The notes below the pieces were generated by a model. The model did no database searches. It was not told the DNA's origin and saw only the letters and a list, made by a program, of their open reading frames with translations. The translations under genes were made by a program, and so were the position numbers. This document shows, in pieces, positions 1 through 32,000 of a DNA stretch of 32,000 nucleotides. Position 1 is the stretch's first letter. The number at the start of each line of letters is the position of its first letter. This stretch comes from an uncultured Chloroflexia bacterium (GTDB lineage: Bacteria > Chloroflexota > Ktedonobacteria > Ktedonobacterales > JADMIN01). The DNA is taken from the NCBI GenBank assembly GCA_963718915.1, contig CAVRAI010000003.1, positions 840,001 to 872,000 on the forward strand. Reading direction: 5' to 3'.

Positions 1-126
1 GGCCATGCGTCGGCGCAGGCGGTCATGGATCCACTCACTATATTTGGTCTGTAGCACCAGCCACCAGAGGCCGAGCAGGGTAAACGAAAGTTGCGCAACC
101 GTCTGATAAAACACCTCGGGTACCAT
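1..126 (-). CDS. 5' end of a CDS that continues beyond the window start (42 N-terminal codons, hydrophobic; unknown membrane protein)
   Basis: Minus-strand ATG at 126-124 preceded by GGAAGCGAG. The frame stays open to base 1 (MVPEVFYQTVAQLSFTLLGLWWLVLQTKYSEWIHDRLRRRMA). Absent from the ORF track because there is no stop in the window. No family recognised. Confidence 0.3.
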   Translation of the reverse strand, partial: MVPEVFYQTVAQLSFTLLGLWWLVLQTKYSEWIHDRLRRRMA

Positions 127-270
127 CGCTCACACTCGCTTCCGCTGCCCACCTGGGCGATATCACAGCGATACAATACAGACAGCCACCGTTCCGTTGC
201 CTGAGCACCATGATACACCGCGTGTGAAGGGCGGCAGCCAGCCCGGCATTCAAAGGGAACGCGCCCGCGC

Positions 271-300
271 TTGACGGGCGCCGCCGCGATACGATACACT
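271..300 (+). promoter_or_regulatory. candidate sigma70-type promoter for tRNA-Thr
   Basis: TTGACG (271-276), 18 nt, TACACT (295-300), about 60 nt upstream of the tRNA. Pattern match only. Confidence 0.25.
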
Positions 301-361
301 ACGGGAGGTCGCCACGTTGCCATGCGTATTGAGGTGGCATGGTGGTGGCTCGCGCCTCCTC

Positions 362-436
362 GCCAGCGTAGCTCAGTGGCAGAGCAGCTGTTTCGTAAAC
401 AGCAGGTCAAGGGTTCAAATCCCTTCGCTGGCTCCA
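362..436 (+). tRNA. tRNA-Thr (anticodon CGU)
   Basis: Hand-folded cloverleaf. Acceptor GCCAGCG/CGCTGGC (362-368/426-432). D arm GCTC-AGTGGCA-GAGC. Anticodon stem GCTGT/ACAGC with loop TTCGTAA (anticodon CGT at 394-396). T arm AAGGG-TTCAAAT-CCCTT. Encoded CCA at 434-436. Confidence 0.92.
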
Positions 437-439
437 TAA

Positions 440-471
440 GAATCCGGAATTACTCCGGGTTCTTTCGTTTT
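440..471 (+). terminator. rho-independent terminator after tRNA-Thr
   Basis: GAATCCGGA (440-448) pairs with TCCGGGTTC (454-462): 9-bp stem with one G-U, 5-nt loop, followed by TTTCGTTTT. Confidence 0.5.
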
Positions 472-593
472 CCAGGCGCGCGTTCGGTTCATCAACTGAA
501 ATTGACATCAATTTCATCCCCAGATCACTATTGCTGATCTTCCACATCATCGCTCGCGCTGGGCGGACGAAGGTAGCGGTTCTGTCTGCCTGT

Positions 594-2213
594 CTATGGA
601 TGCGGCGGGTAGGCCGGGTTGATGACCTGGAAGCTTTCCAGCGGAGCAATTGCCGACAGGCGCCCATCAGCGGTAGCAAAGACCACTTCGTGTCGCGTTT
701 CTACGAAACGCACAGTTGCCTGCGTCAGGGAGCCGAGGCTGTCAGTTGGCGTATCGGTTGGCGTATCGGTTGGCGTATCGGTTGGCGTATCAGTCGGCGT
801 ATCGGTTGGTGTGTCAGTTGGTGTGTCAGTCGGTACATCTGTCGCCGTTGGTGACGGCTCTGGAGTGTCTGTTGGGTACGGTGTCGGTGTTGGCGTGCCG
901 GGGCCGACTGTAACCGTTGGGGGCCGAGGGGTCGGCGTGAGCGTGGGCAGCGGGGGCCGGGGCGTGGGCGTGGGTGTGCCAGGGCCGGTGGTCACAGTCG
1001 GCGTCAGCGCATAACTGGTTGCTGTGGCCACCATCGCCTGGTACTTCGGGTCAAACGGGGACGTGGCCGTGGAAGTTCGCTTGTTGGTGTTCGCGCCACC
1101 TTCTGCTCCATTTCTGCGGTCCAGACTCAGCGCGCAGAATACCGAGATGATGAGCAGTACCGTCGCCAGTGCGATATGCAGCCCCGGCCGGGGGACGCGC
1201 CGCCGACGGCCCGCGTCGGAGTCATCAGCGTCCTCCGGCAAAAGTGGGGTGTCTTCGCCATTGCCTGCATTGCCTGTATTGCCCCCGTTTCCGCTCATAT
1301 GATCTCGGCCACCAACGGGTCCGCCACTCGCGCGAACGGGTCCGCCGCTTGCCCGGCTGAGCCGAACCATTTCGCCAGCCTGGAGCAGGGTAGCGCGCAT
1401 GTCGGTGGCATTGGCATAGCGTTGCATCGGATCGCGCGCCAGCGCGCGCAGAACGTCGGCGTCGAGCTCGGGTGAGATGGCTGGATTGAGTCTGGAAGGC
1501 GGAACAATAGGCTCCGTCAGTATCTGAGCGACGACAGCGGCGGGCGTGGCCGCGCTATGCGGCGGCTGGCCAGTGAGCAGCTCATAGAGCACCGCGCCCA
1601 ATGCGTAGATGTCGGCGCGCTGATCAACATACTCACCCGTAAACTGTTCAGGCGCCATGTAGTGTGGCGTGGCAATTACGAGCCTCGTACCCGCGAGCGT
1701 CGGCGCCTGACCGGTGTTTTCAAATGCAACCTGGCGAACGATGCCAAAGCCTGTCAGCAACGCCTGGTCGTCGTTCAGCAGGATGTTGTCAGGTTTGACA
1801 TTGCGGTGGATGAGGCCTAGCCCATGGATCGCGGTGAGAGCTGAAGCGACCTGTGCGACCATGTCAAGCGCCGCGGAGATGGCAACATGCCCCTGACGTA
1901 GCAGCACATCACGGAGAGAAGCGCGGAACAGCGGCATCACCAGATAGAAGTAGGGTCCTTGCTCACCGAAAAACACGATTGGCGCGATATTTGGGTGGGC
2001 AAGCCCGAGAATCTGGGCGACCTCATTCTTAAGGCTCGCCACATAGTCAGAGTTGGCGGCGAGAGCAGGAGAAAGTACCTTGATGGCCACCGTGCGATTC
2101 GTATCCAATTCCTGCCCACGGTAAACATTAGCCATGCCGCCGCTCTTGAGCAACTCCTGCAACTGGTACTTGCCAAGCCGTTCACCGCTTAGCGTTCTGT
2201 TGGCCTCAGTCAC
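594..2213 (-). CDS. membrane-anchored Ser/Thr protein kinase homologue, probably a pseudokinase
   Basis: N-terminal Hanks-type kinase domain (VAIKVL, IHRNVKPDNILL, LLTGFGI, YMAPEQ, DIYALGAVLYELLTG). One TM helix (LHIALATVLLIISVFCALSL). Pro/Thr-rich linker with (PTDT)n and a ~50-aa C-terminal domain. HRD is HRN (AAT, 1800-1802) and DFG is GFG (GGC, 1749-1751). Confidence 0.88.
   Translation of the reverse strand: MTEANRTLSGERLGKYQLQELLKSGGMANVYRGQELDTNRTVAIKVLSPALAANSDYVASLKNEVAQILGLAHPNIAPIVFFGEQGPYFYLVMPLFRASLRDVLLRQGHVAISAALDMVAQVASALTAIHGLGLIHRNVKPDNILLNDDQALLTGFGIVRQVAFENTGQAPTLAGTRLVIATPHYMAPEQFTGEYVDQRADIYALGAVLYELLTGQPPHSAATPAAVVAQILTEPIVPPSRLNPAISPELDADVLRALARDPMQRYANATDMRATLLQAGEMVRLSRASGGPVRASGGPVGGRDHMSGNGGNTGNAGNGEDTPLLPEDADDSDAGRRRRVPRPGLHIALATVLLIISVFCALSLDRRNGAEGGANTNKRTSTATSPFDPKYQAMVATATSYALTPTVTTGPGTPTPTPRPPLPTLTPTPRPPTVTVGPGTPTPTPYPTDTPEPSPTATDVPTDTPTDTPTDTPTDTPTDTPTDTPTDTPTDSLGSLTQATVRFVETRHEVVFATADGRLSAIAPLESFQVINPAYPPHP
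741..836. repeat. 12-bp in-frame tandem repeat (~8 units) encoding (PTDT)n in the kinase linker
   Basis: GGCGTATCGGTT and close variants (GGCGTATCAGTC, GGTGTGTCAGTT) repeated head to tail. The minus-strand translation is PTDTPTDTPTDT... Confidence 0.85.
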
Positions 2214-2484
2214 ACGAGTTTCTCGATTCCTCGTAGCGAGTGCCCTATGCGCTCCGAAAAACTCACGGCAAAGCTACTGATGATCCATGAAGCGAGGCAC
2301 CGCCATTGTAGGAGTTCTCTCTTATATCTGTCAAGGTGCGAGGATCGCACTGACAGCCAAATTTCCCATTGCGTTCATTCCAGCATACAGATTACTACTC
2401 TCATGGAGTGTTAGTCATTCATTGTCATGCCGAACCGACGTTGAGTTGGTGACAGGCGAGAGAGCCAGAGGTTATACGTATCTC

Positions 2485-3195
2485 ATGAACAAACACATTG
2501 TTGCGGGTAGCGCTGGCTTTGCCATCAAGGACGGTATCTGGCGCCTTGGGCCTATCATGCGCTATGGGCTTCAGCTTACGGGCAAGCCGAACCCCAGGCT
2601 GTGCTACATTGGCACCGCTGGCGGCGATGACGCCACCTGGACGACGGTGTTCTACACAGCCTGCGCCGACGAAGACGTGACTCCGAGTCATCTGCATCTC
2701 TTCACCATGCCGAATGTGCGTGATGTGCGCGCGCATCTGCTCGCTCAGGATATGCTCTGGGTCGGTGGCGGATCCGTCGCCAATCTGCTCGCCGTCTGGA
2801 GAGTACACGGCCTCGACGCGATTCTGCGCGAAGCCTGGGAGCGCGGCGTCGTGCTGGCGGGGGTCAGCGCTGGCTCGATATGCTGGCATGTTGGCGGAAC
2901 CACCGATTCCTTTGGCGTTGATCTGCGTCCGGTCACCAACGGCCTCGGGCTTCTCCCGTACTCCAACGGCGTCCACTACGATAGCGAAGAGCGTCGGCGT
3001 CCCCTCTTCCAAAAGCTGATCGCGGACGGCACGCTGCCGACGGGGTATGCCACCGACGACCAGGTGGCGCTGCACTACGTCGATGACAAGCTCCACAAGG
3101 TCATCGCGGAAACGAGCGGCAAATACGCCTACCACGTCGCCAGAACCGGCACGGGTGTCGAAGAGACCAGAATCGAGCCGGAGGTCCTCGGCTAG
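2485..3195 (+). CDS. peptidase family S51 (dipeptidase E-like) protein
   Basis: Internal ATG 2485 (MNKHIVAG...) preferred over the 302-aa ORF start. Motifs GTAGGD, VGGGSVANLL, nucleophile-type GVSAGSICW and VHYDSEE fit S51/peptidase E. Confidence 0.75.
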   Translation: MNKHIVAGSAGFAIKDGIWRLGPIMRYGLQLTGKPNPRLCYIGTAGGDDATWTTVFYTACADEDVTPSHLHLFTMPNVRDVRAHLLAQDMLWVGGGSVANLLAVWRVHGLDAILREAWERGVVLAGVSAGSICWHVGGTTDSFGVDLRPVTNGLGLLPYSNGVHYDSEERRRPLFQKLIADGTLPTGYATDDQVALHYVDDKLHKVIAETSGKYAYHVARTGTGVEETRIEPEVLG

Positions 3196-3224
3196 TGGGC
3201 AGTTTCAGCCGCGAAATGGCGAAA

Positions 3225-4148
3225 TCAGCCTTCCCGACCTGCCCAGCGTAGGACGCGAAGGGCATGCAGTGTGATCCATCGGCTTGGCTCGCCCTCGCGC
3301 TCGTTGAAGTCGACCAGCTGCCTGTCGTGATGGGCGTGTTCGAGGGGCCATCGGCCGTCGGCGTCGCGCTTGGACTCGACGATGCCAATCGCCTCGGCGA
3401 TCCGCTCGTCCGGCGCGACGCCAGCCTCACGCAGGTAGTCAAGCCCGCGAAGGATGTCGTAGCGCCAGCCGTTCGGGAACGAGAGCCGTAGCCAGTCACC
3501 GTCTCCTTTGTTGGGGACGATGATCTCGCCAGTCGACAGCCGCCGGAACAGTCTTCGCTTGAGCAGGTACTCCTGCCCACGGCTGCGGGCGGCAGCGACC
3601 TCGGTGTCACTCCCAGCATATCGCTCGAAATCGAGCAGGCCTTCGAGCACGTTGATCGTCGTGTCGAACGATCCCCGCGTCGAGCCGTTCTCCTGCTCGC
3701 AGTTCCAGCCGCCGTCCTCCATCTGCTCGGTCAGCAGCCGGTCGACGATGCCGCGCGCGTCCACGCCGAAGTAAGCGCCGAGCGCGACGGCCCGTCCATT
3801 GATGCACGGCTCGACCTCGCCCTCGAAGTATGGCTCGTCGTCGTGTTCCCAGCGACTGTTGGCGCGGACACGCGCGATGGCGTGTCTGACCGCCTCCGTG
3901 GTGGGATCGACGCCGAACTGTTGGAGCAGCTGGAGCGTGTACGTCGTCGAGATCCATTCGGGGAATAAGGCGCCACCGCTCCATTGGCCATCGGCGCCCT
4001 GGGCGGCGAGCAACTGCGCGCCCCAGCCCTCGTGCGCGACGCGCGCGCGCTCAGCCGCGACCTCGTCGGCGGGCGCATCGGTCAGATCGCGCATGACCTG
4101 CCAGCGAATGGCGGGGTCCGAATCCAGCAGCCACTCCAGAACCGTCAT
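3225..4148 (-). CDS. prenyltransferase/squalene-oxidase-repeat (alpha-alpha toroid) protein, function unknown
   Basis: Repeated DG-x-W motifs (GADGQWSGG, MEDGGWNCE, DADGRWPLE). ATG at 4148 (MTVLEWLL) is preceded by GAGGAGGAAGCT, so it is preferred over the ORF-track start at 4190. Confidence 0.6.
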   Translation of the reverse strand: MTVLEWLLDSDPAIRWQVMRDLTDAPADEVAAERARVAHEGWGAQLLAAQGADGQWSGGALFPEWISTTYTLQLLQQFGVDPTTEAVRHAIARVRANSRWEHDDEPYFEGEVEPCINGRAVALGAYFGVDARGIVDRLLTEQMEDGGWNCEQENGSTRGSFDTTINVLEGLLDFERYAGSDTEVAAARSRGQEYLLKRRLFRRLSTGEIIVPNKGDGDWLRLSFPNGWRYDILRGLDYLREAGVAPDERIAEAIGIVESKRDADGRWPLEHAHHDRQLVDFNEREGEPSRWITLHALRVLRWAGREG

Positions 4149-4479
4149 AGCTTCCTCCTCACAGCAGTGTTCTTGAGCTTGTCTGCTCAATTGACGACTT
4201 GACCGCGATGGGTCAACCTGGCCTCATGCATCTTGACAGACGGCGGATACGCGCTCACGAGGAGCGGATGTCCTCAAGCAACCAGCTACCGCGCCGTTCT
4301 CACACACTGGCAAAAAAACGGCAATGGGAGAGATCATTCATGTTGGAGATCGTAGAAACGCAGAATCAGGATCGAGCGCCAGTGCTTCGGCGCCATCGGG
4401 GGAATGGGGGAATCGGCGTAACACTTTTGCGATAGCAGCGGTTTCTTACGAGGACAAATAATATACCCCACGAGGACAC

Positions 4480-5457
4480 GTGTCAGAAATGGAAAGAGGT
4501 TGCCTGGTGTCGCATCAGACTGAGGAGATCCCAAAAACTGACCGTCCAGACGCAGGCTCGCAGAAGTCTTTTGGGCCGGAGGTGGCGCAGTTTTTCGTGG
4601 TGAGCCTGTGGGCTTCCACATTCATCGTGACGAAAGCCATGTTTGTTGAGGTGTCGCCACTGGCGTTCGCCTTCGTGCGCTTTGCGCTCATGACAGTCCT
4701 GGCGTTCGGTATCCTCGCGCTACGCAGCCATGGGCGACTCCCGCCTATCCGCCGCGCCGATCTGCTTCTCTTCCTGGCGGCTGGGCTGACGGGATATACA
4801 CTCTATCAGCTCGGTTTCGTGCTTGGGCTCGATCACACGTCGCCGTTTTCCAGTTCGCTGCTGATCGCGATGGTGCCATTCTTCACGATGGTGTTTCTCG
4901 CGGTACGTGGTGAGCGCCTACCGCGGCACGCCTGGCTTGGCCTCGCTGTGGGCCTGGCGGGTGTCGTGATCTTCCTGACGGATAAACTGGGTAGCCCCGG
5001 CTCACTGGTGGGTGACGCGCTCAGCCTCGGCGCGGCGGTCTCGTTCGCGCTCTATGGGCTGGTCAACCGGCCGCTGGTGCGCGCCTACCCACCCGAAGCG
5101 TACACGGCCTACGCCCTTCTCGCCGGGACAATTCCGCTTCTGGTCATTTCGACGCCCGCGGCCCTGGCCCAGAACTGGGGCGCGATCTCGATCTGGGGCT
5201 GGGTTGGCATCATCTACATGGTCGCGTTGCCAGTTTATGTGGCCTACATGCTCTGGAACTGGGCGATTGCGCGGCGTGGCGCGGCGGCGGCCACCAGCTT
5301 CAGTCTGCTGGTACCGATTCTGAGCGGCATCCTCTCCGCATTGCTCTTTGGAGAAGAGTTCGGAATCGTTAAGCTGCTCGGCGCTGCGTGTGTCCTCGCT
5401 GGATTGCTGGTCATCCGCTACCCGGCGAAACCCGCGAATACAGCTAAGGCCAGGTAA
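4480..5457 (+). CDS. EamA/DMT-family transporter
   Basis: About 10 hydrophobic helices in two EamA-like halves (FFVVSLWASTFIVTK..., VYVAYMLWNWAIARRGAAAATSFSLLVPILSG). The N-terminal ~35 aa and exact start are uncertain. Confidence 0.82.
   Translation: MSEMERGCLVSHQTEEIPKTDRPDAGSQKSFGPEVAQFFVVSLWASTFIVTKAMFVEVSPLAFAFVRFALMTVLAFGILALRSHGRLPPIRRADLLLFLAAGLTGYTLYQLGFVLGLDHTSPFSSSLLIAMVPFFTMVFLAVRGERLPRHAWLGLAVGLAGVVIFLTDKLGSPGSLVGDALSLGAAVSFALYGLVNRPLVRAYPPEAYTAYALLAGTIPLLVISTPAALAQNWGAISIWGWVGIIYMVALPVYVAYMLWNWAIARRGAAAATSFSLLVPILSGILSALLFGEEFGIVKLLGAACVLAGLLVIRYPAKPANTAKAR
5375..5440 (+). repeat. direct repeat copy A (functional 3' end of the EamA gene)
   Basis: 62/66 identical to 6835-6900, with a 46-bp perfect run (5386-5431). 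The offset is exactly 1460 bp. Confidence 0.9.
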
Positions 5458-5570
5458 ATTGCCGCTGATTGGCCGCTCTGATAGACGCAGAAGTTCCAGA
5501 GGAGTTAGACAACGGCTTGCGAAGCGTTAGAGGACATCTATGGCACTCTCTTTGTTATGGACGTAAGAGC

Positions 5571-6233
5571 CTACGCCCCAGCCATGGATGTAGACGCGGG
5601 AAACGGAGCGCCGCAAGTTGGGCAAAACTGTGCGTCAGGCAAAGCTACGGTCGCGCACCTCGCGCACACCCGCGGCTTGCGCGACAGCGCCATCCCACAA
5701 TAGGCGCAGAACGCAGCTCCAGCCTGCAAGGGCTTGTGGCAATGGGGGCACTCGCCATCTGTGCCAGGCAGCATATCCAGTGATGCCTCCAACTCCGCTA
5801 TTTTGAGTTTGTGGGCGGGCACGCTGGTGCGCCGTTCGGCGATGGTGTCTTTGACGGCGAACGCCAGGTAGAGCAATGGCAGCGAAAACAAGAGTACCAT
5901 GAAGACCGCGTATACCAGCGTGAGGCCGATGCGCCCTGGCCACGAGAGCGTGGCCCAGGGGACGTTCCCGTGTAGCGTGAGAAAATGACGCCAATCAAGA
6001 GCGAGGATTGTGCTCACGACGCCGAGAAAGACGATGAAGCCTGTGCCATAGAAAAAGTTGGGGTTTAGTGGTGCGATGCCCCATACGACAATCTCCCAAA
6101 ACAGCATGCCCAGGCACAGGAGCGTCAGGGTCCACACACTATATCGGTGCGGTGGATGAGGGGTACGTGCCATTGGTGTCTTCGCCATGTCCGCAGTATT
6201 CACTTGTTGCTGCAATGCAATCACCTCCATCAT
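5571..6233 (-). CDS. membrane protein with C-terminal double zinc-ribbon
   Basis: Four hydrophobic helices followed by CPHCHKPL...FCAYCG and CARCATV...FCPTCG (two CxxC...CxxC ribbons). Start uncertain: MMEVIAL at 6233 was chosen and the ORF extends to 6347. Confidence 0.55.
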   Translation of the reverse strand: MMEVIALQQQVNTADMAKTPMARTPHPPHRYSVWTLTLLCLGMLFWEIVVWGIAPLNPNFFYGTGFIVFLGVVSTILALDWRHFLTLHGNVPWATLSWPGRIGLTLVYAVFMVLLFSLPLLYLAFAVKDTIAERRTSVPAHKLKIAELEASLDMLPGTDGECPHCHKPLQAGAAFCAYCGMALSRKPRVCARCATVALPDAQFCPTCGAPFPASTSMAGA

Positions 6234-6340
6234 CGGAACCCGCTCGTGTCGCTCAGAGGACGGGACAGGACACCAAGCCCACTCTAGAACGGTGCAGAGC
6301 GTACACATGCCTACGGTACTACAGTTCCTAACCGAAACGC

Positions 6341-6532
6341 CTACCACGTCATCTCACCTAGTCCGCTCTCGCCGGATGCGGTCAAACAGCACACTCGCTG
6401 GCTCGCCCTCCGGGTCTTGTGACACGAGGTTGACCTGAGAAGGCGCGCTCCAGGATGCTCTGGCGCAGCCGCTCGGCCCGCCTGTTCGAGGAGGTCGTCA
6501 ATCCTTGTCCGCGCTATGTCTTCGGGCTTCAT
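6341..6532 (-). pseudogene. possible 5' remnant of a restriction-enzyme/helicase-type gene
   Basis: MKPEDIARTRIDDLLEQAGR resembles the N-terminal TRxxIDxLLxxAGW motif of type I/III restriction R subunits. The rest of the ORF is low-complexity and not protein-like. Confidence 0.2.
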
Positions 6533-6834
6533 CTCCTCTTCCCTCGTGGTGGTGATTGTGGGTGTGACGGCGTGCGACAGCGTAAGATTCGGAATAGTTT
6601 CAGTATAGGCGACAGATGGCCGTCTAGCAACCACTCGTTCCGTTAGTCTCATCATAAAGCGGAAGTGGGGGTGAGACTTTGACGAGGCAATCAGGAAGTC
6701 GGGCCCATCAGGCACGATACCATCGCTCCGAAAGGAGACGCACCCATGACGACCAACAATCCTGGTACGCCACCTATGCTATTGACGACGGACACTCTGC
6801 CACTTTAGGTAGGTCGTTGGCGATGTCCAGGTAT

Positions 6835-6900
6835 TGCTCGGCGCGGCGTGTGTCCTCGCTGGATTGCTGGTCATCCGCTACCCGGCGAAACACACGAACA
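6835..6900 (+). repeat. direct repeat copy B (displaced, orphan 3' end of the EamA gene)
   Basis: In the EamA frame it reads LLGAACVLAGLLVIRYPAKHTNMPEAD*, versus LLGAACVLAGLLVIRYPAKPANTAKAR* in the intact gene. No upstream gene body is attached. Confidence 0.88.
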
Positions 6901-6956
6901 TGCCCGAAGCCGATTGAATCGTGCGGTAATTCTCGCTGGCGCACTGCGGGCGCAGC

Positions 6957-6986
6957 TTGACAGTATGGCGGGTGATTGGGTAGAAT
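6957..6986 (+). promoter_or_regulatory. near-consensus sigma70-type promoter for tRNA-Glu
   Basis: TTGACA (6957-6962), 18 nt, TAGAAT (6981-6986), about 34 nt upstream of the tRNA 5' end. Confidence 0.5.
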
Positions 6987-7019
6987 ACAGGGCGCGGTGT
7001 AGCTAACGCCGCGACGCAT

Positions 7020-7096
7020 GGCGCATTCGTCTAGTGGCCCAGGACGCCGCCCTCTCAAGGCGGAGATCACGGGTTCGAATCCCGTATGCGCTACCA
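7020..7096 (+). tRNA. tRNA-Glu (anticodon CUC)
   Basis: Acceptor GGCGCAT/ATGCGCT (G1-U72). D arm GTCT-AGTGGCCCA-GGAC. Anticodon stem CCGCC/GGCGG with loop CTCTCAA (CTC at 7054-7056). T arm ACGGG-TTCGAAT-CCCGT. Encoded CCA at 7094-7096. Strong resemblance to bacterial tRNA-Glu. Confidence 0.92.
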
Positions 7097-7099
7097 AAA

Positions 7100-7122
7100 G
7101 CCCCACCTGCTAACGGTGGGGC
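7100..7122 (+). terminator. hairpin downstream of tRNA-Glu (possible terminator)
   Basis: GCCCCACC (7100-7107), loop TGCTAAC, GGTGGGGC (7115-7122). The downstream T-run is weak. Confidence 0.3.
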
Positions 7123-7267
7123 GCTCTCATTTCCTGAGGGCTGGAGTCTCGCCACCCCTCTCTTTCATCATGGCGTCAATCGAGCAATCTTTCCATCGCC
7201 GCGGCGGCATCCTTCTGTATGCTTGGTGGGACGTGCGCGCGCCTGGCGCTTTGGCGCAGACACGGTA

Positions 7268-7459
7268 CTAGTAGCGGTCGCTGTAGCCTTTGCCGCCATT
7301 TTGATCGGCCTCGGCTGGAGTTACCCACCAGTGGTTCTGGAGGCGCCACGGCTCATTGCGCGCCAGCACACGATAATGCGCCTGGCGCCAGGTGAACGCG
7401 CTCGGCTGACCGTCCGCGGATGTCTCGACTGCTACTGGTATGTCGATGCGCCTGGGCAT
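7268..7459 (-). CDS. hypothetical small protein (63 aa)
   Basis: The ORF lacks low-complexity character (MPRRIDIPVAVETSADGQPSAFTWRQAHYRVLARNEPWRLQNHWW...). No family assigned with confidence. Confidence 0.4.
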   Translation of the reverse strand: MPRRIDIPVAVETSADGQPSAFTWRQAHYRVLARNEPWRLQNHWWVTPAEADQNGGKGYSDRY

Positions 7460-7622
7460 GCTCTCATAACCTCCTGAACACCTCCAGCATGGCGCAGCGC
7501 TAGCTCCTCGACAAGGCGTCTTGATGTGTCACCCGCAGACAAGAGCGGCGATCGACAGGCGCAAAAATGCCCCACCGACGACACGATGTGCCGATGGGAC
7601 GATTGGATCTCGGACTGCTCGA

Positions 7623-7946
7623 TCAATGCTCGTGATCGAAGTGGGCAATGGTGCGCGCTTGCACTTCGCCAAGGGATGGCTCGGCCATTACCCACACTTC
7701 GCGGTGCTGTTGGCGGGCGTACGTCTCGGCAAGCTGGAGCGCACGTGCGCGATCTTCCGTCACGTAGGTGCTGGTTGAGTTCCAGTCAGACACGCCCAGC
7801 TCCGCTGCTTCCGCTGGGCGGGTGACGTACTCGCCACCAGGCGACCCCTTAGGGGGGTAGGTGGTCTCGCCGATGCGAACGGTGTAGAGCGTGCGGTCAG
7901 ACTGCGGCCACTTTGGCTCCTTCGGCATACTGTCAGCCATGTGCAA
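7623..7946 (-). CDS. hypothetical protein (107 aa)
   Basis: ORF with balanced composition, on the same strand as 7268-7459. No recognisable motif. Confidence 0.45.
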   Translation of the reverse strand: MHMADSMPKEPKWPQSDRTLYTVRIGETTYPPKGSPGGEYVTRPAEAAELGVSDWNSTSTYVTEDRARALQLAETYARQQHREVWVMAEPSLGEVQARTIAHFDHEH

Positions 7947-8490
7947 CCCCTTTCACGGGTTGTTGAGCGTGTCGTAGAACAGCGGGTTCGTTACATGTAA
8001 CGAACTAGCTTCCCTCGCGTTACTCTGCGTCATCATCTCCCATCCCCTCCATCGGCTCAGGGAGCGCAGCGAAGACACACCAGTGGGGCGACGCGCTGCC
8101 ACGCTGGCCACCGCCTCAATGCAAGCGGAGTGCCTGCGCCACGGGGCGGACCCTGGCAGCATACCACCATTGCAAGCATCATCATGCATTGTGCCGCATG
8201 AGGGCGCTGCTCAATCGGGAGTATTGTGTCTTCCATAGCCCGGAAGCCACCGAGGGTCGCAGGGTCGGTAGCAGGGTCGGTGGCATGGCAAGCAGCAACG
8301 TACAGCGCGGGCTGAAGCGATTGCCGCCAAATCTGCGTGAGGTGATGGATCATGTAGCGGTCGGCGTCGAGCAGGTGCACGAGGGCACGCTGATGCCTGG
8401 GCAACTCTCGGCCATGGCGGCTGGCGCTACGGCGCTCGTCAAGTTGGTTGAGGCTGCTGTTCTCGCGCCGGGGATTGAGGCGTTGCGCCT

Positions 8491-8548
8491 CCAGGACGCC
8501 GCCCTCTCAAGGCGGAGATCACGGGTTCGAATCCTATATGCGCTACCA
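8491..8548 (+). pseudogene. orphan 3' portion of tRNA-Glu (att-like direct repeat of 7039-7096)
   Basis: 56/58 identical to 7039-7096, with a 44-bp perfect run. The two mismatches (CCCGT to CCTAT) break the T stem. There is no 5' half. Confidence 0.88.
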
Positions 8549-8556
8549 CAAATAGT

Positions 8557-8586
8557 CCTGACCATCATGGTTGGGGCTTTTGTTTT
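8557..8586 (+). terminator. rho-independent terminator-like hairpin after the tRNA-Glu remnant
   Basis: CCTGACC (8557-8563), loop ATCAT, GGTTGGG (8569-8575; 7 bp including two G-U), then GCTTTTGTTTT. Confidence 0.45.
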
Positions 8587-8620
8587 ACCAATGCCGACCC
8601 ATCGCCTGGAGCTGGTTCGA

Positions 8621-8680
8621 TCATGGTGAAAGGCTGACGGTGGGGCGCTCAGGAGGTGGGTAGCGACCGCAGCTCAACCC
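8621..8680. repeat. direct repeat, left copy (displaced 3' end of the oxidoreductase gene)
   Basis: Matches 17495-17558. Perfect 19-mer cggtggggcgctcaggagg (8638-8656 vs 17516-17534) plus 12-mer tagcgaccgcag. The minus strand reads ...VELRSLPTS* (stop at 8649-8651), versus ...IDLRSLHAS* in the intact gene. Confidence 0.8.
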
Positions 8681-8819
8681 CGAAGACCTCATCAGTCAGG
8701 ACGAACTGCTCGAAACGCAGAAGTACGACGAGTTCATTCCTCTGCATCTTCTCCGCAAGGGATTTGCGTCAGACAGACGCGATGTGGAGGGGGTGAAGCG
8801 CCTTGTCGCTACGTGGTAA
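8664..8819 (+). pseudogene. possible orphan C-terminal gene fragment (51 codons, no start codon)
   Basis: Open frame RPQLNPEDLISQDELLETQKYDEFIPLHLLRKGFASDRRDVEGVKRLVATW* begins directly after a stop at the repeat boundary. It has no ATG/GTG/TTG start. Confidence 0.25.
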
Positions 8820-9120
8820 AGCGCACAGCATCACAGATGTACGTAGAAGCTGGGGTGCAAGATTGTTAGTTTGATAGGAGTGCATCGTGTAGCCGGATTG
8901 TCCTGATTGCTGCATTTCCGCTTTTCGCCATCGTTAGGGTATTCATAGTGGTGTGCATTTCCCCCAAAGAGTTGCGCGTTGTCGTACGCACGTATACCCA
9001 CTTTTCGTGCTCAGTCAGGCTCTGCCGTGATACGTGCGCCATGCAAAAAGCGCGATAGGAAATTAGCATTCCGCGAGCATTCCTGCTGAGGAAACAGCAC
9101 CAGCAGAACTGGAGGGCAGC

Positions 9121-10371
9121 ATGGCGTCATTCACTGATCTCGTCGCCAGACATATCCAGCAGCGGCAACAGGAATTTCTGGCTACACTCTCTCCAACGCC
9201 ACACAATCACACGGAAACAATCCTGGCTGAGAGCGTGCAACGATTCTGGCATCCGCTTCCGCAAGACACCGAGGATACACAGACGGAGGCGCTTCCCTCC
9301 AGTTCGGCTGCGGTTGATGGCTCGCGGGCTACGCGGGCGCTGAACGCAGGTGCTGATTGGGTCATCGCGCAGGCATTGCTCCTGGGGACGGGTGGTCTTT
9401 GCCTCACCGCAGCGGATACTGTTCTGCTCAGGGGCGACGCCGAGCGCCCAGCAGTAGATCGCTGTGCGGCCTTGTTGATGCGTTCTCTGGAACTCGACCT
9501 AGCGCTCAAATATGCTCGGAGCGGTGAAGGTGACCTGCTCTTGCTCGATGGTTCCCTTTATGCCGAGTTGCCACATTTGCTCTATCCCCTGGCTGTGCGT
9601 GGTCAGGAACAATTGCCACTGCAGGTGTTACAACGCTACCTCGACCTCTTTGAGTGCTGCCAGGAACGTGGCATAACGCTTCTAGGGGTATCCAAGAGTG
9701 CGCGGTCGAAAGCGCTTGCGCAGGCTATACTTCTCACAAGCCACACAGACACGGTTGAGGGAGATGCAAGCGCTGATGTGGCGCATGTTTCGTTACCGCA
9801 GGCGCCACGACGCGTCGCTCATGACTTCGATGAGATGATGCAACAGGCGCCAACCGATGCAGAGTTACTCCACCGTTGGACATCAGGCGCTGGGTTCAGC
9901 GATCCCATCCTGCTCGGCACCGCATCGTTTGGGCATCGACGCGAGCGAGTTCAGACAGATCCACGGCTACTCGCCGAACAGTTCCGTGGAGGTTCACTGT
10001 CTGAGACCGAGTGTCGCGCCATCTTGGAGCGATTGCGTACTGCTCCCGCCATCGGCACGTTCTACATCCGTCTTGCCCCTGGCGACGATGTGCTTCGGAT
10101 TGACGCGCCAGCCGACATCTATGGAAGAGCAGACAACCATCTGCTCGACGTCCCCCACGAGATGTTGCCATACCAGGATGCAGAGGCTCTTGTCAGATAT
10201 CTGCGTCGCGGATATGGTGGCCCCAATGTCTACAACGCCGCGCTCTATATCGTGGATCGCGAAGTCCGTCTGCACGCACAGACGGTCGATCACCTGTATC
10301 TTTCGCTCTTGCGACGGCAGCTTGACATTCCGATTCGATTTGACCGCTCGACGCTGCGATTTGTTCAGTAG
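9121..10371 (+). CDS. nurA: NurA-like 5'-3' nuclease
   Basis: NurA-type motifs in order: AVDGSRA, SLELDLAL, LLLLDGSLY, LLGVSKSARSK, YNAALYIVDREVR. GGAGGG lies 5 nt upstream of the ATG. Confidence 0.75.
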   Translation: MASFTDLVARHIQQRQQEFLATLSPTPHNHTETILAESVQRFWHPLPQDTEDTQTEALPSSSAAVDGSRATRALNAGADWVIAQALLLGTGGLCLTAADTVLLRGDAERPAVDRCAALLMRSLELDLALKYARSGEGDLLLLDGSLYAELPHLLYPLAVRGQEQLPLQVLQRYLDLFECCQERGITLLGVSKSARSKALAQAILLTSHTDTVEGDASADVAHVSLPQAPRRVAHDFDEMMQQAPTDAELLHRWTSGAGFSDPILLGTASFGHRRERVQTDPRLLAEQFRGGSLSETECRAILERLRTAPAIGTFYIRLAPGDDVLRIDAPADIYGRADNHLLDVPHEMLPYQDAEALVRYLRRGYGGPNVYNAALYIVDREVRLHAQTVDHLYLSLLRRQLDIPIRFDRSTLRFVQ

Positions 10372-10392
10372 CAGCTCAGCAGCAGCTCAGCA
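10371..10392. repeat. 11-bp x2 tandem repeat at the nurA stop
   Basis: GCAGCTCAGCA GCAGCTCAGCA, starting in the last base of the TAG stop codon. Confidence 0.85.
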
Positions 10393-10412
10393 GAGACGCT
10401 TGAGAACGCCCC

Positions 10413-10451
10413 GATGGAGGACAGTGATGGAGGACAGTGATGGAGGACAGT
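10413..10451. repeat. 13-bp x3 tandem repeat, each unit carrying GGAGGA plus ATG
   Basis: GATGGAGGACAGT x3, followed by a partial fourth unit (ATGGAG). ATGs at 10414, 10427 and 10440 fall in three different frames. Confidence 0.9.
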
Positions 10452-12155
10452 ATGGAGCGCCAACTATCTTCTCTCTATGGTCTGGAAGCAGGATTCATTG
10501 TAGGTGAGACCAATCCACTGGAGTTCACCTTCGTCAGCAGTCGCGAGATGCTCCCTCCCCGTCTGGAATATTTGATTGTTCCGGGCGTCGAAGAGCGTAC
10601 TGCGTTATCTGGTACAGAAGCACAACCAAAACGAGTGGATGTACTAGCACAGGTGACTGAGGTAGGCATCGACTCCGCCGTTCTCTCCGAACGCCTGACG
10701 TATGACGAGGCGCTGGCAATCCTGCGAGGAGCCTACGCGCCACCGCCTAAGATGTACGGACGCGCGCGTGTCATTGGCTATCTCGCGGGCCAGACAGTGC
10801 GCGTACCCCGTTGCGCGGCGAGTCCAGGGAGCACTGTCTATGTCGCGCCGGATGCCTTTCTGCAACGTTTCTTCAGCCAAGAGATCAATGCGGGCATCGA
10901 CCTGGGAACGCTCATCAATCGCCCTGAAGTGCCTGTTCTCCTTGACCCAAACGGCCTGCGTCGTCATCTGGCCATCATTGCGCAGACGGGGGCAGGCAAA
11001 TCGTATCTGGCGGGAAAACTCTTCGAGAGCCTCCTCCAATTGGGAGCGACCATTTTCGTCTTTGATCCTAACTCTGACTACGTTCAGTTGCGAAAGGTGG
11101 CCAGACAAGAGCAGCAGCCGTATGACGCCGCAGAGAGAACCGCATTTGCCGATGACATTGCGATCTACCGAATTCCAGGGATCCAGGGTAGACGTTTTCC
11201 CGATGCGATAATAGGGCCAACCAGCGATTTTACCGTCCGTTTCTCCGATCTCGACGCAGATGAAATCAGTGTACTGGTTGGCATATCCGAACGCGCAACC
11301 AACTTGCGTGGAGCCGTCAACCGGGCATGCGCCCAACTGAGGCAACGCAACATTGACTATCGTCCGGCGGAACTGATCGCAGAACTACAGGGCCGCAACA
11401 ACGAACCTCCGACCGAGGAAGAAGACAAATCCGCAGATGACAATCCGCTTGGGCAGGAAGATAGGCAGACGGCATACAAGGCTGCGCGCTATATCGAGCG
11501 ATTGAAAGACCTCGCGGTGTGGGGGTATCAGGACGTGGATATCGAGCCGTTGCTAGCCCCACAGCATCTGACCGTGTTCGACCTCGCTGGAGCAGATAAG
11601 ATGGTGGCCGCCTACGCCGCCGAACGCACCCTGCGTGAGATTTGGCAGCGCGCACTCAGGGGGAAGTTGAATCACCCCGTCTTCATTGTGCTGGAAGAGG
11701 CGCACAACCTCATCCCAGCGGCTGGCAATACCCGCGCCAGTCGTATCATCAATACCATCGCTGCCGAGGGCCGAAAGTTTCGCGTCTTCCTGACACTCAT
11801 CACCCAGAGACCCAGTAAGGTCAATCCAGATACACTCTCGCAATGCGGCAGCCAGATTATTATGCAACTCACCAATCCCGATGACCAGCGCGCTGTGCAG
11901 AAAGCATCAGAGGCTATCTCTGCTGAACTGCTAGCGGATCTTCCGGGATTGAATAAAGGCGAGGCTATTGTACTCGGCCAGTTGACACGCATCCCGGTGA
12001 TGCTCTCTGTCTCTGGGCGAGCATCAGCCGAAGGTGGAAGCGATATAGATGTCGTGCAGGAACTCAAACGCGCGGCACTCGCCAGGGGTACTCAACGCGC
12101 GGCCCAGGAGATGCGCGGGCGAGGGGCAGTCGCCCGTCAACGTGAGGAATGGTGA
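10437..12155 (+). CDS. herA: HerA/FtsK-class hexameric ATPase (DUF87/HerA-like)
   Basis: N-terminal barrel-like region. Walker A IIAQTGAGKSY (about 10981-11010). Walker B VFIVLEEAHNLIP. LITQRPSKVNPDTLSQCGSQIIMQLTNPDD. In-frame starts at GTG 10437, ATG 10440 and ATG 10452. Confidence 0.88.
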   Translation: MMEDSMERQLSSLYGLEAGFIVGETNPLEFTFVSSREMLPPRLEYLIVPGVEERTALSGTEAQPKRVDVLAQVTEVGIDSAVLSERLTYDEALAILRGAYAPPPKMYGRARVIGYLAGQTVRVPRCAASPGSTVYVAPDAFLQRFFSQEINAGIDLGTLINRPEVPVLLDPNGLRRHLAIIAQTGAGKSYLAGKLFESLLQLGATIFVFDPNSDYVQLRKVARQEQQPYDAAERTAFADDIAIYRIPGIQGRRFPDAIIGPTSDFTVRFSDLDADEISVLVGISERATNLRGAVNRACAQLRQRNIDYRPAELIAELQGRNNEPPTEEEDKSADDNPLGQEDRQTAYKAARYIERLKDLAVWGYQDVDIEPLLAPQHLTVFDLAGADKMVAAYAAERTLREIWQRALRGKLNHPVFIVLEEAHNLIPAAGNTRASRIINTIAAEGRKFRVFLTLITQRPSKVNPDTLSQCGSQIIMQLTNPDDQRAVQKASEAISAELLADLPGLNKGEAIVLGQLTRIPVMLSVSGRASAEGGSDIDVVQELKRAALARGTQRAAQEMRGRGAVARQREEW

Positions 12156-12217
12156 CGGTTAGGAGTCGACCGAGCGCTGGCGAGATGACTTGTTTGTGAT
12201 GAGAGGGATGGAGCAGG

Positions 12218-13204
12218 ATGGGTGATCTGGATAGCCGCGAAAATCCTGGTGAGACTCGGCAACGTGAGCGGGAACATGAAGATATGTGGACGAATGATAT
12301 TTTGCGGGTGGTGGTGACGGCCGACAACCATCTTTCTGCATTTACACCTAAACTCTCTCCACAACGACTGAGCGAACGTCGGCAACGGCTGCGCAGGGCA
12401 TTCGCGCGGGTGGTGGATGAGGCTATTGCCCGGCAGGCCCATCTGTTCATCCAGGCAGGCGATCTTTTCGACAGCATCGAGCCACGCAATCTGGAGCGCG
12501 AATTCGTCGCCGCACAGCTTGCGCGCCTGCATTCGGCTGGTATTCAGACATTCGGCATCAGTGGCAATCATGATACGCCACGCCAGCGTACTGAGCATGG
12601 TGGTTTCGCTCCTCAGGGTATCTATGCCGAACTTGGGGGTATTCACTACTTCCCTGAATCGGACTGCATCAAGCCCGTTCTGGTTGAGGCGGCACGTATG
12701 CGCGTAGCGGTGGCAGGTCTGAGTTGTAATCCAGGTGCGGCGCCCGGAGGCGATCCGCTCGATGATGTGGTGACAGAAGACCCGGATGGCAACCTGGCGC
12801 GTGCAGATGTTGGTATCCTGATACTGCATGCGGCTATCGAGGGTCATGGCTTTCCCAGCGAAGATGAGTTATTCGTCCGACGAGCGAGCATCGAGCGTAT
12901 CACAGGCTTCAAGCTGATCCTTGCGGGACATGTTCATGCCTACGCGCGATTCGACGTAGCCAACAAGTCCGTGGTAGTGTGTGGCCCTACGGCGCGTATG
13001 AGCTTTGGCGAGGCGGAGGACAAAACGGGCTTTGCTTATCTGGAGCTTCGCCACGATGGACGCTTCCATTCCGAGCATGTTGCCATTCCCTCTCAGCCAC
13101 GGCATATTGTGACAATCCAAACGTCCGAACTCTGGCCCCAACAACAGCAGCAGATTCTGACACCATCAGATCGCATGACGATCACCGACTGCCGACGCTG
13201 CTGA
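12218..13204 (+). CDS. Mre11/SbcD-family metallophosphoesterase nuclease domain (ends prematurely relative to family architecture)
   Basis: All phosphoesterase motifs are present: VVTADNHL, QAGDLFD, GISGNHD, ILILHAAIEG, LAGHVHAY. GGAG lies 5 nt upstream of ATG 12218. Stop at 13202-13204 after a Q-rich stretch. Confidence 0.85.
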   Translation: MGDLDSRENPGETRQREREHEDMWTNDILRVVVTADNHLSAFTPKLSPQRLSERRQRLRRAFARVVDEAIARQAHLFIQAGDLFDSIEPRNLEREFVAAQLARLHSAGIQTFGISGNHDTPRQRTEHGGFAPQGIYAELGGIHYFPESDCIKPVLVEAARMRVAVAGLSCNPGAAPGGDPLDDVVTEDPDGNLARADVGILILHAAIEGHGFPSEDELFVRRASIERITGFKLILAGHVHAYARFDVANKSVVVCGPTARMSFGEAEDKTGFAYLELRHDGRFHSEHVAIPSQPRHIVTIQTSELWPQQQQQILTPSDRMTITDCRRC

Positions 13205-13358
13205 TGTATCTGGCATATCTGCCGCAGTAGCGCCATCCGATGCGCCATCAGCAACCTATCCGCCGGATGCTGTCCAGGACATCACAGCGCTTCCAGGCTC
13301 TGATTCTACACGTCCTGCCGCAGACACTGCGGAAGCTGAGGATACCGTACACCGAGCA

Positions 13359-13724
13359 ATGCAGGTGATTCTCGATCGGATCAGGCCGTACTGTACCCCT
13401 GACGCGATGGTACGGCTCTGCCTCACAGGTCCGATTTCTCGCGAGCGCTACCGCGCACTTGATCTGCGCAAAGTTTGGCTTATCGCGCAACATCAGGCGT
13501 TCTCGTTTGAACTCGATGAGTCTGGCCTCTTTCTGGTCGAGCAGGGATCGCAGGAGCAGGTGGTTCGTGGTGAGCGCATCGCGCCGCGTGAGATGCTGGA
13601 GCAGGTCATGGGAGCCTGGATGGATCGTGCCAAGACAACTGCTGAACGCACGCTTTTGGCAAAGACTCGCGAACGAGTTCTCACATTATACGAGCAGTTA
13701 ACGGGGGGGGAAGCGACGCGATGA
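13359..13724 (+). CDS. Mre11 C-terminal (capping/Rad50-binding-like) domain encoded as a separate ORF in another frame
   Basis: VILDRIRPYCTPDAMVRLCLTGPISRERYRALDL... resembles the region that follows the nuclease core in single-chain Mre11/SbcD homologues. This frame is open from 13179. Its stop overlaps the next gene's start (ATGA at 13721-13724). Confidence 0.55.
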   Translation: MQVILDRIRPYCTPDAMVRLCLTGPISRERYRALDLRKVWLIAQHQAFSFELDESGLFLVEQGSQEQVVRGERIAPREMLEQVMGAWMDRAKTTAERTLLAKTRERVLTLYEQLTGGEATR

Positions 13725-16700
13725 TTACGCTCCGACATCTGCATGTGGAGAACTTTAAGGGGCTGGATAGCGTAGACCTCTCCTTCCCTGAACAGGGCAG
13801 CATCCTCATCGAAGGCCATAACGAAGCAGGAAAGTCAACCCTTTTCGAGGCAGTCTATGTCGCACTCTATGGTGAGCCTTTAGTCGGCGAGGACAATCGC
13901 CCACGTCTTGAGGAGGTCATCAAGCATGGTCAGCCGCAGGCGCTGGTCGAATTGACCTTCGCCGTCAGCACCGAGCAACTCACGATACGCCGTGTCTTGA
14001 GACGGGAACAACCTCAACAGGCGCGGCTTACTATCCGCCAACCCAATGGTCATGAGGAGACTGTCAATCGTCCCACCGCCGTCAATCGACGCATCCTGCA
14101 AGAGTTGAACAATTTGGACGGCGATAATCTGCGCAACTCGTGCTTCGTCGAGCAGAAGGAACTGGGACGGCTGGAGGACATGAATCCCAGCAGGCGTGAG
14201 CAGGCAATCCAAAGCCTCCTGGGACTTGAGCGATTGACAAAGCTCTCAGACCAGTTCAAGTTCAAGCGCGAGCAGGAACGCGAGCTAGATCATGCACGGC
14301 GTCTACTCGAACTGGCCTACGCGCAACAGGATGTACGGGTGCTGGTGGTGGAAGAGCAGGCGGCTGCTGAACGTCTCGATGCCACGAGGATTGCCGCGCA
14401 ACTCACAGAATGCGCTGCGCTTGAAGAACAGCAGACGGCTCTCCGGGAGCAGTCGCAGGCAAATGTATTCCGTGAGACCGATCTACGCGGGCGGCTGGAG
14501 TATGCTGGCCGCATACGCGGCCAGGTTTCCAGGTGCAATGTGGTGCAGCAGCAACTGGAAAGAGCGACTGCTCAAAGGGAAACTGTAGAGCGGTTGAAGG
14601 GGAAGCTGGCAGAGATGGATGCCATCGAGCGCCAGGCAATACCCGAAACGAGAACACAACTCGACCGAACCTTGACGGCGCTCAAGTTGGTGGTTGACGC
14701 CGAAGAAAAGCGCATGGCAGTGCATGATGCTACTGGCATTGAGCAAGAAGCGCTACGTGCCGTTGCAGAGCTTGAACGGGCTAAAGAGGTCGTGCGTCAA
14801 CGGGCAGAAACGCTGGATATATCACGTGCGCGAGCGAATCAACACCGCAAGGAAGCAGCTTCGTCGCGCGAACAAAACCAGCGACAACTCGCGATACTGA
14901 GCGCTCGACATAATCAGTTGAGCCATATGCTTGAGTTGGTTATGGCATGGGAGCATAAACGCGACGCATTAGAGGCAGTGCGTCAGCAGATTCGTGATGC
15001 AGAGAAGAATGCGCAAAGGCTCCTGGAGCTTCGCGCTACCCTACTGCAGCGAGAAGAGACAGCCCACCAAGCGGTAGGTAGAGCGGAACAAGCGGAACGT
15101 AAGCGTCAACAGGCGGAGTCGCACCGGCGACAATCAGAGGGATATGAAGCGCTGCACGAGTGGATACGCCTGAAGGAGGTTGAGGCCTCGCTCTCCGGCT
15201 TTGCGCAGGATCGCACCACAATGGAAGCGGAGCGCCAACAGGCCACCGCTGCGTATGCGAGCGCCCAGGCGCGAGCGCGCGGGTTATTGTACCAAACAGC
15301 GGCCACTATGCTGCTGGCAATGATTGCTCTCGTAGCCGGAGCTATTCTATCCCCCTGGCTATTGGTCATTGGAGCTATCCTTGGAGTAGTGGCTATCTTC
15401 CGTGGTGGCGGCTATTGGCGTTCTCGCGTTGCGACGACAGCGGGTAAACAGGCAGTCGAGAGCGTGGCGAACAAGCTTCGCGAGCTCACAATGCGCTATC
15501 AGGCGGCGGTGCATGCTGGGGGTGATCCTGCCCAGCTCGGTCAGCGTGAGCGTGCCCTTACCGCAGCAGGATTCGCAGTCCCCTCGTCGCTTGATGCTGC
15601 GCGTAATCTACTGGCCAGGCTGTCTGCGGAAGGGATCATAGACTATCAGCGTGCAAGGGTGTCAGCAGATGAAGCGGTGACGACACTGGCCCGATTGAAG
15701 GCCGAGGCAGAGCGAGCACAAGGCGATGTCGATCAGACCAGGGTGGCGCTGCACAACCTTGAAGAGCAGGGTGATGCGTCTGTAATGCTGCGTGAACTCC
15801 ACATACGTGAGACCCAGGAGAGCAAAGCAGCCGAAGCTGCTGAGGCAACGGCTCGCGAGGCTACGAAAGGGGAATTGTCATGGCCGACGAATCAAGCTCA
15901 GATCGACATGGCGGCTGCGGCATGTCAGGCGGAGCAACAAACCATTCAGCGCACAATGGCTGATGCGGAAGCCCAGACAAGGCGCATAGAGCATGACGAT
16001 GAAGATGCTATCGCGCAAGCACACCAAGTACTTAGAACCGCTGAGGACGCTGTTGCGGTATTGCAGATGCCTGATCCTCAGGCAATGCTTACGGATGCGC
16101 AGGCAAATCTTGTCCATGCCGAAGAACTCGCGCGCGCAGCTGAAACGCAGTCGCAGTTGGCTGTTCGGGGCATGGGATTATCGCCCGAACGGACGGCAGT
16201 CGAGGCGGCGCGTGGGCGAGTAGAGGAGCGTCTGCGGAACCTGGAAAGCCAACTGACAACCCGGCCAGCGGTTGAAACTGCGTTCACTAACGCACAAACG
16301 ACATATGCAGACATGCTGCAGAAAGCGAGCAATGCGCTCCTGGCAATCGTGGAATCAGCCCGTTCACTTGCAATCGCATCGCTTCAAGGCGTCGCGGCGC
16401 TTGAAGATCAGGCCGCGCGTGAGCGTCCGTTGGCCGCCAGGCTAGACGAGGTGTGTGCTGCCCTCGTATCTGCGCTCACCGAGCTTCATGAGGCAGATGC
16501 ACAGACTGAGCTAGAGCGCCTCCTGCATGAGAAGGGGACACTGAACCAGCGCCTACAGTCTATGGAGAGTCAACTTGCCTCTATTGAGGGGGACATCCAG
16601 AGTATCTTGGCGGCGCGTCACCTCCCTACGCCTACCCAATATACTGCTACGGCATTGGCTGCTGTGTGGCCGTTGATCGGAACAGCCTCGGCTCACGAGC

Positions 16701-17440
16701 TTGATCGTATGCAACTGGAACTTGAGCAAGTTCGCAACCGCCACTTCGCAGCGCGTGATCGGGAGCATCGCCTGACCGAAATACTTGGTGATCCAGGGGT
16801 GGAACTCGAGGTCGAGGCGTGTGGCCATCGCGTCCAAGAACTCGATGAGGAGCGAGCCATCTGCCAGCACGCCATCGGCATAATCCAGGAGACTCGTGAT
16901 CGCATTGCTCGGCAGGTTCTGCCGACCACAGAACGCAATATGGAATTGTTGCTTCGTGAACTTACCATGCACCGCTACTGGAGCGTTCGATTGACACCAC
17001 CTGCCAGCGAAGAGAGGCAGCTCAACCAGCTTGATTACCGCATTCGTGTATGGGATCAGACAGCCCAGCGCTATGTTGCCAAGAATCTCTTCTCTGGAGG
17101 TACACGAGATCAATGTTCCCTGGCATTGCGGCTCGCCTTTGCTCTGGCGACTCTCCCACAGGAGCTAGGCATTGCGCCTGGTTTCATTTTTCTGGATGAG
17201 CCATTGAGCGCCTTCGATGCCCAGCGTGCGCAAGCACTTGTGAATCTGCTCACGACAGGAATCATTGCTCAGCAGTTCGCCCAGGTCGTGGTCATCTCGC
17301 ATCAGCATGCGTTTGATCGCAACGCATTTCAGTATCATATTCGTATGGATAGTGGCCAAGTCGTCGAGAGCGATCTCCCAGTGATGCCCAGCCACTCTTT
17401 GCAACGCACGCCTATGAAAGCCTCTAGTGCGCGTGCGTGA
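13721..17440 (+). CDS. Rad50/SbcC-like SMC-type ATPase with central hydrophobic hairpin
   Basis: Walker A GHNEAGKSTLFEAV. Q-loop FVEQKELG. More than 800 aa of heptad-like E/Q/R/A-rich sequence. Signature FSGGTRDQCSLALRLA. Walker B FIFLDEPLSAFD. H-loop VVISHQH. Hydrophobic block TAATMLLAMIALVAGAILSPWLLVIGAILGVVAIF at residues ~526-560. Confidence 0.9.
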   Translation: MITLRHLHVENFKGLDSVDLSFPEQGSILIEGHNEAGKSTLFEAVYVALYGEPLVGEDNRPRLEEVIKHGQPQALVELTFAVSTEQLTIRRVLRREQPQQARLTIRQPNGHEETVNRPTAVNRRILQELNNLDGDNLRNSCFVEQKELGRLEDMNPSRREQAIQSLLGLERLTKLSDQFKFKREQERELDHARRLLELAYAQQDVRVLVVEEQAAAERLDATRIAAQLTECAALEEQQTALREQSQANVFRETDLRGRLEYAGRIRGQVSRCNVVQQQLERATAQRETVERLKGKLAEMDAIERQAIPETRTQLDRTLTALKLVVDAEEKRMAVHDATGIEQEALRAVAELERAKEVVRQRAETLDISRARANQHRKEAASSREQNQRQLAILSARHNQLSHMLELVMAWEHKRDALEAVRQQIRDAEKNAQRLLELRATLLQREETAHQAVGRAEQAERKRQQAESHRRQSEGYEALHEWIRLKEVEASLSGFAQDRTTMEAERQQATAAYASAQARARGLLYQTAATMLLAMIALVAGAILSPWLLVIGAILGVVAIFRGGGYWRSRVATTAGKQAVESVANKLRELTMRYQAAVHAGGDPAQLGQRERALTAAGFAVPSSLDAARNLLARLSAEGIIDYQRARVSADEAVTTLARLKAEAERAQGDVDQTRVALHNLEEQGDASVMLRELHIRETQESKAAEAAEATAREATKGELSWPTNQAQIDMAAAACQAEQQTIQRTMADAEAQTRRIEHDDEDAIAQAHQVLRTAEDAVAVLQMPDPQAMLTDAQANLVHAEELARAAETQSQLAVRGMGLSPERTAVEAARGRVEERLRNLESQLTTRPAVETAFTNAQTTYADMLQKASNALLAIVESARSLAIASLQGVAALEDQAARERPLAARLDEVCAALVSALTELHEADAQTELERLLHEKGTLNQRLQSMESQLASIEGDIQSILAARHLPTPTQYTATALAAVWPLIGTASAHELDRMQLELEQVRNRHFAARDREHRLTEILGDPGVELEVEACGHRVQELDEERAICQHAIGIIQETRDRIARQVLPTTERNMELLLRELTMHRYWSVRLTPPASEERQLNQLDYRIRVWDQTAQRYVAKNLFSGGTRDQCSLALRLAFALATLPQELGIAPGFIFLDEPLSAFDAQRAQALVNLLTTGIIAQQFAQVVVISHQHAFDRNAFQYHIRMDSGQVVESDLPVMPSHSLQRTPMKASSARA

Positions 17441-17494
17441 TGCCGTCGTATCAGTGTTGCGCCCTTCCCTACCCATCGTCTGTAGCCGATACGG

Positions 17495-17558
17495 TCATGG
17501 TGGCGGAAGGCTACGCGGTGGGGCGCTCAGGAGGCGTGTAGCGACCGCAGGTCAATCC
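17495..17558. repeat. direct repeat, right copy (functional 3' end of the oxidoreductase gene plus flank)
   Basis: See 8621-8680. Includes the stop codon at 17527-17529. Confidence 0.8.
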
Positions 17559-18786
17559 GCTCGTCGGCCAGGTCGGCGTCCGAGACGCGAACGCGCGCGC
17601 GAATCAGTTCCTGGCATGCGTGTAGCTCGGAGTCGGCCTCGATTTCTGGATCGCCGCCACGGTTCAGCCCGAACACCGCCTGGATGATGCCCTGCGTCAG
17701 GTAGAAGACCAGGAACTTCCGGCTCTCGAAGGTCCCACGAAGCACAATCTTTTCCCAGGTTCGGGCGAACCCTACGTACTCGATGTTGTGCTCAAATTGA
17801 TCCGACCAGAAGCTGTAGATATAGTCATAGGCCTGGGGATCGCCCAGCACGGCGCGGGCGACGGCGCGGCCCTGGCGTTCGGCGTTGTTGTAGTGCTCCA
17901 CCCGCAGACGCCCGAAGACCGGATGCTGGATATTGGCCACATCGCCCGCCGCGAAGACATCGGGCATGTTCGTCCGGCACTGCGCGTCGACGAGAATGCC
18001 GTTATTCAGGGCAATCGCACTCCCCGTGAGCGCATCCACGTCTGGCGCGATGCCGATGCCCACGACCACCAGATCGCATTCCAGCCGCGCGCCTGTCCCG
18101 GTCAGCACGCGCTCCACCCGGCCGTTGCCCTCGATGCCGGTCACGTGCTCCTGTGTGACCAGTCTCACCCCGTGCTCACGATGAATCGCCGCCAGCACCG
18201 AAGCGACCTCAGGGCCAAGCACTTTGACGAGCGGCGCTGCCCCAGGGAGCACGACGGTCACGTCGAGACCCATCTGCCGGAGCGAGGCCGCAACCTCGGC
18301 GCCGATGAATCCCATGCCGACGACGACCACTCGCGCGCCGGGATGGGCCGCCTGACGAATCGCCTCGCACTCCGCGACCGTGCGCAGCTGATAGACGCCT
18401 GGCAAGGACGCTCCTGGCACGTCAAAACGCTGATTCTTGCCACCTGTGCAGAGGATCAGCCTGTCATAGCGCATGGCATCGCCGCTCGCAAGGTGGAGCT
18501 GCCTGAGGTCGGTGTCGATGCGTTCCACGCTGACCCCGGTGCGGAACTCGATATCGTGCGCGCCGTACCAGTCCGCCGGCCTGACATACCAGGCGCTGAG
18601 ATCTTCCTCGCCGCGCAGATAGGTCTTGGAGAGCGGTGGTCGGCCAAATGGGATGCCCGGCTCCCTGCCCAGCAGGACGATGCGGCCACGCCACCCCTCT
18701 TCGCGCAGAGTTACCGCTGCGTTGCCACCCGCCAGACCCGCGCCGAGAATCACGATGGTCTGCTCACTCCTTGCGTCTGCGTTCAT
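17527..18786 (-). CDS. FAD-dependent pyridine nucleotide-disulfide oxidoreductase (ferredoxin-reductase type)
   Basis: TIVILGAGLAGG (FAD GxGxxG), VVVVGMGFIGAEVA (NAD(P) GxGxxG), AAGDVA, and a C-terminal reductase domain. ATG at 18786 is preceded by AAAGGAG and is preferred over the ORF-track start at 18885. Confidence 0.85.
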   Translation of the reverse strand: MNADARSEQTIVILGAGLAGGNAAVTLREEGWRGRIVLLGREPGIPFGRPPLSKTYLRGEEDLSAWYVRPADWYGAHDIEFRTGVSVERIDTDLRQLHLASGDAMRYDRLILCTGGKNQRFDVPGASLPGVYQLRTVAECEAIRQAAHPGARVVVVGMGFIGAEVAASLRQMGLDVTVVLPGAAPLVKVLGPEVASVLAAIHREHGVRLVTQEHVTGIEGNGRVERVLTGTGARLECDLVVVGIGIAPDVDALTGSAIALNNGILVDAQCRTNMPDVFAAGDVANIQHPVFGRLRVEHYNNAERQGRAVARAVLGDPQAYDYIYSFWSDQFEHNIEYVGFARTWEKIVLRGTFESRKFLVFYLTQGIIQAVFGLNRGGDPEIEADSELHACQELIRARVRVSDADLADERIDLRSLHAS

Positions 18787-18979
18787 GGCGGCGCTCCTTT
18801 CGAGTCGAGAAAACGAATGGTCTGGTGTCTGCATCGCGCGAGACTCTCCTTCACTATTCCACGTTGCATGCCACGGATACTCCACAGCAAAGGAGTCTCC
18901 CCCGCACGCATGCTATACTCTACACAGGAAATGGAGAACAGCCTGACAACGGCCTGAAGGCGCCCGAAGTGAGTGTGAT

Positions 18980-19804
18980 GTGACGACGCTGCCCCATATC
19001 GTCCCAGCAGGCCCTATCCGGCTGGTCGCAACCGATCTGGATGGGACGCTGCTCCGCACGGACGGCTCCATTTCCGCGCGCACTCGCGCCCTGCTGGCTT
19101 CTTTGCGCCAGCGCGACATTCCGCTGGTCATGGTCTCGGCTCGCCCGCCGCGCTCGCTCCGCCAGATTGGCGACGATATCGGCGTTGAGGCTATTGCTAT
19201 CGGTTGCAATGGCGCGCTGATCTATGACGCCAGCACCGAGACCATTCTCGATCACTGGCCGCTCTCGTCGGAGGTGGCTACGCGGCTCGTCACCGATCTG
19301 CGCCAGCGCCTGCCAGACGCCTGCTTTGCCATCGAGAACGGCTTTCACTACGGCTGGGAGCGCGGCTACCTGGCGATACGAGGCAGGCCGCCGGAGGATG
19401 AGCGCCTGATCGACGACGCTCTGGCTCTCTGCCGCGTGCCCGTCTCCAAGCTGCTGATGCGCCATCCCACGCTTGACGCCGACGCGATGCTGGCGATAGG
19501 GCGCGCGGTTGCGGGCGAGGATGCGGTGGCGACCCATTCGGGCGCGCGGCTTTTGGAGTTCTCCGCCTCCGGTGTTGATAAAGCCGCGGCGCTGGCCGCT
19601 CTTTGCGCGCGCCTGGGCATCGCGCCCGCGCAGGTCGTGGCGTTCGGTGATATGCCCAACGACGTCCCGATGCTACGCTGGGCGGGCATGGGTATCGCCG
19701 TCGCCAATGCGCATGTCGAGGCGCTCTCGGTAGCCGACATGGTGACCGCCAGCAACGACGAGGACGGCGTAGCGGTAGCGCTGGAAACGCTGTTGGCAAG
19801 TTAA
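18980..19804 (+). CDS. Cof-type HAD-IIB family hydrolase
   Basis: Motif I ATDLDGTLL, motif II VSARP, motif III/IV FGDMPNDVPM. GTG start. Confidence 0.85.
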   Translation: MTTLPHIVPAGPIRLVATDLDGTLLRTDGSISARTRALLASLRQRDIPLVMVSARPPRSLRQIGDDIGVEAIAIGCNGALIYDASTETILDHWPLSSEVATRLVTDLRQRLPDACFAIENGFHYGWERGYLAIRGRPPEDERLIDDALALCRVPVSKLLMRHPTLDADAMLAIGRAVAGEDAVATHSGARLLEFSASGVDKAAALAALCARLGIAPAQVVAFGDMPNDVPMLRWAGMGIAVANAHVEALSVADMVTASNDEDGVAVALETLLAS

Positions 19805-19886
19805 TCATGCCTTCAGTCATCCTCGCAATGCGTCAACCGGCCTCAAATGCACCAATGATTATTCGGGAAAATTGGGCGTTGACAAC

Positions 19887-19915
19887 TTCACACTGGACGA
19901 AGGCTCCGCTATAGA
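19887..19915 (+). promoter_or_regulatory. candidate promoter upstream of the vWA gene
   Basis: TTCACA (19887-19892), 17 nt, TATAGA (19910-19915). Downstream leader contains an 8-bp inverted repeat, CAGGGTTG/CAACCCTG. Pattern match only. Confidence 0.3.
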
Positions 19916-20039
19916 TACATAATCCACAGTGCAGGGTTGCCCACAATCAGCGGTTTGCCTGGAAGAAAAACAACCCTGGCGGTCAAACCAGCGTAGAGAA
20001 TACCAAACGGCCTTGGATATCAGGGTAAGAGGGTCGCTT

Positions 20040-22616
20040 GTGATTCGAATAGTGAGCAAACAACGATCACGGCTTGGCATGACAGCACGACGGCTTCTTG
20101 CTGTTATGTCACTCGGCATTCTTGTAGTCACTCTATCTCCGCTCGCTTCTCTCTCTGTCCTTGCGCAGCCAGCCAGTTCCATCGCGCCGACAGCGTCCGC
20201 GCCTGCTGGCCATGTCACGATCCTCGTCCTCGATATGTCCGGCTCGATGGGCAGCAACGATCCGAATGGATTGCGCTGCTCGGCGGCTAACGCCTATATC
20301 GATTTGAGCGGGCCGGGCGATTTCGTCGGCGTCGTCGGTCTGGATAACACCGGCCCGACGGGCGGCGCGCATAACTTCCCGCTGGCGCAGGTATGGGCCG
20401 AGCCGAGTGAAATGGCGACGGTTGCCGCGCGCGCGCAACTGCATAACACCATCGCTACGAAGTCCCATAACTGCAAGCCCGACTCCGCGACCCCCACCTA
20501 CGACGCCTTGCAACGAGCGCTGACGATGCTCACGGCATCCACCGCGCAGACGCATCTGCCCGGCTCCGTCATCCTGCTGACCGATGGCGTGCCCGCGCCA
20601 CAACAGAACGAGCAGATCAGCGCGATCCAGACCGACCTCGTGCCGCAGTTCAAGCAGCGCGACTTTCCGGTTGATACGGTGGCCCTTGGCGCGGACGGCA
20701 CGCTGCGGTCGTTCCTGAGCGACCTCGCCAACGCGACGGGCGGCGCGTACTATGACGATGGACACGGCGTGGTCAGTGGCGTCTCGCCCTTGAACATCGC
20801 GCCCTTCTTTGTCAGCATCTTCGCCCAGCGCAATGGCCGCACGGTGACGCATGACATCCCGCCGACAGCGCTTTCCGGCGGCACGGTCTCGCGGAACTTC
20901 TCTATCGGCGCCTTTGTCTCGCATCTCGATGTCGTCGCCGTCAAAGACTCACCTGCTACGCGCGTGACGCTGACCGCGCCCAACGGCCAAGTCTTGCCGC
21001 CAGCGGTCGCCGGAACATTTATCTCCAGCGACCCTCATTACGTCATCTTCAGTGTGGATCATCCGCAGAGTGGGGCATGGCAACTGAATGTGACTGGCTC
21101 CGGGCGCTTCCTGATGGATAGCCTCAAGCTCTCGACCCTCGGCCTGAGCATCCTCGCGCCCGCCTCGGACACGCCAGAGCCGCTGGGCCAGCCGCTGACG
21201 GTGAGCGCGACGCTCAACGACAATGGCACGCCGATCACTGGCAGCCGCTATAGCATGAACGGAACGATTGCCTACAGCGGCGGCACGGGTAGCTATACGC
21301 AGGAGTTCGTGCTGGACGACCACGCCAGCCCGGGTACCTATGCCGCGCAGATTACGATTCCGCCCAGCGCGCCCGCTGGAACCTATAACGTCACGATCAA
21401 CGCGCGCGAGGTGAGCGATACCATCGCCAGCGCCAATCGTCTGGTCCGCATCGAACTCTTCCCATCGCCGCTGCTCGTCGCTCCCTCCACCGGCAAGCTC
21501 ACCACCGATACCGTCGCCACGAGCGAGACCCTGTGGGATCCCGCACTGCGCGCGATCTATAGCGTGCCGTTTGGGGTGCTGACCTGGCTCAGTGGCTGGC
21601 CGTTGCAGGGGCATCCGGTGGTGGACGGCGCGCGGCTCGACGGCGCGGTTCAGCTCGACGGCAAACCGTATGCTAACGCCAGCGTCAGCGGCTTGGCCAC
21701 ACGCGATGGCTCGAAGACGGCGATCCCGCTGCATATCGCGCCTGGCGAGAACGGGCGCTTCACGGCGGCCTTTACGCCCAGCGGTGACGGCCAGTACGCG
21801 CTGACGTTCAGGACGCTGGGCAGTTTCAAGGATTCGCATGGCGACCTCGGCACGACCACCCGCACGGTGGCGCTCAAGACGCAGCCCGCCTCGCTCGCGC
21901 AGGAGGCCATCGCCTGGGCCATTACGTTGCTATATCTCGCCATCCTCGTGCTGATTGTGCTGCTGATCCGCTATGCCATCTCGCAGAAGCCGTTCGGACG
22001 ATTGGTCTCCAACGACGGCGGAGGCGGCGAGGAGTTCTCCCGCGCACGTCGCGGGCTATTTGGGCTGCTGCATCCGGGCACGGTGCTCTCGCAGCAGATG
22101 GGGCTTGACCCCGGCCTGATCTTCAGCTTCCGGCGCGGCAACCGCATCACCGTCGAGGGCAACGGCGGCGGTCGGCGGGCCTACCGGCTTGGCGGCGAGC
22201 CGCTCCCCACCAGCCCCGTCCCTGCCGCGGAGTCGCTGCTGACGACCAACGAGGGGATGTCCTATACGGTGAGCGCGTCGAGTAGCGATGAGTTCCTGGA
22301 CGAAGAAGAGGGCACGCGGCGCGGCGGACTGCTGCGCCGCAAATCGGCCAGCGACGACTACTTTGACGATGACGACGCTCGTGGGCGGCGCGGTCTGTTC
22401 GGGCGGCGGTCGCGTGGCGACGACTACGATGACGAGGGGAATCGCGGCAGCCGACGTAAATCGCGGCGCGCGCGGGACGACTACGACGATATGGACGACG
22501 ACGGCCCCTCGCGCTCGCGCGGTGGTTCGCGTGGCCGTTCGCATGGCGATGATTTTGACGACTATTCTTCAGGCGGGCGATCCAGGAAATCGCGGCGGCG
22601 CGATGATGACTATTGA
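20040..22616 (+). CDS. exported von Willebrand factor A (vWA) domain protein with a single C-terminal TM helix and a charged disordered cytoplasmic tail
   Basis: GTG 20040 is preceded by AAGAGGG; ATG 20079 is an alternative start. Signal-peptide-like MTARRLLAVMSLGILVVTLSPLASLSVLAQP. MIDAS motif VLDMSGSMGS, TPTYDAL, ILLTDG. Long beta-rich ectodomain. TM helix AIAWAITLLYLAILVLIVLLIRYAI. R/D-rich tail. Confidence 0.85.
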   Translation: MIRIVSKQRSRLGMTARRLLAVMSLGILVVTLSPLASLSVLAQPASSIAPTASAPAGHVTILVLDMSGSMGSNDPNGLRCSAANAYIDLSGPGDFVGVVGLDNTGPTGGAHNFPLAQVWAEPSEMATVAARAQLHNTIATKSHNCKPDSATPTYDALQRALTMLTASTAQTHLPGSVILLTDGVPAPQQNEQISAIQTDLVPQFKQRDFPVDTVALGADGTLRSFLSDLANATGGAYYDDGHGVVSGVSPLNIAPFFVSIFAQRNGRTVTHDIPPTALSGGTVSRNFSIGAFVSHLDVVAVKDSPATRVTLTAPNGQVLPPAVAGTFISSDPHYVIFSVDHPQSGAWQLNVTGSGRFLMDSLKLSTLGLSILAPASDTPEPLGQPLTVSATLNDNGTPITGSRYSMNGTIAYSGGTGSYTQEFVLDDHASPGTYAAQITIPPSAPAGTYNVTINAREVSDTIASANRLVRIELFPSPLLVAPSTGKLTTDTVATSETLWDPALRAIYSVPFGVLTWLSGWPLQGHPVVDGARLDGAVQLDGKPYANASVSGLATRDGSKTAIPLHIAPGENGRFTAAFTPSGDGQYALTFRTLGSFKDSHGDLGTTTRTVALKTQPASLAQEAIAWAITLLYLAILVLIVLLIRYAISQKPFGRLVSNDGGGGEEFSRARRGLFGLLHPGTVLSQQMGLDPGLIFSFRRGNRITVEGNGGGRRAYRLGGEPLPTSPVPAAESLLTTNEGMSYTVSASSSDEFLDEEEGTRRGGLLRRKSASDDYFDDDDARGRRGLFGRRSRGDDYDDEGNRGSRRKSRRARDDYDDMDDDGPSRSRGGSRGRSHGDDFDDYSSGGRSRKSRRRDDDY

Positions 22617-22688
22617 CTGCCAGTTTGCGCGATAATCGCCTCGCTGGCAAACGGCCAGGCGAGGAGCAGCTTATAGATATGTAGACAA

Positions 22689-25442
22689 ATGACGATGAAC
22701 AGAGGTGATGGCATGGGCGACACTGATATGACACTTAACGCGGCCAATGGAGCGGAAGACAGACCACGATCAGCGGCAGAGTCGCAGATAGAAGTGCCGT
22801 CGCTCAACATTTTTCTTGGCAGTACTCCAGCGTACTCGGCCCTGGAGATGATGCGCCAGCTTGTCCATCTCTCGCCTTCTGACCATCGGCGCGTCGCGCT
22901 GGTCTTCCTCGATATCGACTCGCCCCCGGCGGAGGTTCAGCAGTTCCGCCAGGAGCATCTGGGCGTGCTGCGCGAGTTTGATCTGCGCATCTCGGTGGCG
23001 CACGGCGTTGTCTACGCGGACCAGTTGCCGCAGCCCATCGCGACCCATACCTACATCCCTACCAAAATCCCTGAGTCGTTCGATAACGGCGCGGGTGGCA
23101 TCCGCAACAACGGACACGTCGCCGCCGCAACCGACCGCGCCAAAATCGATCAGCTGCTCGAAGAGGCGCTCTCCGCGATTGGGGCGCTGCCTCCGGAGCG
23201 TGGGGCGCGCCCGGTGAGCGAGGTGCAGGTGAATATCGTCGCCTTCCTGGGCGGCGGCACCGGCAGCGGCATCCTGGGCGATGTCGCCGTAATGGCCCGA
23301 CATCGCATCTTGCAACGGAATCTCAAACACCGCCTGAATATCTTCTGCCTGCTGCCAGAGCACGTCCGCGAGGCGACCACCAATGACGTGAGCTGGCGCA
23401 AGAGTAACGCCACCGCGACCCTGATGGAGCTGATCGCGCTCAGCCTGGTGCGCGAGAATCGAGGTGGCGCGCGCTACACCAAATATATGGCGGAGACGCC
23501 CTATGAGGTGCGTGGCGAGACCATCGCCAACGAGGTCTATCTCTTCGGCAAAACTTCGATGGTCTCAGCGGAAGACGCGGCGCGCATTATCGGCCTTGAT
23601 CTCTATATGCGGGTGACCAACGCATCGGGTGTCGGCTTCCTCGAACGCTCTAAAGCCGTTGACCGCCGCACGCTCGGCAACTTCGACCGCACCGGCCTGC
23701 CGACGATGTTCGGCACCACCTGCCCGCTGGAGGTCGCCTTTCCCGCCATCGAGACAGCAACCGCCTTTGCCCGGCTGACCGCCTCGAAGGTGCTGCCGCT
23801 GCTGGCGCGCGACATGAGCGAGGCGCGCGGCCAACTGAACGCGAGCGATTTGGACGAAGTGAAAGAGTGGGACAGAGCGTTACAGCCAGAGGATCCGCCA
23901 CCCTTCAGCGATAAGAGCTTCCAGACGGCGGGGCGCGACCGGCTCGATATGTTGGAGGCGCGGCTGAGCAAGCAGGTGCAGGAGGCAACCGACGAGATTG
24001 CCGAACTGGCGGAGCAGAAGGAAGAGGAAGAGAAGAAGCGTATCTATAGCGCCGCGCTGGAGCCGCTCGGCGTGCAGATCGCCCGACTGGAGACGCGCAA
24101 GCGTATCTATAGCGCCGCGCTGGCTCGCGTGCAGGATCAGAATGTGCCCAGCAAGGGACGCCCCGACCGCCAGCTCCAGCGCAAACTGCTCCGGCCGCTG
24201 CCACTGCCCGGCGCAAAAGACCGCAACGTCGCCGCCGTCACCGACGACTTCAACCGCGTTCAGCGGCGGAATGTGCGCAACGAGTATCTGACGCGCAAGA
24301 AGCGCCTGCTGACCAAACTGCTCGAATATGTCAACGCCGAGTTGCAGCACGTCAAGCGCTTCCAGGGGGATGTCGAGGTCGATCAGTCGGCGCGCGACCT
24401 GGAGAAGCTAGCCACCTCGTCGTCGGCCTGGCGCGGCGAGTTGGACAATACCCACATTCACCGGCGCCACGTCTTCGATCTACCCGGCATGCCCGGCATG
24501 AATACGGGCGGGCTATCGTCGCCGCCGGTCGAGCGCCTGTACGAGCACATGACCTCGCGCGACCTGCCCTCCTATGCGCAGCGCTTTACTGAGTGGATAC
24601 AGACGCGCCACGGGGCCGATGCGGCGCTGGCGGCGGGCACGGGCAACGAGCTACGCGACCGGCTGGTGCAATATCTACGTGACGAGGTCTATCTCAAGCG
24701 GCTGCTGGAGATGAATCTCTTCGATTTGCTGGAGGTCTGCTGCGTCGAGTCGGGTGAGCGCGCCGATCACAAGATCGAGAATATCTTGCTGGCGCATCTG
24801 CAACACATCAGCGGCCTGGCCCGCGAGCTGGTGGCCTTCGAGGCGCAACTCTGGCACGAGGGCAGCGGTATGCTCAGCACCAGCCTCTACATGGGGATGA
24901 GTTGGAAGAGCGGCTTTCAGCGGCGGATTCTGGATCGCGCGCGCGGTCGGCTCGGCGCCATCGCCAAAGAAGGCGCAAGCCCAATGCTCGCCAGCGCGAT
25001 TGACCCGCACCGGCTGCAACTGGCCTATGGGCAGCACGCCATCAGCCTGGGCACCATTCCCGATTTCTATCAGGAAGCCAACAGCAGCATGGGCGAGTTC
25101 CTGCGCCACCAGTCATACTGGTTTGTCGATGGCAGTAAGCAATCGTATGGTCGGAGCCGAGCGCCCGTCTTCAGTTCCGGCGAGATGGAAAAGCTGGTGA
25201 TGGATCCTAATGCGCTTCTCGATGGTAAAAGCACGCTGCCAGCGCGTATCATCCGACAGGTACAGCGTGGCGCGGGCGATGCGCCCACGTGGGCGACGAG
25301 CCAGCCGGGCAGCGCTTACGCCCCGACGGCGCCCACCGCGGCATCCAACGGGCAGTATCCGCCACAGCAGCCAACGTATCCGCGTGGCGGCGCTAGCGGT
25401 ACGAGCGGATATGGGAGCGGCGGTGGCGGGTCGAGCTTCTAG
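22689..25442 (+). CDS. large tubulin/FtsZ-superfamily-like GTPase domain protein with coiled-coil region and Gly/Ser/Tyr-rich tail
   Basis: T4 signature GGGTGSG (23250-23270) matches the PROSITE tubulin pattern. T3-like FDNGAGGIRNNGH (about 23079-23120). E/K/R-rich helical middle. C-terminal tail QYPPQQPTYPRGGASGTSGYGSGGGGSSF. Alternative start ATG 22713, preceded by GAGGTGA. Confidence 0.8.
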   Translation: MTMNRGDGMGDTDMTLNAANGAEDRPRSAAESQIEVPSLNIFLGSTPAYSALEMMRQLVHLSPSDHRRVALVFLDIDSPPAEVQQFRQEHLGVLREFDLRISVAHGVVYADQLPQPIATHTYIPTKIPESFDNGAGGIRNNGHVAAATDRAKIDQLLEEALSAIGALPPERGARPVSEVQVNIVAFLGGGTGSGILGDVAVMARHRILQRNLKHRLNIFCLLPEHVREATTNDVSWRKSNATATLMELIALSLVRENRGGARYTKYMAETPYEVRGETIANEVYLFGKTSMVSAEDAARIIGLDLYMRVTNASGVGFLERSKAVDRRTLGNFDRTGLPTMFGTTCPLEVAFPAIETATAFARLTASKVLPLLARDMSEARGQLNASDLDEVKEWDRALQPEDPPPFSDKSFQTAGRDRLDMLEARLSKQVQEATDEIAELAEQKEEEEKKRIYSAALEPLGVQIARLETRKRIYSAALARVQDQNVPSKGRPDRQLQRKLLRPLPLPGAKDRNVAAVTDDFNRVQRRNVRNEYLTRKKRLLTKLLEYVNAELQHVKRFQGDVEVDQSARDLEKLATSSSAWRGELDNTHIHRRHVFDLPGMPGMNTGGLSSPPVERLYEHMTSRDLPSYAQRFTEWIQTRHGADAALAAGTGNELRDRLVQYLRDEVYLKRLLEMNLFDLLEVCCVESGERADHKIENILLAHLQHISGLARELVAFEAQLWHEGSGMLSTSLYMGMSWKSGFQRRILDRARGRLGAIAKEGASPMLASAIDPHRLQLAYGQHAISLGTIPDFYQEANSSMGEFLRHQSYWFVDGSKQSYGRSRAPVFSSGEMEKLVMDPNALLDGKSTLPARIIRQVQRGAGDAPTWATSQPGSAYAPTAPTAASNGQYPPQQPTYPRGGASGTSGYGSGGGGSSF
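24036..24123. repeat. in-frame 63-bp-period internal duplication in the tubulin-like gene
   Basis: The 25-mer AAGCGTATCTATAGCGCCGCGCTGG occurs at 24036-24060 and 24099-24123. It encodes KRIYSAAL twice. Confidence 0.9.
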
Positions 25443-26096
25443 CGCGGGCGTGATGTAGTTTCACGTATTACACAGAACAGCGCGCATCGTGGCGGGCGCG
25501 GCAGGCCGTAGCATAAATGCTACGGCGAATGGGCAGAGCGGCGCGTGGGGGCCGGGAAATTCGCCGGGGCCTTTGGGCTTCCGGCTTGCTCGCCTAGCAC
25601 GCGGTCTAGCACGCGGTTCGGAGTTAATTCGTACAGTTCATCATGCGCCAGGGCCGCCAGCCAATCCCGCCATTGGCGCCGAAACCGAAAATACCCATAG
25701 TACGTACATACGAGGGGCGTGATTCCGTCTCCCTCATGGAACGAAGTATTTTAGTAGATGTAGTAGGCGGCGTTTTTACTCTGTAACAGGGGCAAGGTTC
25801 GTGGTTGGGCGGGTTCGCGGCATGAATGCCGCGGCTAATCCCGTTCGATGAGCATTCCGCTACGTGGCAAGAGGGTGAATTGCCGCAGGATTAGCTGTAG
25901 TCTTCAGGCTACGGCGCGGTACGAGCAGACGAACGCTGCGATTCATCCCAGGGGTCATACCGGATCGCGGTCTGGAGAGCCTGCGCAGGCAGGCTTTGCG
26001 GCGTAGCCCTTAGGCGCGGCTTTAGCCGCCAGCCGCCCTACGGCGGGGATTCATACCGAATAGCAGGCAAAGACAGGCATAGGCAAGGAGCAGAGC
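25443..26096. other. 654-bp non-coding spacer rich in short perfect hairpins, palindromes and a 12-bp x2 tandem repeat
   Basis: GCCGTAGCA-TAAA-TGCTACGGC (25505-25526). CTAGCACGCGGT x2 (25594-25617). CGCGGCAT/ATGCCGCG (25816-25833). GCTAATCC...GGATTAGC pairing across about 45 nt. GCCTGCGCAGGC palindrome. GCGGC-TTTA-GCCGC. No convincing ORF. Confidence 0.6.
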
Positions 26097-26378
26097 GTGG
26101 CAACCTCGACGCCGATTCGCTTCCGACCAACGATCGTCCTCTGTGTGGGCGACCGTGGCCGCGAGGTGGGCGCGCAACTCTCCATGCTCTTGCCAGGGCT
26201 GGATGGCGCGCGTCAGGCGGGTATCGCGCTGCTCACGGTCGATGACGACGCGACGATGACGGCGCGTTGCTCGGCGCCTGGTACGATCCGGGCCTCAGCG
26301 CCGTCGCCAGCCTACCCGGCCCCCTACCCGACGATACGCCCATCAGCATTGATCGCCGCCCGTTACCAACCCTCGTGA
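26097..26378 (+). CDS. probable true 5' end of the downstream tubulin-like paralogue, in a different frame (only the first ~55 codons look genuine)
   Basis: GTG 26097 has AAGGAG 6 nt upstream. PTIVLCVGDRGREVGAQLSMLL...AGIALLTVDDD aligns with LNIFLGSTPAYSALEMMRQLVHL...RVALVFLDIDS of the upstream paralogue. Confidence 0.4.
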   Translation: MATSTPIRFRPTIVLCVGDRGREVGAQLSMLLPGLDGARQAGIALLTVDDDATMTARCSAPGTIRASAPSPAYPAPYPTIRPSALIAARYQPS

Positions 26379-28762
26379 CGGAAGGACTGCGCGGCCAGCA
26401 CTACGAGCACTACGTGCGCTCGACGCCAGAAACACAGGTGCGCCGTGGCGTGCTGGACGACGCCGTGGTGGGACACATCCGCGACAATGGCTATAGCGTG
26501 CCGCGAGCGATGGCGGTTGTCTGGATCGCCGCCGCCGCCGATTCGCCGCTGCTGCTCGATGTCGCGCGGGATGTGCGTACCTCCATGCGCAGCGAGAGCG
26601 TCGAGTCGTGGGTATTGCTGGCGCTGACCAATACCTACCCACACGATCCCGCCGAGCATCTGGCGCAGGAAGAGCGCGTCGCCGATCAGCCGTGGCGCGA
26701 GCTACTGCTGGGAGATGAGAAGCCTGCCCAACCAAGTCACCAGCCCGGCCAGTTCAGCCCTTCCAAAGAGCCGCCGCTGGCAACCTACTCCTATATCTTC
26801 GAGACGCACGACGAGAAGGGCCATTTCTGGGAAGGCCCGGATGAGGTCGCCTATGGCGCGGCGGAGGCGATTTTCGTGCTGACCGCCACTGGTATCACCA
26901 CCACGCGCGAGTACGAGGAGACCCTGCGGCGGGCTACACCCAACATGGTGCGCCAGCCGTTCGAGCGGATGAGCAGCGTGGGCACAAGCCGCCTGACCTT
27001 CCCGCGCGCGCAGGCTGAGCTGTACTGCGCCAGCCGCCTCGGCGCGACCATCCTCGACGAATGGGCGCCGGAAAAAGCCGCCGACCTCTCCGACCAGGAC
27101 CAGCGCCGCGAGGCCGCCGAGGCCCGGCGCTACCTGAACGGCATCAACGGCGAGATGCGCGATAGCGACACTGTGGTGGCAGCGCTCCGCCACAATGAGG
27201 GACGCCGTTCGCGCCGCCACTCGCGCGAGCACCAGCTGCCGCCGGATGACGCCGCCAAAACATTGGTCTACCGCCACTTCAGCCCGGCGGTGGTGCGCCG
27301 CTATATCACCGCCCGCACCGACGAGCCGACCGCGCTCGAAAACCAGCTTCCGCGCGCCGAGGAGGGCTTCGCCGCCTGGCAGGAGGTCGTCAAGCCAGCG
27401 TGGGAACGTTACGGCCACGAGACCGAGCGCGCGCTCTCGACCAGAACCAACGAGCAGGTGCTGGAGGGCGCCATCGGCGTCGAACGCGCCTATGCCTACA
27501 TGGATGGTCTGAATAAGGCGCTGCTGGCCGAACAGGAGAATCAGACGCTCGGACGCGGCGCACGCAACGCGCGCTATCTGCGCTTTCTGGAGACGCTGGA
27601 AGATGAGAGCAAAGGCCCATGGGAGGCCGATATCATCCGCCAGCCCGACGAGCCGGAGCTGACCCGTGAGGCGGCGCTGATCGAGCGACTGGCGGCGCGC
27701 TATCGCTGGCTGAAGCGCCACCGGCCCGCCGTCGCAACCTTCGTCGGCGCGGGACTGCTGATCGTCCCGATGCTGACCTTGCTGCTAGATGCGATTCTGG
27801 CCGCTCCAACTCGCGGCGGTCTGTTCTCGCTGCCGTTGCTCGCCGTCTACTCGGTTGCGCTGGTGGCGCTGGCCTCATGGGGCTATGCCGCCTGGCGGCG
27901 ACGGCAACGCGAGGATGCTCTTGCCGATCTGCGCAAGGTCTATCGCACGATGTATCGTTACCGCTGCGACGAATACGAGGATGAGTTACGGGCGGAGGCG
28001 CTCCAGGGTCTGCGCCAGCGGGCGGAGCGCATTCTGGATCGGCTGGCGAACTGGGAGCGCTTCATCGGCGAGGTTGCGCGCACCCTGCGCGACGAGGCCG
28101 ATAGCATCGAGCTGCGCCTTTTCAACGGCGCGGTCGGGCGGCGCGATATTCTGGTGGCGAACCGTCGTCGGCTGCGGCTGGACGGCTATTCGCTACGACG
28201 CTTCGAGGAAGACGTGAGCAAGCTGCGCCAGATTCGGCCCATCGAGGGTTCGCCGTGGCACAGCAACCAGCATGAACTACTGCTTCAGCTACGCGCCCGT
28301 CTGCATATGACCGCCAGCCTGGTAGATTCGCCGGTGCTGGCGCTGCTCCCGCCGATTCGCGAGTATTGCCACGAGATTGTGCGCCCGTATCTCACGGGCG
28401 ATCTGGTCTACCTGAGCGGTGCGCTTGATGCGCTGCCCGCCGATTCGTCGAACAGCCTCTTCGATACACTGGTGGACCGCTCGGTGATCCTCTATCAGCC
28501 GGAGGATCAGCCACGCGCGGCCACGGTCTTCATGGCGGCGCGTGAGGAGGATAGGCTCGCTATTCTGCGCACGAGCAAACAGCGCGGGCTGGTGACGCTT
28601 GGCCTGGAGGATCGCGAATGGCTGGCGACGCTGCGGCTGCTCCCCGGTGGCACGACGCCGACATTCTGGCGCCATCGCACCGTTCACACCCATCCCTCGC
28701 TGCCAACGCCCGACTGGGCTTCCGACTCCATCACGATGCAGCGTGGAAGAACACAAGGATAG
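26267..28762 (+). CDS. tubulin-like paralogue with a degenerate nucleotide-binding motif and a central two-helix TM hairpin
   Basis: Collinear similarity to 22689-25442: VVWIAAAADSPLLLDVARDV vs VNIVAFLGGGTGSGILGDVAVM; SSVGTSRLTFPRAQAELYCASRLGATILDEW vs MFGTTCPLEVAFPAIETATAFARLTASKVLPLL. TM helices VATFVGAGLLIVPMLTLLLDAIL and LFSLPLLAVYSVALVALASWGYAAW. TTG 26267 has no SD, so the true start is probably 26097 via a frame change. Confidence 0.75.
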   Translation: MLGAWYDPGLSAVASLPGPLPDDTPISIDRRPLPTLVTEGLRGQHYEHYVRSTPETQVRRGVLDDAVVGHIRDNGYSVPRAMAVVWIAAAADSPLLLDVARDVRTSMRSESVESWVLLALTNTYPHDPAEHLAQEERVADQPWRELLLGDEKPAQPSHQPGQFSPSKEPPLATYSYIFETHDEKGHFWEGPDEVAYGAAEAIFVLTATGITTTREYEETLRRATPNMVRQPFERMSSVGTSRLTFPRAQAELYCASRLGATILDEWAPEKAADLSDQDQRREAAEARRYLNGINGEMRDSDTVVAALRHNEGRRSRRHSREHQLPPDDAAKTLVYRHFSPAVVRRYITARTDEPTALENQLPRAEEGFAAWQEVVKPAWERYGHETERALSTRTNEQVLEGAIGVERAYAYMDGLNKALLAEQENQTLGRGARNARYLRFLETLEDESKGPWEADIIRQPDEPELTREAALIERLAARYRWLKRHRPAVATFVGAGLLIVPMLTLLLDAILAAPTRGGLFSLPLLAVYSVALVALASWGYAAWRRRQREDALADLRKVYRTMYRYRCDEYEDELRAEALQGLRQRAERILDRLANWERFIGEVARTLRDEADSIELRLFNGAVGRRDILVANRRRLRLDGYSLRRFEEDVSKLRQIRPIEGSPWHSNQHELLLQLRARLHMTASLVDSPVLALLPPIREYCHEIVRPYLTGDLVYLSGALDALPADSSNSLFDTLVDRSVILYQPEDQPRAATVFMAAREEDRLAILRTSKQRGLVTLGLEDREWLATLRLLPGGTTPTFWRHRTVHTHPSLPTPDWASDSITMQRGRTQG

Positions 28763-28773
28763 GTGGCGCGCCG

Positions 28774-29370
28774 ATGATGACGGACCCCTACGGCCAGACG
28801 AATCCGAGACCGGCAAATGGCGCCATGACGCCCGCGCAGATTCCGCCGGTGGGCCACATCTCGCCACGGATGCTGCTGGCAGTGGCCGCGATCTACAATC
28901 CGGCGATTCTCATCGGCTACTTCCTCTATATCTACGGGCCAAGCAATAGCTGCGTGCTGGGCGGTCTCTGCGGTTTCGGCGATTTTCCCGGCATCATCCA
29001 GCTTTTCCTGCTGATCGTCGGCGCTGGCATCTTCACAGCAGTCGTTTTCGTGCCGCTCTGGTGGCTGCTGGATGAGGCGCGTCCGGCCCGCGACATCGTC
29101 TCCCGCACCGCCCGCGATATGATGCGCTTCGTCACGATTCGCCCGCTGATGGTCGGCTACGGTGTTATTCTGGCGCTGCTGCTCATCATTGGCCTGCTCG
29201 TGCACCGCGTCCCGCCGTCACTCTTCCTGCTTGGCCTCTCGTCGACGATCATCTGCTTCTGGTGCGCCGCCAGCCCGGAGTTCACTCCCCCGCCACCTGC
29301 CTCACCGCCACAGCAGCGTCCTCGTCCCGCCAGCAGTGTCCTCCCGCGCGATCCACCGCCGCCGCTATAG
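28774..29370 (+). CDS. four-TM membrane protein with Pro-rich C-terminal tail
   Basis: ATG 28774 lies 12 nt after the upstream stop (28760-28762). Four hydrophobic helices. Tail PPPPASPPQQRPRPASSVLPRDPPPPL. The upstream part of the 250-aa ORF overlaps the previous gene. Confidence 0.7.
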   Translation: MMTDPYGQTNPRPANGAMTPAQIPPVGHISPRMLLAVAAIYNPAILIGYFLYIYGPSNSCVLGGLCGFGDFPGIIQLFLLIVGAGIFTAVVFVPLWWLLDEARPARDIVSRTARDMMRFVTIRPLMVGYGVILALLLIIGLLVHRVPPSLFLLGLSSTIICFWCAASPEFTPPPPASPPQQRPRPASSVLPRDPPPPL

Positions 29371-29482
29371 CGAGCGGACAGCAAGTATGGAGTCAACAAC
29401 GATGGACGATTGCAATCACTCCCGCGGTGAACTGGGACTATGGCCATCTCTTCTTCAAGCGTCCCAGGCCCTAAATAAAGCA

Positions 29483-29520
29483 ATAGGCGAGGGTGTGTGA
29501 TACCCTCGCCTATGTGTTGT
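29483..29520. terminator. bidirectional terminator hairpin between convergent genes
   Basis: Perfect 12-bp stem ATAGGCGAGGGT (29483-29494) / ACCCTCGCCTAT (29502-29513), 7-nt loop, then GTGTTGTTG. Confidence 0.6.
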
Positions 29521-29557
29521 TGCGCTGATGTTGCTGAGTCAGACTCAGCGTGTCAGG

Positions 29558-29848
29558 CTACCAGTCGTTGCGACGACCGTATCCCCCACCGGAGCGCTCG
29601 GGGCGCGGCTGCGCCTCGTTCACACGAATGCTCCTGTTGTCGAGCGTCGTCCCATTGAGGGACGCGATCGCGTTGCGTGCGGCGGTATCGTCAGACATCT
29701 GAACAAAGCCGAAGCCCTTGCTGCGACCAGTATCACGGTCAATCACGACCGAAGCCTCGACGACCTCACCATACGCGCTAAAAATCTGAACCAGCTGCTC
29801 GTTGTCAGCTGAATAGGGCAGGTTGCCCACGTAAATCCGGGTGGCCAT
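29558..29848 (-). CDS. RRM-type RNA-binding protein (glycine/arginine tail)
   Basis: RNP-2 IYVGNLPY and RNP-1 KGFGFVQM. ATG at 29848 is preceded by GAAGGAGGGAG. Confidence 0.9.
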   Translation of the reverse strand: MATRIYVGNLPYSADNEQLVQIFSAYGEVVEASVVIDRDTGRSKGFGFVQMSDDTAARNAIASLNGTTLDNRSIRVNEAQPRPERSGGGYGRRNDW

Positions 29849-30082
29849 GTGGCTCCCTCCTTCAAGCAGAATCATGCCGACGCACTGATGGCGTCAGCGT
29901 CCAATACTCCGTGACAAGTCAATCTGTACAGCACTCGCAGACTCATGGAGATTCTTGCTGAGGAGAGAAACTCGATCAGGCAGAGGTTACCAAGAAGAGT
30001 TACATCGTGCATTCGCGATCAACTACGAAGGTAGTATAACACATCTGGCGGATCATTGCCGACGTTCATGTTGCGCGAGTAT

Positions 30083-31321
30083 TTATCCTTCCCGCCCCTT
30101 CGTGACAACTTCTTCGGGCACGCGATGGAAGACGGCCCAGAGCGCCAGGTCGTAGGCGGCTTTGAGTCCGCCCGCCAGCAGCAGCGGCAACCCCAACACG
30201 ATCAGCGGCCCCTGAAGTAGCACGCCCGCGAGAATCGGGCTGGTGGCCGAGCCAGCGCTCCGGGCGAGTGAGGTGACGCTGGCCGCCGCCGTCCGCTCGG
30301 AGGGATCGACCAGCGCCATCGTGTACGCCTGGCGCGTCGGCACGTCGAGCTGCGAGAGACACTGCCGGACGAGCAACAGCGCTGCCGCCAGCGGGAACGT
30401 GGGCATCAGCGGAACCAGTATCAGCAGGATATTGCTTGGCAGATGGGTGAAGACCATCGTGTTGAGCAGCCCAAAGCGACGCGCCAGCCACGGCGCCGCC
30501 AGAAACGAGAGCGCCGAAAGCAAGTTGGCGCAGAAGAAGAGCGCTGCCAGCATTTCGAGATCGGCCCCAAAGCGCAGATGAAAGAAGAGCGCCAGCAACG
30601 TCTGCCCGATCAGCCCGCCCGCGAAGGCATCCACACTGAAGAGCGCCGCCAGCCGCGCCACGACACCGCGCGAGTGGGGCAACGGCGGTATCAGCCGACG
30701 CCAGAGGGCGCCCTGTTCCGGGAGCGCGCCGCCCTTCGCCTCGACGGCAGTGGAGAGGCGTGACGCCTGCCATGCAACCACCAACGCCGCCAGCGCATAC
30801 AGGCAGAAGGTGAGCGCAAGCAACGTGTCGAATGGCAGCCCTTTCTGCGCAAGTATCGCGGGCAGCCCGGCGATCAGCGCTCCGCATGCGCCCGCGACTG
30901 AGGCGACGAGATTGTAGCGCGCGAACAACGCGGTGCGTCCGGCGCCCGCTCCCTGCGAGCCAAGCATCGCCTGTTCGATGGGCAGAAACGGCGCGGTCTC
31001 CGAGCCTGAGACACCAAGCGTGCCGCCGAACGCCGCCAGCAAGAGCAGCGGATACCAGTGCAGGAAGCCGAAGATGAGGCCGGTGAGCGCCATCAGCAGC
31101 GCGAGCGCCACCAGCGTGCGCCGTCGTCCCCAGCGGTCGGCATGGTGGCCGATGACCAGCGTGCCCAGGAAGTCACCAACCAGCGAGATTGCCACCAGCG
31201 CGCCGATGGCGGCGGGCGAGAAACCGTCGCGGGTGAGCGCGATGGCCAGCACGACTGCCAGCAGCCCGTAGGCTCCCTGGCGCAGTCCGCGCATGAGAAT
31301 GATTCGCCGACTATCGCGCAT
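30083..31321 (-). CDS. MFS transporter
   Basis: 12 hydrophobic segments and MFS loop motif (HHADRWGRRRT). ATG at 31321 (MRDSRRIILM) is preceded by GAGGAAGGTGG and is preferred over 31447. Confidence 0.85.
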   Translation of the reverse strand: MRDSRRIILMRGLRQGAYGLLAVVLAIALTRDGFSPAAIGALVAISLVGDFLGTLVIGHHADRWGRRRTLVALALLMALTGLIFGFLHWYPLLLLAAFGGTLGVSGSETAPFLPIEQAMLGSQGAGAGRTALFARYNLVASVAGACGALIAGLPAILAQKGLPFDTLLALTFCLYALAALVVAWQASRLSTAVEAKGGALPEQGALWRRLIPPLPHSRGVVARLAALFSVDAFAGGLIGQTLLALFFHLRFGADLEMLAALFFCANLLSALSFLAAPWLARRFGLLNTMVFTHLPSNILLILVPLMPTFPLAAALLLVRQCLSQLDVPTRQAYTMALVDPSERTAAASVTSLARSAGSATSPILAGVLLQGPLIVLGLPLLLAGGLKAAYDLALWAVFHRVPEEVVTKGREG

Positions 31322-31440
31322 GAATCGCCACCTTCCTCGTCGTCGATAGCACTGCCCATGATACAGCAGTTTTCTGCATGCTGCGTTGATGTCGTGCCCA
31401 GTATAATCTCCAGGGGATTTGTGTAACTGGGGAGGACAGC

Positions 31441-32000
31441 TTGGCAATCATCGAGCGGGAGCAGCGAGATATCGCCGCGGCGACGGTCAGCGCGTCGGGC
31501 ATGGAAAAGCCATCAGTGACGCAGTCGCCAGGCGCGCGGCTCTGGCGCAATCGCGCGTTCAACATCTTTTGGGCGGGCCAGTCGCTCTCGGCGCTGGGCG
31601 ATGGCTTCGCGATGCTGGCGCTACCACTGCTCGTGTTTCAGGCGACCGGCTCGGTTGCGCAGATGGGGCTGGTGACGGGCGTGTTTGGCATCGGGCAGAT
31701 GGTCTCCGGCCTCGTCTCCGGCGTGATCGTCGACCGCGTGGATCGCCGCCGCCTGATGATTCTCTGTGACCTGCTGCGGCTCGTGCTCTACGGCTCGATT
31801 CCCGTGATTTGGCTGCTTATCGGCCCGCAACTCTGGCTGATCTATGTGGTGGTGCTCTTCGGCGCGATGCTGGGCATGACGTTCTCGATAGCCTACATGA
31901 CGGCGCTCGCCAATCTGGTTGACCGCGACCAGCTCACCGACGCCAACGCCCGTGTCAACGCGACACTCTCACTCGCGTTTGTCTTCGGCCCGGTGCTGGC
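31441..32000 (+). CDS. MFS transporter, 5' part (continues beyond window end)
   Basis: The frame is open from TTG 31441 (GGGGAGGA 4 nt upstream) or ATG 31501 to base 32000. Sequence: ...RLWRNRAFNIFWAGQSLSALGDGFAMLALPLLVF...DRVDRRRLM... Absent from the ORF track because there is no stop in the window. Confidence 0.8.
   Translation, partial: MAIIEREQRDIAAATVSASGMEKPSVTQSPGARLWRNRAFNIFWAGQSLSALGDGFAMLALPLLVFQATGSVAQMGLVTGVFGIGQMVSGLVSGVIVDRVDRRRLMILCDLLRLVLYGSIPVIWLLIGPQLWLIYVVVLFGAMLGMTFSIAYMTALANLVDRDQLTDANARVNATLSLAFVFGPVL

Follow-up and report, generated by a model that had tools for sequence, protein, structure and literature searches.

In tRNA-linked island hotspots (additive flexible genomic islands), a conserved tRNA gene and neighbouring core genes bound a region whose content is wholly different in close relatives, and the inserted DNA has a lower GC content and carries defence and phage-type cargo. 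The locus described here, part of a 32,000-nt stretch of DNA (called the window) from a soil Chloroflexota genome, shares these properties, but it contains no integrase, and at two of its three repeat boundaries the DNA is joined illegitimately to a truncated gene instead of ending in a clean att site. Side-by-side segments flanked by repeats of a target gene's 3' end are also known from cis-mobilizable elements (CIMEs) and from tandemly accreted, decayed integrative conjugative and integrative mobilizable elements (ICEs/IMEs) (PMC5704250). Like the inserts in the window, CIMEs lack integration and transfer genes. They retain, however, a working attL/attR pair from one target site, whereas the window has duplications of three different genes, inner boundaries that fall inside genes, and no sign of mobility. 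Within the same phylum, the ssrA islands of Dehalococcoides (PMC3146451) lie in tandem downstream of a small RNA gene with a 3'-end repeat at each boundary, and some of them are devoid of integration modules, as in the window. Their repeats are 20 bp long, recur many times at the same boundary and stand beside a conserved serine-recombinase module; the window shows none of these features.

Homology-facilitated illegitimate recombination (de Vries & Wackernagel 2002; Prudhomme et al. 2002; PMC6382021) combines one-sided homology in a conserved gene with a joint at 3-10 bp of microhomology, through which foreign DNA enters, and, as summarized in PMC6382021 with reference to de Vries & Wackernagel 2002, is documented in transformable bacteria. 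The evidence comes from laboratory experiments with a small number of naturally competent species. The process fits the truncated donor genes in the window and their joints at CCAGG and TCAA.CC, but here, in an uncultured Chloroflexota lineage, it is proposed from sequence alone and with no homologous breakpoint located. With regard to cargo, Shango/Druantia defence islands (10.1101/2022.05.11.491447; PMC10250203) have a counterpart in a related contig, L086, where SngA/B/C and DruE1 surround a NurA-Rad50 operon; the window keeps only 47 sngC codons and no Druantia gene, and therefore holds no Shango or Druantia system. The archaeal-type NurA-HerA-Mre11-Rad50 end-resection operon (PMC3326311; bacterial NurA-HerA, PMC9960219) unites the same four families in one operon. 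The window differs in its order nurA-herA-mre11-small ORF-rad50, in an extra conserved 121-aa gene and in its bacterial host, and its operon arrived in an island fragment.

Three repeat pairs and the DNA between them

Three direct-repeat pairs were identified, at the 3' end of an EamA gene, the 3' part of a tRNA-Glu gene and the 3' end of an oxidoreductase gene, enclosing inserts of 1.4, 1.4 and 8.8 kb, respectively. All lie far above expectation and chance can account for none of them, which upholds the preliminary description of three adjacent genes with 3'-end duplications. The core of the first pair (5375-5438 / 6835-6898) is 64 nt long and 95% identical; with less similarity the match extends up to the EamA stop codon (83 nt, 69/83 identical), the final 19 nt matching at only 8/19 positions between the two window copies. 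The second pair (7039-7099 / 8491-8551) spans 61 nt at 95% identity. The third has a 43-nt core (8638-8680 / 17516-17558) at 91% and extends leftward with indels to 8597 and 17470. Over this full length its copies measure 84 and 88 nt; when aligned, they agree at 70 positions, differ at 14 and need 4 gap columns.

The intact EamA-family transporter gene (4480-5457, plus strand; Pfam EamA, E 3.8e-37; start codon uncertain) has orthologues with 77-88% amino acid identity and conserved upstream synteny in the related loci L001, L002 and L026. Its repeat copy (5375-5457, plus strand) consists of the 64-nt block and a divergent 19-nt tail with the stop codon, called type II, which matches L026 and L002 at 14/19 positions. 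The displaced partial EamA end (6835-6917, plus strand) has a type I tail matching L001 at 16/19; it runs on into the native spacer and the tRNA promoter and is collinear with L001 10250-10513 (86%). Type I is the tail present in L001 and type II that of L026 and L002, and the two tails in the window are two natural alleles. The short flank downstream of EamA in L002 looks like the empty type.

Insert 1 (5439-6834, 1396 nt) is a remnant common to L026 and missing from L001. In L001 the position corresponding to window 5438 is joined directly to 6835 and EamA leads straight into the tRNA-Glu promoter, so that L001 offers an empty site for this insert. L026 aligns to window 5026-6234 at 88% and to 6362-6705 at 77%, and its insert 1 directly follows EamA without a second EamA end; an insert lacking the duplicated end is an observation that the preliminary description had itself listed as refuting its reading. 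The cargo is a gene for a membrane protein that bears a double zinc ribbon at its C terminus (5571-6347, minus strand; Pfam Zn_Ribbon_1, DZR; 84% amino acid identity in L026), next to a degenerate 124-aa ORF (6341-6715, minus strand) without family matches, probably a pseudogene, which matches L026 in three frame-shifted pieces only. Neither a microhomology nor a truncated gene was demonstrable at the inner joint of insert 1, and no recombination breakpoint was visible in EamA and its upstream genes.

A sigma-70-like promoter (TTGACA, 18 nt, TAGAAT; 6957-6986, plus strand; 11/12 positions matching), conserved in L001 and L026, precedes the intact tRNA-Glu(CTC) gene (7020-7096, plus strand; ARAGORN; Rfam tRNA, 64.9 bits). 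A terminator hairpin follows (7100-7126, plus strand; hairpin 7100-7122, folding at -17.7 kcal/mol, z -3.6), and so does insert 2 (7100-8490, 1391 nt), a mosaic of island fragments unrelated in sequence to insert 1. Its part 7616-8194 is 88% identical to L088, where it lies in another context with no tRNA nearby; L088 also carries a 46%-identical paralogue of a small DUF6504-like ORF (7268-7459, minus strand; Pfam DUF6504, E 3.7e-5, at the curated cutoff). A small conserved gene of unknown function (7623-7946, minus strand; 105-107 aa) has homologues at 90% and 85% amino acid identity and a host-like GC3 of 0.73.

The right end of insert 2 is a 3'-truncated gene (8189-8490, plus strand) of a mobile-element family with 167 homologues (about 115-136 aa among the closest matches); about 21 codons are missing from its end, and its reading frame continues into the tRNA copy. 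Similarity to the family ends at residue 100, i.e. at nt 8490, exactly at the junction, while the aligned homologues continue up to ~21 residues past it. An intact homologue in L093 lies among Bro-N, HTH_17, DnaB/AAA_25 and Mrr_cat/AAA_31 (ParA-type) genes, which constitute a mobile-element replication module. The displaced tRNA-Glu copy (8491-8551, plus strand) comprises the tRNA from position 20 onward, has two substitutions in the T-stem and is followed by a terminator hairpin with a T-run (8554-8578, plus strand; -15.8 kcal/mol, z -2.5). Gene and tRNA copy are joined at a 5-nt microhomology, CCAGG, within which a three-way alignment switches.

The intact oxidoreductase gene (17527-18786, minus strand; FAD-dependent ferredoxin-reductase type, 419 aa as called; Pfam Pyr_redox_2, Reductase_C) encodes a product matched by P0001 at 100% over 419 aa. 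The displaced copy of repeat 3 (8597-8680) comprises 52 nt of the 3' flank and the final 32 nt of the gene; the copy at the intact gene extends over 17470-17558. The 26-35 nt past the stop codon are conserved in L034, L035 and L083. Both copies share states unseen in relatives (a CTA Leu codon, AAGGCT and a 22-nt ACCCATCG... extension), as two close lineages, or one genome, would give.

Insert 3 (8681-17469, about 8.8 kb) is an internal fragment of an L086-type island, 91% identical to L086 and L087 over 8780 nt (window 8674-17413 in L086), with a GC content of 0.54-0.60 versus 0.60-0.70 in the flanks and a GC3 of 0.56-0.62 versus 0.66-0.80. Homology to L086 begins at window 8674, within an L086 gene (5353-7641) that matches SngC (E 3e-253). 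The left edge interrupts this Shango helicase gene 47 codons before its stop (remnant at 8674-8819, plus strand, last 47 codons and stop) at a microhomology with the oxidoreductase end, TCAA.CC and a flanking CAG being in common. The genes that follow, all on the plus strand, encode a NurA nuclease (9121-10371; Pfam NurA, E 9e-18), a HerA ATPase/helicase (10437-12155; Pfam DUF87/HerA, E 6e-32; nearest homologues at 95% and 90%, all others at 77% or less), an Mre11-like metallophosphatase (12218-13204; Pfam Metallophos, E 2.8e-13; syntenic in at least 40 loci), the small 121-aa protein (13359-13724), which has no Pfam, PHROG or PADLOC match and keeps its position between Mre11 and Rad50 in most of 45 related loci, and a Rad50/SbcC-like SMC ATPase (13721-17440; Pfam AAA_23, SMC_N, SbcC_Walker_B). 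L086, whose cargo comprises Shango (SngABC), NurA-HerA-Mre11-Rad50 and DruE, opens with the last 30 nt of tRNA-Glu and continues past both ends of insert 3, with SngA, SngB and SngC upstream and DruE1 downstream; its Rad50 gene is followed by DruE1, not by the oxidoreductase flank.

The contents listed in the preliminary description were recovered in all inserts (a zinc-ribbon membrane protein in the first, small ORFs in the second, and NurA, HerA, the Mre11-like metallophosphatase, a small ORF and the SMC/Rad50-like ATPase in the third). It had also reported the window to be free of recombinases, and a domain search of every sizeable ORF indeed returned no integrase, transposase or relaxase.

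The neighbourhood among relatives and the 13-mer

The DNA after tRNA-Glu is different in L001, L026, L086 and at both window sites, with no homology among the downstream regions of L001, L026 and L086. Likewise, the oxidoreductase has four different downstream neighbours in five relatives, and the regions downstream of it in L034, L035, L083 and L084 show no homology to one another. The proposal of a foreign-DNA hotspot is thereby substantiated. The compact ancestral EamA-tRNA-Glu-oxidoreductase locus proposed along with it holds for its left half, as EamA followed by tRNA-Glu exists in L001, but not for its right half, since tRNA-Glu adjoins the oxidoreductase in none of the sampled relatives.

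The 13-mer CGGTGGGGCGCTC has exactly three occurrences (7114-7126, 8638-8650 and 17516-17528) versus 0.15 expected, at the sites given in the preliminary description. The latter two, one in each copy of repeat 3, are the conserved oxidoreductase 3' flank, and the copy at 7114-7126 is the 3' arm of the tRNA terminator hairpin plus 4 nt. Among 92 related loci the 13-mer is found only directly after the oxidoreductase stop codon (8 loci). After tRNA-Glu it is absent in L001 and L086 and degenerate in L026, where a homologous hairpin follows the tRNA without the exact 13-mer. The 13-mer is therefore not the shared recombination site suggested earlier. Genome-wide it is not a common word, and the other earlier suggestion, a relic, here one of the oxidoreductase flank, accordingly accounts for two of the three sites.

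Origin of the duplications

The duplications appear to be scars of repeated gain and trimming of island fragments beside a tRNA gene, at least two of them apparently formed by microhomology joining and not by clean site-specific integration. The explanation we tentatively prefer, which could well be right although we would not count on it, is a hypervariable region of the flexible genome between conserved anchors, which took in fragments from related lineages through a pair of crossovers, one homologous and the other illegitimate. The region would be bounded by EamA and tRNA-Glu on one side and by the oxidoreductase on the other, with entirely different island DNA in relatives, and each intact anchor gene would be followed by foreign DNA ending at a microhomology joint with a partial copy of that gene's 3' end. 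DNA of a related lineage would recombine homologously inside a conserved anchor gene, and its non-homologous tail would then be joined at a few matching bases inside the last 30-90 nt of the resident gene, giving one complete gene, a donor island fragment and a leftover gene end. This mechanism requires no recombinase, so none is expected in the window.

The alignments show that the inserts are pieces of larger islands or elements, that genes are truncated at microhomologies in two of the three inner junctions, and that relatives have either an empty site or the same insert without duplication. We infer the order of events, the placement of the homologous crossover in the anchor gene and an origin of insert 1 by the same route as the others; a route for DNA from relatives into these organisms, by natural transformation or otherwise, is presumed. 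The donor arrangement that would be predicted for repeat 3, in which Rad50 directly adjoins the oxidoreductase flank, did not turn up; L086 has DruE1 in that place. The features of the inner joint of insert 1 and of EamA given above count against the preferred explanation, as do the duplicated segments themselves, which are all ~60-90 nt long, att-like and at gene 3' ends. Classic attL/attR pairs look just like this, with repeats of similar length at gene 3' ends, and where partial tRNA copies surround an island, an integrase has usually produced them.

A serious rival, possible if rather doubtful, holds that integrase-encoding elements entered EamA, tRNA-Glu and the oxidoreductase by site-specific integration at the gene 3' ends, leaving attL/attR repeats, and that microhomology deletions, each with one endpoint in the displaced att copy, later removed the integrase modules and left CIME-like remnants. 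Besides the att-like anatomy and length of the three repeats, a terminator hairpin of its own after each tRNA copy, and after the relatives' tRNAs, is expected if elements rebuild the end of their target gene. In L026, insert 1 retains phage-type genes (T5orf172/MUG113 and Bro-N), and downstream of tRNA-Glu lie IS elements and a large serine recombinase, the latter 3.3 kb from the tRNA gene; in L001 an HTH_17 (excisionase-type) ORF comes immediately after the tRNA. The tandem motif TGA(C/T)ACCAAC, which could be an arm-type recombinase site and speaks against the preferred explanation, is found close to both anchors in relatives: to tRNA-Glu in L026 and L086, and to the oxidoreductase end in L084 and L085. 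Both the decay of elements to CIMEs and their accretion in tandem are well documented (PMC5704250), and tandem islands flanked by ssrA 3' ends occur in Dehalococcoides, another Chloroflexota genus (PMC3146451). However, site-specific integration followed by decay requires two independent deletions, each ending within a short att copy, and no integrase remnant is present in the window. Insert 3 has a single close relative, which is located on a contig starting with the tRNA-Glu 3' end and not beside the oxidoreductase; to the left of its sngC are SngA/SngB instead of an att site. Within 7-10 kb, neither L001 nor L026 has another copy of the tRNA or of EamA, and the supposedly element-borne EamA tail is also the native allele of L002, apparently an empty-site relative.

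It is unlikely, though conceivable, that repeat 3 arose within one genome, in which an L086-type island formerly lay between tRNA-Glu and the oxidoreductase, a microhomology-mediated tandem duplication or a replication template switch, from sngC to the oxidoreductase end, copied the NurA-Rad50 segment along with the oxidoreductase flank, and the original island was lost. The derived states common to both repeat 3 copies and the microhomology at the sngC/oxidoreductase joint agree with such an origin, as does the tRNA-Glu 3' end that opens L086; in the window, only ~0.1 kb separates this end from the displaced flank of the oxidoreductase. But the copies are only 80% identical, with indels, more steps are needed (excision of the first copy, a deletion between Rad50 and the flank, and a new insertion at the tRNA), and repeats 1 and 2 are left unexplained.

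The preliminary description envisaged three intact integrase-less cassettes, inserted site-specifically and mobilized in trans, with a 13-17-mer in their common recombination site. We regard this as very improbable: the three repeat pairs, the excess of the 13-mer and the window without a recombinase are as it would have them, but inserts 2 and 3 end in truncated genes (the mobile-element gene at the right joint and sngC at the left joint, respectively), and are therefore fragments, not cassettes; inserts 1 and 2 are unrelated, and the 13-mer belongs to the oxidoreductase flank. An assembly artefact, in which a metagenome assembly concatenated variants of a hypervariable locus from different strains where they share sequence, is just as improbable. 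In its favour, the nearest relatives are all metagenome-assembled genomes, as the window probably is, and two Logan contigs end within the tRNA (L086 at 30 nt, L087 at 28 nt), which shows that assembly graphs branch in this region. But the copies of the repeats diverge by 5-20% and are thus not collapsed identical repeats, every junction would require a chimeric joint at unique sequence, the EamA end/insert 1 junction is independently present in L026 and the source contig is recorded as 910 kb.

The locus is of a known kind and represents ordinary genome plasticity. If TGA(C/T)ACCAAC is an arm-type site, integrases would act at both anchors in this clade.

Three duplicated gene ends and the DNA between them

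Comparison of the window with itself confirmed the three direct-repeat pairs noted in the preliminary description, whose interpretation as repeated site-specific insertions found partial support. Repeat 1 (5375-5438 and 6835-6898; 64 nt, 95% identical) is the 3' end of an EamA transporter gene, repeat 2 (7039-7099 and 8491-8551; 61 nt, 95%) covers tRNA-Glu(CTC) (7020-7096) from position 20 to its end, and repeat 3 (8638-8680 and 17516-17558; 43 nt, 91%) comprises the last 32 nt and the downstream flank of its source, a FAD-dependent oxidoreductase gene on the minus strand. By alignment, repeat 1 reaches the EamA stop codon through a far more divergent 19-nt tail (8/19 identical), and repeat 3 extends leftward with indels to 8597 and 17470 (70 matches, 14 mismatches and 4 gap columns). 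Direct repeats of the target gene 3' end, 61-88 nt long and 80-95% identical, are present at both borders in all three pairs, and the architecture is the same in each: intact anchor gene, foreign DNA, partial copy of the end of that gene. No further copies of the repeats were found in the flanks of the relatives, the nearest of which are uncultured Chloroflexota labelled Ktedonobacterales or Chloroflexia. Among the related loci compared below, L001 comes from DATBIB010000150, L026 from CAVQGK010000017, L034 from ERZ25039538 contig_8666 and L086 from a 28.9-kb Logan contig of SRR23961945.

Insert 1 (5439-6834, 1396 nt) is missing from L001, a related locus about 85% identical to the window at the nucleotide level, where the equivalent of position 5438 directly abuts that of 6835. 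The EamA gene of L001 carries a tail like the window's displaced copy, followed by the conserved promoter and tRNA-Glu. L001 thus has a true empty site for insert 1; none was found for inserts 2 and 3 among the sampled relatives. A second related locus, L026, contains insert 1 (its zinc-ribbon membrane protein is 84% identical in amino acids) and additionally the phage-type genes T5orf172/MUG113 and Bro-N. A repeated EamA end is missing there, and insert 1 leads directly into the tRNA promoter. A donor arrangement without duplication is available in L026 both for insert 1, directly after EamA, and for the hairpin after tRNA-Glu.

The two EamA tails of the window are two natural alleles: the displaced tail resembles that of L001 (16/19) and the tail of the intact gene resembles those of L026 and L002 (14/19), the latter a related locus in which the short flank downstream of EamA looks like the empty type. 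Two tail alleles are compatible with a homologous crossover; sliding-window identity revealed no breakpoint in EamA or the upstream genes, L001, L002 and L026 being equidistant from the window throughout. The repeat spacings are 1460 for insert 1 and 1452 for insert 2, and the near-equal insert lengths (1396 and 1391 nt) are probably a coincidence. We considered the two inserts as copies of one miniature element and discarded this idea, as blastn, tblastx and global alignment against shuffles detected no similarity.

Inner joints of inserts 2 and 3

Insert 2 (7100-8490, 1391 nt) contains a 580-nt module (7616-8194) that is 88% identical to part of the related contig L088, where it lies in another context with no tRNA. 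The ORF at 8189-8490 has a host-like codon composition and 167 homologues; the nearest of these measure about 115-136 aa. Similarity ends at residue 100, which is the exact start of the partial tRNA copy, and the aligned homologues extend up to about 21 residues further. Its closest homologue, on contig L093, lies among Bro-N, two HTH_17, a DnaB/AAA_25 helicase and an Mrr_cat/AAA_31 (ParA-type) fusion, surroundings that are a mobile-element replication module. In a three-way alignment the window changes from this gene to tRNA sequence within the common pentamer CCAGG; since the ORF is cut at this joint, repeat 2 is bounded by an illegitimate joint to a truncated gene. The window has a short DUF6504-like ORF (7268-7459, minus strand) downstream of the 107-aa gene; its counterpart in L088 (9043-9219) is upstream of the homologue of that gene. 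The two ORFs share 46% amino acid identity, and the small-gene module has undergone rearrangement between the two genomes.

Insert 3 (8681-17469) carries nurA, herA, a gene for an Mre11-type phosphoesterase, a conserved 121-aa ORF and a Rad50-type gene. Pfam matches were obtained for all four named components, i.e. the NurA nuclease, the HerA ATPase, the Mre11-type phosphoesterase and the Rad50-type SMC ATPase, and GC and GC3 of this operon copy are below those of the flanks. A HerA search returned a 95%-identical protein on the related contigs L086 and L087, which match window positions 8674-17413 at 91% identity over 8780 nt. L086 starts at the final 30 nt of tRNA-Glu and carries a complete Shango system upstream of the operon (SngA; SngB, E 5e-187; SngC, E 3e-253) and a convergent DruE1 gene after it. 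The set of SngA (TerB), SngB (ATPase) and SngC (helicase) is complete in L086 and incomplete in the window, where the ORF at 8664-8819 corresponds to the final 47 codons of sngC. This remnant and the match to L086 indicate that insert 3 is an internal piece of a larger island with no cassette ends of its own.

At the left joint of insert 3 the oxidoreductase end (CAGGTCAATCC) and sngC (CAGTCAAGCC) have microhomology in common. Illegitimate joining is demonstrable at two of the inner joints, that of insert 2 at 8491 (CCAGG) and that of insert 3 at 8674-8680 (TCAA.CC with flanking CAG). At the right end of insert 3, homology to L086 fades about 30 nt past the Rad50 stop codon, and a donor arrangement with Rad50 abutting the oxidoreductase flank was not found. 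Both copies of repeat 3 have a CTA codon, AAGGCT and a 22-nt extension in common, all absent from the relatives; these shared derived states point to an origin in one genome or in two very close lineages.

Related metagenome contigs commonly carry the five-gene operon (45 loci, 50-76% amino acid identity), and the closest relative of the window copy is that of L086 (590-20973), between the complete Shango genes (SngA/B/C) and DruE1 of Druantia. The expectation that it always resides among defence genes did not hold. Its neighbourhoods are mixed: PNP_UDP_1/NB-ARC and TIR lie beside it in L040, BrxL in L077 and PIN in L045, but further loci have LigA, isocitrate lyase/MFS or an ISL3 transposase there. 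The 121-aa ORF (13359-13724, plus strand) separates the Mre11-like from the Rad50-like gene and, with 32-57% amino acid identity, keeps this position in most of the 45 related loci; it has no match in Pfam, PHROG or PADLOC and, from its conserved position, looks like an undescribed fifth component of the bacterial operon. Direct repeats of 33-46 nt flanking the operon in L045, L062 and L063 were evaluated as att sites and proved to be a dispersed multi-copy element. Several copies of this 30-46-nt repeat (core GGAACCGACGGGCATCGA) surround the operon in lower-GC Ktedonobacteria-like contigs, for example at 6203-6266, 6511-6540, 17199-17234 and 21044-21089 of L063 with equivalents in L062 and L045, and it resembles a REP- or MITE-like element.

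Flanks and motifs in the relatives

The sequence just 3' of tRNA-Glu differs among L001, L026, L086 and the two window sites, and each version brings its own terminator hairpin. An HTH_17 ORF follows in L001, IS elements and a large serine recombinase in L026, and the defence island in L086. In five relatives whose upstream synteny is conserved, the oxidoreductase has four different downstream neighbours. No homology was detected among the compared flanks downstream of either gene, and in no relative examined does tRNA-Glu lie within 10 kb of the oxidoreductase. A compact ancestral locus joining EamA, tRNA-Glu and the oxidoreductase, as previously reconstructed, is consequently backed by L001 in its EamA/tRNA-Glu half, the right half drawing its support only from the window's own 8491-8680. 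A Logan homologue of the oxidoreductase came from other samples with the usual polysaccharide-deacetylase neighbour, and provided no link of an L086 oxidoreductase to the island.

About 26-35 nt past the oxidoreductase stop codon (window 17492-17526) are conserved in the related loci L034, L035 and L083 despite all-different next genes, and homology ends at nearly one point in each. As a candidate structured RNA this flank was rejected, its fold being no better than that of shuffles and Rfam yielding no match. To the right of the oxidoreductase, a conserved block (18980-28762) encodes a HAD hydrolase, a large VWA_2 protein, a Tubulin_2-family protein and an 831-aa protein with no family match. 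Between the oxidoreductase and VWA genes, L035 and L084 have a 1067-1069-aa guanylate-cyclase/AAA_16 protein, the window the HAD gene only, and the P0020 contig both.

The 13-mer CGGTGGGGCGCTC occurs three times in the window (0.15 expected) and had been suggested as a possible part of a shared recombination site, a role that the relatives contradict. It is present in 8 of 92 related loci, always immediately behind the oxidoreductase stop codon, so the copies at 8638 and 17516 belong to repeat 3 by descent as oxidoreductase 3' flank. At 7114 the 13-mer makes up the 3' arm of the terminator hairpin that follows the intact tRNA; this hairpin has the homologue TGTGGGGCCTC in L026. The 18-mer containing it (GCTAACGGTGGGGCGCTC, 7109-7126) matches the oxidoreductase flank copy at 8633-8650 in 17 of 18 positions; this is unlikely by chance, and similarity is far lower in the homologous hairpin of L026. 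The match may reflect short-patch conversion by the copy 1.5 kb distant, a relic or chance.

A tandem 10-12-nt motif, TGA(C/T)ACCAAC(CC), was observed 75-270 nt after tRNA-Glu in L026 (13430-13469) and L086 (245-273) and about 100-130 nt past the oxidoreductase stop codon in the related loci L084 (11359-11376) and L085 (7623-7652). All copies have one absolute orientation, and L085 and L086 have 27 nt in common at 93%. The motif, absent near the repeats and inserts of the window, may serve as an operator or as an arm-type site for a recombinase.

Origin and meaning of the scars

We tentatively favour, at somewhat less than an even chance, homology-facilitated illegitimate recombination (mechanism summarised in PMC6382021) between related lineages differing in island content. 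A homologous crossover within the anchor gene would be combined with a microhomology joint inside the last 30-90 nt of the resident gene, and no recombinase would be required. We prefer this reading because it fits the fragmentary inserts, the lack of duplication in L026 and the two EamA alleles.

Its main rival, integrase-mediated integration followed by microhomology deletions of the integrase modules, would leave CIME-like remnants (PMC5704250), and decayed integrative islands have a precedent in Dehalococcoides (PMC3146451). In its favour, the repeats are of att-like length, recombinase-related genes occur in relatives and the tandem TGA(C/T)ACCAAC lies near both anchors there. The EamA gene of L026 is itself interrupted (8840-10459): about 1 kb coding, on the opposite strand, for the C-terminal portion of a large serine recombinase takes the place of codons 54-171. 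At 2-7 kb downstream of tRNA-Glu (15407-20443), L026 also has a complete serine recombinase of 729 aa and two DDE transposases. The window itself, as the preliminary description stated, encodes no integrase, transposase or relaxase domain in any sizeable ORF, and among these ORFs no tyrosine or serine site-specific recombinase domain was found. Discrete element ends are likewise lacking, insert 3 starting inside sngC and insert 2 ending inside a gene, with homologous DNA in L086, L088 and L093 running past these points; an empty site is available for insert 1 in L001. Compared with a CIME, the repeats are present, the genes are absent and the repeat boundaries look illegitimate. Scans of viral contigs gave no phage or provirus relatives of the insert genes or the tRNA att segment, and PHROGs nothing meaningful for the insert genes. 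We regard decayed integration as possible, with a lower probability than illegitimate recombination.

An intragenomic template switch or tandem duplication, an assembly artefact and the pure cassette model each take a smaller share. A transposon or IS origin agrees poorly with the window, which has no transposase and no inverted repeats at the insert ends, and with duplications that are 61-88 nt long and non-identical as opposed to short identical target-site duplications. Quite improbable, in our view, is a single integrative-island family with tandem TGA(C/T)ACCAAC near its ends, attaching at tRNA-Glu and the oxidoreductase 3' end and shuttling a composite defence island. The five-gene operon between Shango and Druantia would then be a mobile anti-phage/anti-plasmid module, not housekeeping repair, and the window a stripped-down survivor.

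When foreign DNA is bordered by short duplicated gene ends, these are routinely taken for att sites of lost integrative elements. The main value of this locus is one of caution: at least two of the three repeats end at microhomology joints to truncated genes, as seen through the relatives, so they cannot pass for intact att sites and perhaps were never att sites at all. What the locus presents is a hypervariable island boundary that bears recombination scars and island fragments, which is a familiar kind of feature, and nothing here would surprise a specialist in genome plasticity. It shows a defence or repair island (Shango, NurA-HerA-Mre11-Rad50, Druantia) broken up and partly kept in an uncultured soil Chloroflexota lineage. 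In this Chloroflexota clade, tRNA-Glu(CTC) and the 3' end of the oxidoreductase mark the limits of flexible genome content.

Follow-up and report, generated by a model that had tools for sequence, protein, structure and literature searches.

The window analysed here is a 32,000-nucleotide stretch from an uncultured Chloroflexia bacterium (GCA_963718915.1 CAVRAI010000003.1:840001-872000). It carries four co-oriented plus-strand genes with NurA, HerA (DUF87), Metallophos and SMC domains, and Pfam thereby agrees with the nurA-herA-mre11-rad50 operon proposed in a sequence-only reading. The genes comprise nurA (9121-10371; NurA, 9.1e-18), herA (10437-12155; DUF87/HerA, 5.9e-32), a gene for an mre11-like phosphoesterase (12218-13724; Metallophos) and one for a rad50/sbcC-like SMC ATPase (13721-17440; AAA_23, SMC_N and SbcC_Walker_B). 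The closest relative of this DNA is locus L081/L170, with 91% identity over 8780 nt (window 8674-17413 versus L081 7496-16232). Relative to L081 the amino acid identity is 91% for NurA (dN/dS 0.16) and 83.5% for Rad50, while HerA is 94-95% identical to P0001/L081. The mre11 gene is split by one extra C at 13183, giving a +1 frameshift; the L081 gene is intact and encodes 502 amino acids. Upstream of nurA, a Shango sngC helicase gene survives on the plus strand as its final ~48 codons only (8674-8819), with no gene body before them; next comes the sngC-nurA intergenic region (8820-9120), which was carried along with the fragment. The stretch 8674-9130 is 93.9% identical to L081, and the sngC remnant also matches the helicase end in L088/L089 by tblastx. 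The intergenic region presumably contains the cassette promoter; no consensus promoter was called in 8820-9120. Downstream of rad50, alignment to L081 delimits an island-derived 3' UTR (17441-17468, plus strand) ending in GCGCCCTTCC. Beyond it, on the minus strand, lies a ferredoxin-reductase-type FAD oxidoreductase gene (17527-18885; Pyr_redox_2 and Reductase_C), whose true start is probably at 18786, giving a protein of 419 amino acids, the length of the database orthologues.

The cassette is bracketed by an imperfect direct repeat, 8594-8680 versus 17468-17558, with 80% identity over 91 gapped columns (E = 2.5e-18) according to a repeat finder and alignments. Within it the block 8638-8680/17516-17558 is identical at 39 of 43 positions (91%), including a perfect 19-mer, CGGTGGGGCGCTCAGGAGG (8638-8656 and 17516-17534), and a perfect 12-mer, tagcgaccgcag (8661-8672 and 17539-17550). 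The repeat consists of the final ~30 nt of the oxidoreductase coding sequence together with ~58 nt of its 3' UTR. The right copy (17468-17558, minus strand) is the functional gene end: it reads ...IDLRSLHAS*, stops at 17527-17529 and includes 58 nt of 3' UTR, with no terminator separating it from rad50. The left copy (8594-8680, minus strand) is a remnant of the native oxidoreductase end, composed of 3' UTR (8594-8648), a stop codon (8649-8651) and the last 29 coding nucleotides up to 8680. It reads VELRSLPTS*, and no oxidoreductase body was found upstream of it. The shared 19-mer and 12-mer, the 39/43 block, both stops and the assignment of the right copy as the real end and the left as an end without a body had all been described from the sequence, and all of this is borne out by Pfam and the alignments, the repeat itself being longer than first described. 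A still longer left copy was considered, since weak in-frame similarity past 8680, with a 6-nt indel, resembled oxidoreductase coding sequence; the sequence past 8680 is 91% identical to the L081 sngC end, and the resemblance is chance or a microhomology patch.

The 19-mer matches the window only twice even when up to three mismatches are allowed (0.02 expected from shuffles). Outside the window it was found at oxidoreductase stops only, once in each of five orthologous loci. A dispersed repeat was rejected on this basis. Among orthologues no part of the oxidoreductase gene end is better conserved than the 19-mer, and the copies remain similar beyond it for ~25 nt in one direction and ~45 nt in the other. 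Since it occurs once per orthologous stop, it is best read as conserved gene end, and would be no more than a candidate att core. Identity between the two copies is 0.87 in the first 50 nt and 0.77 across 90 nt; with L009 set aside, either copy shares 0.83-0.90 and 0.70-0.75, respectively, with orthologues from other species. They thus appear as diverged as orthologues of different species. Set beside the neutral-looking sngC'/intergenic DNA of the insert, which is 94% identical to L081, this divergence, measured over less than 100 nt, is easier to reconcile with two parental alleles than with a fresh target duplication. With L001 the left copy shares 92% identity over 52 nt. It also equals L009 exactly along 14 nt of UTR in which the right copy carries four changes. 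A derived CTA codon is present in both copies, where all orthologues have CTC, hinting at common descent or gene conversion of the copies.

On the far side of the left copy lies an intact tRNA-Glu(CTC) gene (7020-7096, plus strand; ARAGORN) with a promoter-like site at 6957-6986 (11/12 match). It is followed at 7100-7129 by a terminator-like bidirectional hairpin with a perfect 8-bp stem (7100-7122). The 3' arm of this hairpin is a third partial copy of the stop-proximal oxidoreductase 3' UTR (7109-7126, then TCA at 7127-7129), matching 8633-8650 at 17 of 18 positions where 100 shuffles give an expectation of 0. Searches of 6900-9200 by tblastn and blastn recovered no other oxidoreductase remnants than the left copy and this 13-18-nt third copy. 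Segment J (7097-8490, 1.39 kb) is bracketed by a repeat of the tRNA-Glu 3' half and contains a truncated DUF6504 ORF on the minus strand (7268-7459). No integrase was found in J, nor a homologue of J in any fetched locus. J ends at the displaced 3' portion of tRNA-Glu, which spans anticodon stem to CCA (8491-8551, plus strand), is 95% identical to 7039-7099 and was not called as a tRNA by ARAGORN. The original tRNA-Glu intrinsic-terminator-like hairpin and T-run (8554-8586, plus strand) follow, and are kept in L009.

Locus L009, from the Ktedonobacterales, bears directly on how the cassette came to lie here. Its oxidoreductase (85% amino acid identity, with the upstream VWA/tubulin-like synteny retained) has a stop that runs directly into a homologue of window 8628-8537, which comprises the downstream spacer, the terminator of the tRNA and the final 18 nt of tRNA-Glu. 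No integrase was found beside this tRNA remnant. A relative in which the tRNA-Glu flank abuts the oxidoreductase stop had been predicted, and the L009 arrangement, as read from the alignment, is such an empty site. The left copy is contiguous with the very flank that abuts the gene in L009 and, since the L009 stop is joined to this left-flank sequence, is the displaced native end. The comparison supports an insertion between two diverged copies of the oxidoreductase gene end. The proposed insertion at the oxidoreductase 3' end accordingly stands; its proposed extent (8650-17516) does not, and the inserted DNA is instead placed at about 8674-8681 to 17468, ~8.8 kb. Its G+C content of 0.571 compares with 0.57 in the L081/L170 island and 0.604, 0.623 and 0.639 in the window flanks.

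In L081/L170 the cassette is part of a ~30-kb tRNA-Glu island, in the order tRNA-Glu, sngABC, nurA-herA-mre11-rad50, type I Druantia, AbiE and a tRNA-Glu remnant, so that it sits between Shango and Druantia I with AbiE. PADLOC matches SngA (4e-68), SngB (5e-187), SngC (3.2e-253; a 762-aa gene in L081), DruE1 (E = 0), DruD and AbiEi/AbiEii. The island is bracketed by tRNA-Glu 3' ends (L081 1-30 and a ~22-nt remnant at L170 224-252). No integrase was seen among its called genes and no oxidoreductase-like sequence at the L081 cassette borders, and the gene past the island in that genome is other than the oxidoreductase. In L088/L089 the homologous DNA likewise continues leftward into a full sngC and rightward into other genes. 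The junctions in the window can be read against this source. On the left, a three-way alignment shows homology to the island starting at 8674 and homology to the repeat running up to 8680, which leaves a 7-nt overlap of sequence TCAACCC (8674-8680) whose counterparts are TCAATCC in the right copy and TCAAGCC in the L081 sngC 3' end; at TCAAnCC, oxidoreductase position -30 is thereby fused to the terminal 145 nt of sngC. On the right, at 17468/17469, the rad50 3' UTR is fused to the oxidoreductase 3' UTR at +58, with only ~2 nt of microhomology; similarity to L081 is patchy from 17413 to 17468.

The sequence-only reading had interpreted the block as a discrete integrating island with a replacement gene end. 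According to this explanation the insertion would have been site-specific at a core within the oxidoreductase 3' end, supplying a surrogate end, with the integrase since lost or acting in trans. The direct repeats, the original end displaced to the far junction and the empty site in L009 are what such an event would leave, as are a perfect 19-mer within a less similar repeat and copies diverged like different alleles, and the adjoining tRNA-Glu is a proven integration hotspot. However, the conservation of the 19-mer in all orthologues and the similarity on both sides of it count against this explanation. Between the repeats Pfam detected no domains other than NurA, HerA, Metallophos and SMC/Rad50, and so no recombinase or transposase, in line with the earlier statement that no integrase lies inside; the ORFs of J and of the window flanks were equally free of recombinase domains. 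Moreover, the left end is a truncated sngC joined at microhomology, and in the nearest relative the cassette DNA is internal to a 30-kb island without oxidoreductase-like borders, which contradicts a discrete element. No second instance was found among ~60 cassette loci. We regard site-specific integration as very improbable. A transposon or IS insertion was rejected: there is no transposase, the repeat finder detected no terminal inverted repeats pairing the insert ends, and the duplication is 87-91 nt and imperfect, not short and perfect.

The wider survey covered both sides of the junction. Cassette gene order is kept in most of 82 related loci (L088-L169) and conserved in more than 40 Chloroflexota loci, with defence systems on either side in the closest lineages and housekeeping genes in others. 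The sngC'-cassette unit or its junction was absent from the other ~60 cassette loci (three of these contexts being assessed via called genes only) and from ~90 oxidoreductase loci. A metagenome scan with NurA gave no matches; a second scan, based on a HerA alignment, recovered 80 loci, all of which lacked both the oxidoreductase gene and the junction. A donor or intermediate allele with rad50 adjoining the oxidoreductase gene was not found in these searches, and none of 18 cassette loci scanned had a tRNA gene adjoining the cassette.

A purely intragenomic origin was also weighed. Here the complete island would have stood in an ancestor, with tRNA-Glu on one side and the oxidoreductase gene on the other. 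Unequal crossing-over or a template switch at TCAAnCC would then have duplicated the segment from sngC' to oxidoreductase -30, after which Shango, Druantia/AbiE and the second tRNA remnant would have been lost by deletion, the two copies diverging in place. The orientation of the cassette and its nearness to tRNA-Glu are as in L081, the junction shows microhomology, and the derived CTA codon is common to both copies. The copy divergence of 13-23% falls within the cassette dS range versus L081 (0.15-0.26), and the locus is visibly a palimpsest, in which the oxidoreductase UTR occurs three times and the tRNA 3' end twice. Still, at least three events are needed, and the copies have diverged more than the non-coding DNA of the insert has from L081 (6%), yet the duplication cannot predate that split. 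Island remnants were sought elsewhere, but neither blastn nor tblastx detects similarity between the L081/L170 island and J or the window flanks, and the exact L009 match of the left copy alone in the 14-nt UTR stretch likewise speaks against divergence in place. On balance we consider this origin unlikely.

A chimeric join in a metagenome-assembled contig would be a further explanation. The assembly is from an uncultured lineage, the sole 100% oxidoreductase match is on one contig, and a sequencing error could explain the mre11 frameshift. Against this, a repeat of 87-91 nt with indels and 80% identity is not one to mislead an assembler, the sequence at both junctions is unique, the left-copy differences from the right copy are common to real orthologues, and the G+C and homology boundaries match the repeat within a few bases. 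An artefact is thus extremely unlikely.

The explanation we favour, as somewhat probable, is that the 8.8-kb block is a non-autonomous fragment of a tRNA-Glu defence island, captured independently of a recombinase by a combination of illegitimate and homologous recombination. Before the event tRNA-Glu and its terminator lay directly against the convergent oxidoreductase gene, an arrangement seen in L009. The most likely route would then be recombination between an island-bearing and an island-free allele of the locus, combining a homologous crossover within or close to the oxidoreductase end with an illegitimate one, i.e. homology-facilitated illegitimate recombination, a mechanism that has been described (PMC3240628). 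Campbell-type entry of a circular fragment bearing a homologue of the oxidoreductase end would be an equivalent route, and either would yield two ~88-nt gene-end copies, one from each parental allele. Fragment capture is consistent with the overlap of both homologies in TCAACCC at 8674-8680 and with the cutting of sngC to its last ~48 codons. Regarding the homologous anchor, the UTR of the right copy differs from the L009-like left copy, and the oxidoreductase gene itself has no visible breakpoint: sliding-window identity to four orthologues revealed no clear recombination point, and an allele switch inside the gene was dropped on these grounds. The divergence of the copies leans towards one gene end having been brought in from outside, for which an integrase would be unnecessary. 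The third UTR copy at the intact tRNA-Glu is unaccounted for by the fragment-capture model. Further points against this model are the failure to find a donor or intermediate allele, the different gene past the island in the L081 genome, the CTA codon common to both copies and the ~2 nt of microhomology at the right junction.

As in homology-facilitated or Campbell-type capture, one join here would be on the side of homology and the other at a few bases of microhomology, the end genes are truncated and no recombinase is needed. That mechanism was shown experimentally with small fragments, using competent species and conjugation in E. coli, whereas the present case is deduced for 8.8 kb in an uncultured member of the Ktedonobacterales. 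It differs further in that the homologous side cannot be located in the oxidoreductase gene by sliding windows, and in that ~88 nt are duplicated where a deletion of recipient DNA might be expected. Direct repeats of a gene 3' end, a displaced end at the opposite junction and an empty site are features that the locus shares with islands and prophages that integrate into gene 3' ends. The adjacent tRNA-Glu fits that pattern exactly, with a 58-61-nt repeat around J and a ~21-nt repeat around the 30-kb island of L081/L170. The insert does not: it has no integrase, its ends are not reproducible and one is inside a truncated gene, and its repeat is long, gapped and 80% identical, with a 19-mer explained by gene conservation. 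Shango consists of TerB, an ATPase and a helicase (PMC10250203). The L081/L170 source, at a tRNA hotspot, holds full-length PADLOC matches to Shango, Druantia I and AbiE, whereas only the sngC tail and the four-gene block are present in the window, so that no complete known defence system was moved. PADLOC called no complete system on the four-gene block; NurA and Mre11 had no match, and HerA and Rad50 matched only HerA-family, mad8/mad3, LmuB and other ATPase models. Bacterial NurA-HerA has been studied (PMC9960219). The archaeal-type operon has the same four domain families, arranged here as one co-oriented operon; the differences are a bacterial host (Ktedonobacterales) and the frameshifted mre11. 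With its own upstream region the cassette probably still works as an end-resection module, except for the frameshifted mre11.

A more speculative extension, which we hold to be quite improbable, casts the spacer that separates tRNA-Glu from the oxidoreductase gene as portable homology: circular defence-island fragments that contain a piece of this spacer would re-enter related genomes by Campbell-type recombination, and the nurA-herA-mre11-rad50 operon, which adjoins Shango at both 95% and 75% HerA identity, would be a bona fide mobile module of defence islands. If true, this would account for the long imperfect spacer duplications flanking both J and the cassette (91/161 nt and 87/91 nt, respectively), and the operon could aid anti-phage defence or the island's own recombination.

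Under the favoured fragment capture, a piece of a tRNA-borne defence island would have re-lodged next door in an uncultured member of the Ktedonobacterales without a recombinase of its own. Because it would have done so with repeats, direct repeats that copy a gene end are insufficient to call an integrative element. The event is ordinary genome plasticity with some local complexity and opens no long-standing question. In some Ktedonobacterales, an archaeal-type end-resection operon travels inside a Shango/Druantia/AbiE island, and its presence there is a lead on how the operon has spread among bacteria, possibly with a link to defence.

The imperfect direct repeats described in the sequence-only reading are present, and gapped alignment extends them to 8594–8680 and 17468–17558 (80% over 91 columns, E 2.5e-18), so that the repeat covers the final ~30 nt of an oxidoreductase (OxRed) coding sequence and ~58 nt past its stop codon. 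The perfect 19-mer (8638–8656 and 17516–17534) and 12-mer (8661–8672 and 17539–17550) noted there were both recovered, as was the 39/43 identity over the 43-nt repeat block. Likewise, the right copy is the end of a Pyr_redox_2/Reductase_C oxidoreductase (stop at 17527–17529), and the left copy reads in frame through VELRSLPTS to a stop at 8649–8651 without any gene body attached. The 19-mer has only 2 matches in the 32-kb window even when up to 3 mismatches are allowed (0.02 expected). It is, however, the best-conserved stretch of the gene end in the alignment of OxRed orthologues and is found once each at the OxRed stop of five homologous loci (L001, L083, L084, L085 and L087). Consequently, its perfect preservation in both copies is no evidence of a crossover core.

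The closest OxRed orthologues belong to Ktedonobacterales metagenome-assembled genomes (89% in L001, 85% in L009). Upstream of OxRed both loci have kept the genes for a VWA protein, a tubulin-like protein and a large hypothetical protein, and the gene content downstream varies between relatives. The predicted empty site was found in L009, where the OxRed stop is followed directly by a homologue of window 8628–8537 (78% over 99 nt, E 4e-13). This homologue takes in the spacer, the terminator hairpin and 18 nt from the 3′ end of tRNA-Glu. The ancestral order was therefore tRNA-Glu, terminator and convergent OxRed. Judged from this alignment, the left copy is the native OxRed end, still attached to its ancestral flank. 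In L009 itself (11354–11445) the tRNA-Glu is reduced to its last 18 nt beside the terminator, with unrelated DNA beyond and no integrase found in the adjacent 7 kb; in this relative the tRNA-Glu seems to have been the target of another insertion.

Pfam searches confirmed NurA, HerA, an Mre11-like phosphoesterase and a Rad50-like SMC ATPase between the two copies. HerA homologues are frequent in Ktedonobacteria at 65–77% identity, and a single one (P0001) reaches 95%. The contigs encoding it (L081/L082, with the far side in L170–L173) match window 8674–17413 at 91% over 8780 nt, and the L081 match continues patchily up to 17468. In the L081/L170 genome the cassette forms the middle of a ~30-kb tRNA-Glu-integrated defence island, the sequence of which was drawn from L081 1–20973 and L170 1–23776, one ~30-kb Logan contig family detected in 14 samples. 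The island comprises, in order, a tRNA-Glu 3′ end (L081 1–30, 100% identical to window 7066–7095), a 48-aa ORF, the Shango genes SngA/SngB/SngC (PADLOC 4e-68, 5e-187 and 3e-253), nurA-herA-mre11-rad50, type I Druantia (DruE1, E = 0; DruD, 4.5e-13; and two unknown genes), AbiEii/AbiEi, and a ~22-nt tRNA-Glu 3′ remnant with a hairpin. Its ends are tRNA 3′-end repeats of ~21 nt, and no integrase was seen among its called genes. With Shango (described in PMC10250203), Druantia I and AbiE, it conforms to a standard type of tRNA-borne defence island. The G+C content is 0.57 throughout the island and 0.571 in the insert, compared with 0.604, 0.623 and 0.639 in the window surroundings.

At the left junction, island homology starts at 8674 and repeat homology runs to 8680, giving the overlap TCAACCC; the OxRed end has TCAATCC at this place and L081 sngC has TCAAGCC. 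The ORF fragment at 8674–8819 (plus strand) represents the last ~48 codons of sngC, and tblastx also matches it to the end of a helicase in L088. At the right junction the island-derived rad50 3′ UTR ends ...GCGCCCTTCC (17468) and is followed by the OxRed 3′ UTR, with an overlap of ~2 nt. As one end lies inside sngC, with island homology at the junctions, the insert is an arbitrary fragment of a larger island. In combination, these comparisons show that DNA from a Shango-adjacent island context was inserted into an ancestor resembling L009 and sealed by a microhomology joint.

Neither a recombinase or transposase nor, in a repeat search, terminal inverted repeats were found in the insert, and a transposon was rejected. 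The sequence-only reading had proposed an 8.9-kb island (8650–17516) integrated at the OxRed 3′ end, bringing a replacement end and carrying no integrase. Its observation stands, including the missing integrase (Pfam), and so does an insertion with an empty site; the integrative element is not supported, as neither a recombinase nor reproducible ends were found. A site-specific element whose integrase was lost or acted in trans would share the empty site and is, with these ends, quite improbable. Rather, the structure works like a captured island fragment, and we infer that the capture was independent of a recombinase.

The two gene-end copies are 0.87 identical over the first 50 nt and 0.77 over 90 nt, and the corresponding values for either copy against orthologues of other species (L009 excluded) are 0.83–0.90 and 0.70–0.75; the copies are thus no closer to each other than orthologues of different species. 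That the whole arrangement is an artefact of assembly is very hard to credit. Over a 14-nt UTR stretch the left copy equals L009 exactly and the right copy has 4 changes, a 3–4-nt indel state of the right copy is common to L083 and L086, and one derived codon, CTA, is common to both copies. Against L081, the insert shows 94% identity in its non-coding part and a cassette dS of 0.15–0.26. Had the target been duplicated at insertion, the duplication could be no older than the L081 split; since the copies show the higher divergence, the evidence leans towards two parental alleles as their source, on a basis of <100 nt and with the shared CTA codon against it. That codon could suit a rather unlikely alternative, in which unequal crossing-over or template switching within one genome produced the duplication and deletions followed.

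With two parental alleles, the most economical route would be recombination between an island-bearing and an island-free allele of the tRNA-Glu/OxRed locus, with two crossovers, a homologous one within or close to the OxRed end and an illegitimate one at TCAAnCC. Such a two-crossover route would fall under the definition of homology-facilitated illegitimate recombination given in PMC3240628. The same product would result if a circular fragment that bore an OxRed-end homologue entered by a Campbell-type event, and under either route each parent would contribute one gene-end copy. As neither an intermediate allele nor a breakpoint inside the OxRed gene was found, we infer this mechanism rather than document it.

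The locus is more layered than first described. An intact tRNA-Glu(CTC) (7020–7096) and a copy of its 3′ part (8491–8551; 58–61 nt, 95% identical to 7039–7099) bracket a 1.39-kb segment, J (7097–8490), an arrangement typical of a tRNA-integrated element that has decayed. J contains only a truncated DUF6504 ORF (7268–7459, minus strand), lacks an integrase and has no counterpart in any of the loci fetched. Further OxRed 3′ UTR sequence, a partial third copy, lies at 7109–7126, 12 nt past the intact tRNA-Glu (17/18 versus 8633–8650, 0 expected by chance), and supplies one of the two arms of a bidirectional terminator hairpin with a perfect 8-bp stem (within 7100–7129). Taken together with the tRNA-Glu repeat, this means that long imperfect duplications of the tRNA-Glu/OxRed spacer flank both J and the cassette. 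None of the models tested accounts for all three OxRed UTR copies.

Three of the four cassette proteins (NurA, HerA, Rad50) are intact and have dN/dS values of 0.16–0.32 relative to L081. In mre11 (12218–13724) an extra C at 13183 (ATGACGAT[C]ACCG), outside any homopolymer run, splits the gene, intact in L081 (502 aa), into 12218–13204 and 13359–13724; the frameshift may be real or may stem from an assembly error. The rad50 and OxRed genes are convergent with stops 87 nt apart (17441–17526 between). As no terminator-like site was found between them and the original terminator was left beside the left copy, their transcripts may overlap. The OxRed start is probably ATG 18786 rather than GTG 18885 (452-aa ORF), because all database orthologues are 419 aa long. 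Between OxRed and the VWA gene (18919–20030) lies a non-conserved 205-aa ORF that matches nothing in Pfam or PADLOC; the same interval holds a 1067-aa Guanylate_cyc/AAA_16 gene in L001 and L083 and nothing in L086, and is a second variable spot beside OxRed. The three large genes at 19929–28762 (a VWA-domain protein of 895 aa, a Tubulin_2-family protein of 917 aa and an 831-aa protein without a domain match) recur as a cluster at 84–93% identity in L001, L009, L083 and L086.

Elsewhere, OxRed adjoins the cassette in none of the 82 loci screened (L088–L169), and no tRNA gene stands next to it in the 18 loci scanned. The Shango–cassette linkage was seen again in L088/L089 at 75% HerA identity, and some loci have IS110 and TniQ/TniB genes nearby. 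In L175 the cassette sits among plain housekeeping genes, and in a cultured Ktedonobacter (strain SOSP1-85, L174) UvrD-like and HSP70-like genes lie upstream and a TerB_N gene 4.6 kb downstream. The nurA-herA-mre11-rad50 end-resection operon is described for thermophilic archaea in PMC3326311 and PMC4641729, and the NurA–HerA pair has been studied in a bacterium as well, according to PMC9960219. The cargo of the insert is this archaeal-type end-resection operon, and the main lead is that, in some Ktedonobacterales, the repair operon rides inside defence islands.

Follow-up and report, generated by a model that had tools for sequence, protein, structure and literature searches.

The nurA, herA, mre11 and rad50-like genes found in an uncultured Chloroflexia bacterium (positions 9121 to 17440 of the 32,000-nucleotide stretch of DNA that we analysed, hereafter the window) probably constitute a single operon encoding a membrane-tethered, two-module machine for the recognition and resection of DNA ends, which belongs to a lineage of Rad50 with an apical hairpin and entered this genome fairly recently; we give this reading a probability of roughly 60%. 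The colinear, same-strand array described in the original prediction was reproduced with its open reading frames, its intergenic gaps of 65 and 62 nt and its final ATGA overlap, an overlap of mre11 with rad50 that is also found in relatives. The count of "four or five genes" settles at four, as the supposed fifth one is the 3' end of mre11. The cassette comprises the following features (dN/dS values are against L001, a relative with 93% identity):

9121-10371, + strand: nurA, 416 aa, RNase-H-fold 5'-3' nuclease (Pfam NurA, 9.1e-18; dN/dS 0.155)
10437-12155, + strand: herA, 572 aa from a GTG start, hexameric translocase of the FtsK-HerA class (Pfam DUF87, 5.9e-32; dN/dS 0.163)
12218-13204, + strand: 5' part of mre11, 328 aa, nuclease domain with motifs I-V intact (Pfam Metallophos, 2.8e-13)
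13184-13724, + strand: 3' part of mre11 in a shifted frame, where the ORF 13359-13724 (121 aa) corresponds to the C-terminal domain and its stop overlaps the rad50 start (ATGA; dN/dS 0.182)
13721-17440, + strand: rad50-like gene, 1239 aa, with an ABC-ATPase head and a long coiled coil, without a CxxC hook

Searches against Pfam and NCBIfam profiles returned a family match for all four proteins, in agreement with the homologies initially proposed, the NCBIfam matches all lying under their equivalog cut-offs. The NurA domain (PF09376) scored 65 bits against a cut-off of 21, and the protein matched the Sulfolobus solfataricus NurA structure 2ygk (E = 1e-3). HerA matched the NCBIfam helicase_HerA model (5.6e-56, 190 bits for an equivalog cut-off of 970) and the structures 9x1l (6e-44) and 4d2i, the HerA of S. 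solfataricus (4e-33); its true start is probably the ATG at 10452, as in L001. The 5' part of mre11 hit both the sbcd and Mre11 models (~1e-14) and the Mre11 structures of Thermotoga maritima and Pyrococcus furiosus. The Rad50-like protein matched AAA_23 (9e-17), SMC_N and SbcC_Walker_B in Pfam, Rad50 in NCBIfam (3e-23), and the structures of the Rad50 heads of Methanocaldococcus jannaschii and T. maritima. Its ABC-ATPase head is split by a long antiparallel coiled coil, as indicated by profiles, structures and the AlphaFold2 model of a relative (P0153), which consists of a head and long helices and has as top fold match the Rad50 of the Chaetomium thermophilum MRN complex. Catalytic and ATPase motifs are readable in the translations of the cassette, including all those quoted beforehand for NurA (AVDGS, LLLLDGSLY and GVSKS) and HerA (GAGKSY, VLEEAHNLIP and ITQRPSKV). 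The dN/dS ratio is 0.15-0.18 for nurA, herA and both parts of mre11 and 0.32 for rad50. A scan of promoters and terminators yielded counts near the expectation from shuffled sequences.

The apex of the Rad50-like protein lacks the zinc hook, with no CxxC anywhere in its 1239 aa, and carries instead a hydrophobic segment:

15281-15400, + strand: residues 521-560 of the Rad50-like protein, predicted to form a transmembrane hairpin, GLLYQTAATMLLAMIALVAGAILSPWLLVIGAILGVVAIF, lying between RAR and RGGGYWRSR

This segment has an uncharged core of 40 residues with basic flanks and a Kyte-Doolittle 19-mer maximum of 2.53; the additive insertion free energies of its two halves are -0.8 and +1.5 kcal/mol, on an approximate scale. 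A hydrophobic central segment without a central CxxC is present in all 28 Rad50 ORFs from cassettes and in 57 of 58 database relatives (85/86 together), with an uncharged core of median length 38.5 residues and flanks enriched in K/R and depleted in D/E. The hydrophobic character of the core is kept across the family but its sequence is not. None of the cassette Rad50 homologues has a CxxC at mid-length, and the zinc hook domain PF04423 is absent from the 58 relatives (58/58) whereas it occurs in six of the eight weakest, hook-type matches. Hook-type controls, which carry CP[TIVL]C, display the opposite pattern in 21 of the 21 scored, as do two Bacillaceae cassettes checked separately. The median insertion free energy of the best 19-mer, on the same approximate scale, is -2.7 kcal/mol for hairpin-type proteins and +12.9 kcal/mol for hook-type ones. 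In the P0153 model, two long helices are joined by a four-residue turn (399-402) that falls midway along the hydrophobic stretch 382-419; the block-mean pLDDT is 83-89 over residues 361-440. Judging from sequence properties, we read the uncharged segment and its basic flanks as a hairpin that spans the membrane and leaves both arms on the cytoplasmic side, although the hydrophobic apex could instead be a dimerisation element of a soluble protein. The absence of the hook and the predicted hairpin had gone unnoticed in the original prediction. The Rad50 relatives are currently labelled only as "SMC family ATPase", "AAA family ATPase" or "exonuclease SbcC", and none of them is named YhaN in the source annotations.

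By analogy with the characterised archaeal system, Mre11 and the Rad50-like ATPase would act as an end-sensing clamp and nuclease, while HerA, a hexameric translocase of double-stranded DNA, and NurA, a 5'-3' nuclease, would carry out long-range resection to leave 3' single strands for RecA. The two hydrophobic helices of the Rad50 apical hairpin would tether the complex to the cell membrane, where it would probably dimerise.

The order nurA-herA-mre11-rad50 recurs at over 24 loci spread across at least six phyla, including Ktedonobacteria, other Chloroflexota, Dictyoglomota, Caldisericota, Krumholzibacteria and, on archaeal contigs, some Bathyarchaeia and one Asgard MAG. Chance can be excluded as the source of the four-gene order because it is kept in more than 24 independent loci; and since the HerA tree roughly tracks taxonomy and the order recurs across phyla, the cassette is old and widespread, not rare. 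The initial impression of an oddity among sporadic bacterial NurA-HerA pairs therefore does not hold, as the order is conserved over Ktedonobacteria, other Chloroflexota and several more bacterial phyla. Contamination of MAGs was considered and rejected as an explanation of the archaeal hairpin-type loci, whose contigs are flanked by archaeal genes (those for archaeal LeuRS, archaeal DnaG, deoxyhypusine synthase and a proteasome assembly chaperone). The HerA-based profile scan found no relatives on viral contigs, and tblastn searches of plasmids found no close ones, only distant HerAs with at most 35% identity.

The same four families make up the archaeal Mre11-Rad50-HerA-NurA operon (Sulfolobus and Pyrococcus; loci L062-L083 of Bathyarchaeia, Archaeoglobus and Methanomicrobia), with mre11 and rad50 translationally coupled as in the window, and L062-L083 also share the window's gene order. 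The description of HerA as archaeal-type was well founded, given its 39-43% identity to the HerA of canonical archaeal operons. In contrast with the window protein and its central hydrophobic hairpin, canonical archaeal Rad50 proteins (~905-927 aa) have a zinc hook (CP[TIV]C) at their centre, are without a hydrophobic segment, and lack the ~200 extra aa that Ktedonobacteria proteins carry in the C-terminal coiled-coil arm. The window Mre11 likewise belongs to a lineage separate from the canonical archaeal one, scoring 111-240 bits in phmmer against hairpin-type loci outside Ktedonobacteria versus 24-38 bits against hook-type loci. Among bacteria, the NurA-HerA pair of Deinococcus and Thermus is also a nuclease-translocase couple that resects DNA ends (PMC9960219). 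These proteins, the characterised Deinococcus pair among them, have <20% identity to the archaeal ones, with no linkage to Mre11-Rad50 described (PMC9960219), whereas those in the window are of archaeal type and form one operon with mre11 and rad50. The cassettes of Bacillaceae on large secondary replicons (Pontibacillus sp. ALD_SL1, NZ_CP062975.1; Priestia megaterium pFDU301A) have the same four genes in the same order, annotated in the records as NurA, ATP-binding protein, metallophosphoesterase and SMC family ATPase, but their Rad50 is hook-type (CPIC and CPVC at mid-length) and their proteins are distant from those of the window (HerA, 33-44 bits).

HerA is a DNA pump of the FtsK-HerA class and hairpin-type Rad50 proteins are predicted to be membrane-bound, both of which would also suit a machine that makes or trims single-stranded DNA at the membrane during DNA uptake or cell-to-cell transfer, as proposed for Bacillus subtilis SbcE at the competence pole and for the HerA and Rad50 proteins linked to the Ted system. 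SbcE (YhaN), encoded downstream of the SbcD-like nuclease SbcF (YhaO), is an SMC/SbcC-like ATPase without CxxC, with an insoluble hydrophobic central domain and with roles in double-strand break repair; it localises to polar foci when cells are competent and influences transformation (PMC2811018). The window Rad50 shares this combination of an SMC-like ATPase without CxxC and a hydrophobic central domain, and genes for HerA-like and Rad50 proteins co-localise with the archaeal Ted genes for DNA import (PMC9905601). However, the likeness to SbcE is taken from its description, the only sequence link being a weak match of the window Rad50 to Pfam AAA_27 (25.9 bits); a conserved central domain with an invariant proline is described for SbcE, whereas here only hydrophobic character is conserved, and no NurA or HerA partners have been reported for SbcEF. 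In addition, the loci examined do not consistently have competence, pilus or type IV secretion genes next to the cassette, a T4SS-like ATPase being found near one of them only (L085). A function in DNA uptake or transfer thus seems to us very improbable.

Whatever its age in other lineages, the cassette is an import in this Ktedonobacteria genome, where it probably arrived fairly recently from a donor Ktedonobacterium with ~57% GC. The following features lie in or around the insert:

7020-7096, + strand: tRNA-Glu(CTC), detected by ARAGORN, a landmark beside the insert region
8491-8551, + strand: 61-nt duplicate of the tRNA-Glu 3' part, copy of 7039-7099 (95% identical)
8638-8680, + strand: left direct repeat, 43 nt, 91% identical to 17516-17558, a diverged second copy of the reductase gene's 3' end plus its immediate downstream sequence
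8664-8819, + strand: remnant of the Shango helicase gene sngC, its last 51 codons and stop (phmmer against the L001 helicase, E = 1.6e-22)
17516-17558, + strand: right direct repeat, overlapping the true 3' end (stop 17527-17529) of a ferredoxin-reductase-like gene (17527-18885, - strand)

The original prediction of a repeat-bounded, lower-GC insert was correct on both counts, with 43-nt direct repeats and a GC content of 0.571 inside versus 0.604 and 0.639 outside, and its acquired nature is further backed by GC3 values (0.56-0.62 in the cassette versus 0.66-0.79 in host genes), the sngC remnant, and the identity with L001, which begins at position 8674 in blastn and amounts to 91% of nucleotides over 8674-17413 between unrelated flanks. 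Alignment of the bounding repeats extends to ~95 nt at lower identity, and for both copies the match to the host relative L087 begins at one and the same position of L087, 7390. Synteny with L087 is lost exactly at 17492, where homology to it resumes. Among relatives retrieved by means of the reductase protein, the closest, L087 and L142 (~88% nucleotide identity), have no tRNA and carry other genes beyond the reductase, placing a synteny break at the edge of the insert; these relatives offered no clean empty site with tRNA-Glu directly beside the reductase gene. The L001 and L002 contigs, on which Shango and the cassette are found, open with bases identical to the 3' 30 nt of tRNA-Glu. A tRNA-associated integrated island would be expected to have direct repeats, among them a duplicated tRNA 3' end, as well as an atypical composition and an integrase; here there are the tRNA 3' duplicate, direct repeats of 43-95 nt around the cassette and the GC3 shift, while searches of 7100-9100 turned up neither an integrase nor another mobility gene. 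The duplicate bounds a 1.4-kb segment (7100-8490) without recognisable genes, its ORFs having no Pfam matches. The insertion would have occurred between tRNA-Glu and the ferredoxin-reductase gene, bringing the tail of the Shango helicase gene along.

An extra C at 13183 relative to L001 creates a stop at 13204 in the window mre11. The ORF 13359-13724 is collinear with residues 382-502 of the 502-aa L001 Mre11, which led us to reject it as a separate gene, and relatives have a single mre11 (441-502 aa) with a 4-nt overlap with rad50. The original prediction of an Mre11 with all motifs intact was thus accurate for the five phosphoesterase motifs, read in the translation as DNH, GDLFD, GNHD, H and GHVH, but missed that the gene as read is frameshifted. 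The window copy may consequently be non-working, and the whole cassette might even be a decaying relic of the imported island, as the frameshift parts the nuclease domain of Mre11 from its C-terminal part, Shango has already been reduced to the sngC remnant directly upstream of the cassette and no mobile-element genes remain among the ORFs searched in 7100-9100. We regard such a relic as highly unlikely, because nurA, herA and rad50 are full length and both halves of mre11 show purifying selection; the lesion is either very recent or an assembly error, since dN/dS is ~0.15-0.18 on both sides of it. Split cassette genes also occur in other assemblies (L058 and L085), which suggests indel errors in some of them.

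A complete Shango system (SngA, 4e-68; SngB, 5e-187; SngC, 3e-253, the latter being the L001 helicase in PADLOC) lies directly upstream of the cassette in L001, L002, L004 and L084, where the window retains only the sngC remnant, and defence-type genes adjoin the cassette in about half of the sampled Ktedonobacteria loci, which fits a defence role too. Other neighbours include a UvrD-like helicase and a TerB_N protein (L003), NACHT and TGT genes and the T4SS-like ATPase (L085), and type I restriction-modification genes with an AAA_15/DUF3696 ATPase (L168). The cassette might then serve mainly against phages and plasmids, travelling in defence islands, here with Shango as an insert acquired at a tRNA: the membrane-tethered Mre11-Rad50, located where foreign DNA enters, would capture the ends of incoming linear DNA for destruction by HerA-NurA. 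The defence link originally suggested finds some backing in the adjacency to Shango in relatives but none in the PADLOC v2 scan, which matched no defined system, with zero matches for NurA and both Mre11 parts and only generic ones for the ATPases (HerA, 2.8e-43; LmuB, 4.7e-22; mad3; mad8). Membership of Lamassu or MADS was rejected on these grounds, the partner effectors being absent. The antiphage SIR2-HerA, DUF4297-HerA and Lamassu (LmuB) systems do resemble the cassette in their HerA-class and Rad50-like ATPases, but their effectors SIR2, DUF4297 and LmuA are absent here, NurA and Mre11 are not components there, and, among models and structures, the window HerA comes closer to those of repair type than to the antiphage ones, the antiphage models giving the lower scores. 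Housekeeping genes surround the cassette in several loci (L086, L167 and the archaeal ones, including 3/3 hairpin-type archaeal loci), and its original characterisation as an acquired module rather than core housekeeping is overstated, although the cassette is an acquired insert here. The taxonomic signal of HerA, unlike that of typical defence genes, the lack of relatives on the viral contigs scanned and of close ones on plasmids, and the retention of the cassette here despite the loss of Shango also speak against a mainly anti-phage or anti-plasmid function. A defence role is possible, but as the principal one we find it unlikely.

Returning to an end-resection machine at the membrane, its hairpin-type Rad50, bacterial and archaeal, apparently represents a large, undescribed lineage. 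Our full-text literature search found no Rad50 with transmembrane helices and no bacterial nurA-herA-mre11-rad50 operon in Chloroflexota, although the ABC-ATPase classification of Krishnan et al. (2020), which lies outside that search, may cover the clade. Tentatively, and aware that it may well not hold, we propose a third architectural class of Rad50, with a transmembrane hairpin at its apex, beside zinc-hook Rad50/SbcC and hinge-type SMCs. It would always be accompanied by its own Mre11 lineage and usually by an archaeal-type HerA-NurA, would be spread over Chloroflexota, Dictyoglomota, Caldisericota, Krumholzibacteria, Nitrospirota, Bathyarchaeia, Halobacteriota and an Asgard MAG, and would process DNA ends at the cell membrane, either on broken chromosomes held there or on incoming DNA.

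Reviews regard the zinc hook as the apex by which Rad50/SbcC is defined and as essential for function (PMC7752040, PMC10586767). A large natural lineage in which a membrane hairpin takes the place of the hook, with Mre11, HerA and NurA retained, would offer a direct test of what the apex does, be it dimerisation, tethering or localisation, and would broaden the SbcE observation, so far little studied, to archaea and to many phyla. It also raises the possibility that end resection takes place at the membrane, which bears on how cells may tell their own broken DNA from incoming foreign DNA.

The window encodes a tight plus-strand array (9121-17440) in which profile searches against Pfam and NCBIfam matched all four expected families, bearing out the original prediction of a colinear nurA, herA, mre11 and rad50-like set. 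The genes, together with a landmark beside the insert that contains them, are:

7020-7096, tRNA-Glu(CTC), landmark beside the insert
9121-10371, plus strand, nurA (416 aa; Pfam NurA, 9.1e-18)
10437-12155, plus strand, herA (572 aa; Pfam DUF87/HerA, 5.9e-32)
12218-13204, plus strand, 5' part of mre11 (328 aa; Pfam Metallophos, 2.8e-13)
13359-13724, plus strand, 121-aa ORF, the 3' end of mre11 (collinear with the C-terminus of Mre11 in the Ktedonobacteria relative L001; no Pfam match)
13721-17440, plus strand, rad50-like (1239 aa; Pfam AAA_23, SMC_N and SbcC_Walker_B)

The spacers within the cassette measure 65 nt (nurA-herA) and 62 nt (herA-mre11); the final junction is an ATGA overlap. The NCBIfam matches (repair-type HerA, 5.6e-56; Rad50, 3.1e-23; SbcD/Mre11, about 1e-14) score far under the equivalog cut-offs, so that the cassette proteins are related, but not orthologous, to those on which the models were built. 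Their closest solved structures are the Rad50 of M. jannaschii and T. maritima, the Mre11 of T. maritima and P. furiosus, the HerA of S. solfataricus and an unnamed "DNA helicase" (9x1l) and, as a weak match, the NurA of S. solfataricus.

The sequence had been read as holding four or five genes; the cassette is real, but the fifth ORF is part of a frameshifted mre11, which leaves four. In relatives, mre11 is undivided, encodes 441-502 aa and overlaps the start of rad50 with its stop. Aligning window 12218-13724 with the 93%-identical mre11 of L001 revealed an extra C at 13183, which shifts the frame and leads to the stop at 13204, the 121-aa ORF being collinear with the final 121 residues of L001 Mre11. 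Between the window and L001, dN/dS is 0.155 for nurA, 0.163 for herA, 0.32 for rad50 and, for mre11, 0.162 before and 0.182 after the shift; the lesion is therefore either very recent or an assembly error. Split cassette genes also occur in the assemblies of two other relatives, with the Rad50-like gene in two pieces in L058 (13113-16866; 935 + 335 aa) and L085 (8726-16870; 513 + 740 aa), and nurA shortened in L085. Indel errors probably account for these cases and are thus a live possibility for the window mre11 as well.

The Rad50-like protein lacks CxxC throughout its length, and its residues 521-566 are strongly hydrophobic. A central hydrophobic segment was found in 28/28 cassette Rad50 ORFs, three archaeal ones included, and in 57/58 database relatives of the Dictyoglomota member, with a central CxxC in none of either set (0/28 and 0/58). 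The canonical archaeal loci from the HerA profile scan described below, whose Rad50 has about 905-927 aa, have no such segment (0/14) and all carry CP[TIV]C (14/14); the eight weakest database matches show the same pattern (segment 0/8; CP[TLV]C 8/8). The Pfam zinc-hook domain PF04423 was likewise detected in 0/58 database relatives versus 6/8 of the weakest matches. Across 74 hairpin-type sequences, that is, those with the central hydrophobic segment in place of the hook, the charge-free core has a median of 38.5 residues, and its 12-residue flanks are rich in K/R (3.3 and 3.1, background 2.0) and poor in D/E (1.3 and 1.0, background 2.2); only the hydrophobic character of the core is conserved, not its sequence. 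Membrane-insertion free energy, estimated as a simple additive sum with values after the Hessa 2005 scale, has a median of -2.7 kcal/mol for the best 19-mer of hairpin-type proteins, compared with +12.9 kcal/mol for hook-type ones, and of +0.2 kcal/mol for a second 19-mer about 21 residues from the first. The AlphaFold2 model of the hairpin-type relative P0153 (mean pLDDT 81), whose top fold match is Rad50, shows a long helix to residue 398, a turn at 399-402 and a second long helix, the four-residue turn falling mid-way in the hydrophobic stretch 382-419. These sequence features and the model fit a Rad50-like apex predicted to form a transmembrane helical hairpin, which would leave both coiled-coil arms in the cytoplasm.

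In the Ktedonobacteria proteins the hairpin (residues 521-560 of 1239 in the window) is off-centre: the coiled-coil arm on its C-terminal side exceeds the N-terminal one by about 180 residues, and the extra segment falls within residues about 570-1090 (nt 15430-16990). The hairpin of shorter homologues (790-1040 aa) lies close to the centre.

Window Mre11 scores 111-240 bits against the Mre11 of hairpin-type loci outside Ktedonobacteria and 24-38 bits against that of hook-type archaeal loci, a difference far smaller for HerA and NurA. By these sequence scores, Mre11 type co-varies with Rad50 type; the Mre11-Rad50 module is thus a lineage of its own, coupled to a HerA-NurA module that is similar in both kinds of locus.

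Reviews describe the zinc hook as the means by which Rad50 dimerises (PMC7752040, PMC10586767). The sole precedent that we found for a hook-less Rad50-like protein with a hydrophobic centre is Bacillus subtilis SbcE (YhaN), an SMC-like protein without CxxC, paired with SbcF (YhaO), whose central domain is hydrophobic and insoluble and which forms polar foci in competent cells and takes part in double-strand-break repair (PMC2811018). The likeness lies in these described features; SbcE/SbcF have no reported connection with NurA or HerA, whereas the cassette has both. The bacterial NurA-HerA characterised in Deinococcus share <20% identity with their archaeal counterparts (PMC9960219); for the HerA of the cassette, the figure against archaeal HerA is about 40%. 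Public annotations of the hairpin-type family are generic, and a full-text literature search, with incomplete coverage of ABC-ATPase classification work, returned no description of a transmembrane Rad50.

Two Bacillaceae replicons of about 0.9-1.1 Mb, labelled plasmids, have herA, mre11 and rad50 in cassette order: Pontibacillus sp. ALD_SL1 (NZ_CP062975.1; L170 1869-8478), with an annotated nurA preceding, and Priestia megaterium pFDU301A (L169 1016-6615). Their proteins are only distantly related to those of the window and their Rad50 is hook-type (CPIC, CPVC; central CxxC 2/2, hydrophobic segment 0/2).

The nearest HerA relatives belong to Ktedonobacteria (95%, 90%, then 65-77% identity), followed by other Chloroflexota (50-60%). 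Scanning GTDB with a HerA profile, one genome for each species, gave 80 loci, in all of which ORFs were called and searched with the window proteins. The order nurA-herA-mre11-rad50 was found in Ktedonobacteria, other Chloroflexota, Dictyoglomota, Krumholzibacteria, unclassified bacteria, Bathyarchaeia and one Asgard MAG, a range at odds with the sporadic bacterial occurrence first supposed; in the Caldisericota cassette, nurA is displaced. A neighbour-joining HerA tree united the Ktedonobacteria proteins, adjoining those of other Chloroflexota, with the canonical archaeal HerAs in a separate cluster. The three archaeal hairpin-type contigs also encode archaeal LeuRS, archaeal DnaG, archaeal-type TyrRS, deoxyhypusine synthase and a proteasome assembly chaperone, flanking genes that rule out bacterial contamination as their source. 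Given this range, the HerA tree and the archaeal contigs, the cassette is old and widespread, with a strongly conserved internal gene order.

One HerA sub-clade of Chloroflexota including Thermoflexus (L015-L020, L023-L025, L047, L048; 47-48% identical to window HerA) is without nurA, mre11 or rad50 genes that could be detected inside 10 kb, but about 1 kb downstream of its herA there is a conserved ORF of 560-580 aa; the sub-clade may represent another partnership of the same HerA type. Two further HerA relatives (P0090 and P0091, 758-759 aa, 55% identical) carry an extra PF19960 domain.

The window copy lies in a repeat-bounded, lower-GC, acquired insert, as had been proposed. A 43-nt direct repeat, 91% identical between its copies and traceable over about 95 nt, occurs at 8638-8680 and 17516-17558, the right copy overlapping the true 3' end of a ferredoxin-reductase-like gene (17527-18885, minus strand); between the copies lie a 51-codon helicase-gene remnant and the cassette. 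By blastn, window 8674-17413 is 91% identical to L001, with unrelated flanks. GC3 is 0.56-0.62 in the cassette genes and 0.66-0.79 in host genes; it is 0.67-0.78 in L087, a host relative fetched via the reductase, and in L001 0.56-0.59 for the cassette and 0.63-0.68 for the neighbouring genes of Shango, a defence system. In L087 the reductase gene is 88.7% identical to that of the window, but similarity ends at window position 17492, beyond which L087 has unrelated housekeeping genes. From the repeats, the L001 identity, the GC3 shift and the synteny loss in L087, we conclude that a lower-GC Ktedonobacterium was the source from which segment 8680-17490 was imported. An integrase is absent. The contigs of L001 and L002 begin inside the tRNA-Glu that in the window lies beside the insert, and retain its last 30 and 28 nt, respectively; in the window, the 3' 61 nt of this tRNA are repeated 1.45 kb downstream (8491-8551, 95% identical). 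These tRNA repeats enclose a stretch without recognisable genes (7100-8490, GC 0.62), and 18 nt of the reductase-end repeat recur just after the tRNA (7109-7126). The region 7020-8551 resembles a scar left by an earlier insertion into this tRNA site.

Downstream of the cassette, three large same-strand genes (19929-28762) encode proteins of 895 aa (VWA domain), 917 aa (Tubulin_2 family) and 831 aa (no Pfam match). They possibly form a bacterial tubulin-like module that has no connection with the cassette.

The horizontal acquisition of the window copy of the cassette would suit a defence system, as would the complete Shango system (SngA, SngB, SngC) directly upstream of nurA in L001, L002, L004 and L084, and the defence-like neighbours in L003, L085 and L168. 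Shango lies on the same strand as nurA (L001 590-7641; L084 1233-8380; L004 257-7783) and is adjacent in one Ktedonobacteria sub-clade; SngA has TerB_N and TerB_C domains in these three loci. Against a defence role, neighbours are housekeeping genes in L086, L167 and all three archaeal loci. Moreover, a PADLOC scan matched the cassette proteins to no defined system, HerA scored higher with repair models and structures than with antiphage ones, the HerA tree roughly tracks taxonomy, and relatives were found neither on viral contigs (HerA profile scan) nor, as close matches, on plasmids (tblastn). For these reasons we favour a general, membrane-tethered machine that recognises and resects DNA ends; defence and the processing of DNA during uptake are the rival readings, and the roles are not mutually exclusive. 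The interpretation first offered, an acquired module for repair or for restricting incoming DNA, is partly supported. The main value of the finding, absent from the original prediction, is a Rad50 lineage of both bacteria and archaea that lacks the hook and is predicted to have a membrane hairpin instead.

Follow-up and report, generated by a model that had tools for sequence, protein, structure and literature searches.

A predicted transmembrane hairpin in place of the zinc hook in a Rad50-like ATPase of a Chloroflexota NurA-HerA-Mre11-Rad50 operon

The Rad50-like ATPase, its operon and related systems

A zinc hook is regarded as the defining feature of Rad50 and SbcC, and debate continues over the task of the apex in these proteins. 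Canonical Rad50/SbcC proteins (Mre11-Rad50, SbcCD) share head motifs, an antiparallel coiled coil and an adjacent Mre11/SbcD gene with the protein described here, but they possess a CxxC zinc hook, whereas our protein has a hydrophobic, predicted membrane-embedded apex and a C-terminal arm about 177 aa longer than the N-terminal one. An exchange of the Rad50 hook for a hinge is reported to work in vivo (PMC6969161). In Bacillus subtilis, the central domain of SbcE was found to be hydrophobic, insoluble when expressed alone and equipped with a conserved proline; SbcE-YFP formed polar foci in competent cells, and the authors described foci 'on the nucleoid' as well as foci moving from pole to pole within minutes (PMC2811018). 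The domain was not called transmembrane in that 2010 paper (PMC2811018), apart from which our literature search returned no match on a transmembrane Rad50/SbcC/SMC-like protein, SbcEF, Rv1277/Rv1278 or Chloroflexi NurA-HerA-Mre11 operons. The archaeal HerA-NurA-Mre11-Rad50 end-resection operon also clusters the four gene types on one strand, and the best NCBIfam matches of our Rad50-like, HerA and NurA proteins are archaeal repair equivalogs, all below their cutoffs (82 versus 1087, 190 versus 970 and 32 versus 400 bits, respectively). In contrast to the archaeal operon, our host is bacterial (Chloroflexota/Ktedonobacteria), the gene order is NurA-HerA-Mre11-Rad50, the Rad50 carries a predicted membrane hairpin for the hook, and the block often lies amid defence genes. 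An ABC/SMC-type head with a coiled coil, a position in a defence island at several loci and PADLOC matches (LmuB, 5e-22; JetC, weak) connect our protein with LmuB of Lamassu and JetC of Wadjet, but the locus has no LmuA/LmuC or JetA/B/D, its partners being Mre11, HerA and NurA. Neither LmuB nor JetC is known to carry a membrane hairpin. Mitofusins and atlastins provide an analogy in layout (NTPase, heptad repeat, transmembrane hairpin, heptad repeat), with all else on one side of the membrane; they differ in their unrelated dynamin-like GTPase fold and their function in membrane tethering and fusion, and no homology is claimed.

We analyzed 32,000 nt from an uncultured Chloroflexia bacterium (GCA_963718915.1, contig CAVRAI010000003.1, positions 840,001 to 872,000, forward strand), hereafter the window, in which Rfam identified two tRNAs and nothing else. 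Judged from its sequence, the 1239-aa product of 13721..17440 (+) is a Rad50/SbcC-type ABC ATPase. Pfam matched AAA_23 (9e-17; 62.8 bits), SMC_N, AAA_27 and SbcC_Walker_B, and the family profile matched archaeal Rad50 heads in the PDB (5f3w/3aux; 74 bits, E 6e-20). Foldseek against the PDB returned the SMC/Rad50 architecture, with full-length SMC, MukB and Rad50 chains at the top, although these matches are generic and the rmsd is meaningless for the arms. The bipartite head is complete and conserved in all its parts, comprising Walker A (G32-HNEAGKST-40; 13814..13840, +; columns nearly invariant in the family alignment), Q-loop Q145, and the signature SGG (1125-1127), Walker B D1159-E1160 and H-loop H1194 (17090..17302, +; columns invariant or nearly so). 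The family alignment behind all column percentages comprised 72 sequences and also served for the AlphaFold2 model (overall pLDDT 80), in which the region 183-1081 is predicted to be almost wholly helical, giving the long coiled coil of Rad50/SbcC. The N-terminal arm (residues 183-521; 14267..15283, +) is modeled as a near-continuous helix (183-491, 494-543; pLDDT ~70-90), and the C-terminal arm (residues 567-1081; 15419..16963, +) has many helix breaks. The arms measure ~338 and ~515 aa in the model, close to the unequal lengths of about 350 and 530 aa in the original prediction, and an equal surplus of the C-terminal arm recurs in an 864-aa homologue (P0076).

The gene stands last among four co-oriented genes in the order NurA-HerA-Mre11-Rad50. 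It is preceded by genes for a NurA-type nuclease (9121..10371, +; Pfam NurA, 9e-18), a HerA-type hexameric translocase ATPase (10437..12155, +; Pfam DUF87, the HerA central domain, 6e-32, and HerA_C) and, directly upstream, a Mre11/SbcD-like nuclease (12218..13724, +; Pfam Metallophos), the phosphoesterase neighbor typical of Rad50/SbcC, whose stop codon overlaps the ATG of the Rad50-like gene (ATGA). In the window, the Mre11 gene is split into ORFs 12218-13204 and 13359-13724 by a 1-nt insertion, placed near 13182 by DNA alignment. These ORFs correspond to the ends of an intact 502-aa homologue in locus L001 (L001:8496-10004), with identities of 94% and 92%, and the gene is likewise intact in L003. 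The four-gene block with a hairpin-bearing Rad50 is also present in loci L001, L003, L032, L034, L036 and L037, and two-gene pairs of Metallophos and hairpin ATPase were found in L004, L006 and L007; all named homologues of the hairpin ATPase belong to Chloroflexota/Ktedonobacteria. The context of a hairpin Rad50 that ends a conserved NurA-HerA-Mre11-Rad50 operon in Chloroflexota appears to be new. PADLOC, applied to the four proteins, matched models of LmuB, HerA (3e-43), mad3 and, weakly, JetC; no model matched the Mre11 or NurA protein, and neither cognate partners nor a complete system were found among the four. The system was not assigned to Lamassu, MADS or Gabija because the matches concern generic ATPase heads alone.

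The hydrophobic block at the apex

Between the two arms, window positions 15284-15400 (+), in the frame of ORF 13721-17440, encode LLYQTAATMLLAMIALVAGAILSPWLLVIGAILGVVAIF (residues 522-560). The original prediction had described 35 uncharged residues at about 526-560 with R/K on both sides; the charge-free block is real, but the run without D/E/K/R/H is longer, extending over 40 residues (521-560), and basic residues were indeed found at both ends, with ARAR (516-520) before the block and R561, R567 and R569 after it. This block is not a chance feature. As charged residues and His make up 29.5% of the protein, such a run would begin at any given residue with a probability of about 0.705^40 = 8e-7, which amounts to about 1e-3 per protein, and a hydrophobic block lies at the same place in 120 of the 120 listed homologues (from a family of more than 120 proteins, with identity down to 27%), and is also present in 43 further long proteins that were obtained with a central-module search and its cluster look-up. 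The Kyte-Doolittle mean over 19 residues peaked at 2.53 and exceeded 1.6 solely for segments starting at residues 521-548. The Hessa apparent free energy, taken as a position-independent sum, was -2.0 kcal/mol for residues 527-543 and +0.4 kcal/mol for 544-560, against +6.7 or worse elsewhere in the protein, and the Eisenberg values were 0.66-0.70 for mean hydrophobicity and 0.16-0.18 for the moment.

In helix 1 of the predicted transmembrane pair (residues 523-543; 15287..15349, +), family columns 523-542 carry zero charge and column 543 at most ~8%, column 540 is G/A/S in 97% of sequences, and the Hessa sum has a family median of -3.1 kcal/mol. Helix 2 of the pair (residues 547-566; 15359..15418, +) contains a small-residue motif discerned by eye (G551xxxG555) and ends in an aromatic belt at 562-566, with W/Y/F at 565 in 86% of sequences and W at 562 (54%) and 564 (42%). 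R561 is peculiar to the window sequence and is replaced by C in the closest homologue. The helices are joined by the tight turn S544-P545-W546 (15350..15358, +), presumed to lie outside the cytoplasm, for which the family consensus is W-x-P (54% of sequences have W at 543, and 44% have P at 546). Across the family, loops comprise 0-11 residues with almost no charges, being 0-3 residues long in the window's subgroup and polar (N, Q, S, P) and 5-11 residues long in more distant members. The presumed cytoplasmic flanks are basic on both sides: K/R occupies positions 516, 518 and 520 of the N-terminal cluster (residues 516-520; 15266..15280, +) in ~70% of the 72 sequences, and positions 567 and 569 of the C-terminal cluster (R567 and R569; 15419..15427, +) in 79% and 81%, so that flanks of 12 residues hold 2.5-2.9 K+R versus 0.4-0.5 D+E. 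Conserved elements also lie farther out, namely the motif ALxxW481xRLKxVE about 40 residues ahead of helix 1 (15152..15184, +; W481 invariant, R483, L484 and K485 in at least 90%) and the post-hairpin element RQAAxxxGGDPxxLxQxExxLxxxGxxVP621xSL (15497..15610, +; P621 invariant, A595, G601 and E610 in at least 90%).

AlphaFold2 modeled this region as a helix (494-543), a break (544-545) and a second helix (546-600), with pLDDT ~75-84. The central S-P-W pointed out in the original prediction coincides with this break at S544-P545, on either side of which the model has a long helix that runs on into an arm. Two apolar segments of about 20 residues, positive-inside flanks and an aromatic belt are the sequence signs of an integral-membrane hairpin, and the proposed membrane anchor gains support from its composition, length (~21 + 20), basic flanks, aromatic belt and short charge-free loop, all of which fit an in-out-in hairpin. 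In sequence, the hairpin is the least conserved region (27% identity versus 61-69% in the heads), its hydrophobicity is invariant, and its dN/dS of 0.38 still indicates purifying selection. No membrane segment was found in the Mre11, HerA and NurA partner proteins.

The absence of the hook, as first read from this protein, was upheld by a survey of its cysteines. The 8 Cys (141, 231, 272, 735, 912, 1034, 1048 and 1132) include neither a CxxC nor a C-x(0-6)-C pair anywhere in the protein; an apex CxxC was found in 0 of the 120 listed homologues, three of which carry CxxC elsewhere, and in 0 of the 43 further long proteins. The 72-sequence alignment contained no conserved Cys in the arms, no alternative hook and no conserved Cys pair. 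A hook at another position was ruled out, there being no apex or conserved Cys pair in the protein, the 120 homologues or the 43 relatives.

Comparison with Bacillus SbcE

The suggested precedent of B. subtilis SbcE (YhaN), partnered by SbcF (YhaO), holds because the Bacillus protein proved to have an equal design. It combines an SbcC/Rad50-like ABC head with long heptad arms and no CxxC, and its center reads K/R, 18 hydrophobic residues, W-I-P, 18 hydrophobic residues and K. The central hydrophobic domain with a proline between the arms is AGAILSPWLLVIG in the window protein and LLLQQWIPAICIG in Bacillus, with W-x-P as the family counterpart. The Mre11-like yhaO lies immediately upstream of yhaN with overlapping ends (locus L008), just as the window protein, itself without CxxC and with a central hydrophobic domain, has a neighboring nuclease gene at 12218-13724. 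SbcE differs in its nearly equal arms, its length of 963 aa and the lack of NurA and HerA at the Bacillus locus.

Profile comparison of the window family with YhaN by hhalign yielded matches with a probability of 96% over the heads and 87% over the center, against 44% in a reversed control, with the hairpins in register and a common post-hairpin motif, E..L...GF..PS.L; a large part of the score at the center is compositional (E 4e-6 versus 2e-4 in the reversed control). The post-hairpin element was the sole arm segment to align alone with YhaN (E 6e-4 versus 0.72 in the reversed control), and the hairpin alone gave no significant profile-profile signal (0.012 versus 0.007 in the reversed control). 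BLASTP of the window protein against YhaN aligned the head ends alone (E 4e-5), the family HMMs missed YhaN (<25 bits), and AAA_27 scored 25.9 bits with the window protein (cutoff 22; AAA_23, 62.8) versus 99.8 bits with YhaN. Against the PDB, the YhaN profile matched nothing, whereas the window-family head matched archaeal Rad50 at 74 bits. A mixed MAFFT alignment with YhaN misplaced the post-hairpin region and was not used for searching. By sequence, then, the window protein is a remote relative of SbcE/YhaN, with a head that resembles archaeal Rad50 more closely; what the alignment foreseen in the original prediction brings out is a common hairpin design and no hook in either protein. The AlphaFold2 model of B. 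subtilis SbcE, built from 18 Bacillus sequences, is uninformative on its hairpin because pLDDT falls below 50 over residues 440-517. By analogy, the use of a hairpin for the hook would already be known in kind from this little-studied Bacillus protein.

Possible roles of a tethered apex

Our sequence and model data indicated that the block is probably a two-helix transmembrane hairpin that would replace the zinc hook at the apex and tether an Mre11-NurA-HerA machine to the membrane. Helix 1 (~523-543), the S-P-W turn and helix 2 (~547-566) would form the hairpin that caps the antiparallel coiled coil at its apex; the two arms, the ATPase head and the basic flanks on either side of the hairpin would reside in the cytoplasm, and the outer face would be reached by the loop of 0-11 residues alone. 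Fully extended, the arms would span roughly 50 nm. Since two transmembrane helices would occupy the position of the zinc hook, the surrounding DNA-end-cutting machine is probably membrane-tethered, and because the Rad50-like protein is presumably co-translated with Mre11 and follows NurA and HerA in the operon, the tether would hold the whole apparatus of DNA-end recognition and resection. Such a machine could bind and process DNA ends near the inner face of the cytoplasmic membrane, with incoming or invading linear DNA and broken chromosomal DNA at the nucleoid periphery as candidate substrates, and the hairpin might also provide the apex-apex pairing of the zinc hook via GxxxG-type helix packing in the bilayer. 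Membrane insertion, topology, hairpin dimerization and substrate are what we infer here, and meeting DNA as it enters the cell may be one of at least two live purposes.

It is quite unlikely that the hairpin dips into the inner leaflet without crossing, as a monotopic or re-entrant peripheral anchor comparable to the paddle found in bacterial dynamin-like proteins. The window's subgroup does have a very tight turn (0-3 residues), and helix 2 of the window sequence is marginal (+0.4) with its R561, but each helix has ~20-21 residues, enough for a bilayer crossing, the polar loops of 5-11 residues in distant members would come to sit in the bilayer core, and the Trp at the turn together with the far-end aromatic belt resemble interface positions of both leaflets. 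The marginal helix 2 and R561 are also counted against the transmembrane hairpin itself, as is the 2010 SbcE paper, in which no membrane signal was reported (PMC2811018). We regard as very improbable a soluble dimerization core in which two hairpins would form a buried four-helix bundle in place of the hook. Small-xxx-small motifs do occur in both helices, and Rad50 apices are reported to be dimerization modules for which an SMC hinge can substitute (PMC6969161); however, ~40-45 residues remain uncharged in more than 100 diverged sequences and the moment is low, leaving no polar face, sequence conservation falls to its minimum here, contrary to what a specific soluble interface would show, the flanking basic residues and the aromatic belt mark a membrane interface, and the equivalent domain of SbcE was 'completely insoluble' when expressed alone (PMC2811018). 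The machine encoded in the window may be nonfunctional because its Mre11 gene is frameshifted, and the upstream SngC helicase is reduced to a 48-aa remnant, both of which would suit a decaying locus with the hairpin protein as a relic in this genome. This scenario is nevertheless unlikely, given that the Rad50-like, HerA and NurA ORFs are intact, all genes have a dN/dS of 0.16-0.32 relative to L001 (0.18 in the stretch of Mre11 that follows the frameshift), an indel of one base might stem from misassembly, and the family is intact in many genomes.

A different purpose, which would leave the hairpin reading unaffected, is defence rather than repair or uptake, and we entertain it tentatively: NurA-HerA-Mre11-Rad50(TM) would be an anti-phage or anti-plasmid system in which tethered Rad50/Mre11 catches the free end of entering linear DNA and HerA-NurA degrades it processively. 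The flanks vary around the conserved four-gene block, synteny with the closest relative (L001) being limited to window 8670-17413, with nothing beyond. In L001, the block lies between a complete Shango system (SngA, 3e-68; SngB, 5e-187; SngC, 3e-253) and Druantia DruE1 (1707 bits), and the window retains the last 48 aa alone of SngC. L033 adjoins a type I R-M system and an NsnB-like ATPase, L036 adjoins two Mrr-type nucleases, and in L034 the N terminus of HerA bears an EAD7 effector-associated domain, a TPR/VRR_NUC protein comes after the operon and a SAVED protein is encoded close by; the PADLOC matches to LmuB and HerA point the same way. Neighborhood is, however, association, and L032, L037 and the two-gene loci L006 and L007 have housekeeping neighbors. 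Ktedonobacteria genomes, moreover, are very large and rich in defence-type genes, which counts against the defence reading. HerA is closer to the NCBIfam model 'DSB repair helicase HerA' (190 bits) than to the models for anti-phage HerA (104 and 99 bits), the Mre11 and NurA proteins have no PADLOC match, and SbcE, the sole experimentally studied analogue, supports transformation and the repair of double-strand breaks instead of hindering DNA entry (PMC2811018). It is doubtful that the four components form an undescribed Chloroflexota defence system, in which the hairpin would station the Mre11 end-sensor at the inner membrane face to intercept injected or transferred linear DNA for destruction by HerA-NurA.

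With the transmembrane hairpin as the preferred reading, one lineage carries a predicted membrane hairpin at the Rad50 apex, under purifying selection and in more than 100 diverged proteins, and has retained it with Mre11 and, in one branch, with HerA-NurA as well. This would constitute a natural experiment on apex function and a route to asking whether the membrane organizes DNA-end processing, be it in DNA uptake, conjugation, phage entry or repair at the nucleoid periphery. The 'unique central domain' ascribed to SbcE of B. subtilis may be re-read as a similar hairpin, in a genetically tractable organism. The four-gene block, found repeatedly amid defence systems, is a candidate for a new defence module; if the defence reading is true, the hairpin would stand in naturally for the hook and would show that pairing or anchoring is all that the Rad50 apex has to provide.

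Hydrophobic apex of the Rad50-like protein

Our domain and profile searches placed the product of the ORF at 13721-17440 (+ strand, 1239 aa) among the Rad50/SbcC-like ATPases, with Pfam matches to AAA_23, SMC_N, AAA_29, AAA_27, and SbcC_Walker_B and a full ABC-head motif set (G32HNEAGKST, Q145, S1125GG, D1159-E1160, and H1194) that is conserved in its family. A family profile built from 72 members matched the M. jannaschii archaeal Rad50 head in the PDB (5f3w/3aux; 74 bits, E 6e-20), with further matches to P. furiosus (46 bits) and T. maritima (44 bits), and the best NCBIfam matches of the protein were archaeal Rad50 equivalogs, at scores far below their cutoffs. The gene is translationally coupled to an Mre11/SbcD-type phosphoesterase gene (12218-13724, +) within an operon that also carries, upstream, NurA (9121-10371, +) and HerA (10437-12155, +). 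No membrane-like segment was found in these three partners (maximum Kyte-Doolittle value, ≤1.68).

Nucleotides 15284-15400 translate to residues 522-560, LLYQTAATMLLAMIALVAGAILSPWLLVIGAILGVVAIF, within a 40-residue run (521-560) free of D, E, K, R, and H that is bracketed by ARAR (516-520) on one side and by R561, R567, and R569 on the other. The numbers of the original prediction were correct except for the length of this run, which had been put at 35 residues, and its statement that the protein contains no CxxC was borne out: neither CxxC nor C-x(0-6)-C occurs in the protein, all eight cysteines of which are isolated. The block is the single hydrophobic segment of the protein, as 19-mers with a Kyte-Doolittle value above 1.6 start only at 521-548 (peak, 2.53). 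The Hessa estimates, which are position-independent sums, were -2.0 kcal/mol for 527-543 and +0.4 kcal/mol for 544-560, with the next best segment anywhere in the protein at +6.7 or worse. Charged or histidine residues make up 29.5% of the protein, and a 40-residue charge-free run is expected, by our arithmetic, about once per thousand proteins of such composition; chance is excluded as an explanation because the block is conserved across the family. The AT skew (+0.19) and GC skew (+0.10) of the window peak at 14001-16000, an interval covering the hairpin region and the N-terminal coiled-coil arm, presumably because the E/R/Q/A-rich arms use purine-rich codons.

Homologues numbered 233 at E ≤ 1e-5 among 5.8 billion proteins. 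Among the best 120 of these 233 relatives, the named proteins were all from Ktedonobacteria or Chloroflexota. All of them (120/120) had a hydrophobic segment in the center, matching the block in position and usually charge-free over 40-50 residues, though sometimes interrupted at the turn, and none (0/120) had a CxxC at the apex, three carrying one elsewhere. Column statistics over 72 sequences revealed basic residues on both flanks, with K/R in ~70% at 516, 518, and 520, in 79% at 567, and in 81% at 569. Pro occurs at 522 in 56% of the sequences. Charged residues are absent from 523-542, within which position 540 is small in 97%. The turn is marked by Trp at 543 in 54% and by Pro at 546 in 44%, and aromatic residues form a belt at 562-566, with W/Y/F in 86% at 565. 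In the family means, the twelve-residue flanks contained 2.5-2.9 K+R versus 0.4-0.5 D+E, and the connecting loop was 0-11 residues long (median, ~3) and essentially uncharged. Relative to L001, the closest relative (91% nucleotide identity), dN/dS was 0.38 in the block, compared with 0.32 over the gene as a whole. An exhaustive search of 1.84 billion representatives with a 183-column HMM of the central module returned 116 proteins at E ≤ 1e-3 and 67 at ≤ 1e-10; the long proteins among the matches and their cluster members were all hydrophobic at the center and lacked CxxC. The matches being few, and the named ones all from Ktedonobacterales or Chloroflexi, the module is clade-restricted. The protein combines a Rad50-type head, long helical arms, and, at the apex, a hydrophobic helix-turn-helix that is conserved and bears membrane-interface signatures.

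Predicted structure of the arms and hairpin

In an AlphaFold2 model of residues 1-1200 (72-sequence alignment; mean pLDDT, 80; pTM, 0.39), the N-terminal arm formed nearly one helix (183-491 and 494-543), followed by a two-residue break at S544-P545 and a helix at 546-600, with pLDDT of ~75-84 over 520-570. The break therefore places the arm reversal in the middle of the hydrophobic block. The predicted transmembrane helices, TM1 (~523-543) and TM2 (~547-566), both run on into the arms in the model, so that the hairpin would extend the coiled coil into the membrane. Of all arm elements, the two with the highest conservation flank the hairpin at matched distances: W481-x-RLK, ~40 residues before TM1 (15152-15184), and GGDP601-604 to P621 (GGDP...G..VP621.SL), ~35-55 residues after TM2 (15497-15610). 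The sole predicted helix breaks nearby, at 492-493 and 601-602, are close to these elements, an arrangement that suggests a conserved juxtamembrane joint or a site for partner binding.

The C-terminal arm exceeds the N-terminal arm by ~177 residues, and the surplus is equal in P0076, an 864-aa homologue. The distal part of the C-terminal arm (16367-16963, residues ~883-1081) includes a conserved block at 898-1081 that shares 54% identity with P0076, contains a W983-P-L motif that is almost invariant, and is preceded in the model by a low-confidence loop (884-900); this block may represent a helical domain inserted close to the head. The family profile also gave a weak PDB match (positions 314-555; E 1e-4) to colicin Ia (1cii), in which, as in our family, a very long coiled coil leads into a hydrophobic helical hairpin, there a membrane-inserting one. 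We regard this likeness as an analogy, not as homology.

Comparison with Bacillus SbcE (YhaN)

Bacillus YhaN had been named in the original prediction as a possible precedent, and the proteins retrieved from the yhaN locus, located via its neighbor prsA, bore this out. They are 963-969 aa long, one match being named "DNA repair/recombination ATPase SbcE [Bacillus subtilis]," and their central sequence, ...KQKKAVMSAGMLFIVLFLLLQQWIPAICIGAALIVYWVAAGKK..., consists of two ~18-residue hydrophobic helices joined by a W-I-P turn and enclosed by basic flanks. Like our protein, they lack CxxC; their gene adjoins the Metallophos gene yhaO, just as our ATPase gene adjoins an Mre11-like gene. SbcE was described as having lost CxxC, interacting with SbcF (YhaO), and possessing a "unique central domain" in which a proline is conserved and the first half is hydrophobic; on its own, this domain was completely insoluble upon expression, and it was not termed transmembrane. 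The protein was reported to function in transformation and double-strand-break repair and to form polar foci in competent cells (Krishnamurthy et al., PMC2811018). The hookless architecture with a hydrophobic center was thus already known from Bacillus.

Kinship between the two families is remote at the sequence level. Only the head ends of our protein aligned with YhaN in BLASTP (E 4e-5), and YhaN was not recovered by our family HMMs (<25 bits). Using hhalign, each head half scored 96%, and a 240-column central slice scored 87% (E 4e-6) with the hairpins in register; much of the latter score is compositional, since a column-reversed control still reached E 2e-4. The post-hairpin motif alone (ERALTAAGFAVPSSLDAARNLL versus ERFMKELGFKEDPSFLLDAYSLM) gave E 6e-4, versus 0.72 when reversed. 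The YhaN profile had no PDB match, whereas our family profile matched Rad50. The two families share a common design and possibly a common origin, with ours forming, as judged from these profiles, a distinct, Rad50-proximal branch.

Proposed function and genomic context

Collectively, the complex is quite likely a membrane-anchored DNA-end machine. The hairpin would cross the membrane in an in-out-in fashion and tether an M2R2-like complex through arms of up to ~50 nm (338 residues; coiled coils extend ~0.15 nm per residue), and two hairpins may pair in the bilayer via small-residue motifs, replacing zinc-mediated hook dimerization. A monotopic hairpin, seated in the membrane without spanning it, seems unlikely. 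The block had the lowest sequence identity of the whole protein (27% versus 61-69% in the heads) at a constant hydrophobicity (mean, 0.66-0.70; hydrophobic moment, 0.16-0.18), a pattern that in sequence terms is that of lipid-facing helices and not of a soluble interface, and hairpins packed into a soluble bundle are very improbable. The anchored complex would act on DNA ends near the membrane, and HerA-NurA would extend resection. Candidate substrates are DNA taken up for recombination, to which the SbcE data point, breaks in the chromosome, and invading DNA targeted for destruction.

Defense as the main role of this machine is a tentative reading that draws on gene neighborhoods. The four-gene block NurA-HerA-Mre11-Rad50(TM), the last being the Rad50-like protein with the hairpin, also occurred at loci L001/L002, L003 (Ktedonobacter sp. 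SOSP1-85), L036, and L037, and at L032 and L034, which were located separately via ~55%-identity HerA homologues and whose Rad50-like proteins (1027 and 1035 aa) have the hairpin and lack CxxC. More distant hairpin ATPases (L004, L006, and L007) formed Mre11-ATPase pairs without NurA/HerA, as in Bacillus. The block in L001 is flanked (L001:1-5102 and L001:13789-19386) by complete Shango SngA/B/C (3e-68, 5e-187, and 3e-253) and Druantia DruE1 (1707 bits). Neighbors included a type I restriction-modification system and an NsnB-like ATPase at L033 and two Mrr-type nucleases at L036. At L034, from a Chloroflexota relative, HerA (L034:1702-3981) has an EAD7 effector-associated domain fused to its N terminus (37.7 bits against a cutoff of 32). 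A TPR/beta-propeller/VRR_NUC protein is encoded after this operon and a SAVED-domain gene lies nearby, a setting that points tentatively to a link with a conflict system. Housekeeping genes surrounded L032 and L037. Conflict-gene surroundings were found at roughly 5/8 of the four-gene loci, a placement that is suggestive of defense but not decisive.

In the window, synteny with L001 is limited to 8670-17413 and starts abruptly at 8670, and the Shango remnant consists of only the last 48 codons of the SngC helicase (8673-8816). The ~2.8 kb upstream of NurA (6350-9120) contain no ORF >150 aa; of the tRNAs at 362-433 and 7020-7093, the one in this gap lies ~1.6 kb from the synteny breakpoint, and the gap may be a deletion scar or an integration hotspot. 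Of three large co-oriented ORFs at 19929-28762, one (895 aa) encodes a VWA domain, another (917 aa) is Tubulin_2-like, and the remaining one (831 aa) had no Pfam match. One extra base near 13182 (GATCACC versus GATACC in L001) breaks the Mre11-like gene into two ORFs, 12218-13204 and 13359-13724, the intact homologue being 502 aa. Since the part downstream of the frameshift retains a dN/dS of 0.18, the lesion is either recent or an assembly error, and the extra base may thus reflect misassembly or recent inactivation of Mre11.

An SbcC-like design that lacks the hook and is hydrophobic at its center was already published in 2010, and our finding is therefore not categorically new. What appears to be new, no paper on these points having been found in our literature search, is the explicit transmembrane-hairpin reading of the block, backed family-wide; a hairpin-bearing, Rad50-proximal family in Chloroflexota; the presence of a hairpin Rad50 inside an archaeal-style NurA-HerA-Mre11-Rad50 operon; and the frequent placement of this operon in defense islands.

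Follow-up and report, generated by a model that had tools for sequence, protein, structure and literature searches.

The locus studied here raises the question of whether four same-strand genes, encoding a vWA protein, a tubulin-like protein, a large transmembrane (TM) protein and a 4-TM protein, form a system of a new kind or belong to a known class. They lie on the plus strand of a 32,000-nucleotide stretch of DNA from an uncultured Chloroflexia bacterium (hereafter the window). All four genes named in the initial annotation are present, and they form a real, self-contained operon. The accompanying claim that no known system has this composition, however, does not hold. Operons of vWA and FtsZl1 genes with membrane proteins were described in 2010, when a role in membrane remodelling was proposed (Makarova & Koonin, Biol Direct 5:33; PMC2875224), and they include a Chloroflexus operon of the same shape: the Chloroflexus aggregans entry of that dataset comprises Cagg_1317 (vWA), Cagg_1316 (FtsZl1), a 1083-aa protein and a 128-aa protein. 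Pairs of tubulin and vWA proteins followed in 2020, in sets of two tubulin-domain genes and a TM protein with an extracellular vWA domain (Kaur et al., eLife 9:e52696; PMC7159879). Both studies were purely computational, and in the literature searched we found no experimental work on FtsZl1 proteins or on this type of operon. We assign the locus, with a probability of about 0.9, to the FtsZl1 (Pfam Tubulin_2)-vWA class, as an operon that is Chloroflexota-wide and for which comparative genomics predicts membrane-associated, GTP-dependent assembly. The tubulin/FtsZ-like GTPase of the operon is probably paired with a metal-dependent binding protein predicted to be exposed at the surface, and with a relative of its own that is anchored in the membrane and lacks a GTP site.

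Results

Gene 1 lies in an open reading frame at 19929-22616. Its likely start is ATG 20079 (845 aa) or GTG 20040 (858 aa, the length first given), with GTG 19929 as a further alternative. Taken from ATG 20079 (20079-22616), the reading frame, the Pfam match and the TM and signal-peptide scan together predict an exported single-pass membrane protein, and the previously described signal peptide, MIDAS-containing vWA domain, single TM helix and charged tail were all recovered. A signal-peptide-like N-terminus (20079-20165) precedes a vWA domain (VWA_2, 28.5 bits at a cut-off of 27) with the MIDAS motif DMSGS (20232-20246) and the sequence LLTDG (20574-20588); a beta-rich ectodomain comes next, then the TM helix (aa 610-634; 21906-21980), a small stretch of conserved cytoplasmic sequence and finally an Arg/Asp-rich, disordered tail ending in RRRDDDY (22593-22613). 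The block LDMSGSMG, which supplies MIDAS residues D52, S54 and S56, is invariant in 31 of 31 orthologues, and the remaining residues T140 and D169 are found in 28 and in all 31 of them, respectively. The cytoplasmic tail terminates in a conserved acidic-aromatic peptide, a motif of the DDD[DY][WY] type recurring at the C-termini of the vWA tails of many orthologues. By analogy, gene 1 is a predicted integrin-like receptor or adhesin with an extracellular vWA head and an intact metal site. Its layout recalls integrin-type receptors, in which a vWA/I-domain head and a single TM helix are followed by a short cytoplasmic tail linked to the cytoskeleton: here an exported vWA head with a MIDAS stands on beta-sandwich 'legs', a single TM helix leads to a cytoplasmic tail with a conserved terminal motif, and the gene lies beside others for cytoskeleton-family proteins. 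The tail, in contrast, is long, disordered and Arg/Asp-rich, and beyond the vWA fold the likeness is one of analogy.

Gene 2 (22689-25442) encodes a 917-aa protein that Pfam, an AlphaFold2 (AF2) model and sequence motifs identify as a cytosolic GTPase of the FtsZl1/Tubulin_2 family. The T3 and T4 tubulin motifs reported earlier are there, GAGGIRNNGH at aa 134-143 (23088-23117) and GGGTGSG at aa 188-194 (23250-23270), as is a T1-like LGSTP (22815-22838). Both GAGGIRNNGH and GGGTGSG are invariant across alignments of the family, and GGGTG is present in 115 of 115 gene 2 homologues versus none of 141 homologues of gene 3. The Pfam family Tubulin_2 (PF13809) matched gene 2 with 71.7 bits (cut-off 27; E = 8.8e-20), and a precomputed match to it accompanies every listed full-length homologue. 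Since it had been proposed that the GGGTGSG protein belongs to the tubulin/FtsZ fold, the AF2 model of its N-terminal domain (pLDDT 74.7) was compared with the PDB using Foldseek. This returned 334 matches with E < 1e-3 (best E 5e-7), headed by FtsZ, CetZ, TubZ, PhuZ and tubulins at a probability of 1.0. These results identify gene 2 as a bona fide FtsZl1 protein, soluble and, as read from its sequence, with all GTP-binding loops present; its N-terminal domain is modelled with the tubulin/FtsZ fold. Two features that take part in the formation of filaments, the T6-H7 elements and the C-terminal domain of FtsZ, could not be identified in FtsZl1 by Makarova and Koonin (PMC2875224).

Further along gene 2, a charged helical segment (about 23946-24038) may form a coiled coil; a crude heptad heuristic flagged aa 416-446 alone, and aa 420-469 gave a weak FlxA-like match. 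The C-terminal part consists of a conserved domain and a Gly/Ser-rich tail, and the sequence of the C-terminal half is strongly conserved. Profile searches of PDB sequences with the gene 2 and gene 3 families returned only chance-level coiled-coil matches.

Genes 2 and 3 are separated by 654 nt (25443-26096), as annotated, a spacer that varies within the lineage. Its description as structured was not upheld. Folding of the entire spacer as RNA was no stronger than that of shuffled sequence (z = -0.5), for which reason a globally structured RNA was rejected, and it has no Rfam match, the only Rfam matches in the whole window being two tRNAs. What it does contain are the hairpin repeat elements B (about 25811-25842) and A (about 25977-26034). 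A first pattern for the repeat found no match in metagenomes, and its shorter core was found on 7 unrelated metagenome contigs. The spacer is a lineage-specific gap with dispersed hairpin repeats, not a dedicated RNA.

Gene 3 was presented as one open frame, but in the window it is split over two, a 1-nt deletion near 26248 having been read through silently. The N-terminal segment (26097-26248; VATSTPIRFRPTIVLCVGDRGREVGAQL...LLTVDDD), part of a frame of its own with 54 codons from GTG 26097, corresponds to S1-H1-S2 of a tubulin-like domain. The remainder (26249-28762; mechanical reading frame 26267-28762, 831 aa) completes the divergent tubulin-like domain and also comprises a helical region, two hydrophobic helices predicted to form a TM hairpin (27731-27799 and 27821-27895), and a C-terminal domain that is conserved; the hairpin and the sequence AAAADSP at the T4-equivalent position (26528-26548) are as first described. 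In all six close relatives examined the additional base is present and the frame unbroken, and because of this we rejected a programmed -1 frameshift; no slippery heptamer was seen by eye. Either the assembly is in error at this point or the gene was recently inactivated.

The 198-aa product of gene 4 (28774-29370) has four hydrophobic helices, at 28870-28935, 28984-29070, 29137-29202 and 29221-29271, and a Pro-rich tail. The 4-TM protein thus follows gene 3 closely, as noted before, starting 11 nt (rather than 12 nt) past its stop, with a GGAGG-like motif ahead. On its 3' side the operon is bounded by a palindrome with a 14-bp stem (29483-29513), which receives a terminator score on both strands and on which the neighbouring gene converges.

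The suggestion that the four genes are conserved together was borne out by a survey of their neighbourhoods. Gene order and strand are kept in about 30 of 43 genome loci, as well as in two distant ones (L055 and L056), and the cassette persists down to about 24-33% identity while the flanking genes change. Across the flanks of the gene 2 loci only these four families are shared, or five in some lineages: the fifth conserved gene, encoding a soluble protein, occurs at 16 other loci and is missing from the window. No additional conserved neighbours (GTPase, kinase, FNIII or OmpA) were found around the cassette loci. The four genes are inherited as a unit, and cultivable Ktedonobacter species are among those that carry it. 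In NCBIfam, genes 2-4 drew no match and gene 1 only matches far below threshold.

Discussion

The initial annotation called gene 3 a degenerate paralogue of gene 2, a proposal that gains moderate but not decisive support. BLASTP detected no significant similarity between the two proteins, hhalign probabilities ranged overall from 1.4 to 21%, every Tubulin_2 match of the gene 3 family falls below the gathering score, and in the Foldseek results for the gene 3 model tubulin is interleaved with vWA/integrin I-domains, Rossmann folds and Ku at TM-scores of 0.16-0.31. These observations would suit an N-terminal alpha/beta domain of a Rossmann-like type, such as a vWA-like one, with no kinship to tubulin; the operon would then combine one tubulin-like GTPase with an unrelated membrane scaffold. 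We consider this rather unlikely, since several weak signals, obtained independently, concur and lie in collinear order. Among Pfam matches Tubulin_2 is by far the commonest: 13 of the 18 members of the family match it, the best with 22.4 bits (E = 8.7e-5), at profile positions 249-355, the correct end of the domain, versus at most 4 of 18 for any other family, and a distant gene 3 orthologue has a precomputed PF13809 match. The best hhalign comparison of genes 2 and 3 (E = 0.001, probability 21%) aligned VNIVAFLGGGTGSGIL with AVVWIAAAADSPLL and joined S1-H1-S2 and then S4-T4-H4-S5 in collinear order; with default settings and small alignments, 43 columns were covered. The two best Foldseek matches are tubulins (probabilities 0.96 and 0.87; E = 2e-3), at a TM-score of only about 0.28, and secondary-structure elements follow the same order in the AF2 models of the two proteins. 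The N-terminal domain of gene 3 is thus probably a very divergent tubulin-like homologue of gene 2. GGG[TS]G occurs in 0 of 141 family members, and the GTP-binding loops (T1 GxxG, T4 GGGTG) are missing throughout the family; judged by its motifs, gene 3 would at best be a non-nucleotide-binding pseudo-tubulin. The deletion in gene 3 might also be real and, together with an enlarged, repeat-laden spacer uncoupling gene 3 from gene 2, make the cassette in the window a pseudogenised copy rather than a working system. The deletion is indeed specific to the window, the ATG start of the orthologue P0121 reads ATA there, and the spacer is the longest of its clade (others 147-470 nt). Yet both parts of gene 3 align over their full length to this one intact orthologue at 92% identity with no further stops, genes 1, 2 and 4 are intact, and single-base breaks in other assemblies (gene 2 in L018, L019 and L032; gene 3 in L039) are compatible with assembly or consensus errors. 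Decay of the module in this genome therefore seems improbable.

The cassette could instead serve multicellular bacteria in biological conflict, as an immune or abortive-infection system such as Kaur et al. (2020) envisage. Its extracellular vWA head would detect invaders or damage to the surface, the tubulin-like proteins would assemble in an NTP-dependent manner and so act as a threshold switch, and the gene 3 TM hairpin, the 4-TM protein or both would be the membrane-damaging effector. Kaur et al. list sets of tubulin-domain and extracellular-vWA proteins among conflict systems, which they found enriched in multicellular prokaryotes, including Chloroflexi (PMC7159879). Pointing the same way, the cassette occurs twice, in diverged versions, in some metagenome-assembled genomes (L021/L039 and L022/L045), the gene 3 hairpin weakly resembles a holin family (Phage_holin_3_6, E = 0.08-0.5), and one member of the fifth-gene family is weakly HORMA-like (E = 0.0065). 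The holin matches, however, are far below threshold, and a HORMA identity of the fifth gene was rejected, the match being confined to 1 of 12 members and without PDB support. None of the four proteins has a match in PADLOC-DB v2 at E <= 0.1, the neighbours of the cassette are DNA-repair and housekeeping genes rather than a defence island, and the cassette is conserved throughout the phylum around an invariant enzyme core, with no hypervariable region seen. GAP1-type GTPase and FNIII components are also absent from the window and the conserved cassette. A function in conflict is on balance unlikely.

The GAP1-N2 systems of Kaur et al. have tubulin domains fused to coiled-coil or alpha-helical regions, as gene 2 may have, and in their Firmicutes versions two tubulin-domain genes, as is probable here; a vWA domain on the outside of a TM protein and an association with multicellular, filamentous bacteria are shared as well. 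Their defining components, zinc-ribbon GTPases of the GAP1-N2 and DO types and a protein of FNIII repeats, are absent here: the window ORFs scanned revealed no such GTPase domain, whether GAP1 or TRAFAC-clade with N-terminal zinc ribbons, and no FNIII domain. Moreover, Kaur et al. reported the tubulin theme from Firmicutes and Actinobacteria only, to the exclusion of Chloroflexota, and the putative second tubulin-like gene here lacks nucleotide loops and has a TM hairpin. In the FtsZl1-vWA operons of Makarova and Koonin, the FtsZl1 gene also sits directly downstream of a vWA gene with a signal peptide, TM helix and intact MIDAS, and uncharacterised membrane proteins are encoded alongside. In contrast to these, the window cassette has no Ser/Thr kinase, P-loop GTPase or OmpA-like partner; the third genes, only 'large' or 'membrane-associated' proteins in 2010, correspond here to a putative TM-anchored tubulin-like homologue without a GTP site; and the 4-TM gene is fixed, with a fifth, soluble gene in other lineages. 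The locus is a Chloroflexota variant in which the GTPase, the kinase and the OmpA protein are missing as partners and a protein tethered to the membrane, a predicted pseudo-tubulin, takes part instead; its function is a matter of prediction. By itself the finding leaves current views standing, and the core association was already in the literature.

How might such a cassette work? Active GTPase subunits of the tubulin superfamily are paired with a different subunit or a membrane anchor in alpha/beta-tubulin, in BtubA/B, and in FtsZ with FtsA, ZipA or SepF; alpha-tubulin still binds GTP. By analogy, genes 3 and 4 would form a platform in the membrane, and the pseudo-tubulin head of gene 3 would make a tubulin-type contact with gene 2 that nucleates, caps or tethers GTP-driven gene 2 oligomers or filaments there, much as a dead or regulatory subunit acts on an active one, or as FtsA and ZipA anchor FtsZ. 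The cytoplasmic tail of the vWA protein would couple this assembly to ligand binding outside the cell, outside-in or inside-out. Such a device might help to organise the envelope or hyphae, mediate adhesion or respond to attack. The 11-nt spacing between genes 3 and 4 and the terminator after gene 4 count in favour of this scheme. Compared with the known heteromeric or anchored tubulin systems, there is no close sequence kinship, gene 3 has no GTP signature, and the anchor would be an integral TM hairpin. As a whole the mechanism is tentative, with a chance that we put somewhat below even. A bolder version, in which Chloroflexota independently evolved a two-subunit tubulin-superfamily machine, with FtsZl1 and an obligate nucleotide-free membrane pseudo-tubulin building a membrane-nucleated polymer or ring under integrin-like vWA control via the acidic-aromatic peptide, is speculative, and we would not expect it to hold.

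Within the tubulin/FtsZ superfamily, no branch is said to have diverged further than FtsZl1/Tubulin_2, which was predicted fifteen years ago. The Chloroflexota cassette is unusually compact and strictly conserved, with 4-5 genes and no kinase, GTPase or OmpA accessories, and since it is also present in cultivable Ktedonobacter species, it offers a practical entry point to FtsZl1 questions: polymerisation, the role of the nucleotide-free paralogue and the wiring from an extracellular vWA domain to a GTPase. If the pairing with a pseudo-tubulin is real, it would be a new case of specialisation into active and inactive subunits in the tubulin superfamily, and the two-subunit machine, if it exists, would be a bacterial counterpart of receptor-to-cytoskeleton coupling.

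Results

An ORF scan found four consecutive genes on the plus strand between 19.9 and 29.4 kb. The first (gene 1; ORF 19929-22616, +) encodes a vWA protein for which the initial annotation gave 858 aa, a length that corresponds to a start at GTG 20040; ATG 20079 is the more probable start and yields 845 aa. The protein has a hydrophobic, signal-peptide-like N-terminus, a match to Pfam VWA_2 narrowly over the cut-off (28.5 bits vs 27), the DMSGS motif of the metal site (MIDAS; 20232-20246, +) and one TM helix (aa 610-634) followed by an Arg/Asp-rich tail. Across 31 aligned orthologues the LDMSGSMG block and the LLTDG aspartate are invariant, conservation of the ectodomain is moderate and that of the tail is poor. 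The C-terminus of the tail is formed by a recurrent acidic-aromatic motif (RRRDDDY in the window, 22593-22613; YDDDDW, SDDDW, NDDDW and YEDDIF in orthologues), which looks like a docking peptide.

Gene 2 (22689-25442, +) encodes a 917-aa protein that matches Pfam Tubulin_2 (E = 8.8e-20) and contains the motifs GAGGIRNNGH and GGGTGSG, both of which underlay its initial assignment to the tubulin/FtsZ fold. This assignment withstood structural comparison: a Foldseek search of the PDB with an AF2 model of residues 1-404 (pLDDT 74.7, pTM 0.72) gave 334 matches at E < 1e-3, the best being S. aureus FtsZ (5.2e-7), and the other leading matches were CetZ, Aquifex and E. coli FtsZ, phage TubZ, PhuZ and eukaryotic tubulins, with probability 1.0 throughout. 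As judged from the model, gene 2 is a tubulin/FtsZ-fold protein. It has many homologues, which NCBI already annotates as tubulin-like domain-containing proteins; those with names all come from Ktedonobacteria.

Gene 3 had been described as a degenerate tubulin-like paralogue, a description that can hold only once its reading frame is repaired: in the window it is not one open frame. Its longer part (ORF 26267-28762, +; 831 aa) lacks the N-terminus, and the first 54 codons, from GTG 26097 (+), lie in a separate frame. Both pieces align end to end with intact orthologues, and the merged query is 100% covered by intact proteins of 880-906 aa with identity of up to 92%. When the DNA was aligned with that of six close relatives, one base proved to be missing from the window near 26248 (GATGACG-ACG vs GATGACGAACG), a site at which gene 3 is in frame in all six. 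Programmed frameshifting was rejected, because every relative is in frame and no slippery heptamer was seen at the break on inspection by eye; the single-base deletion reflects an assembly error or else a recent inactivation. Similar single-frame breaks are found in other assemblies of the locus set (L018, L019, L032 and L039 among them). The ATG start of the 92%-identical orthologue reads ATA in the window, leaving GTG 26097 as the start.

Two results count against a kinship of gene 3 to tubulins: BLASTP of gene 2 against gene 3 gave no match, and hhalign with small alignments of the two gave just a 43-column N-terminal match. With larger alignments, of 115 N-domains for gene 2 and 141 for gene 3, hhalign returned E = 0.001 at a probability of 21%, the alignment running through S1-H1-S2 and then VNIVAFLGGGTGSGIL against AVVWIAAAADSPLL. 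Tubulin_2 is matched below threshold by 13 of 18 gene 3 family members (best E = 8.7e-5), always at the distal end of the profile, and a distant Chloroflexia orthologue has a precomputed PF13809 match. An AF2 model of the N-domain of a gene 3 orthologue (pLDDT 75.7) has tubulins as its top two PDB matches (E = 2e-3; probability 0.96 and 0.87), with low TM-scores and with vWA/Rossmann folds interspersed among the tubulins; the order of strands and helices is identical in the gene 2 and gene 3 models. The GGG[TS]G loop is present in 115/115 gene 2 proteins but in 0/141 members of the gene 3 family. Gene 3 is probably a degenerate tubulin-like paralogue. Its family is small: searching 1.84 billion cluster representatives (50% identity) exhaustively with a profile yielded only 160 members, and all members with a source name belong to Chloroflexota.

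Gene 4 (28774-29370, +), which starts 11 nt past the gene 3 stop, encodes four hydrophobic helices. It is followed by a palindrome with a perfect 14-bp stem (29483-29513, both strands), scoring as a terminator in either direction, and by a gene in convergent orientation that encodes a small RRM-type RNA-binding protein (29558-29875, -; RRM_1 E = 1.7e-24). We therefore place the end of the operon at 29483-29513.

A scan of a genome collection returned 43 loci; orthologues from Ktedonobacter racemifer lie at L002/L028. On every contig of sufficient length, vWA, gene 2, gene 3 and gene 4 follow one another in this order on a single strand, over gene 2 identities from 93% down to about 33%. Two more distant Chloroflexia loci (L055 and L056) show the same arrangement. 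These results bear out the proposal that the four genes are co-conserved. Clustering of all flanking ORFs showed genes 1-4 to be the only broadly shared families around gene 2. A fifth family, of soluble proteins of ~210-280 aa, lies directly 3′ of gene 4 in 16 loci, the most distant included (for example L016 16211-17062, L026 16742-17392, L055 11886-12506 and L056 10024-10680), and is absent from the window and its clade. It has no confident domain; one of 12 members matched bacterial HORMA weakly (E = 0.0065) and 11 did not. In each of two MAGs the whole cassette is present in two divergent versions (L021/L039 and L022/L045); for one of these MAGs, identity of gene 2 to the window protein is about 72% for one copy and 40% for the other. 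Some genomes have therefore either duplicated the module or acquired it on two occasions.

In the window, genes 2 and 3 are separated by 654 nt, compared with 147-470 nt in the closest clade; most other loci have about 10-130 nt. This gap had been called a structured spacer, which our results contradict: as a whole its fold is no more stable than that of shuffled sequence (z = -0.5), it has no Rfam match, and its local hairpins are parts of short dispersed repeats. A three-hairpin element of ~58 nt (25977-26034) shares 98% identity with an element of the L003 spacer (L003 3615-3675), and its middle stem varies by apparent paired changes. Seven metagenome contigs also carry its core, in unrelated flanking sequence, and neither gene 2 nor gene 3 is encoded on any of them. 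A second, palindromic hairpin (about 25811-25842) recurs beside the three-hairpin element in L048, and short REP/MITE-like hairpin repeats occur also in L048-L054. Neither element matched an Rfam family. Since its local hairpins belong to dispersed repeats, the spacer is a landing site for REP/MITE-like elements and lies outside the module.

Over the full set of loci, flanking-ORF clustering linked none of the following neighbours in the window to the cassette. Upstream lie two tRNA genes (362-433 and 7020-7093, +; Rfam) and a NurA-HerA-Mre11-Rad50-type cluster (9121-17440), separated from the cassette by a ferredoxin-reductase-like gene (minus strand) and a Cof-type HAD hydrolase, which recurs by the cassette only in the close relative L004; downstream, the RRM-protein gene is accompanied by an MFS transporter. 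The Rad50/SbcC-like ATPase of the upstream cluster (13721-17440, +) has no CxxC zinc hook anywhere in its sequence and has instead a ~35-residue hydrophobic hairpin in the middle of its coiled coil (aa 526-560, nt 15296-15400), which suggests a membrane-inserted apex.

Discussion

We identify the cassette, with a probability of about 0.9, as an FtsZl1-vWA operon, FtsZl1 being the Pfam Tubulin_2 family. A vWA protein, in many cases bearing a signal peptide or TM segment and an intact MIDAS, is present in most predicted FtsZl1 operons, whose other partners are lineage-specific membrane proteins, kinases, GTPases or OmpA-like proteins (Makarova & Koonin 2010, PMC2875224). The Chloroflexus aggregans neighbourhood reported there, Cagg_1317 (vWA), Cagg_1316 (FtsZl1), Cagg_1315 (1083 aa) and Cagg_1314 (128 aa), has the same layout as the window cassette. 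The Ser/Thr protein kinase gene of the window (594-2213, -), about 18 kb upstream, is not counted as such a partner because it is too distant and on the opposite strand. The initial annotation, largely right in what it observed, erred in its premise that no such system was known: at the level of comparative genomics, FtsZl1-vWA operons were described in 2010 and sets combining tubulin and vWA proteins in 2020. Tubulin_2 proteins have since been handled as a divergent outgroup (Santana-Molina et al. 2023), and we found no experimental study of FtsZl1/vWA operons in the literature searched. New here are three points: evidence that the product of the conserved third gene is tubulin-like, anchored by a TM segment and devoid of the nucleotide site; a minimal Chloroflexota cassette defined as 4-5 genes; and a conserved motif at the C-terminus of the vWA tail.

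Two published proposals bear on what such an operon does. A membrane-remodelling system was proposed for FtsZl1 operons (PMC2875224). Kaur et al. (2020, PMC7159879) described tubulin-centred neighbourhoods of GAP1-N2 GTPase systems and took them to serve in conflict in multicellular bacteria; in Firmicutes these comprise a pair of tubulin-domain genes together with a TM protein whose vWA domain is extracellular. For the present cassette we regard a conflict system as the main rival reading, though a less likely one: it has no PADLOC matches, no GAP1-type GTPase or FNIII component and no defence-island context, and its distribution is phylum-wide with a conserved core.

Beyond the domain content, topology signals, gene 2 fold, loss of the nucleotide motif in gene 3 and strict gene linkage shown here, we tentatively propose, at somewhat less than even odds for the scheme as a whole, that genes 3 and 4 would form a platform in the membrane. 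The pseudo-tubulin head of gene 3 would contact gene 2 via a tubulin-type interface and nucleate, cap or tether its GTP-dependent assemblies, and the vWA protein would, through its cytoplasmic tail and perhaps the conserved peptide at the end of that tail, couple gene 2 assembly to a ligand at the extracellular MIDAS. Such assembly at the membrane and a role in conflict are compatible at the level of molecular mechanism.

What the first reader, a model, noticed from the sequence alone, without database searches (positions are those of the whole stretch)
22689..25442. 917-aa protein with canonical tubulin T4 signature and FtsZ-like T3 loop but an atypical T1 region and long helical extension
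**Seen in sequence.**
- VNIVAFLGGGTGSGILGD (GGGTGSG at 23250-23270) matches [SAG]-G-G-T-G-[SA]-G.
- About 55 residues upstream, FDNGAGGIRNNGHVAA resembles the FtsZ GxGAGxxPxxG T3 loop.
- The expected N-terminal glycine-rich T1 loop is replaced by LGSTPAYSAL.
- After the about 400-aa GTPase-like region come about 400 aa of E/K/R/L-rich helical sequence and a Q/P/Y/G/S-rich tail.

**Inference.** This is a divergent tubulin-superfamily GTPase fused to a coiled-coil scaffold. The disordered tail may be a partner-binding peptide, as in FtsZ.
Basis: partly seen in the sequence, partly recalled or inferred. Interest (0 to 1): 0.7.

Follow-up and report, generated by a model that had tools for sequence, protein, structure and literature searches.

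The report
FtsZl1 tubulin-like GTPase, vWA operon
The 917-aa protein is a real but already catalogued kind of bacterial tubulin relative (FtsZ-like 1 / Pfam Tubulin_2). It sits in a conserved four-gene membrane module of Ktedonobacteria, next to a hidden, GTP-loop-less copy of itself, and nobody has yet tested what this family does.

Summary
ORF 22689-25442 encodes 917 aa, with GGGTGSG at 23250-23270, GAGGIRNNGH upstream, and LGST where T1 is expected.

The protein passes Pfam Tubulin_2 (PF13809) at 71.7 bits against a cut-off of 27. An AlphaFold model (pLDDT 85) matches only tubulin, CetZ and OdinTubulin among its top 50 PDB hits. It therefore belongs to the FtsZ-like 1 (FtsZl1) family, defined computationally by Makarova and Koonin (2010): an N-terminal tubulin-like domain, a coiled coil and a helical C-domain, in an operon with a vWA protein. 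NCBI already names its orthologues "tubulin-like domain-containing protein".

What this analysis adds:
- **T1 variant.** The odd T1, LG[ST][ST], is a conserved signature of a narrow Ktedonobacteria clade, not decay.
- **C-terminal half.** It is a roughly 160-aa helical stalk followed by a conserved roughly 280-aa α/β domain.
- **Tail.** The disordered tail is not conserved, so there is no FtsZ-like docking peptide.
- **Cassette.** The gene lies in a cassette of vWA membrane protein, GTPase, 890-aa protein and small membrane protein. The cassette is conserved in about 35-39 of about 40 informative loci.
- **Third gene.** It is a cryptic paralogue with the T3 and T4 loops lost and a transmembrane hairpin (hhalign E = 2.7e-7).

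The function is inferred: GTP-dependent assembly at the membrane, coupled to an extracellular vWA sensor.

The parts
20079..22616 (+). g1: a vWA membrane protein. The ORF opens at GTG 19929; the likely start is M51 at 20079. It has a signal peptide or anchor, an extracytoplasmic vWA domain with the MIDAS motif DMSGS...T...D, β-rich domains, one TM helix at about aa 660-685, and a roughly 210-aa cytoplasmic tail rich in R and D that ends in RRRDDDY.
   Evidence: Pfam VWA_2 scores 28.3 bits and VWA_3 22.4 bits. Hydrophobic segments and the D.S.S and DD[YF] motifs come. The gene lies upstream of g2 in 35 of 37 informative loci.
22689..25442 (+). g2: the finding itself, a 917-aa FtsZl1 / Tubulin_2 family protein with no TM segment (cytoplasmic).
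22794..23813 (+). g2 tubulin/FtsZ-fold nucleotide-binding domain, about aa 36-375, running S1 to S6 plus the following helices and strand 341-350.
   Evidence: Secondary structure of the AF2 model. Foldseek to CetZ2 4b45_A gives E = 1.9e-5 over 345 columns, and tubulins align over about 365 columns. The Pfam match covers aa 123-323.
22815..22826 (+). T1-position variant LGST, aa 43-46.
   Evidence: L43, G44, S45 and T46 are at least 90% conserved in alignment A1. The clade pattern is LG[ST][ST], against G[LI]GG[TS]G in distant Tubulin_2 proteins.
23088..23117 (+). T3-type loop GAGGIRNNGH, aa 134-143.
   Evidence: G134 and G137 to H143 are invariant. Distant family members have GAGQxRxxGR.
23250..23270 (+). 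T4 signature GGGTGSG, aa 188-194.
   Evidence: A T4-like motif is present in 134 of 140 g2-type sequences.
23934..24419 (+). g2 helical stalk or coiled-coil region, aa 416-577.
   Evidence: AF2 helices H416-457, H460-483, H509-561 and H564-577, with pLDDT mostly around or above 90.
24441..25268 (+). g2 conserved C-terminal α/β domain, about aa 585-860, including the H589xHxRH594xFD597 and D772-P-H-R...Y780GQH783 motifs.
   Evidence: It has no Pfam hit.
25278..25439 (+). g2 disordered low-complexity tail, aa 864-917.
   Evidence: pLDDT is below 50. Homologues do not conserve it in sequence or length.
26097..28762 (+). g3: about 890 aa, a probable pseudo-GTPase paralogue of g2. It has an N-terminal tubulin-like domain lacking T3 and T4, a helical stalk with a TM hairpin, and a C-terminal α/β domain. 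In this window it is interrupted by a 1-nt deletion near 26246, so the first roughly 50 aa read in one frame (26097-26246) and the rest in another (26249-28762).
   Evidence: Searches show the frameshift. Homologues are 880-900 aa. hhalign against the g2 N-domain gives Prob 93.3%, E = 2.7e-7 over 288 columns, while reversed controls give E = 0.36-0.58. Sixteen of 46 members have sub-threshold Tubulin_2 hits. The AF2 model has pLDDT 82.8, and Foldseek finds tubulins at probabilities of mostly 0.9 or above (up to 0.99). None of 85 sequences has a T4-like motif. The gene lies downstream of g2 in 39 of 42 loci.
27725..27886 (+). g3 transmembrane hairpin: two hydrophobic helices.
   Evidence: Kyte-Doolittle segments 487-516 and 517-540 of the 26267-frame ORF. 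The P0121 model shows helices H548-570 and H580 onward.
28774..29370 (+). g4: a small polytopic membrane protein with 3-4 hydrophobic helices. The ORF opens at 28618; the likely start is M53 at 28774, just after the g3 stop.
   Evidence: A homologous gene follows g3 in 27 of 33 informative loci. It has no Pfam hit.
29483..29513 (.). Terminator-like hairpin with a 14-bp stem, closing the cassette and shared with the convergent RRM gene.
   Evidence: This is a consensus scan only.

Best explanation
**What is shown**
- g2 is a member of the FtsZ-like 1 (FtsZl1, Pfam Tubulin_2) branch of the tubulin/FtsZ superfamily.
- It has a tubulin-fold nucleotide-binding domain, a helical stalk, a conserved α/β C-domain and a variable disordered tail.
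- The nucleotide loops are intact at T3 (GAGGIRNNGH), T4 (GGGTGSG), T5 (LPE) and H5 (SNA), with an NE pair after S6. T1 is a clade-specific LG[ST][ST].
- It is the soluble subunit of a four-gene cassette conserved across Ktedonobacteria (Chloroflexota). The other three products are:
  - a type-I membrane protein with an extracellular MIDAS-containing vWA domain and a charged cytoplasmic tail ending in an acidic-aromatic peptide;
  - a full-length paralogue of g2 that has lost T3 and T4 and gained a transmembrane hairpin;
  - a small polytopic membrane protein.

**What is inferred**
- g2 binds GTP and pairs with the membrane-anchored pseudo-GTPase g3 through tubulin-type or stalk contacts.
- The result is a GTP-regulated dimer or oligomer on the cytoplasmic face of the membrane.
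- The vWA protein couples this assembly to an extracellular ligand or to the cell envelope through its cytoplasmic tail.
- The output is local membrane or envelope remodelling, or scaffold formation. It is not cell division.

Whether the proteins form filaments, and what the physiological trigger is, remains open.
For: **Family and fold**
- Pfam Tubulin_2 scores 71.7 bits against a gathering cut-off of 27.
- The AF2 model has pLDDT 85 and pTM 0.78.
- The Foldseek top 50 are all tubulin-superfamily chains, and 355 hits have E <= 1e-3.
- The architecture and the vWA neighbour match the published family definition, and Tubulin_2 is equated with FtsZ-like in PMC9871819.

**Conservation of loops**
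-.

**Cassette**
- g1 is present in 35 of 37 loci, g3 in 39 of 42 and g4 in 27 of 33. Order and strand are the same even where g2 is only 24-26% identical.
- No other recurrent neighbour appears except an optional fifth gene.

**g3 paralogy**
- hhalign gives E = 2.7e-7, colinear over 288 columns, with reversed-profile controls at E = 0.36-0.58.
- Pfam hits are sub-threshold but colinear.
- Foldseek finds tubulins at probabilities of mostly 0.9 or above (up to 0.99).
- The β-α-β-β C-terminal pattern is the same in both models.
- No g3 sequence has a T4-like motif, 0 of 85.

**Topology**
-.

**Conserved C-terminal peptide**
- The vWA tail ends in RRRDDD[YW] in many orthologues.
Against: - There are no biochemical data for any FtsZl1 member: literature searches found none, and no related sequence is in the PDB.
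- T1 is non-canonical and no NxDxx[DE] T7 motif exists. GTP hydrolysis by a tubulin-like inter-subunit mechanism is therefore unproven, and filament formation may not occur. Makarova and Koonin raised the same doubt.
- The g2-g3 interaction is inferred only from paralogy and gene adjacency. No complex model could be run.
- First-pass hhalign with shallow alignments was not significant.
- The Foldseek E-values for g3 are weak (0.014-0.08), and its single best-E hit is a dynamin-like protein with a meaningless rmsd.
- g3 is frameshifted in this window. If the frameshift is real, the module is defective here.
Confidence: 0.6

Rival explanations
1. The cassette is an anti-invader (biological-conflict) system of the kind proposed by Kaur, Burroughs, Iyer and Aravind (2020). 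In that model an extracellular vWA or membrane sensor triggers NTP-dependent assembly of tubulin-domain proteins, which act as the effector or threshold device, typically in multicellular prokaryotes.
For: - Kaur et al. describe tubulin plus coiled-coil genes (two per operon in Firmicutes) together with membrane-bound extracellular vWA proteins. They report enrichment in multicellular lineages, including chloroflexi.
- Several genomes carry two or more divergent cassettes.
- Flanking genes differ between relatives.
- One distant relative (L005) sits between SNF2/SWIM, TIR and integrase genes.
Against: - The defining DO-GTPase, GAP1 and FNIII components are absent from the window and from the ±7 kb flanks of about 50 loci.
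- No cassette protein hits PADLOC.
- No recognisable toxic effector domain is present.
- The closest relative keeps the same upstream neighbour, a HAD hydrolase, which suggests chromosomal stability.
Confidence: 0.22
2. g2 works as a non-polymerising GTPase switch or dynamin-like mechano-enzyme. In this reading it acts as a GTP-dependent dimer with g3, using stalk and membrane-hairpin mechanics rather than tubulin-type protofilaments.
For: - There is no T7-type motif and no Pfam hit to the FtsZ or tubulin C-terminal domain (FtsZ_C, Tubulin_C).
- Both paralogues have long helical stalks, and g3 has a membrane hairpin.
- Foldseek gives weak hits of g3 to BDLP and to α-pore-forming toxins.
- Makarova and Koonin noted that the elements needed for filaments are missing.
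Against: - The BDLP and toxin hits have TM-scores of 0.1-0.2 and rmsd above 28 Å, so they carry no weight.
- The GTPase fold is tubulin-type, not dynamin-type.
- Residues after S6 are strongly conserved and acidic: D304, E319, D325, D333 (97%) and E348. They could supply a T7 equivalent.
Confidence: 0.15
3. g2 is the cell-division FtsZ, or a close functional substitute, of this organism.
For: It has the tubulin/FtsZ fold and the GGGTGSG motif.
Against: - There is no hit to Pfam Tubulin (PF00091) or FtsZ_C, and none to any NCBIfam FtsZ model.
- The 917-aa architecture includes a stalk.
- The operon contains vWA and membrane proteins, not dcw genes.
- There is no conserved C-terminal peptide.
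- The family normally coexists with a canonical FtsZ.
Confidence: 0.02
4. GGGTGSG is a chance glycine-rich loop in an unrelated Rossmann-like protein.
For: None was found.
Against: - The Pfam score is above the gathering threshold.
- Fold matches are exclusively to the tubulin family.
- The expected number of chance motifs is 8e-5.
- T3, T5 and H5 are conserved alongside T4.
Confidence: 0.01

Closest known systems
FtsZ-like 1 (FtsZl1) family of Makarova and Koonin 2010, equal to Pfam Tubulin_2 (PF13809)
   Same: - N-terminal FtsZ/tubulin-like nucleotide-binding domain with GGGTG(S/T)G.
- Family-specific inserts between T1 and T4.
- A coiled-coil or helical region followed by a mostly helical C-terminal domain.
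- No FtsZ_C or Tubulin_C domain, and no confident T6-H7-T7.
- An operon with a MIDAS-bearing vWA protein and membrane proteins.
   Different: - The clade-specific T1 is LG[ST][ST] rather than G[LI]GG[TS]G, and T3 is GAGGIRNNGH rather than GAGQxRxxGR.
- The cassette has no associated P-loop GTPase, OmpA-family protein or protein kinase.
- The partner gene downstream is a cryptic paralogue without GTP loops and with a TM hairpin. This is not mentioned in the 2010 paper.
Tubulin-vWA theme of the DO-GTPase/GAP1-N2 systems (Kaur et al., eLife 2020)
   Same: - Tubulin-domain proteins fused to coiled-coil or α-helical C-regions, with two such genes per operon in Firmicutes.
- A membrane-bound vWA protein with the vWA domain outside the cell.
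- Occurrence in multicellular or filamentous prokaryotes.
   Different: - No DO-GTPase, GAP1 or FNIII-repeat protein is found in or near the cassette.
- There is only one vWA protein.
- One of the two tubulin-domain proteins is predicted inactive and membrane-inserted.
α/β-tubulin and BtubA/BtubB heterodimers
   Same: They share the fold and the principle of two adjacent paralogues with unequal nucleotide chemistry.
   Different: - Sequence identity is only about 10-14%.
- There is no tubulin C-terminal domain and no T7 motif.
- One partner here has lost the nucleotide loops altogether and is a membrane protein.
- Heterodimerisation has not been shown.
CetZ, FtsZ and TubZ/PhuZ
   Same: - They share the tubulin/FtsZ GTPase fold. 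CetZ2 (4b45_A) is the best Foldseek hit, with a target-normalised TM-score of 0.47.
- They share the T4 signature.
   Different: - There is no Pfam Tubulin or FtsZ_C match.
- The protein is about 500 aa longer.
- It has no conserved C-terminal docking peptide.
- It has no T7 NxDxx[DE] motif.
- The genomic context is different.

Membership tests
FtsZl1 / Pfam Tubulin_2 (PF13809) | Score above the Pfam gathering threshold for the Tubulin_2 model | tested here: met
   The score is 71.7 bits against a cut-off of 27, E = 8.8e-20. It covers aa 123-323, which is profile positions 107-310 of 356. The first 106 profile positions, which include the T1 region, did not align.
FtsZl1 / Pfam Tubulin_2 (PF13809) | GGGTG(S/T)G signature loop (T4) | tested here: met
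   GGGTGSG is at aa 188-194 and is invariant in 70 homologues.
FtsZl1 / Pfam Tubulin_2 (PF13809) | Architecture: N-terminal FtsZ-like domain, extended coiled coil, mostly α-helical C-terminal domain, and no FtsZ_C or Tubulin_C | tested here: met
   AF2 secondary structure shows long helices at 416-577 and a helix-rich α/β domain at 585-860. No other Pfam domain is found.
FtsZl1 / Pfam Tubulin_2 (PF13809) | Predicted operon with a vWA-domain protein that has an intact MIDAS motif | tested here: met
   The upstream gene hits VWA_2 and VWA_3 and carries DMSGS at aa 102-106. It is present in 35 of 37 loci.
FtsZl1 / Pfam Tubulin_2 (PF13809) | Canonical glycine-rich T1 loop, G[LI]GG[TS]G in typical members | tested here: not met
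   The window protein and its clade have LG[ST][ST], whereas distant members P0250, P0251, P0253, P0255 and P0257 have GLGGTG-type loops. This is a clade variant, not a criterion that excludes family membership.
FtsZl1 / Pfam Tubulin_2 (PF13809) | Tubulin/FtsZ three-dimensional fold of the N-domain | tested here: met
FtsZl1 / Pfam Tubulin_2 (PF13809) | GTP binding, GTP hydrolysis and self-assembly | not testable with these tools
   No experimental data were found for any member.
Canonical FtsZ (cell division) | Pfam Tubulin (PF00091) plus FtsZ_C, and a match to an NCBIfam FtsZ model | tested here: not met
   There are no such hits at E <= 0.1.
Canonical FtsZ (cell division) | T7 synergy loop, GxxNxDxx[DE] | tested here: not met
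   Neither N.D..[DE] nor G..N.D occurs anywhere in the protein.
Canonical FtsZ (cell division) | Conserved C-terminal peptide after a disordered linker | tested here: not met
   The tails of 45 homologues share no terminal motif.
DO-GTPase/GAP1-N2 tubulin-vWA conflict system (Kaur et al. 2020) | Linked DO-GTPase(s), a GAP1 protein and an FNIII-repeat protein | tested here: not met
   None appears among the Pfam-scanned ORFs of the window. No further recurrent gene family was found within ±7 kb in about 50 loci, apart from g1-g4 and one small unknown gene. GAP1 has no Pfam model in my scans, so its absence rests on the lack of any extra conserved neighbour.
DO-GTPase/GAP1-N2 tubulin-vWA conflict system (Kaur et al. 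2020) | Tubulin-domain protein(s) with a helical C-region, plus a membrane-bound extracellular vWA protein | tested here: met
Known anti-phage defence systems (PADLOC-DB v2) | A match of any cassette protein to a defence-system model | tested here: not met
   g1, g2 and g3 have no PADLOC family at E <= 0.01.

The most novel reading that the evidence does not exclude
The Ktedonobacteria cassette may encode a previously unrecognised kind of tubulin-superfamily machine. In this reading a soluble, GTP-binding FtsZl1 subunit and a membrane-inserted paralogue that has lost T3 and T4 form an obligate α/β-tubulin-like pair. The pair assembles on the membrane and is controlled from outside the cell by a vWA-MIDAS receptor, through that receptor's conserved acidic-aromatic C-terminal peptide. 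That would make it a transmembrane-coupled bacterial tubulin system, possibly linked to the mycelial, multicellular lifestyle of these bacteria.
Probability: 0.3. Interest if true: 0.7.

Novelty: new member of a known kind. Interest (0 to 1): 0.42.

Why it matters
FtsZl1/Tubulin_2 is the most divergent branch of the tubulin/FtsZ superfamily. It was predicted in 2010, and in everything I could search it still has no solved structure, no biochemistry and no phenotype.

This locus does not change what the family is, but it offers a clean, compact example for experiments:
- The cassette has only four genes and no additional GTPases or kinases.
- It occurs in culturable Ktedonobacter species.
- The GTPase is paired with a loop-less, membrane-anchored paralogue.
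- The vWA receptor has a conserved C-terminal peptide.

If the pairing is real, it would be a further case of a tubulin-family heterodimer with one subunit lacking the nucleotide loops. It would also give a concrete, testable route to how these proteins connect to membranes.

Tried and rejected
- **PDB by sequence.** Searches with the single protein and with the 70-sequence profile found nothing related to tubulin. Only fold comparison shows the relationship.
- **First hhalign runs.** Comparing g2 with g3 using shallow alignments, both full length and trimmed, was not significant (E = 0.05-0.9). Only alignments diversified with sequences from about 50 loci gave E = 2.7e-7. The C-terminal halves stay non-significant at E = 0.05, although they are colinear.
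- **More g3 proteins against Pfam.** Ten further, more divergent g3 proteins never passed the Tubulin_2 threshold; the best score was 14 bits.
- **Other libraries.** NCBIfam and PADLOC gave nothing for g2 or g3, and only sub-threshold NCBIfam hits for g1. Pfam gave nothing for the g2 C-domain, the g1 tail, g4 or the optional fifth gene.
- **Non-coding features.** Rfam and tRNA scans found nothing in or next to the cassette.
- **Literature.** Searches for any experimental study of FtsZl1, PF13809 or a tubulin-vWA system found only computational papers.
- **Rejected readings.**
  - Canonical FtsZ.
  - A chance motif.
  - The g2 tail as a conserved docking peptide.


Full report
**1. The observation**

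ORF 22689..25442 (+) encodes 917 aa.
- GGGTGSG is aa 188-194, nt 23250-23270.
- FDNGAGGIRNNGHVAA is aa 131-146.
- LGSTPAYSAL is aa 43-52.

The tubulin signature [SAG]GGTG[SA]G occurs once in all six frames of the window, and about 8e-5 matches are expected by chance in a protein of this composition.

**2. What the protein is**

*Profile and fold evidence*
- Pfam Tubulin_2 (PF13809) matches at E = 8.8e-20 and 71.7 bits, against a gathering cut-off of 27. The match covers aa 123-323.
- There is no match to Pfam Tubulin or FtsZ_C, and none to any NCBIfam model.
- PDB sequences are not reached by the single protein or by a 70-sequence profile.
- An AlphaFold2 model built on 70 homologues is confident: pLDDT 85 and pTM 0.78, with only aa 1-20 and 864-917 disordered.
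- Foldseek against the PDB returns tubulin-superfamily chains in all top 50 places: CetZ2 4b45_A at E = 1.9e-5 over 345 columns, then α/β-tubulins and OdinTubulin. In total 355 hits have E <= 1e-3.

*Family assignment*

The architecture and context are those of the FtsZ-like 1 (FtsZl1) family, defined computationally by Makarova and Koonin in 2010. [quoted passage not shown] Santana-Molina et al. 2023 equate this 'FtsZ-like' group with Pfam Tubulin_2 (PMC9871819).

Homologues are 36-89% identical and about 900 aa long. They come from Ktedonobacterales and Ktedonobacteraceae (Chloroflexota), including Ktedonobacter racemifer. NCBI already names them 'tubulin-like domain-containing protein'. The protein is thus a member of a known but experimentally untouched family. 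I found no biochemical, structural or genetic study of it.

**3.

*(a) T1*

A full HMMER scan of 1.84 billion representative proteins with the N-domain finds only 75 clusters at E <= 1e-3, so this is a narrow clade. Within that clade T1 is LG[ST][ST], with G44, S45 and T46 at least 90% conserved. The most distant hits carry the usual G[LI]GG[TS]G, and GAGQxRxxGR in place of GAGGIRNNGH. The atypical T1 is a conserved variant, not degeneration. It also explains why the first 106 positions of the Pfam profile did not align.

*(b) Other nucleotide-contact elements*

These are conserved:
- LPE follows S5 (P223, E224).
- H5 reads W-R-K-S-N-A (R237, N240).
- N281 and E282 lie at the start of S6.

Read against tubulin from memory, these resemble the T5/H5 'EPYNAT' and 'DNEA' motifs. 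That resemblance is a lead, not a test.

*(c) T7*

No T7 motif, NxDxx[DE] or GxxNxD, exists. Conserved acidic residues after S6 are candidates for an equivalent: D304, E319, D325, D333 (97% of 140 sequences) and E348.

*(d) The C-terminal half*

It is not 400 aa of scaffold. Helices span about aa 416-577. They are followed by a well-conserved α/β domain at about aa 585-860, with His-rich motifs H589xHxRHxFD and D772PHR...YGQH783. This domain has no Pfam hit.

*(e) The tail*

The G/P/S/Q/Y tail varies in length and sequence and has no shared terminal motif. The analogy to the FtsZ C-terminal peptide is not supported.

**4. Surroundings**

Using HMMs built here, I scanned 49 loci from GTDB species genomes plus five from metagenome contigs. 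The cassette g1, g2, g3, g4 keeps the same order and strand even where g2 is only 24-26% identical:

| Gene | Present in informative loci |
|---|---|
| g1 upstream of g2 | 35 of 37 |
| g3 downstream of g2 | 39 of 42 |
| g4 after g3 | 27 of 33 |

All-against-all clustering of flanking ORFs found no other recurrent neighbour, except an optional roughly 220-aa gene after g4 in 15 loci. That gene is absent from this window.

- **g1 (about 20079-22616).** It has a signal peptide, a vWA domain with DMSGS, one TM helix, and a 210-aa cytoplasmic tail with about 19% R/K and 19% D/E. The tail carries eight [DE][DE][YFW] motifs. Its extreme C-terminus, RRRDDDY here, recurs as RRRDDD[YW], DDDDW or EDDIF in many orthologues.
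- **g4 (about 28774-29370).** It has 3-4 hydrophobic helices.
- **End of the cassette.** A strong hairpin at 29483-29513 follows g4.

**5. The third gene is a hidden paralogue**

g3 spans 26097-28762, and its homologues are 880-900 aa. It has no Pfam domain above threshold. The evidence for paralogy with g2 is as follows:
- Sixteen of 46 members give sub-threshold, colinear Tubulin_2 hits, the best at 22.4 bits. Residues around 200-300 match profile positions 250-355.
- With diversified alignments, hhalign aligns the g2 and g3 N-domains over 288 columns at Prob 93.3% and E = 2.7e-7. Reversed-profile controls give E = 0.36-0.58.
- In that alignment 'VAFLGGGTGSGIL' faces 'IAAA----ADSPLL', and the T3 loop has no counterpart.
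- A T4-like motif is present in 134 of 140 g2-type sequences and in none of 85 g3 sequences.
- An AF2 model of a 92%-identical orthologue (pLDDT 82.8) hits tubulins by Foldseek at probabilities of mostly 0.9 or above (up to 0.99), E = 0.014-0.08, over about 335 columns.
- That model shows the same order of stalk helices and a C-terminal β-α-β-β unit as g2. It also has a transmembrane hairpin.

I conclude that g3 is probably a full-length paralogue of g2 that has lost nucleotide binding and gained membrane insertion. The 2010 paper does not mention this. Kaur et al. 2020 note two tubulin-domain genes per operon in Firmicutes systems, but not an inactive membrane form.

In this window g3 carries a 1-nt deletion near 26246 relative to its 81-96%-identical orthologue. 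A 93% relative from a long-read MAG has a frameshift in g2 instead, so an assembly error is the likelier cause.

**6. How it most likely works**

*Shown*
- The fold and family of g2.
- Conservation of its nucleotide loops.
- Conservation of the cassette.
- The membrane topology of the four products.
- The paralogy of g3.

*Inferred*
- g2 binds GTP.
- g2 associates with membrane-anchored g3, as paralogous tubulin-family pairs do.
- The complex assembles on the inner face of the membrane.
- The vWA protein links the complex to an extracellular ligand or to the envelope. Its conserved C-terminal acidic-aromatic peptide is the obvious docking element.

This follows Makarova and Koonin's 'membrane remodelling' proposal and adds a specific anchor and partner.

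*Main rival*

Kaur et al. read tubulin-vWA operons as NTP-dependent conflict systems of multicellular prokaryotes.
- Against: the defining DO-GTPase, GAP1 and FNIII genes are absent, and no PADLOC model matches.

*A second rival*

The system may be a non-filamentous, dynamin-like dimer. That fits the missing T7 and C-domain, but it rests on structural hits that carry no weight.

**7. Verdict**

It is, however, a new member of an already described and database-annotated family, so the headline novelty is modest.

The added value lies in four points:
- the clade-specific T1;
- the clean four-gene cassette;
- the cryptic loop-less membrane paralogue;
- the conserved tail peptide on the vWA protein.

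Together these make a long-standing uncharacterised branch of the tubulin superfamily more directly testable.

Noticed in passing
window 9121-17440 (+): This looks like an archaeal-type DNA-end-resection operon in a Chloroflexota genome. It comprises NurA (9121-10371), HerA (10437-12155), an Mre11-like metallophosphoesterase (12218-13204), a small ORF (13359-13724) and a 1239-aa Rad50/SbcC-like ATPase (13721-17440). PADLOC models for HerA, LmuB and mad also hit these proteins.
   Followed up: partly
window ~26246 (g3, 26097-28762): A single-base deletion relative to the orthologue in L003 puts the first roughly 50 codons of g3 in a different frame from the rest. It may be an assembly error or a real pseudogene. 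L019, a 93% relative from a long-read MAG, has a comparable break in g2.
   Followed up: partly
window 25443-26096: The spacer between g2 and g3 is unusually long at 654 nt, against 15-42 nt in L001 and L002. It contains a perfect 10-bp hairpin (25505-25526), a tandem 12-mer CTAGCACGCGGT repeated twice (25594-25617) and an imperfect 22-nt inverted repeat (25820-25909). There is no Rfam match.
   Followed up: partly
window 21990-22616 (C-terminal tail of the vWA protein): The cytoplasmic tail has about 19% R/K and 19% D/E and carries eight [DE][DE][YFW] motifs. The protein ends in RRRDDDY, and many orthologues end in RRRDDD[YW], YDDDDW or EDDIF. This is a conserved terminal acidic-aromatic peptide, reminiscent of tubulin and FtsZ tail logic but located on the partner protein.
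   Followed up: partly
L015, L017, L018, L020, L024-L027, L030-L032, L039, L040, L042, L046 (just after g4): An optional fifth gene of about 210-250 aa follows g4 in 15 loci. In L039 it has a long PNNPNPWGPP-type repeat extension. It has no Pfam hit and is absent from this window.
   Followed up: partly
L005 1-18520: A distant relative (P0231) has a Tubulin_2 gene, a g3-like gene and a 1026-aa membrane protein with a possible third Tubulin_2-like domain. It has no vWA gene. It is flanked by SNF2-helicase/SWIM, TIR-domain and integrase genes, a defence-island-like setting.
   Followed up: no
L001 16911-18032: A Roadblock/LC7 (MglB-like) gene and a small Ras/Arf-like GTPase gene lie about 0.9-2 kb downstream of the cassette in a 72% relative. 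There is no counterpart in this window.
   Followed up: no
window 29483-29513 and 29558-29875 (-): A 14-bp-stem bidirectional terminator-like hairpin lies between g4 and a convergent small RRM-type RNA-binding protein gene, identified from its sequence MATRIYVGNLPY...KGFGFV.
   Followed up: no
window 362-436, 7020-7096, 594-2213 (-): The window also contains tRNA-Thr(CGT) and tRNA-Glu(CTC) genes, and a 539-aa Ser/Thr protein kinase about 20 kb upstream of the cassette. FtsZl1 operons elsewhere often include kinases, but this one is not linked to the cassette.
   Followed up: no
L023/L046, L034/L051 (contigs labelled 'Proteobacteria bacterium' MAGs): Cassettes typical of Ktedonobacteria occur on contigs of MAGs labelled Proteobacteria (Centralia_MAG_377 and 675), and one on a 'Stellaceae' MAG (L038). 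This is probably mis-binning rather than transfer.
   Followed up: no

What the first reader, a model, noticed from the sequence alone, without database searches (positions are those of the whole stretch)
26267..28762. Second tubulin-like paralogue has lost the GTP-binding signature and gained a TM hairpin
**Seen in sequence.** Collinear similarity to the upstream gene:

| Downstream paralogue | Upstream gene |
|---|---|
| MAVVWIAAAADSPLLLDVARDV | VNIVAFLGGGTGSGILGDVAVM |
| YSYIFETHDEKGHFWEGPDEVAYGAAEAIFVL | EVYLFGKTSMVSAEDAARIIGLDLYMRV |
| SSVGTSRLTFPRAQAELYCASRLGATILDEW | MFGTTCPLEVAFPAIETATAFARLTASKVLPLL |

- GGGTGSG is replaced by AAAADSP.
- If the 26097 ORF is its true N-terminus, it keeps a more glycine-rich T1-like loop (CVGDRGREVG) than the active paralogue (LGSTPAYS).
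- Two TM helices (about 27730-27895) interrupt the helical region.

**Inference.** This would be an active/inactive heterodimer arrangement, conceptually like alpha/beta-tubulin or enzyme/pseudoenzyme pairs. The inactive member would anchor the assembly to the membrane.
Basis: partly seen in the sequence, partly recalled or inferred. Interest (0 to 1): 0.65.

Follow-up and report, generated by a model that had tools for sequence, protein, structure and literature searches.

The report
Membrane-anchored dead copy of bacterial tubulin-like protein
Next to a tubulin-like GTPase gene (FtsZl1 family) in a soil Chloroflexota (Ktedonobacterales) genome lies a very diverged sister gene. It keeps the same overall build but has lost the GTP-binding loop and carries a two-helix membrane anchor, so it probably ties the active protein to the membrane. 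That role is untested.

Summary
The real gene is 26097-28762 (about 888 aa). In this assembly a 1-nt deletion near 26248 splits it, and five close relatives lack that deletion.

- **No pairwise similarity.** BLASTP against the upstream FtsZl1/Tubulin_2 gene (22689-25442) finds nothing (E=0.78).
- **Profile evidence supports distant paralogy.** A broad family profile aligns to the FtsZl1 N-domain at P=5e-5 to 9e-5, and 0 of 120 column shuffles reach that score. A second, collinear hit falls after the TM hairpin. One family member (P0291) passes Pfam's Tubulin_2 cut-off on its own.
- **Structure evidence agrees, weakly.** The AF2 models have collinear secondary structure. Foldseek's top hits for the downstream model are mostly tubulins and CetZ, at E 0.01-0.1.
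- **The degenerate loop is conserved.** 0 of 59 orthologues and 0 of 141 more distant relatives have GGGTG at the T4 position. The upstream family has the GGGTG core in 57 of 57 (full GGGTGSG in at least 54).
- **The TM hairpin is conserved.** All 59 orthologues have it, with an N-in/C-in topology.
- **The gene is under purifying selection.** dN/dS is about 0.09.
- **The gene order is conserved.** The cassette vWA, FtsZl1, this gene, small membrane protein recurs in all six related contigs examined, and every named member is Chloroflexota.

The idea that it pairs with the active protein and anchors it to the membrane is plausible but untested, and the alpha/beta-tubulin analogy is loose. I rate it a new variant of a known system (Makarova & Koonin 2010).

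The parts
20079..22616 (+). vWA-domain membrane protein, first gene of the cassette. Its ORF opens at 19929; the likely start is the Met at 20079, ahead of a signal-like hydrophobic segment. It has a MIDAS-type DxSxS motif (DMSGS, 20232-20246), one TM helix (21909-21968), and a charged low-complexity cytoplasmic tail.
   Evidence: Pfam VWA_2 E=2.8e-6. Hydrophobic segments. Motif positions. A vWA or large Ig-like gene sits at this position in L001-L004, L026 and L027.
22689..25442 (+). FtsZl1 (Pfam Tubulin_2) protein of 917 aa, the nucleotide-binding paralogue. It has no TM segment.
   Evidence: Pfam Tubulin_2 E=8.8e-20. AF2 pLDDT 83.4. Foldseek pdb gives 268 hits at E<=1e-3, the top 50 all tubulin, CetZ or FtsZ. 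No hydrophobic segment reaches the TM threshold.
23250..23270 (+). T4 signature GGGTGSG of the FtsZl1 protein.
   Evidence: The GGGTG core is present in 57 of 57 family members; the last two positions are S in 55 and G in 56. Coordinates.
26097..26248 (+). 5' part (frame 0) of the downstream gene. It encodes the S1 strand and the T1-like loop CVGDRGREVG (26142-26171).
   Evidence: Orthologue N-termini are continuous with it. DNA alignments support the join.
26247..26249 (+). Site of a 1-nt deletion (frameshift) relative to five close relatives. It is either an assembly error or a very recent mutation.
   Evidence: dN/dS of the corrected gene is 0.08-0.10, with no other lesion.
26249..28762 (+). 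Remainder (frame 2) of the downstream gene. It encodes the rest of the tubulin-like N-domain, a helical stalk with a TM hairpin, and a C-terminal alpha/beta domain.
   Evidence: AF2 model of the 92%-identical P0001: pLDDT 83.0, pTM 0.74.
26528..26548 (+). Degenerate T4 loop AAAADSP, at the position of GGGTGSG.
   Evidence: hhalign register. Conserved in all 59 orthologues. The wider family keeps one Gly (73%) at the first position.
26786..27019 (+). Block shared with the C-terminal half of the Tubulin_2 model: YSYIFE (strand S6), TATGITTT (T7-like loop by position, inferred) and RLTFPRAQAE.
   Evidence: Weak Pfam Tubulin_2 hits in 6 of 10 members tested, always to profile positions 249-356. 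P0291 scores 31.1 bits, above the cut-off of 27. Column conservation; coordinates.
27731..27892 (+). TM helical hairpin: TM1 27731-27799, a short outside loop, TM2 27818-27892. TM2 runs on into a roughly 70-residue stalk helix.
   Evidence: Hydropathy in all 59 members. Positive-inside counts are 4.2 / 0.8 / 3.1 K+R before, between and after the helices. AF2 helices 548-570 and 580-653 of P0001.
28774..29370 (+). Small protein (about 198 aa) with several hydrophobic, TM-like segments; fourth gene of the cassette.
   Evidence: A gene of 173-264 aa follows at this position in six loci, with weak sequence conservation. Hydropathy.

Best explanation
**What it is.** The gene 26097-28762 encodes an integral-membrane protein of about 888 aa that is an ancient, highly diverged paralogue of the FtsZl1 (Tubulin_2) protein encoded just upstream.

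**Shared build (shown).** Both proteins have a tubulin/FtsZ-like N-terminal domain of about 345 aa, a long helical stalk, and a small C-terminal alpha/beta domain.

**Differences (shown).**
- The phosphate-binding T4 loop GGGTGSG is replaced by a conserved Ala-rich turn, AAAADSP.
- Two TM helices sit at the tip of the stalk, where FtsZl1 has a basic loop.
- Both large domains lie on the cytoplasmic side.

**Inferred mechanism.** The protein no longer binds or hydrolyses GTP. It acts as the membrane-embedded partner of the soluble, GTP-binding FtsZl1. It would pair with FtsZl1 through the tubulin-like domains and/or the stalks. That would tether, nucleate or cap FtsZl1 assemblies at the cytoplasmic membrane.

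**Wider context.** The pair would work with the vWA protein, whose vWA domain is extracellular, and with the small membrane protein of the same four-gene cassette. This fits the membrane-remodelling role proposed for FtsZl1 operons by Makarova & Koonin (2010).

**This window's copy.** In this assembly the gene is broken by a 1-nt deletion, most likely an assembly error or a very recent mutation.
For: **Homology to FtsZl1**
- Broad-profile hhalign gives P=9.3e-5 (N-domain) and P=4.8e-5 (full length). A second, collinear hit has P=0.0035.
- 0 of 120 column shuffles reach the real score.
- Weak Pfam hits go only to Tubulin_2, and always in the same register.
- The linking sequence P0291 belongs to this family (E about 1e-19) and also passes Tubulin_2's gathering cut-off (31.1 bits, E=1.9e-7).
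- The order of secondary-structure elements is collinear in the two AF2 models.
- Foldseek hits for the downstream model are dominated by tubulins and CetZ, with probability up to 0.99.

**Loss of the GTP signature**
- 0 of 59 orthologues and 0 of 141 distant relatives have GGGTG at the T4 position. The upstream family has the GGGTG core in 57 of 57.

**Still functional**
- dN/dS is 0.08-0.10, including the N-domain.

**Membrane anchor**
- The TM hairpin is present in 59 of 59 orthologues and in most of the full-length distant relatives, and charges follow the positive-inside rule.
- FtsZl1 has no TM segment.

**Partnership**
- The order vWA, Tubulin_2, this family, small membrane protein is kept in all six contexts examined. 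That includes very distant members, and the gaps between the two genes can be as small as -4 to 58 nt.
- The homologue lists of the two genes match in longest-contig length for at least 14 pairs, which suggests shared contigs.
Against: - No direct evidence shows that the two proteins interact.
- The window protein alone shows no significant similarity to its neighbour (BLASTP E=0.78) and fails Pfam's cut-off (11.6 bits against 27).
- The narrow-profile hhalign is only marginal (P=0.018, probability 2.6%).
- Foldseek finds no hit at E<=1e-3 for the downstream model, with TM-scores of 0.27-0.37.
- Loss of nucleotide binding is inferred from the motif, not shown.
- In this window and its closest relatives a 655-nt gap separates the two genes, so co-transcription here is not assured. 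No promoter-like or terminator-like site was found in the gap.
- The frameshift means this particular copy may not be expressed in full length.
Confidence: 0.6

Rival explanations
1. The similarity is not homology. On this view the downstream gene encodes an unrelated membrane protein with a generic alpha/beta N-domain and coiled coils, and it merely sits next to FtsZl1.
For: - BLASTP E=0.78.
- Full-length narrow-profile hhalign has probability 1.8%.
- No PDB sequence hit.
- All Foldseek E-values are above 0.01.
Against: - Broad-profile hhalign reaches P about 5e-5 with 0 of 120 shuffles matching it.
- There are two collinear profile hits.
- Pfam weak hits go only to Tubulin_2, in one register.
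- P0291 passes the Tubulin_2 cut-off.
- Foldseek's list is mostly tubulin and CetZ.
- The bona fide FtsZl1 profile also fails to hit the PDB by sequence, so sequence silence is expected for this family.
Confidence: 0.07
2. The protein is not just an anchor. It would be a mechanochemical membrane remodeller in its own right, built like mitofusin or the bacterial dynamin-like protein BDLP: a globular head, a helical stalk and a membrane-inserted hairpin at the tip. It might still bind nucleotide through non-canonical residues, for example the conserved G-x-x-G-R T1-like loop.
For: - AF2 shows a head, a stalk of several long helices and a TM hairpin at the stalk tip.
- Weak Foldseek hits to BDLP 2j68 (E=0.028), to ClyA-type pore-forming toxins, and to a viral dynamin-like protein.
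- The T1-like Gly and Arg residues are conserved in the close subfamily.
Against: - Those hits have probability 0.15-0.66 and TM-scores of 0.28 or less.
- No P-loop or dynamin motifs were found.
- The T1-like glycines are not conserved in the wider family, apart from one.
- The T4 loop is absent throughout the family.
Confidence: 0.15
3. In this genome the gene is a dead pseudogene, because the frameshift is real. On this view it has no function here.
For: A 1-nt deletion at about 26248 is absent from five relatives. It would separate the first 50 codons, which include strand S1 and the T1-like loop, from the rest of the gene.
Against: - It is the only lesion in about 2.66 kb.
- dN/dS is 0.08-0.10 against three relatives.
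- Indel errors occur in such assemblies: tblastn splits the FtsZl1 gene of relative L010 into two abutting pieces.
- An N-terminally truncated product from the TTG at 26267 cannot be excluded.
Confidence: 0.15

Closest known systems
FtsZl1 family (Pfam Tubulin_2, PF13809) and its vWA-containing operons (Makarova & Koonin 2010, PMC2875224)
   Same: - Same operon type: a vWA gene followed by FtsZl1 and then membrane proteins.
- Same three-part build: a tubulin/FtsZ-like N-domain, a long coiled-coil stalk and a C-terminal globular domain.
- Shared motifs in the second half of the Tubulin_2 model.
   Different: - No GGGTG(S/T)G loop.
- A TM hairpin sits in the stalk.
- The 2010 paper lists the accessory proteins only as uncharacterised membrane-associated families B1-B9, not as FtsZl1 paralogues.
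Alpha/beta-tubulin and bacterial BtubA/BtubB heterodimers
   Same: Two paralogues of the tubulin superfamily are involved, and in BtubA/B they are encoded side by side (from established knowledge of that system). Functional asymmetry between the two subunits is proposed here as well.
   Different: Both tubulin subunits bind GTP. Here one partner lacks the phosphate-binding loop altogether and is an integral membrane protein. Heterodimer formation was not tested.
FtsZ membrane tethers (FtsA, ZipA, SepF)
   Same: The proposed role is the same: attaching a soluble tubulin-superfamily polymer to the cytoplasmic membrane.
   Different: Those tethers are unrelated in fold to FtsZ. Here the proposed tether would be a degenerate copy of the polymer subunit itself.
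Mitofusin / BDLP dynamin-like proteins
   Same: The overall architecture matches: a globular head, a helical stalk and a membrane-inserted hairpin at the stalk tip, with both ends cytoplasmic (weak Foldseek hit 2j68).
   Different: The head is tubulin-like, not a P-loop dynamin GTPase, and it has no recognisable nucleotide site. This is an analogy, not homology.

Membership tests
FtsZl1 / Pfam Tubulin_2 (PF13809) | The protein scores above Pfam's gathering cut-off (27 bits) for Tubulin_2. | tested here: not met
   The window ORF scores 11.6 bits (E=0.16). P0001 scores 11.7 bits. Other close members score 16-22 bits. Only the distant member P0291 passes, at 31.1 bits.
FtsZl1 / Pfam Tubulin_2 (PF13809) | Family-level homology to FtsZl1, by profile-profile comparison and linking sequences. 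| tested here: met
   hhalign P=9.3e-5 and P=4.8e-5, with 0 of 120 shuffles reaching the real score. P0291 links both families.
FtsZl1 / Pfam Tubulin_2 (PF13809) | The GTP-binding T4 signature GGGTG(S/T)G. | tested here: not met
   The loop reads AAAADSP. 0 of 59 orthologues and 0 of 141 distant relatives have the signature at this position. The neighbouring family has the GGGTG core in 57 of 57.
FtsZl1 / Pfam Tubulin_2 (PF13809) | [quoted passage not shown] | tested here: met
   The AF2 secondary-structure maps of both proteins are collinear. The description of the family architecture is from PMC2875224.
FtsZl1 / Pfam Tubulin_2 (PF13809) | Operon association with a vWA-domain protein. | tested here: met
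   A vWA gene lies at 19929-22616. The gene order is conserved in six loci.
Tubulin/FtsZ superfamily (fold level) | The N-domain adopts the tubulin/FtsZ fold. | tested here: inconclusive
   About 40 of Foldseek's top 50 hits are tubulins or CetZ, with probability 0.75-0.99 over about 330 columns. However, E-values are 0.02-0.1 and TM-scores 0.27-0.37. The FtsZl1 control gives E=1e-5 and TM-scores of 0.38-0.51. A domain-only search was not possible.
Alpha/beta-tubulin-type heterodimer | Both subunits bind GTP (N-site and E-site). | tested here: not met
   The downstream protein lacks the T4 loop.
Alpha/beta-tubulin-type heterodimer | A stable physical heterodimer forms between the two paralogues. 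| not testable with these tools
   No multimer prediction was available. The only evidence is a conserved adjacent gene pair.
Dynamin-like / mitofusin (BDLP) | A P-loop dynamin-type GTPase domain. | tested here: not met
   No dynamin or P-loop families were found in Pfam or NCBIfam. The BDLP Foldseek hit has probability 0.33 and TM-score 0.11-0.14.
Known anti-phage defence systems (PADLOC) | A match to any PADLOC model. | tested here: not met
   None of the four cassette proteins hits any model at E<=0.01.

The most novel reading that the evidence does not exclude
FtsZl1 systems may in general be two-subunit machines. A soluble GTP-binding FtsZl1 would pair with a cryptic, nucleotide-free FtsZl1 paralogue embedded in the membrane by a stalk-tip hairpin. 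Together they would form a tubulin-based analogue of mitofusin or BDLP, coupled to an extracellular vWA protein. On this reading, the 'large membrane-associated' genes that follow FtsZl1 in other phyla would be the same kind of hidden paralogue. Examples are B1 (SGR_3832), B3 (cgR_2625), Cagg_1315 and Ava_4731.
Probability: 0.2. Interest if true: 0.75.

Novelty: new variant of a known kind. Interest (0 to 1): 0.5.

Why it matters
FtsZl1 is among the most diverged branches of the tubulin/FtsZ superfamily. It is found in many bacterial groups and some archaea, and its function is unknown (PMC2875224, PMC3160578). This finding shows that its constant neighbour in the Chloroflexota contexts examined is a membrane-embedded, nucleotide-site-dead copy of itself. 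That gives a concrete, testable model for how the system reaches the membrane: a pseudo-GTPase partner acting as an anchor, nucleator or cap. It also adds a bacterial example of an enzyme/pseudoenzyme pair within the tubulin superfamily. Finally, it suggests re-examining the uncharacterised large membrane proteins that follow FtsZl1 in other phyla.

Tried and rejected
- **Pairwise BLASTP** of the two window proteins found nothing significant.
- **Narrow full-length hhalign** (A1 against A2) gave only a weak helical match, E=0.027.
- **PDB sequence searches** with both family profiles returned only coiled-coil noise. The bona fide FtsZl1 profile failed too, so the test is uninformative.
- **NCBIfam and PADLOC** had no models for these proteins.
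- **BFVD (viral) fold search** was uninformative; its top hit was a dynamin-like protein with probability 0.28.
- **Third homologue search with A5** returned only proteins already in hand.
- **tblastn of the FtsZl1 N-domain against plasmids**, meant to reach actinobacterial operons, found no match. The idea that the B1 and B3 families are also pseudo-FtsZl1 therefore stayed untested.
- **The 655-nt gap between the two genes** has no Rfam hit and no promoter-like or terminator-like site.
- **The top Foldseek hit 8au6** (Cg1604, E=0.012) was not pursued. It is a short, weak match of unclear meaning.
- **A programmed frameshift** was considered and rejected, because all five relatives are in frame at that site.
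Full report
**1. What is at the coordinates**

The + strand of 19929-29370 carries four consecutive genes:
- A vWA-domain protein at 19929-22616. Pfam VWA_2 gives E=2.8e-6. It has an intact DxSxS motif, a signal-like N-terminus, one TM helix and a highly charged low-complexity tail.
- A 917-aa Tubulin_2 (PF13809) protein at 22689-25442. Pfam gives E=8.8e-20, and its T4 loop GGGTGSG lies at 23250-23270.
- The finding's ORF at 26267-28762 (831 aa).
- A small protein with several TM-like segments at 28774-29370.

All homologues that carry a source name come from Ktedonobacterales, Chloroflexia or Chloroflexota MAGs, apart from one record (P0007) labelled 'Nitrososphaerota archaeon'.

**2. The true gene and the frameshift**

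Orthologues of the 831-aa ORF are 880-906 aa long. Their N-termini match the separate 93-aa ORF at 26097, which is in another frame.

DNA alignment with five relatives shows that the window lacks one base near 26248, in GATGACG-ACG. The gene is therefore 26097-28762, about 888 aa, broken here by a 1-nt deletion.

After correction, dN/dS against three relatives is 0.08-0.10. This holds for the N-domain as well, and there is no other lesion. The deletion is therefore either an assembly error or very recent. tblastn splits the FtsZl1 gene of relative L010 into two abutting pieces in the same way, so indel errors in this kind of assembly are plausible.

**3. Is it a paralogue of the upstream gene?**

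*Weak or negative tests*
- Pairwise BLASTP finds nothing (E=0.78).
- The window ORF has only a weak Tubulin_2 hit (E=0.16).

*Positive tests*
- A HMMER search of 1.84 billion representative proteins with the family profile found 162 relatives.
- Adding 53 of them made a profile with Neff 6.3. That profile aligns to the FtsZl1 N-domain, from strand S1 and the T1 loop through S4/T4 to S5, with P=9.3e-5.
- None of 120 column-shuffled controls came close. The real score is 40.1; the shuffles give mean 15.2, sd 2.6 and max 26.4. A reversed template scored 14.8.
- Full-length profiles give P=4.8e-5 for the N-domain. They also give a second, collinear hit after the TM hairpin: residues 636-767 against 546-690, P=0.0035.
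- Six of ten family members tested have weak Pfam hits to Tubulin_2, always to profile positions 249-356.
- P0291, a distant member, sits directly after a Tubulin_2 gene in a Chloroflexia MAG. It passes Pfam's gathering cut-off by itself (31.1 bits, E=1.9e-7).

*Structure*
- AF2 models of P0001 (92% identical to the window protein; pLDDT 83.0) and of the window FtsZl1 (pLDDT 83.4) show the same order of elements: S1-H1-S2...S4-[T4]-H4-S5-H5...S6, then long stalk helices, then a C-terminal beta-alpha-beta-beta unit.
- Foldseek against the PDB gives 268 hits at E<=1e-3 for FtsZl1; the 50 listed are all tubulin, CetZ or FtsZ.
- For the downstream model Foldseek finds the same targets, but weakly: E 0.02-0.1, probability up to 0.99, TM-score 0.27-0.37.

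Taken together, I accept distant paralogy. No single test on the window protein alone would establish it.

**4. The degenerate nucleotide site**

At the T4 position the 59 orthologues read W-I-[AV]-A-A-[AV]-[DE..]-S-P, and none has GGGTG. The upstream family has the GGGTG core in 57 of 57, with S and G at the last two positions in 55 and 56 of 57.

None of the 141 more distant relatives has the signature at that position either. The wider family often keeps a single Gly at the first position (73%).

The loss is old and is itself conserved. The glycine-rich T1-like loop is conserved only in the close subfamily.

A further shared motif, TATGITTT against NASGVGFLE, lies where a T7-like loop would be. 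That structural assignment is inferred from position only.

**5. The TM hairpin**

Two hydrophobic helices (27731-27799 and 27818-27892) are present in all 59 orthologues and in most of the full-length distant relatives. FtsZl1 has none.

Flanking charges follow the positive-inside rule. Mean K+R counts are 4.2 before TM1, 0.8 in the loop (median length 10 residues) and 3.1 after TM2, so both large domains are cytoplasmic.

In the AF2 model TM2 continues into a stalk helix of about 70 residues. By the collinear second hhalign hit, the hairpin occupies the place of a basic tip loop in FtsZl1. This last point is an inference.

**6. Genomic context**

The order vWA (or a large Ig-like protein), Tubulin_2, this family, small membrane protein is kept in L001, L002, L003, L004, L026 and L027. 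That includes members that match the family profile only at E=1e-7 to 1e-15. The gaps between the two tubulin-like genes there range from -4 to 145 nt.

In this window and its closest relatives the gap is about 655 nt and poorly conserved. It has no Rfam hit and no promoter-like or terminator-like site.

**7. Mechanism**

*Shown:* a diverged FtsZl1 paralogue with no T4 loop, a conserved N-in/C-in TM hairpin, strong purifying selection, and obligate adjacency to a GTP-motif-bearing FtsZl1.

*Inferred:* it does not bind GTP, and it works as the membrane-embedded partner of FtsZl1, as a tether, nucleator or cap. It would link cytoplasmic FtsZl1 assemblies to the membrane and, through the cassette, to the extracellular vWA protein.

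A nucleotide-free tubulin-fold subunit could offer one polymer face but could not accept a further subunit on a nucleotide-bearing face. This makes an end-cap or nucleator role attractive, but that step is speculation.

The head, stalk and tip-hairpin layout resembles mitofusin or BDLP by analogy only.

**8. Comparison with what is known**

The upstream gene belongs to the FtsZl1 family, and the cassette matches the vWA/FtsZl1 operons of Makarova & Koonin 2010. That paper lists the accessory genes as uncharacterised membrane-associated families B1-B9.

In the searchable literature I found no functional study of FtsZl1 and no description of a degenerate FtsZl1 paralogue.

Their neighbourhood table shows a large membrane or coiled-coil protein directly after FtsZl1 in Streptomyces, Corynebacterium, Chloroflexus, Anabaena and Xylanimonas. 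Whether those proteins are the same kind of hidden paralogue could not be tested here.

**9. Verdict**

- Supported: paralogy, signature loss and the TM hairpin.
- Untested: the heterodimer and anchor role.
- Imprecise: the alpha/beta-tubulin analogy.

This is a new variant within a known system and of moderate interest.

Noticed in passing
window 26247-26249: A single-base deletion splits the downstream gene into two frames. Five close relatives are intact at this site. tblastn splits the FtsZl1 gene of relative L010 into two abutting pieces in the same way, which suggests indel errors in these assemblies.
   Followed up: yes
window 9121-17440 (+): An archaeal-type double-strand-break repair cluster: NurA (9121-10371), HerA (10437-12155), an Mre11-like phosphoesterase (12218-13204) and a Rad50/SbcC-like ATPase (13721-17440).
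   Followed up: partly
window 22000-22616 (C-terminal tail of the vWA protein): The predicted cytoplasmic tail after the TM helix is low-complexity and highly charged. It has repeated RRGLFG and DDY(D/F)DD motifs and ends in ...RRRDDDY. It could be a docking tail for the tubulin-like proteins; this was not tested.
   Followed up: no
window 25443-26096: The gap between FtsZl1 and its paralogue is unusually long, at 655 nt. More distant relatives have gaps of -4 to 145 nt. A short island near 25690-25790 is conserved with L002. There is no Rfam family and no promoter-like or terminator-like match, and only two weak inverted repeats.
   Followed up: partly
window 594-2213 (-): A Ser/Thr protein kinase (Pkinase E=5.8e-37). 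Kinases often accompany FtsZl1 operons according to Makarova & Koonin, but this one lies about 18 kb away on the other strand.
   Followed up: no
L004 12243-19411 and L026 11886-19096: In two more distant lineages the four-gene cassette is followed by a conserved block. The block holds two AAA ATPases and several unannotated genes, and CHAT-protease or radical-SAM genes lie nearby. This block is absent from the window.
   Followed up: no
window 362-433 and 7020-7093 (+); 29558-29875 (-): Two tRNA genes (Rfam). There is also a small ORF that looks like an RRM/RNP-1 RNA-binding protein from its sequence (...KGFGFVQM...); it was not checked against Pfam.
   Followed up: no
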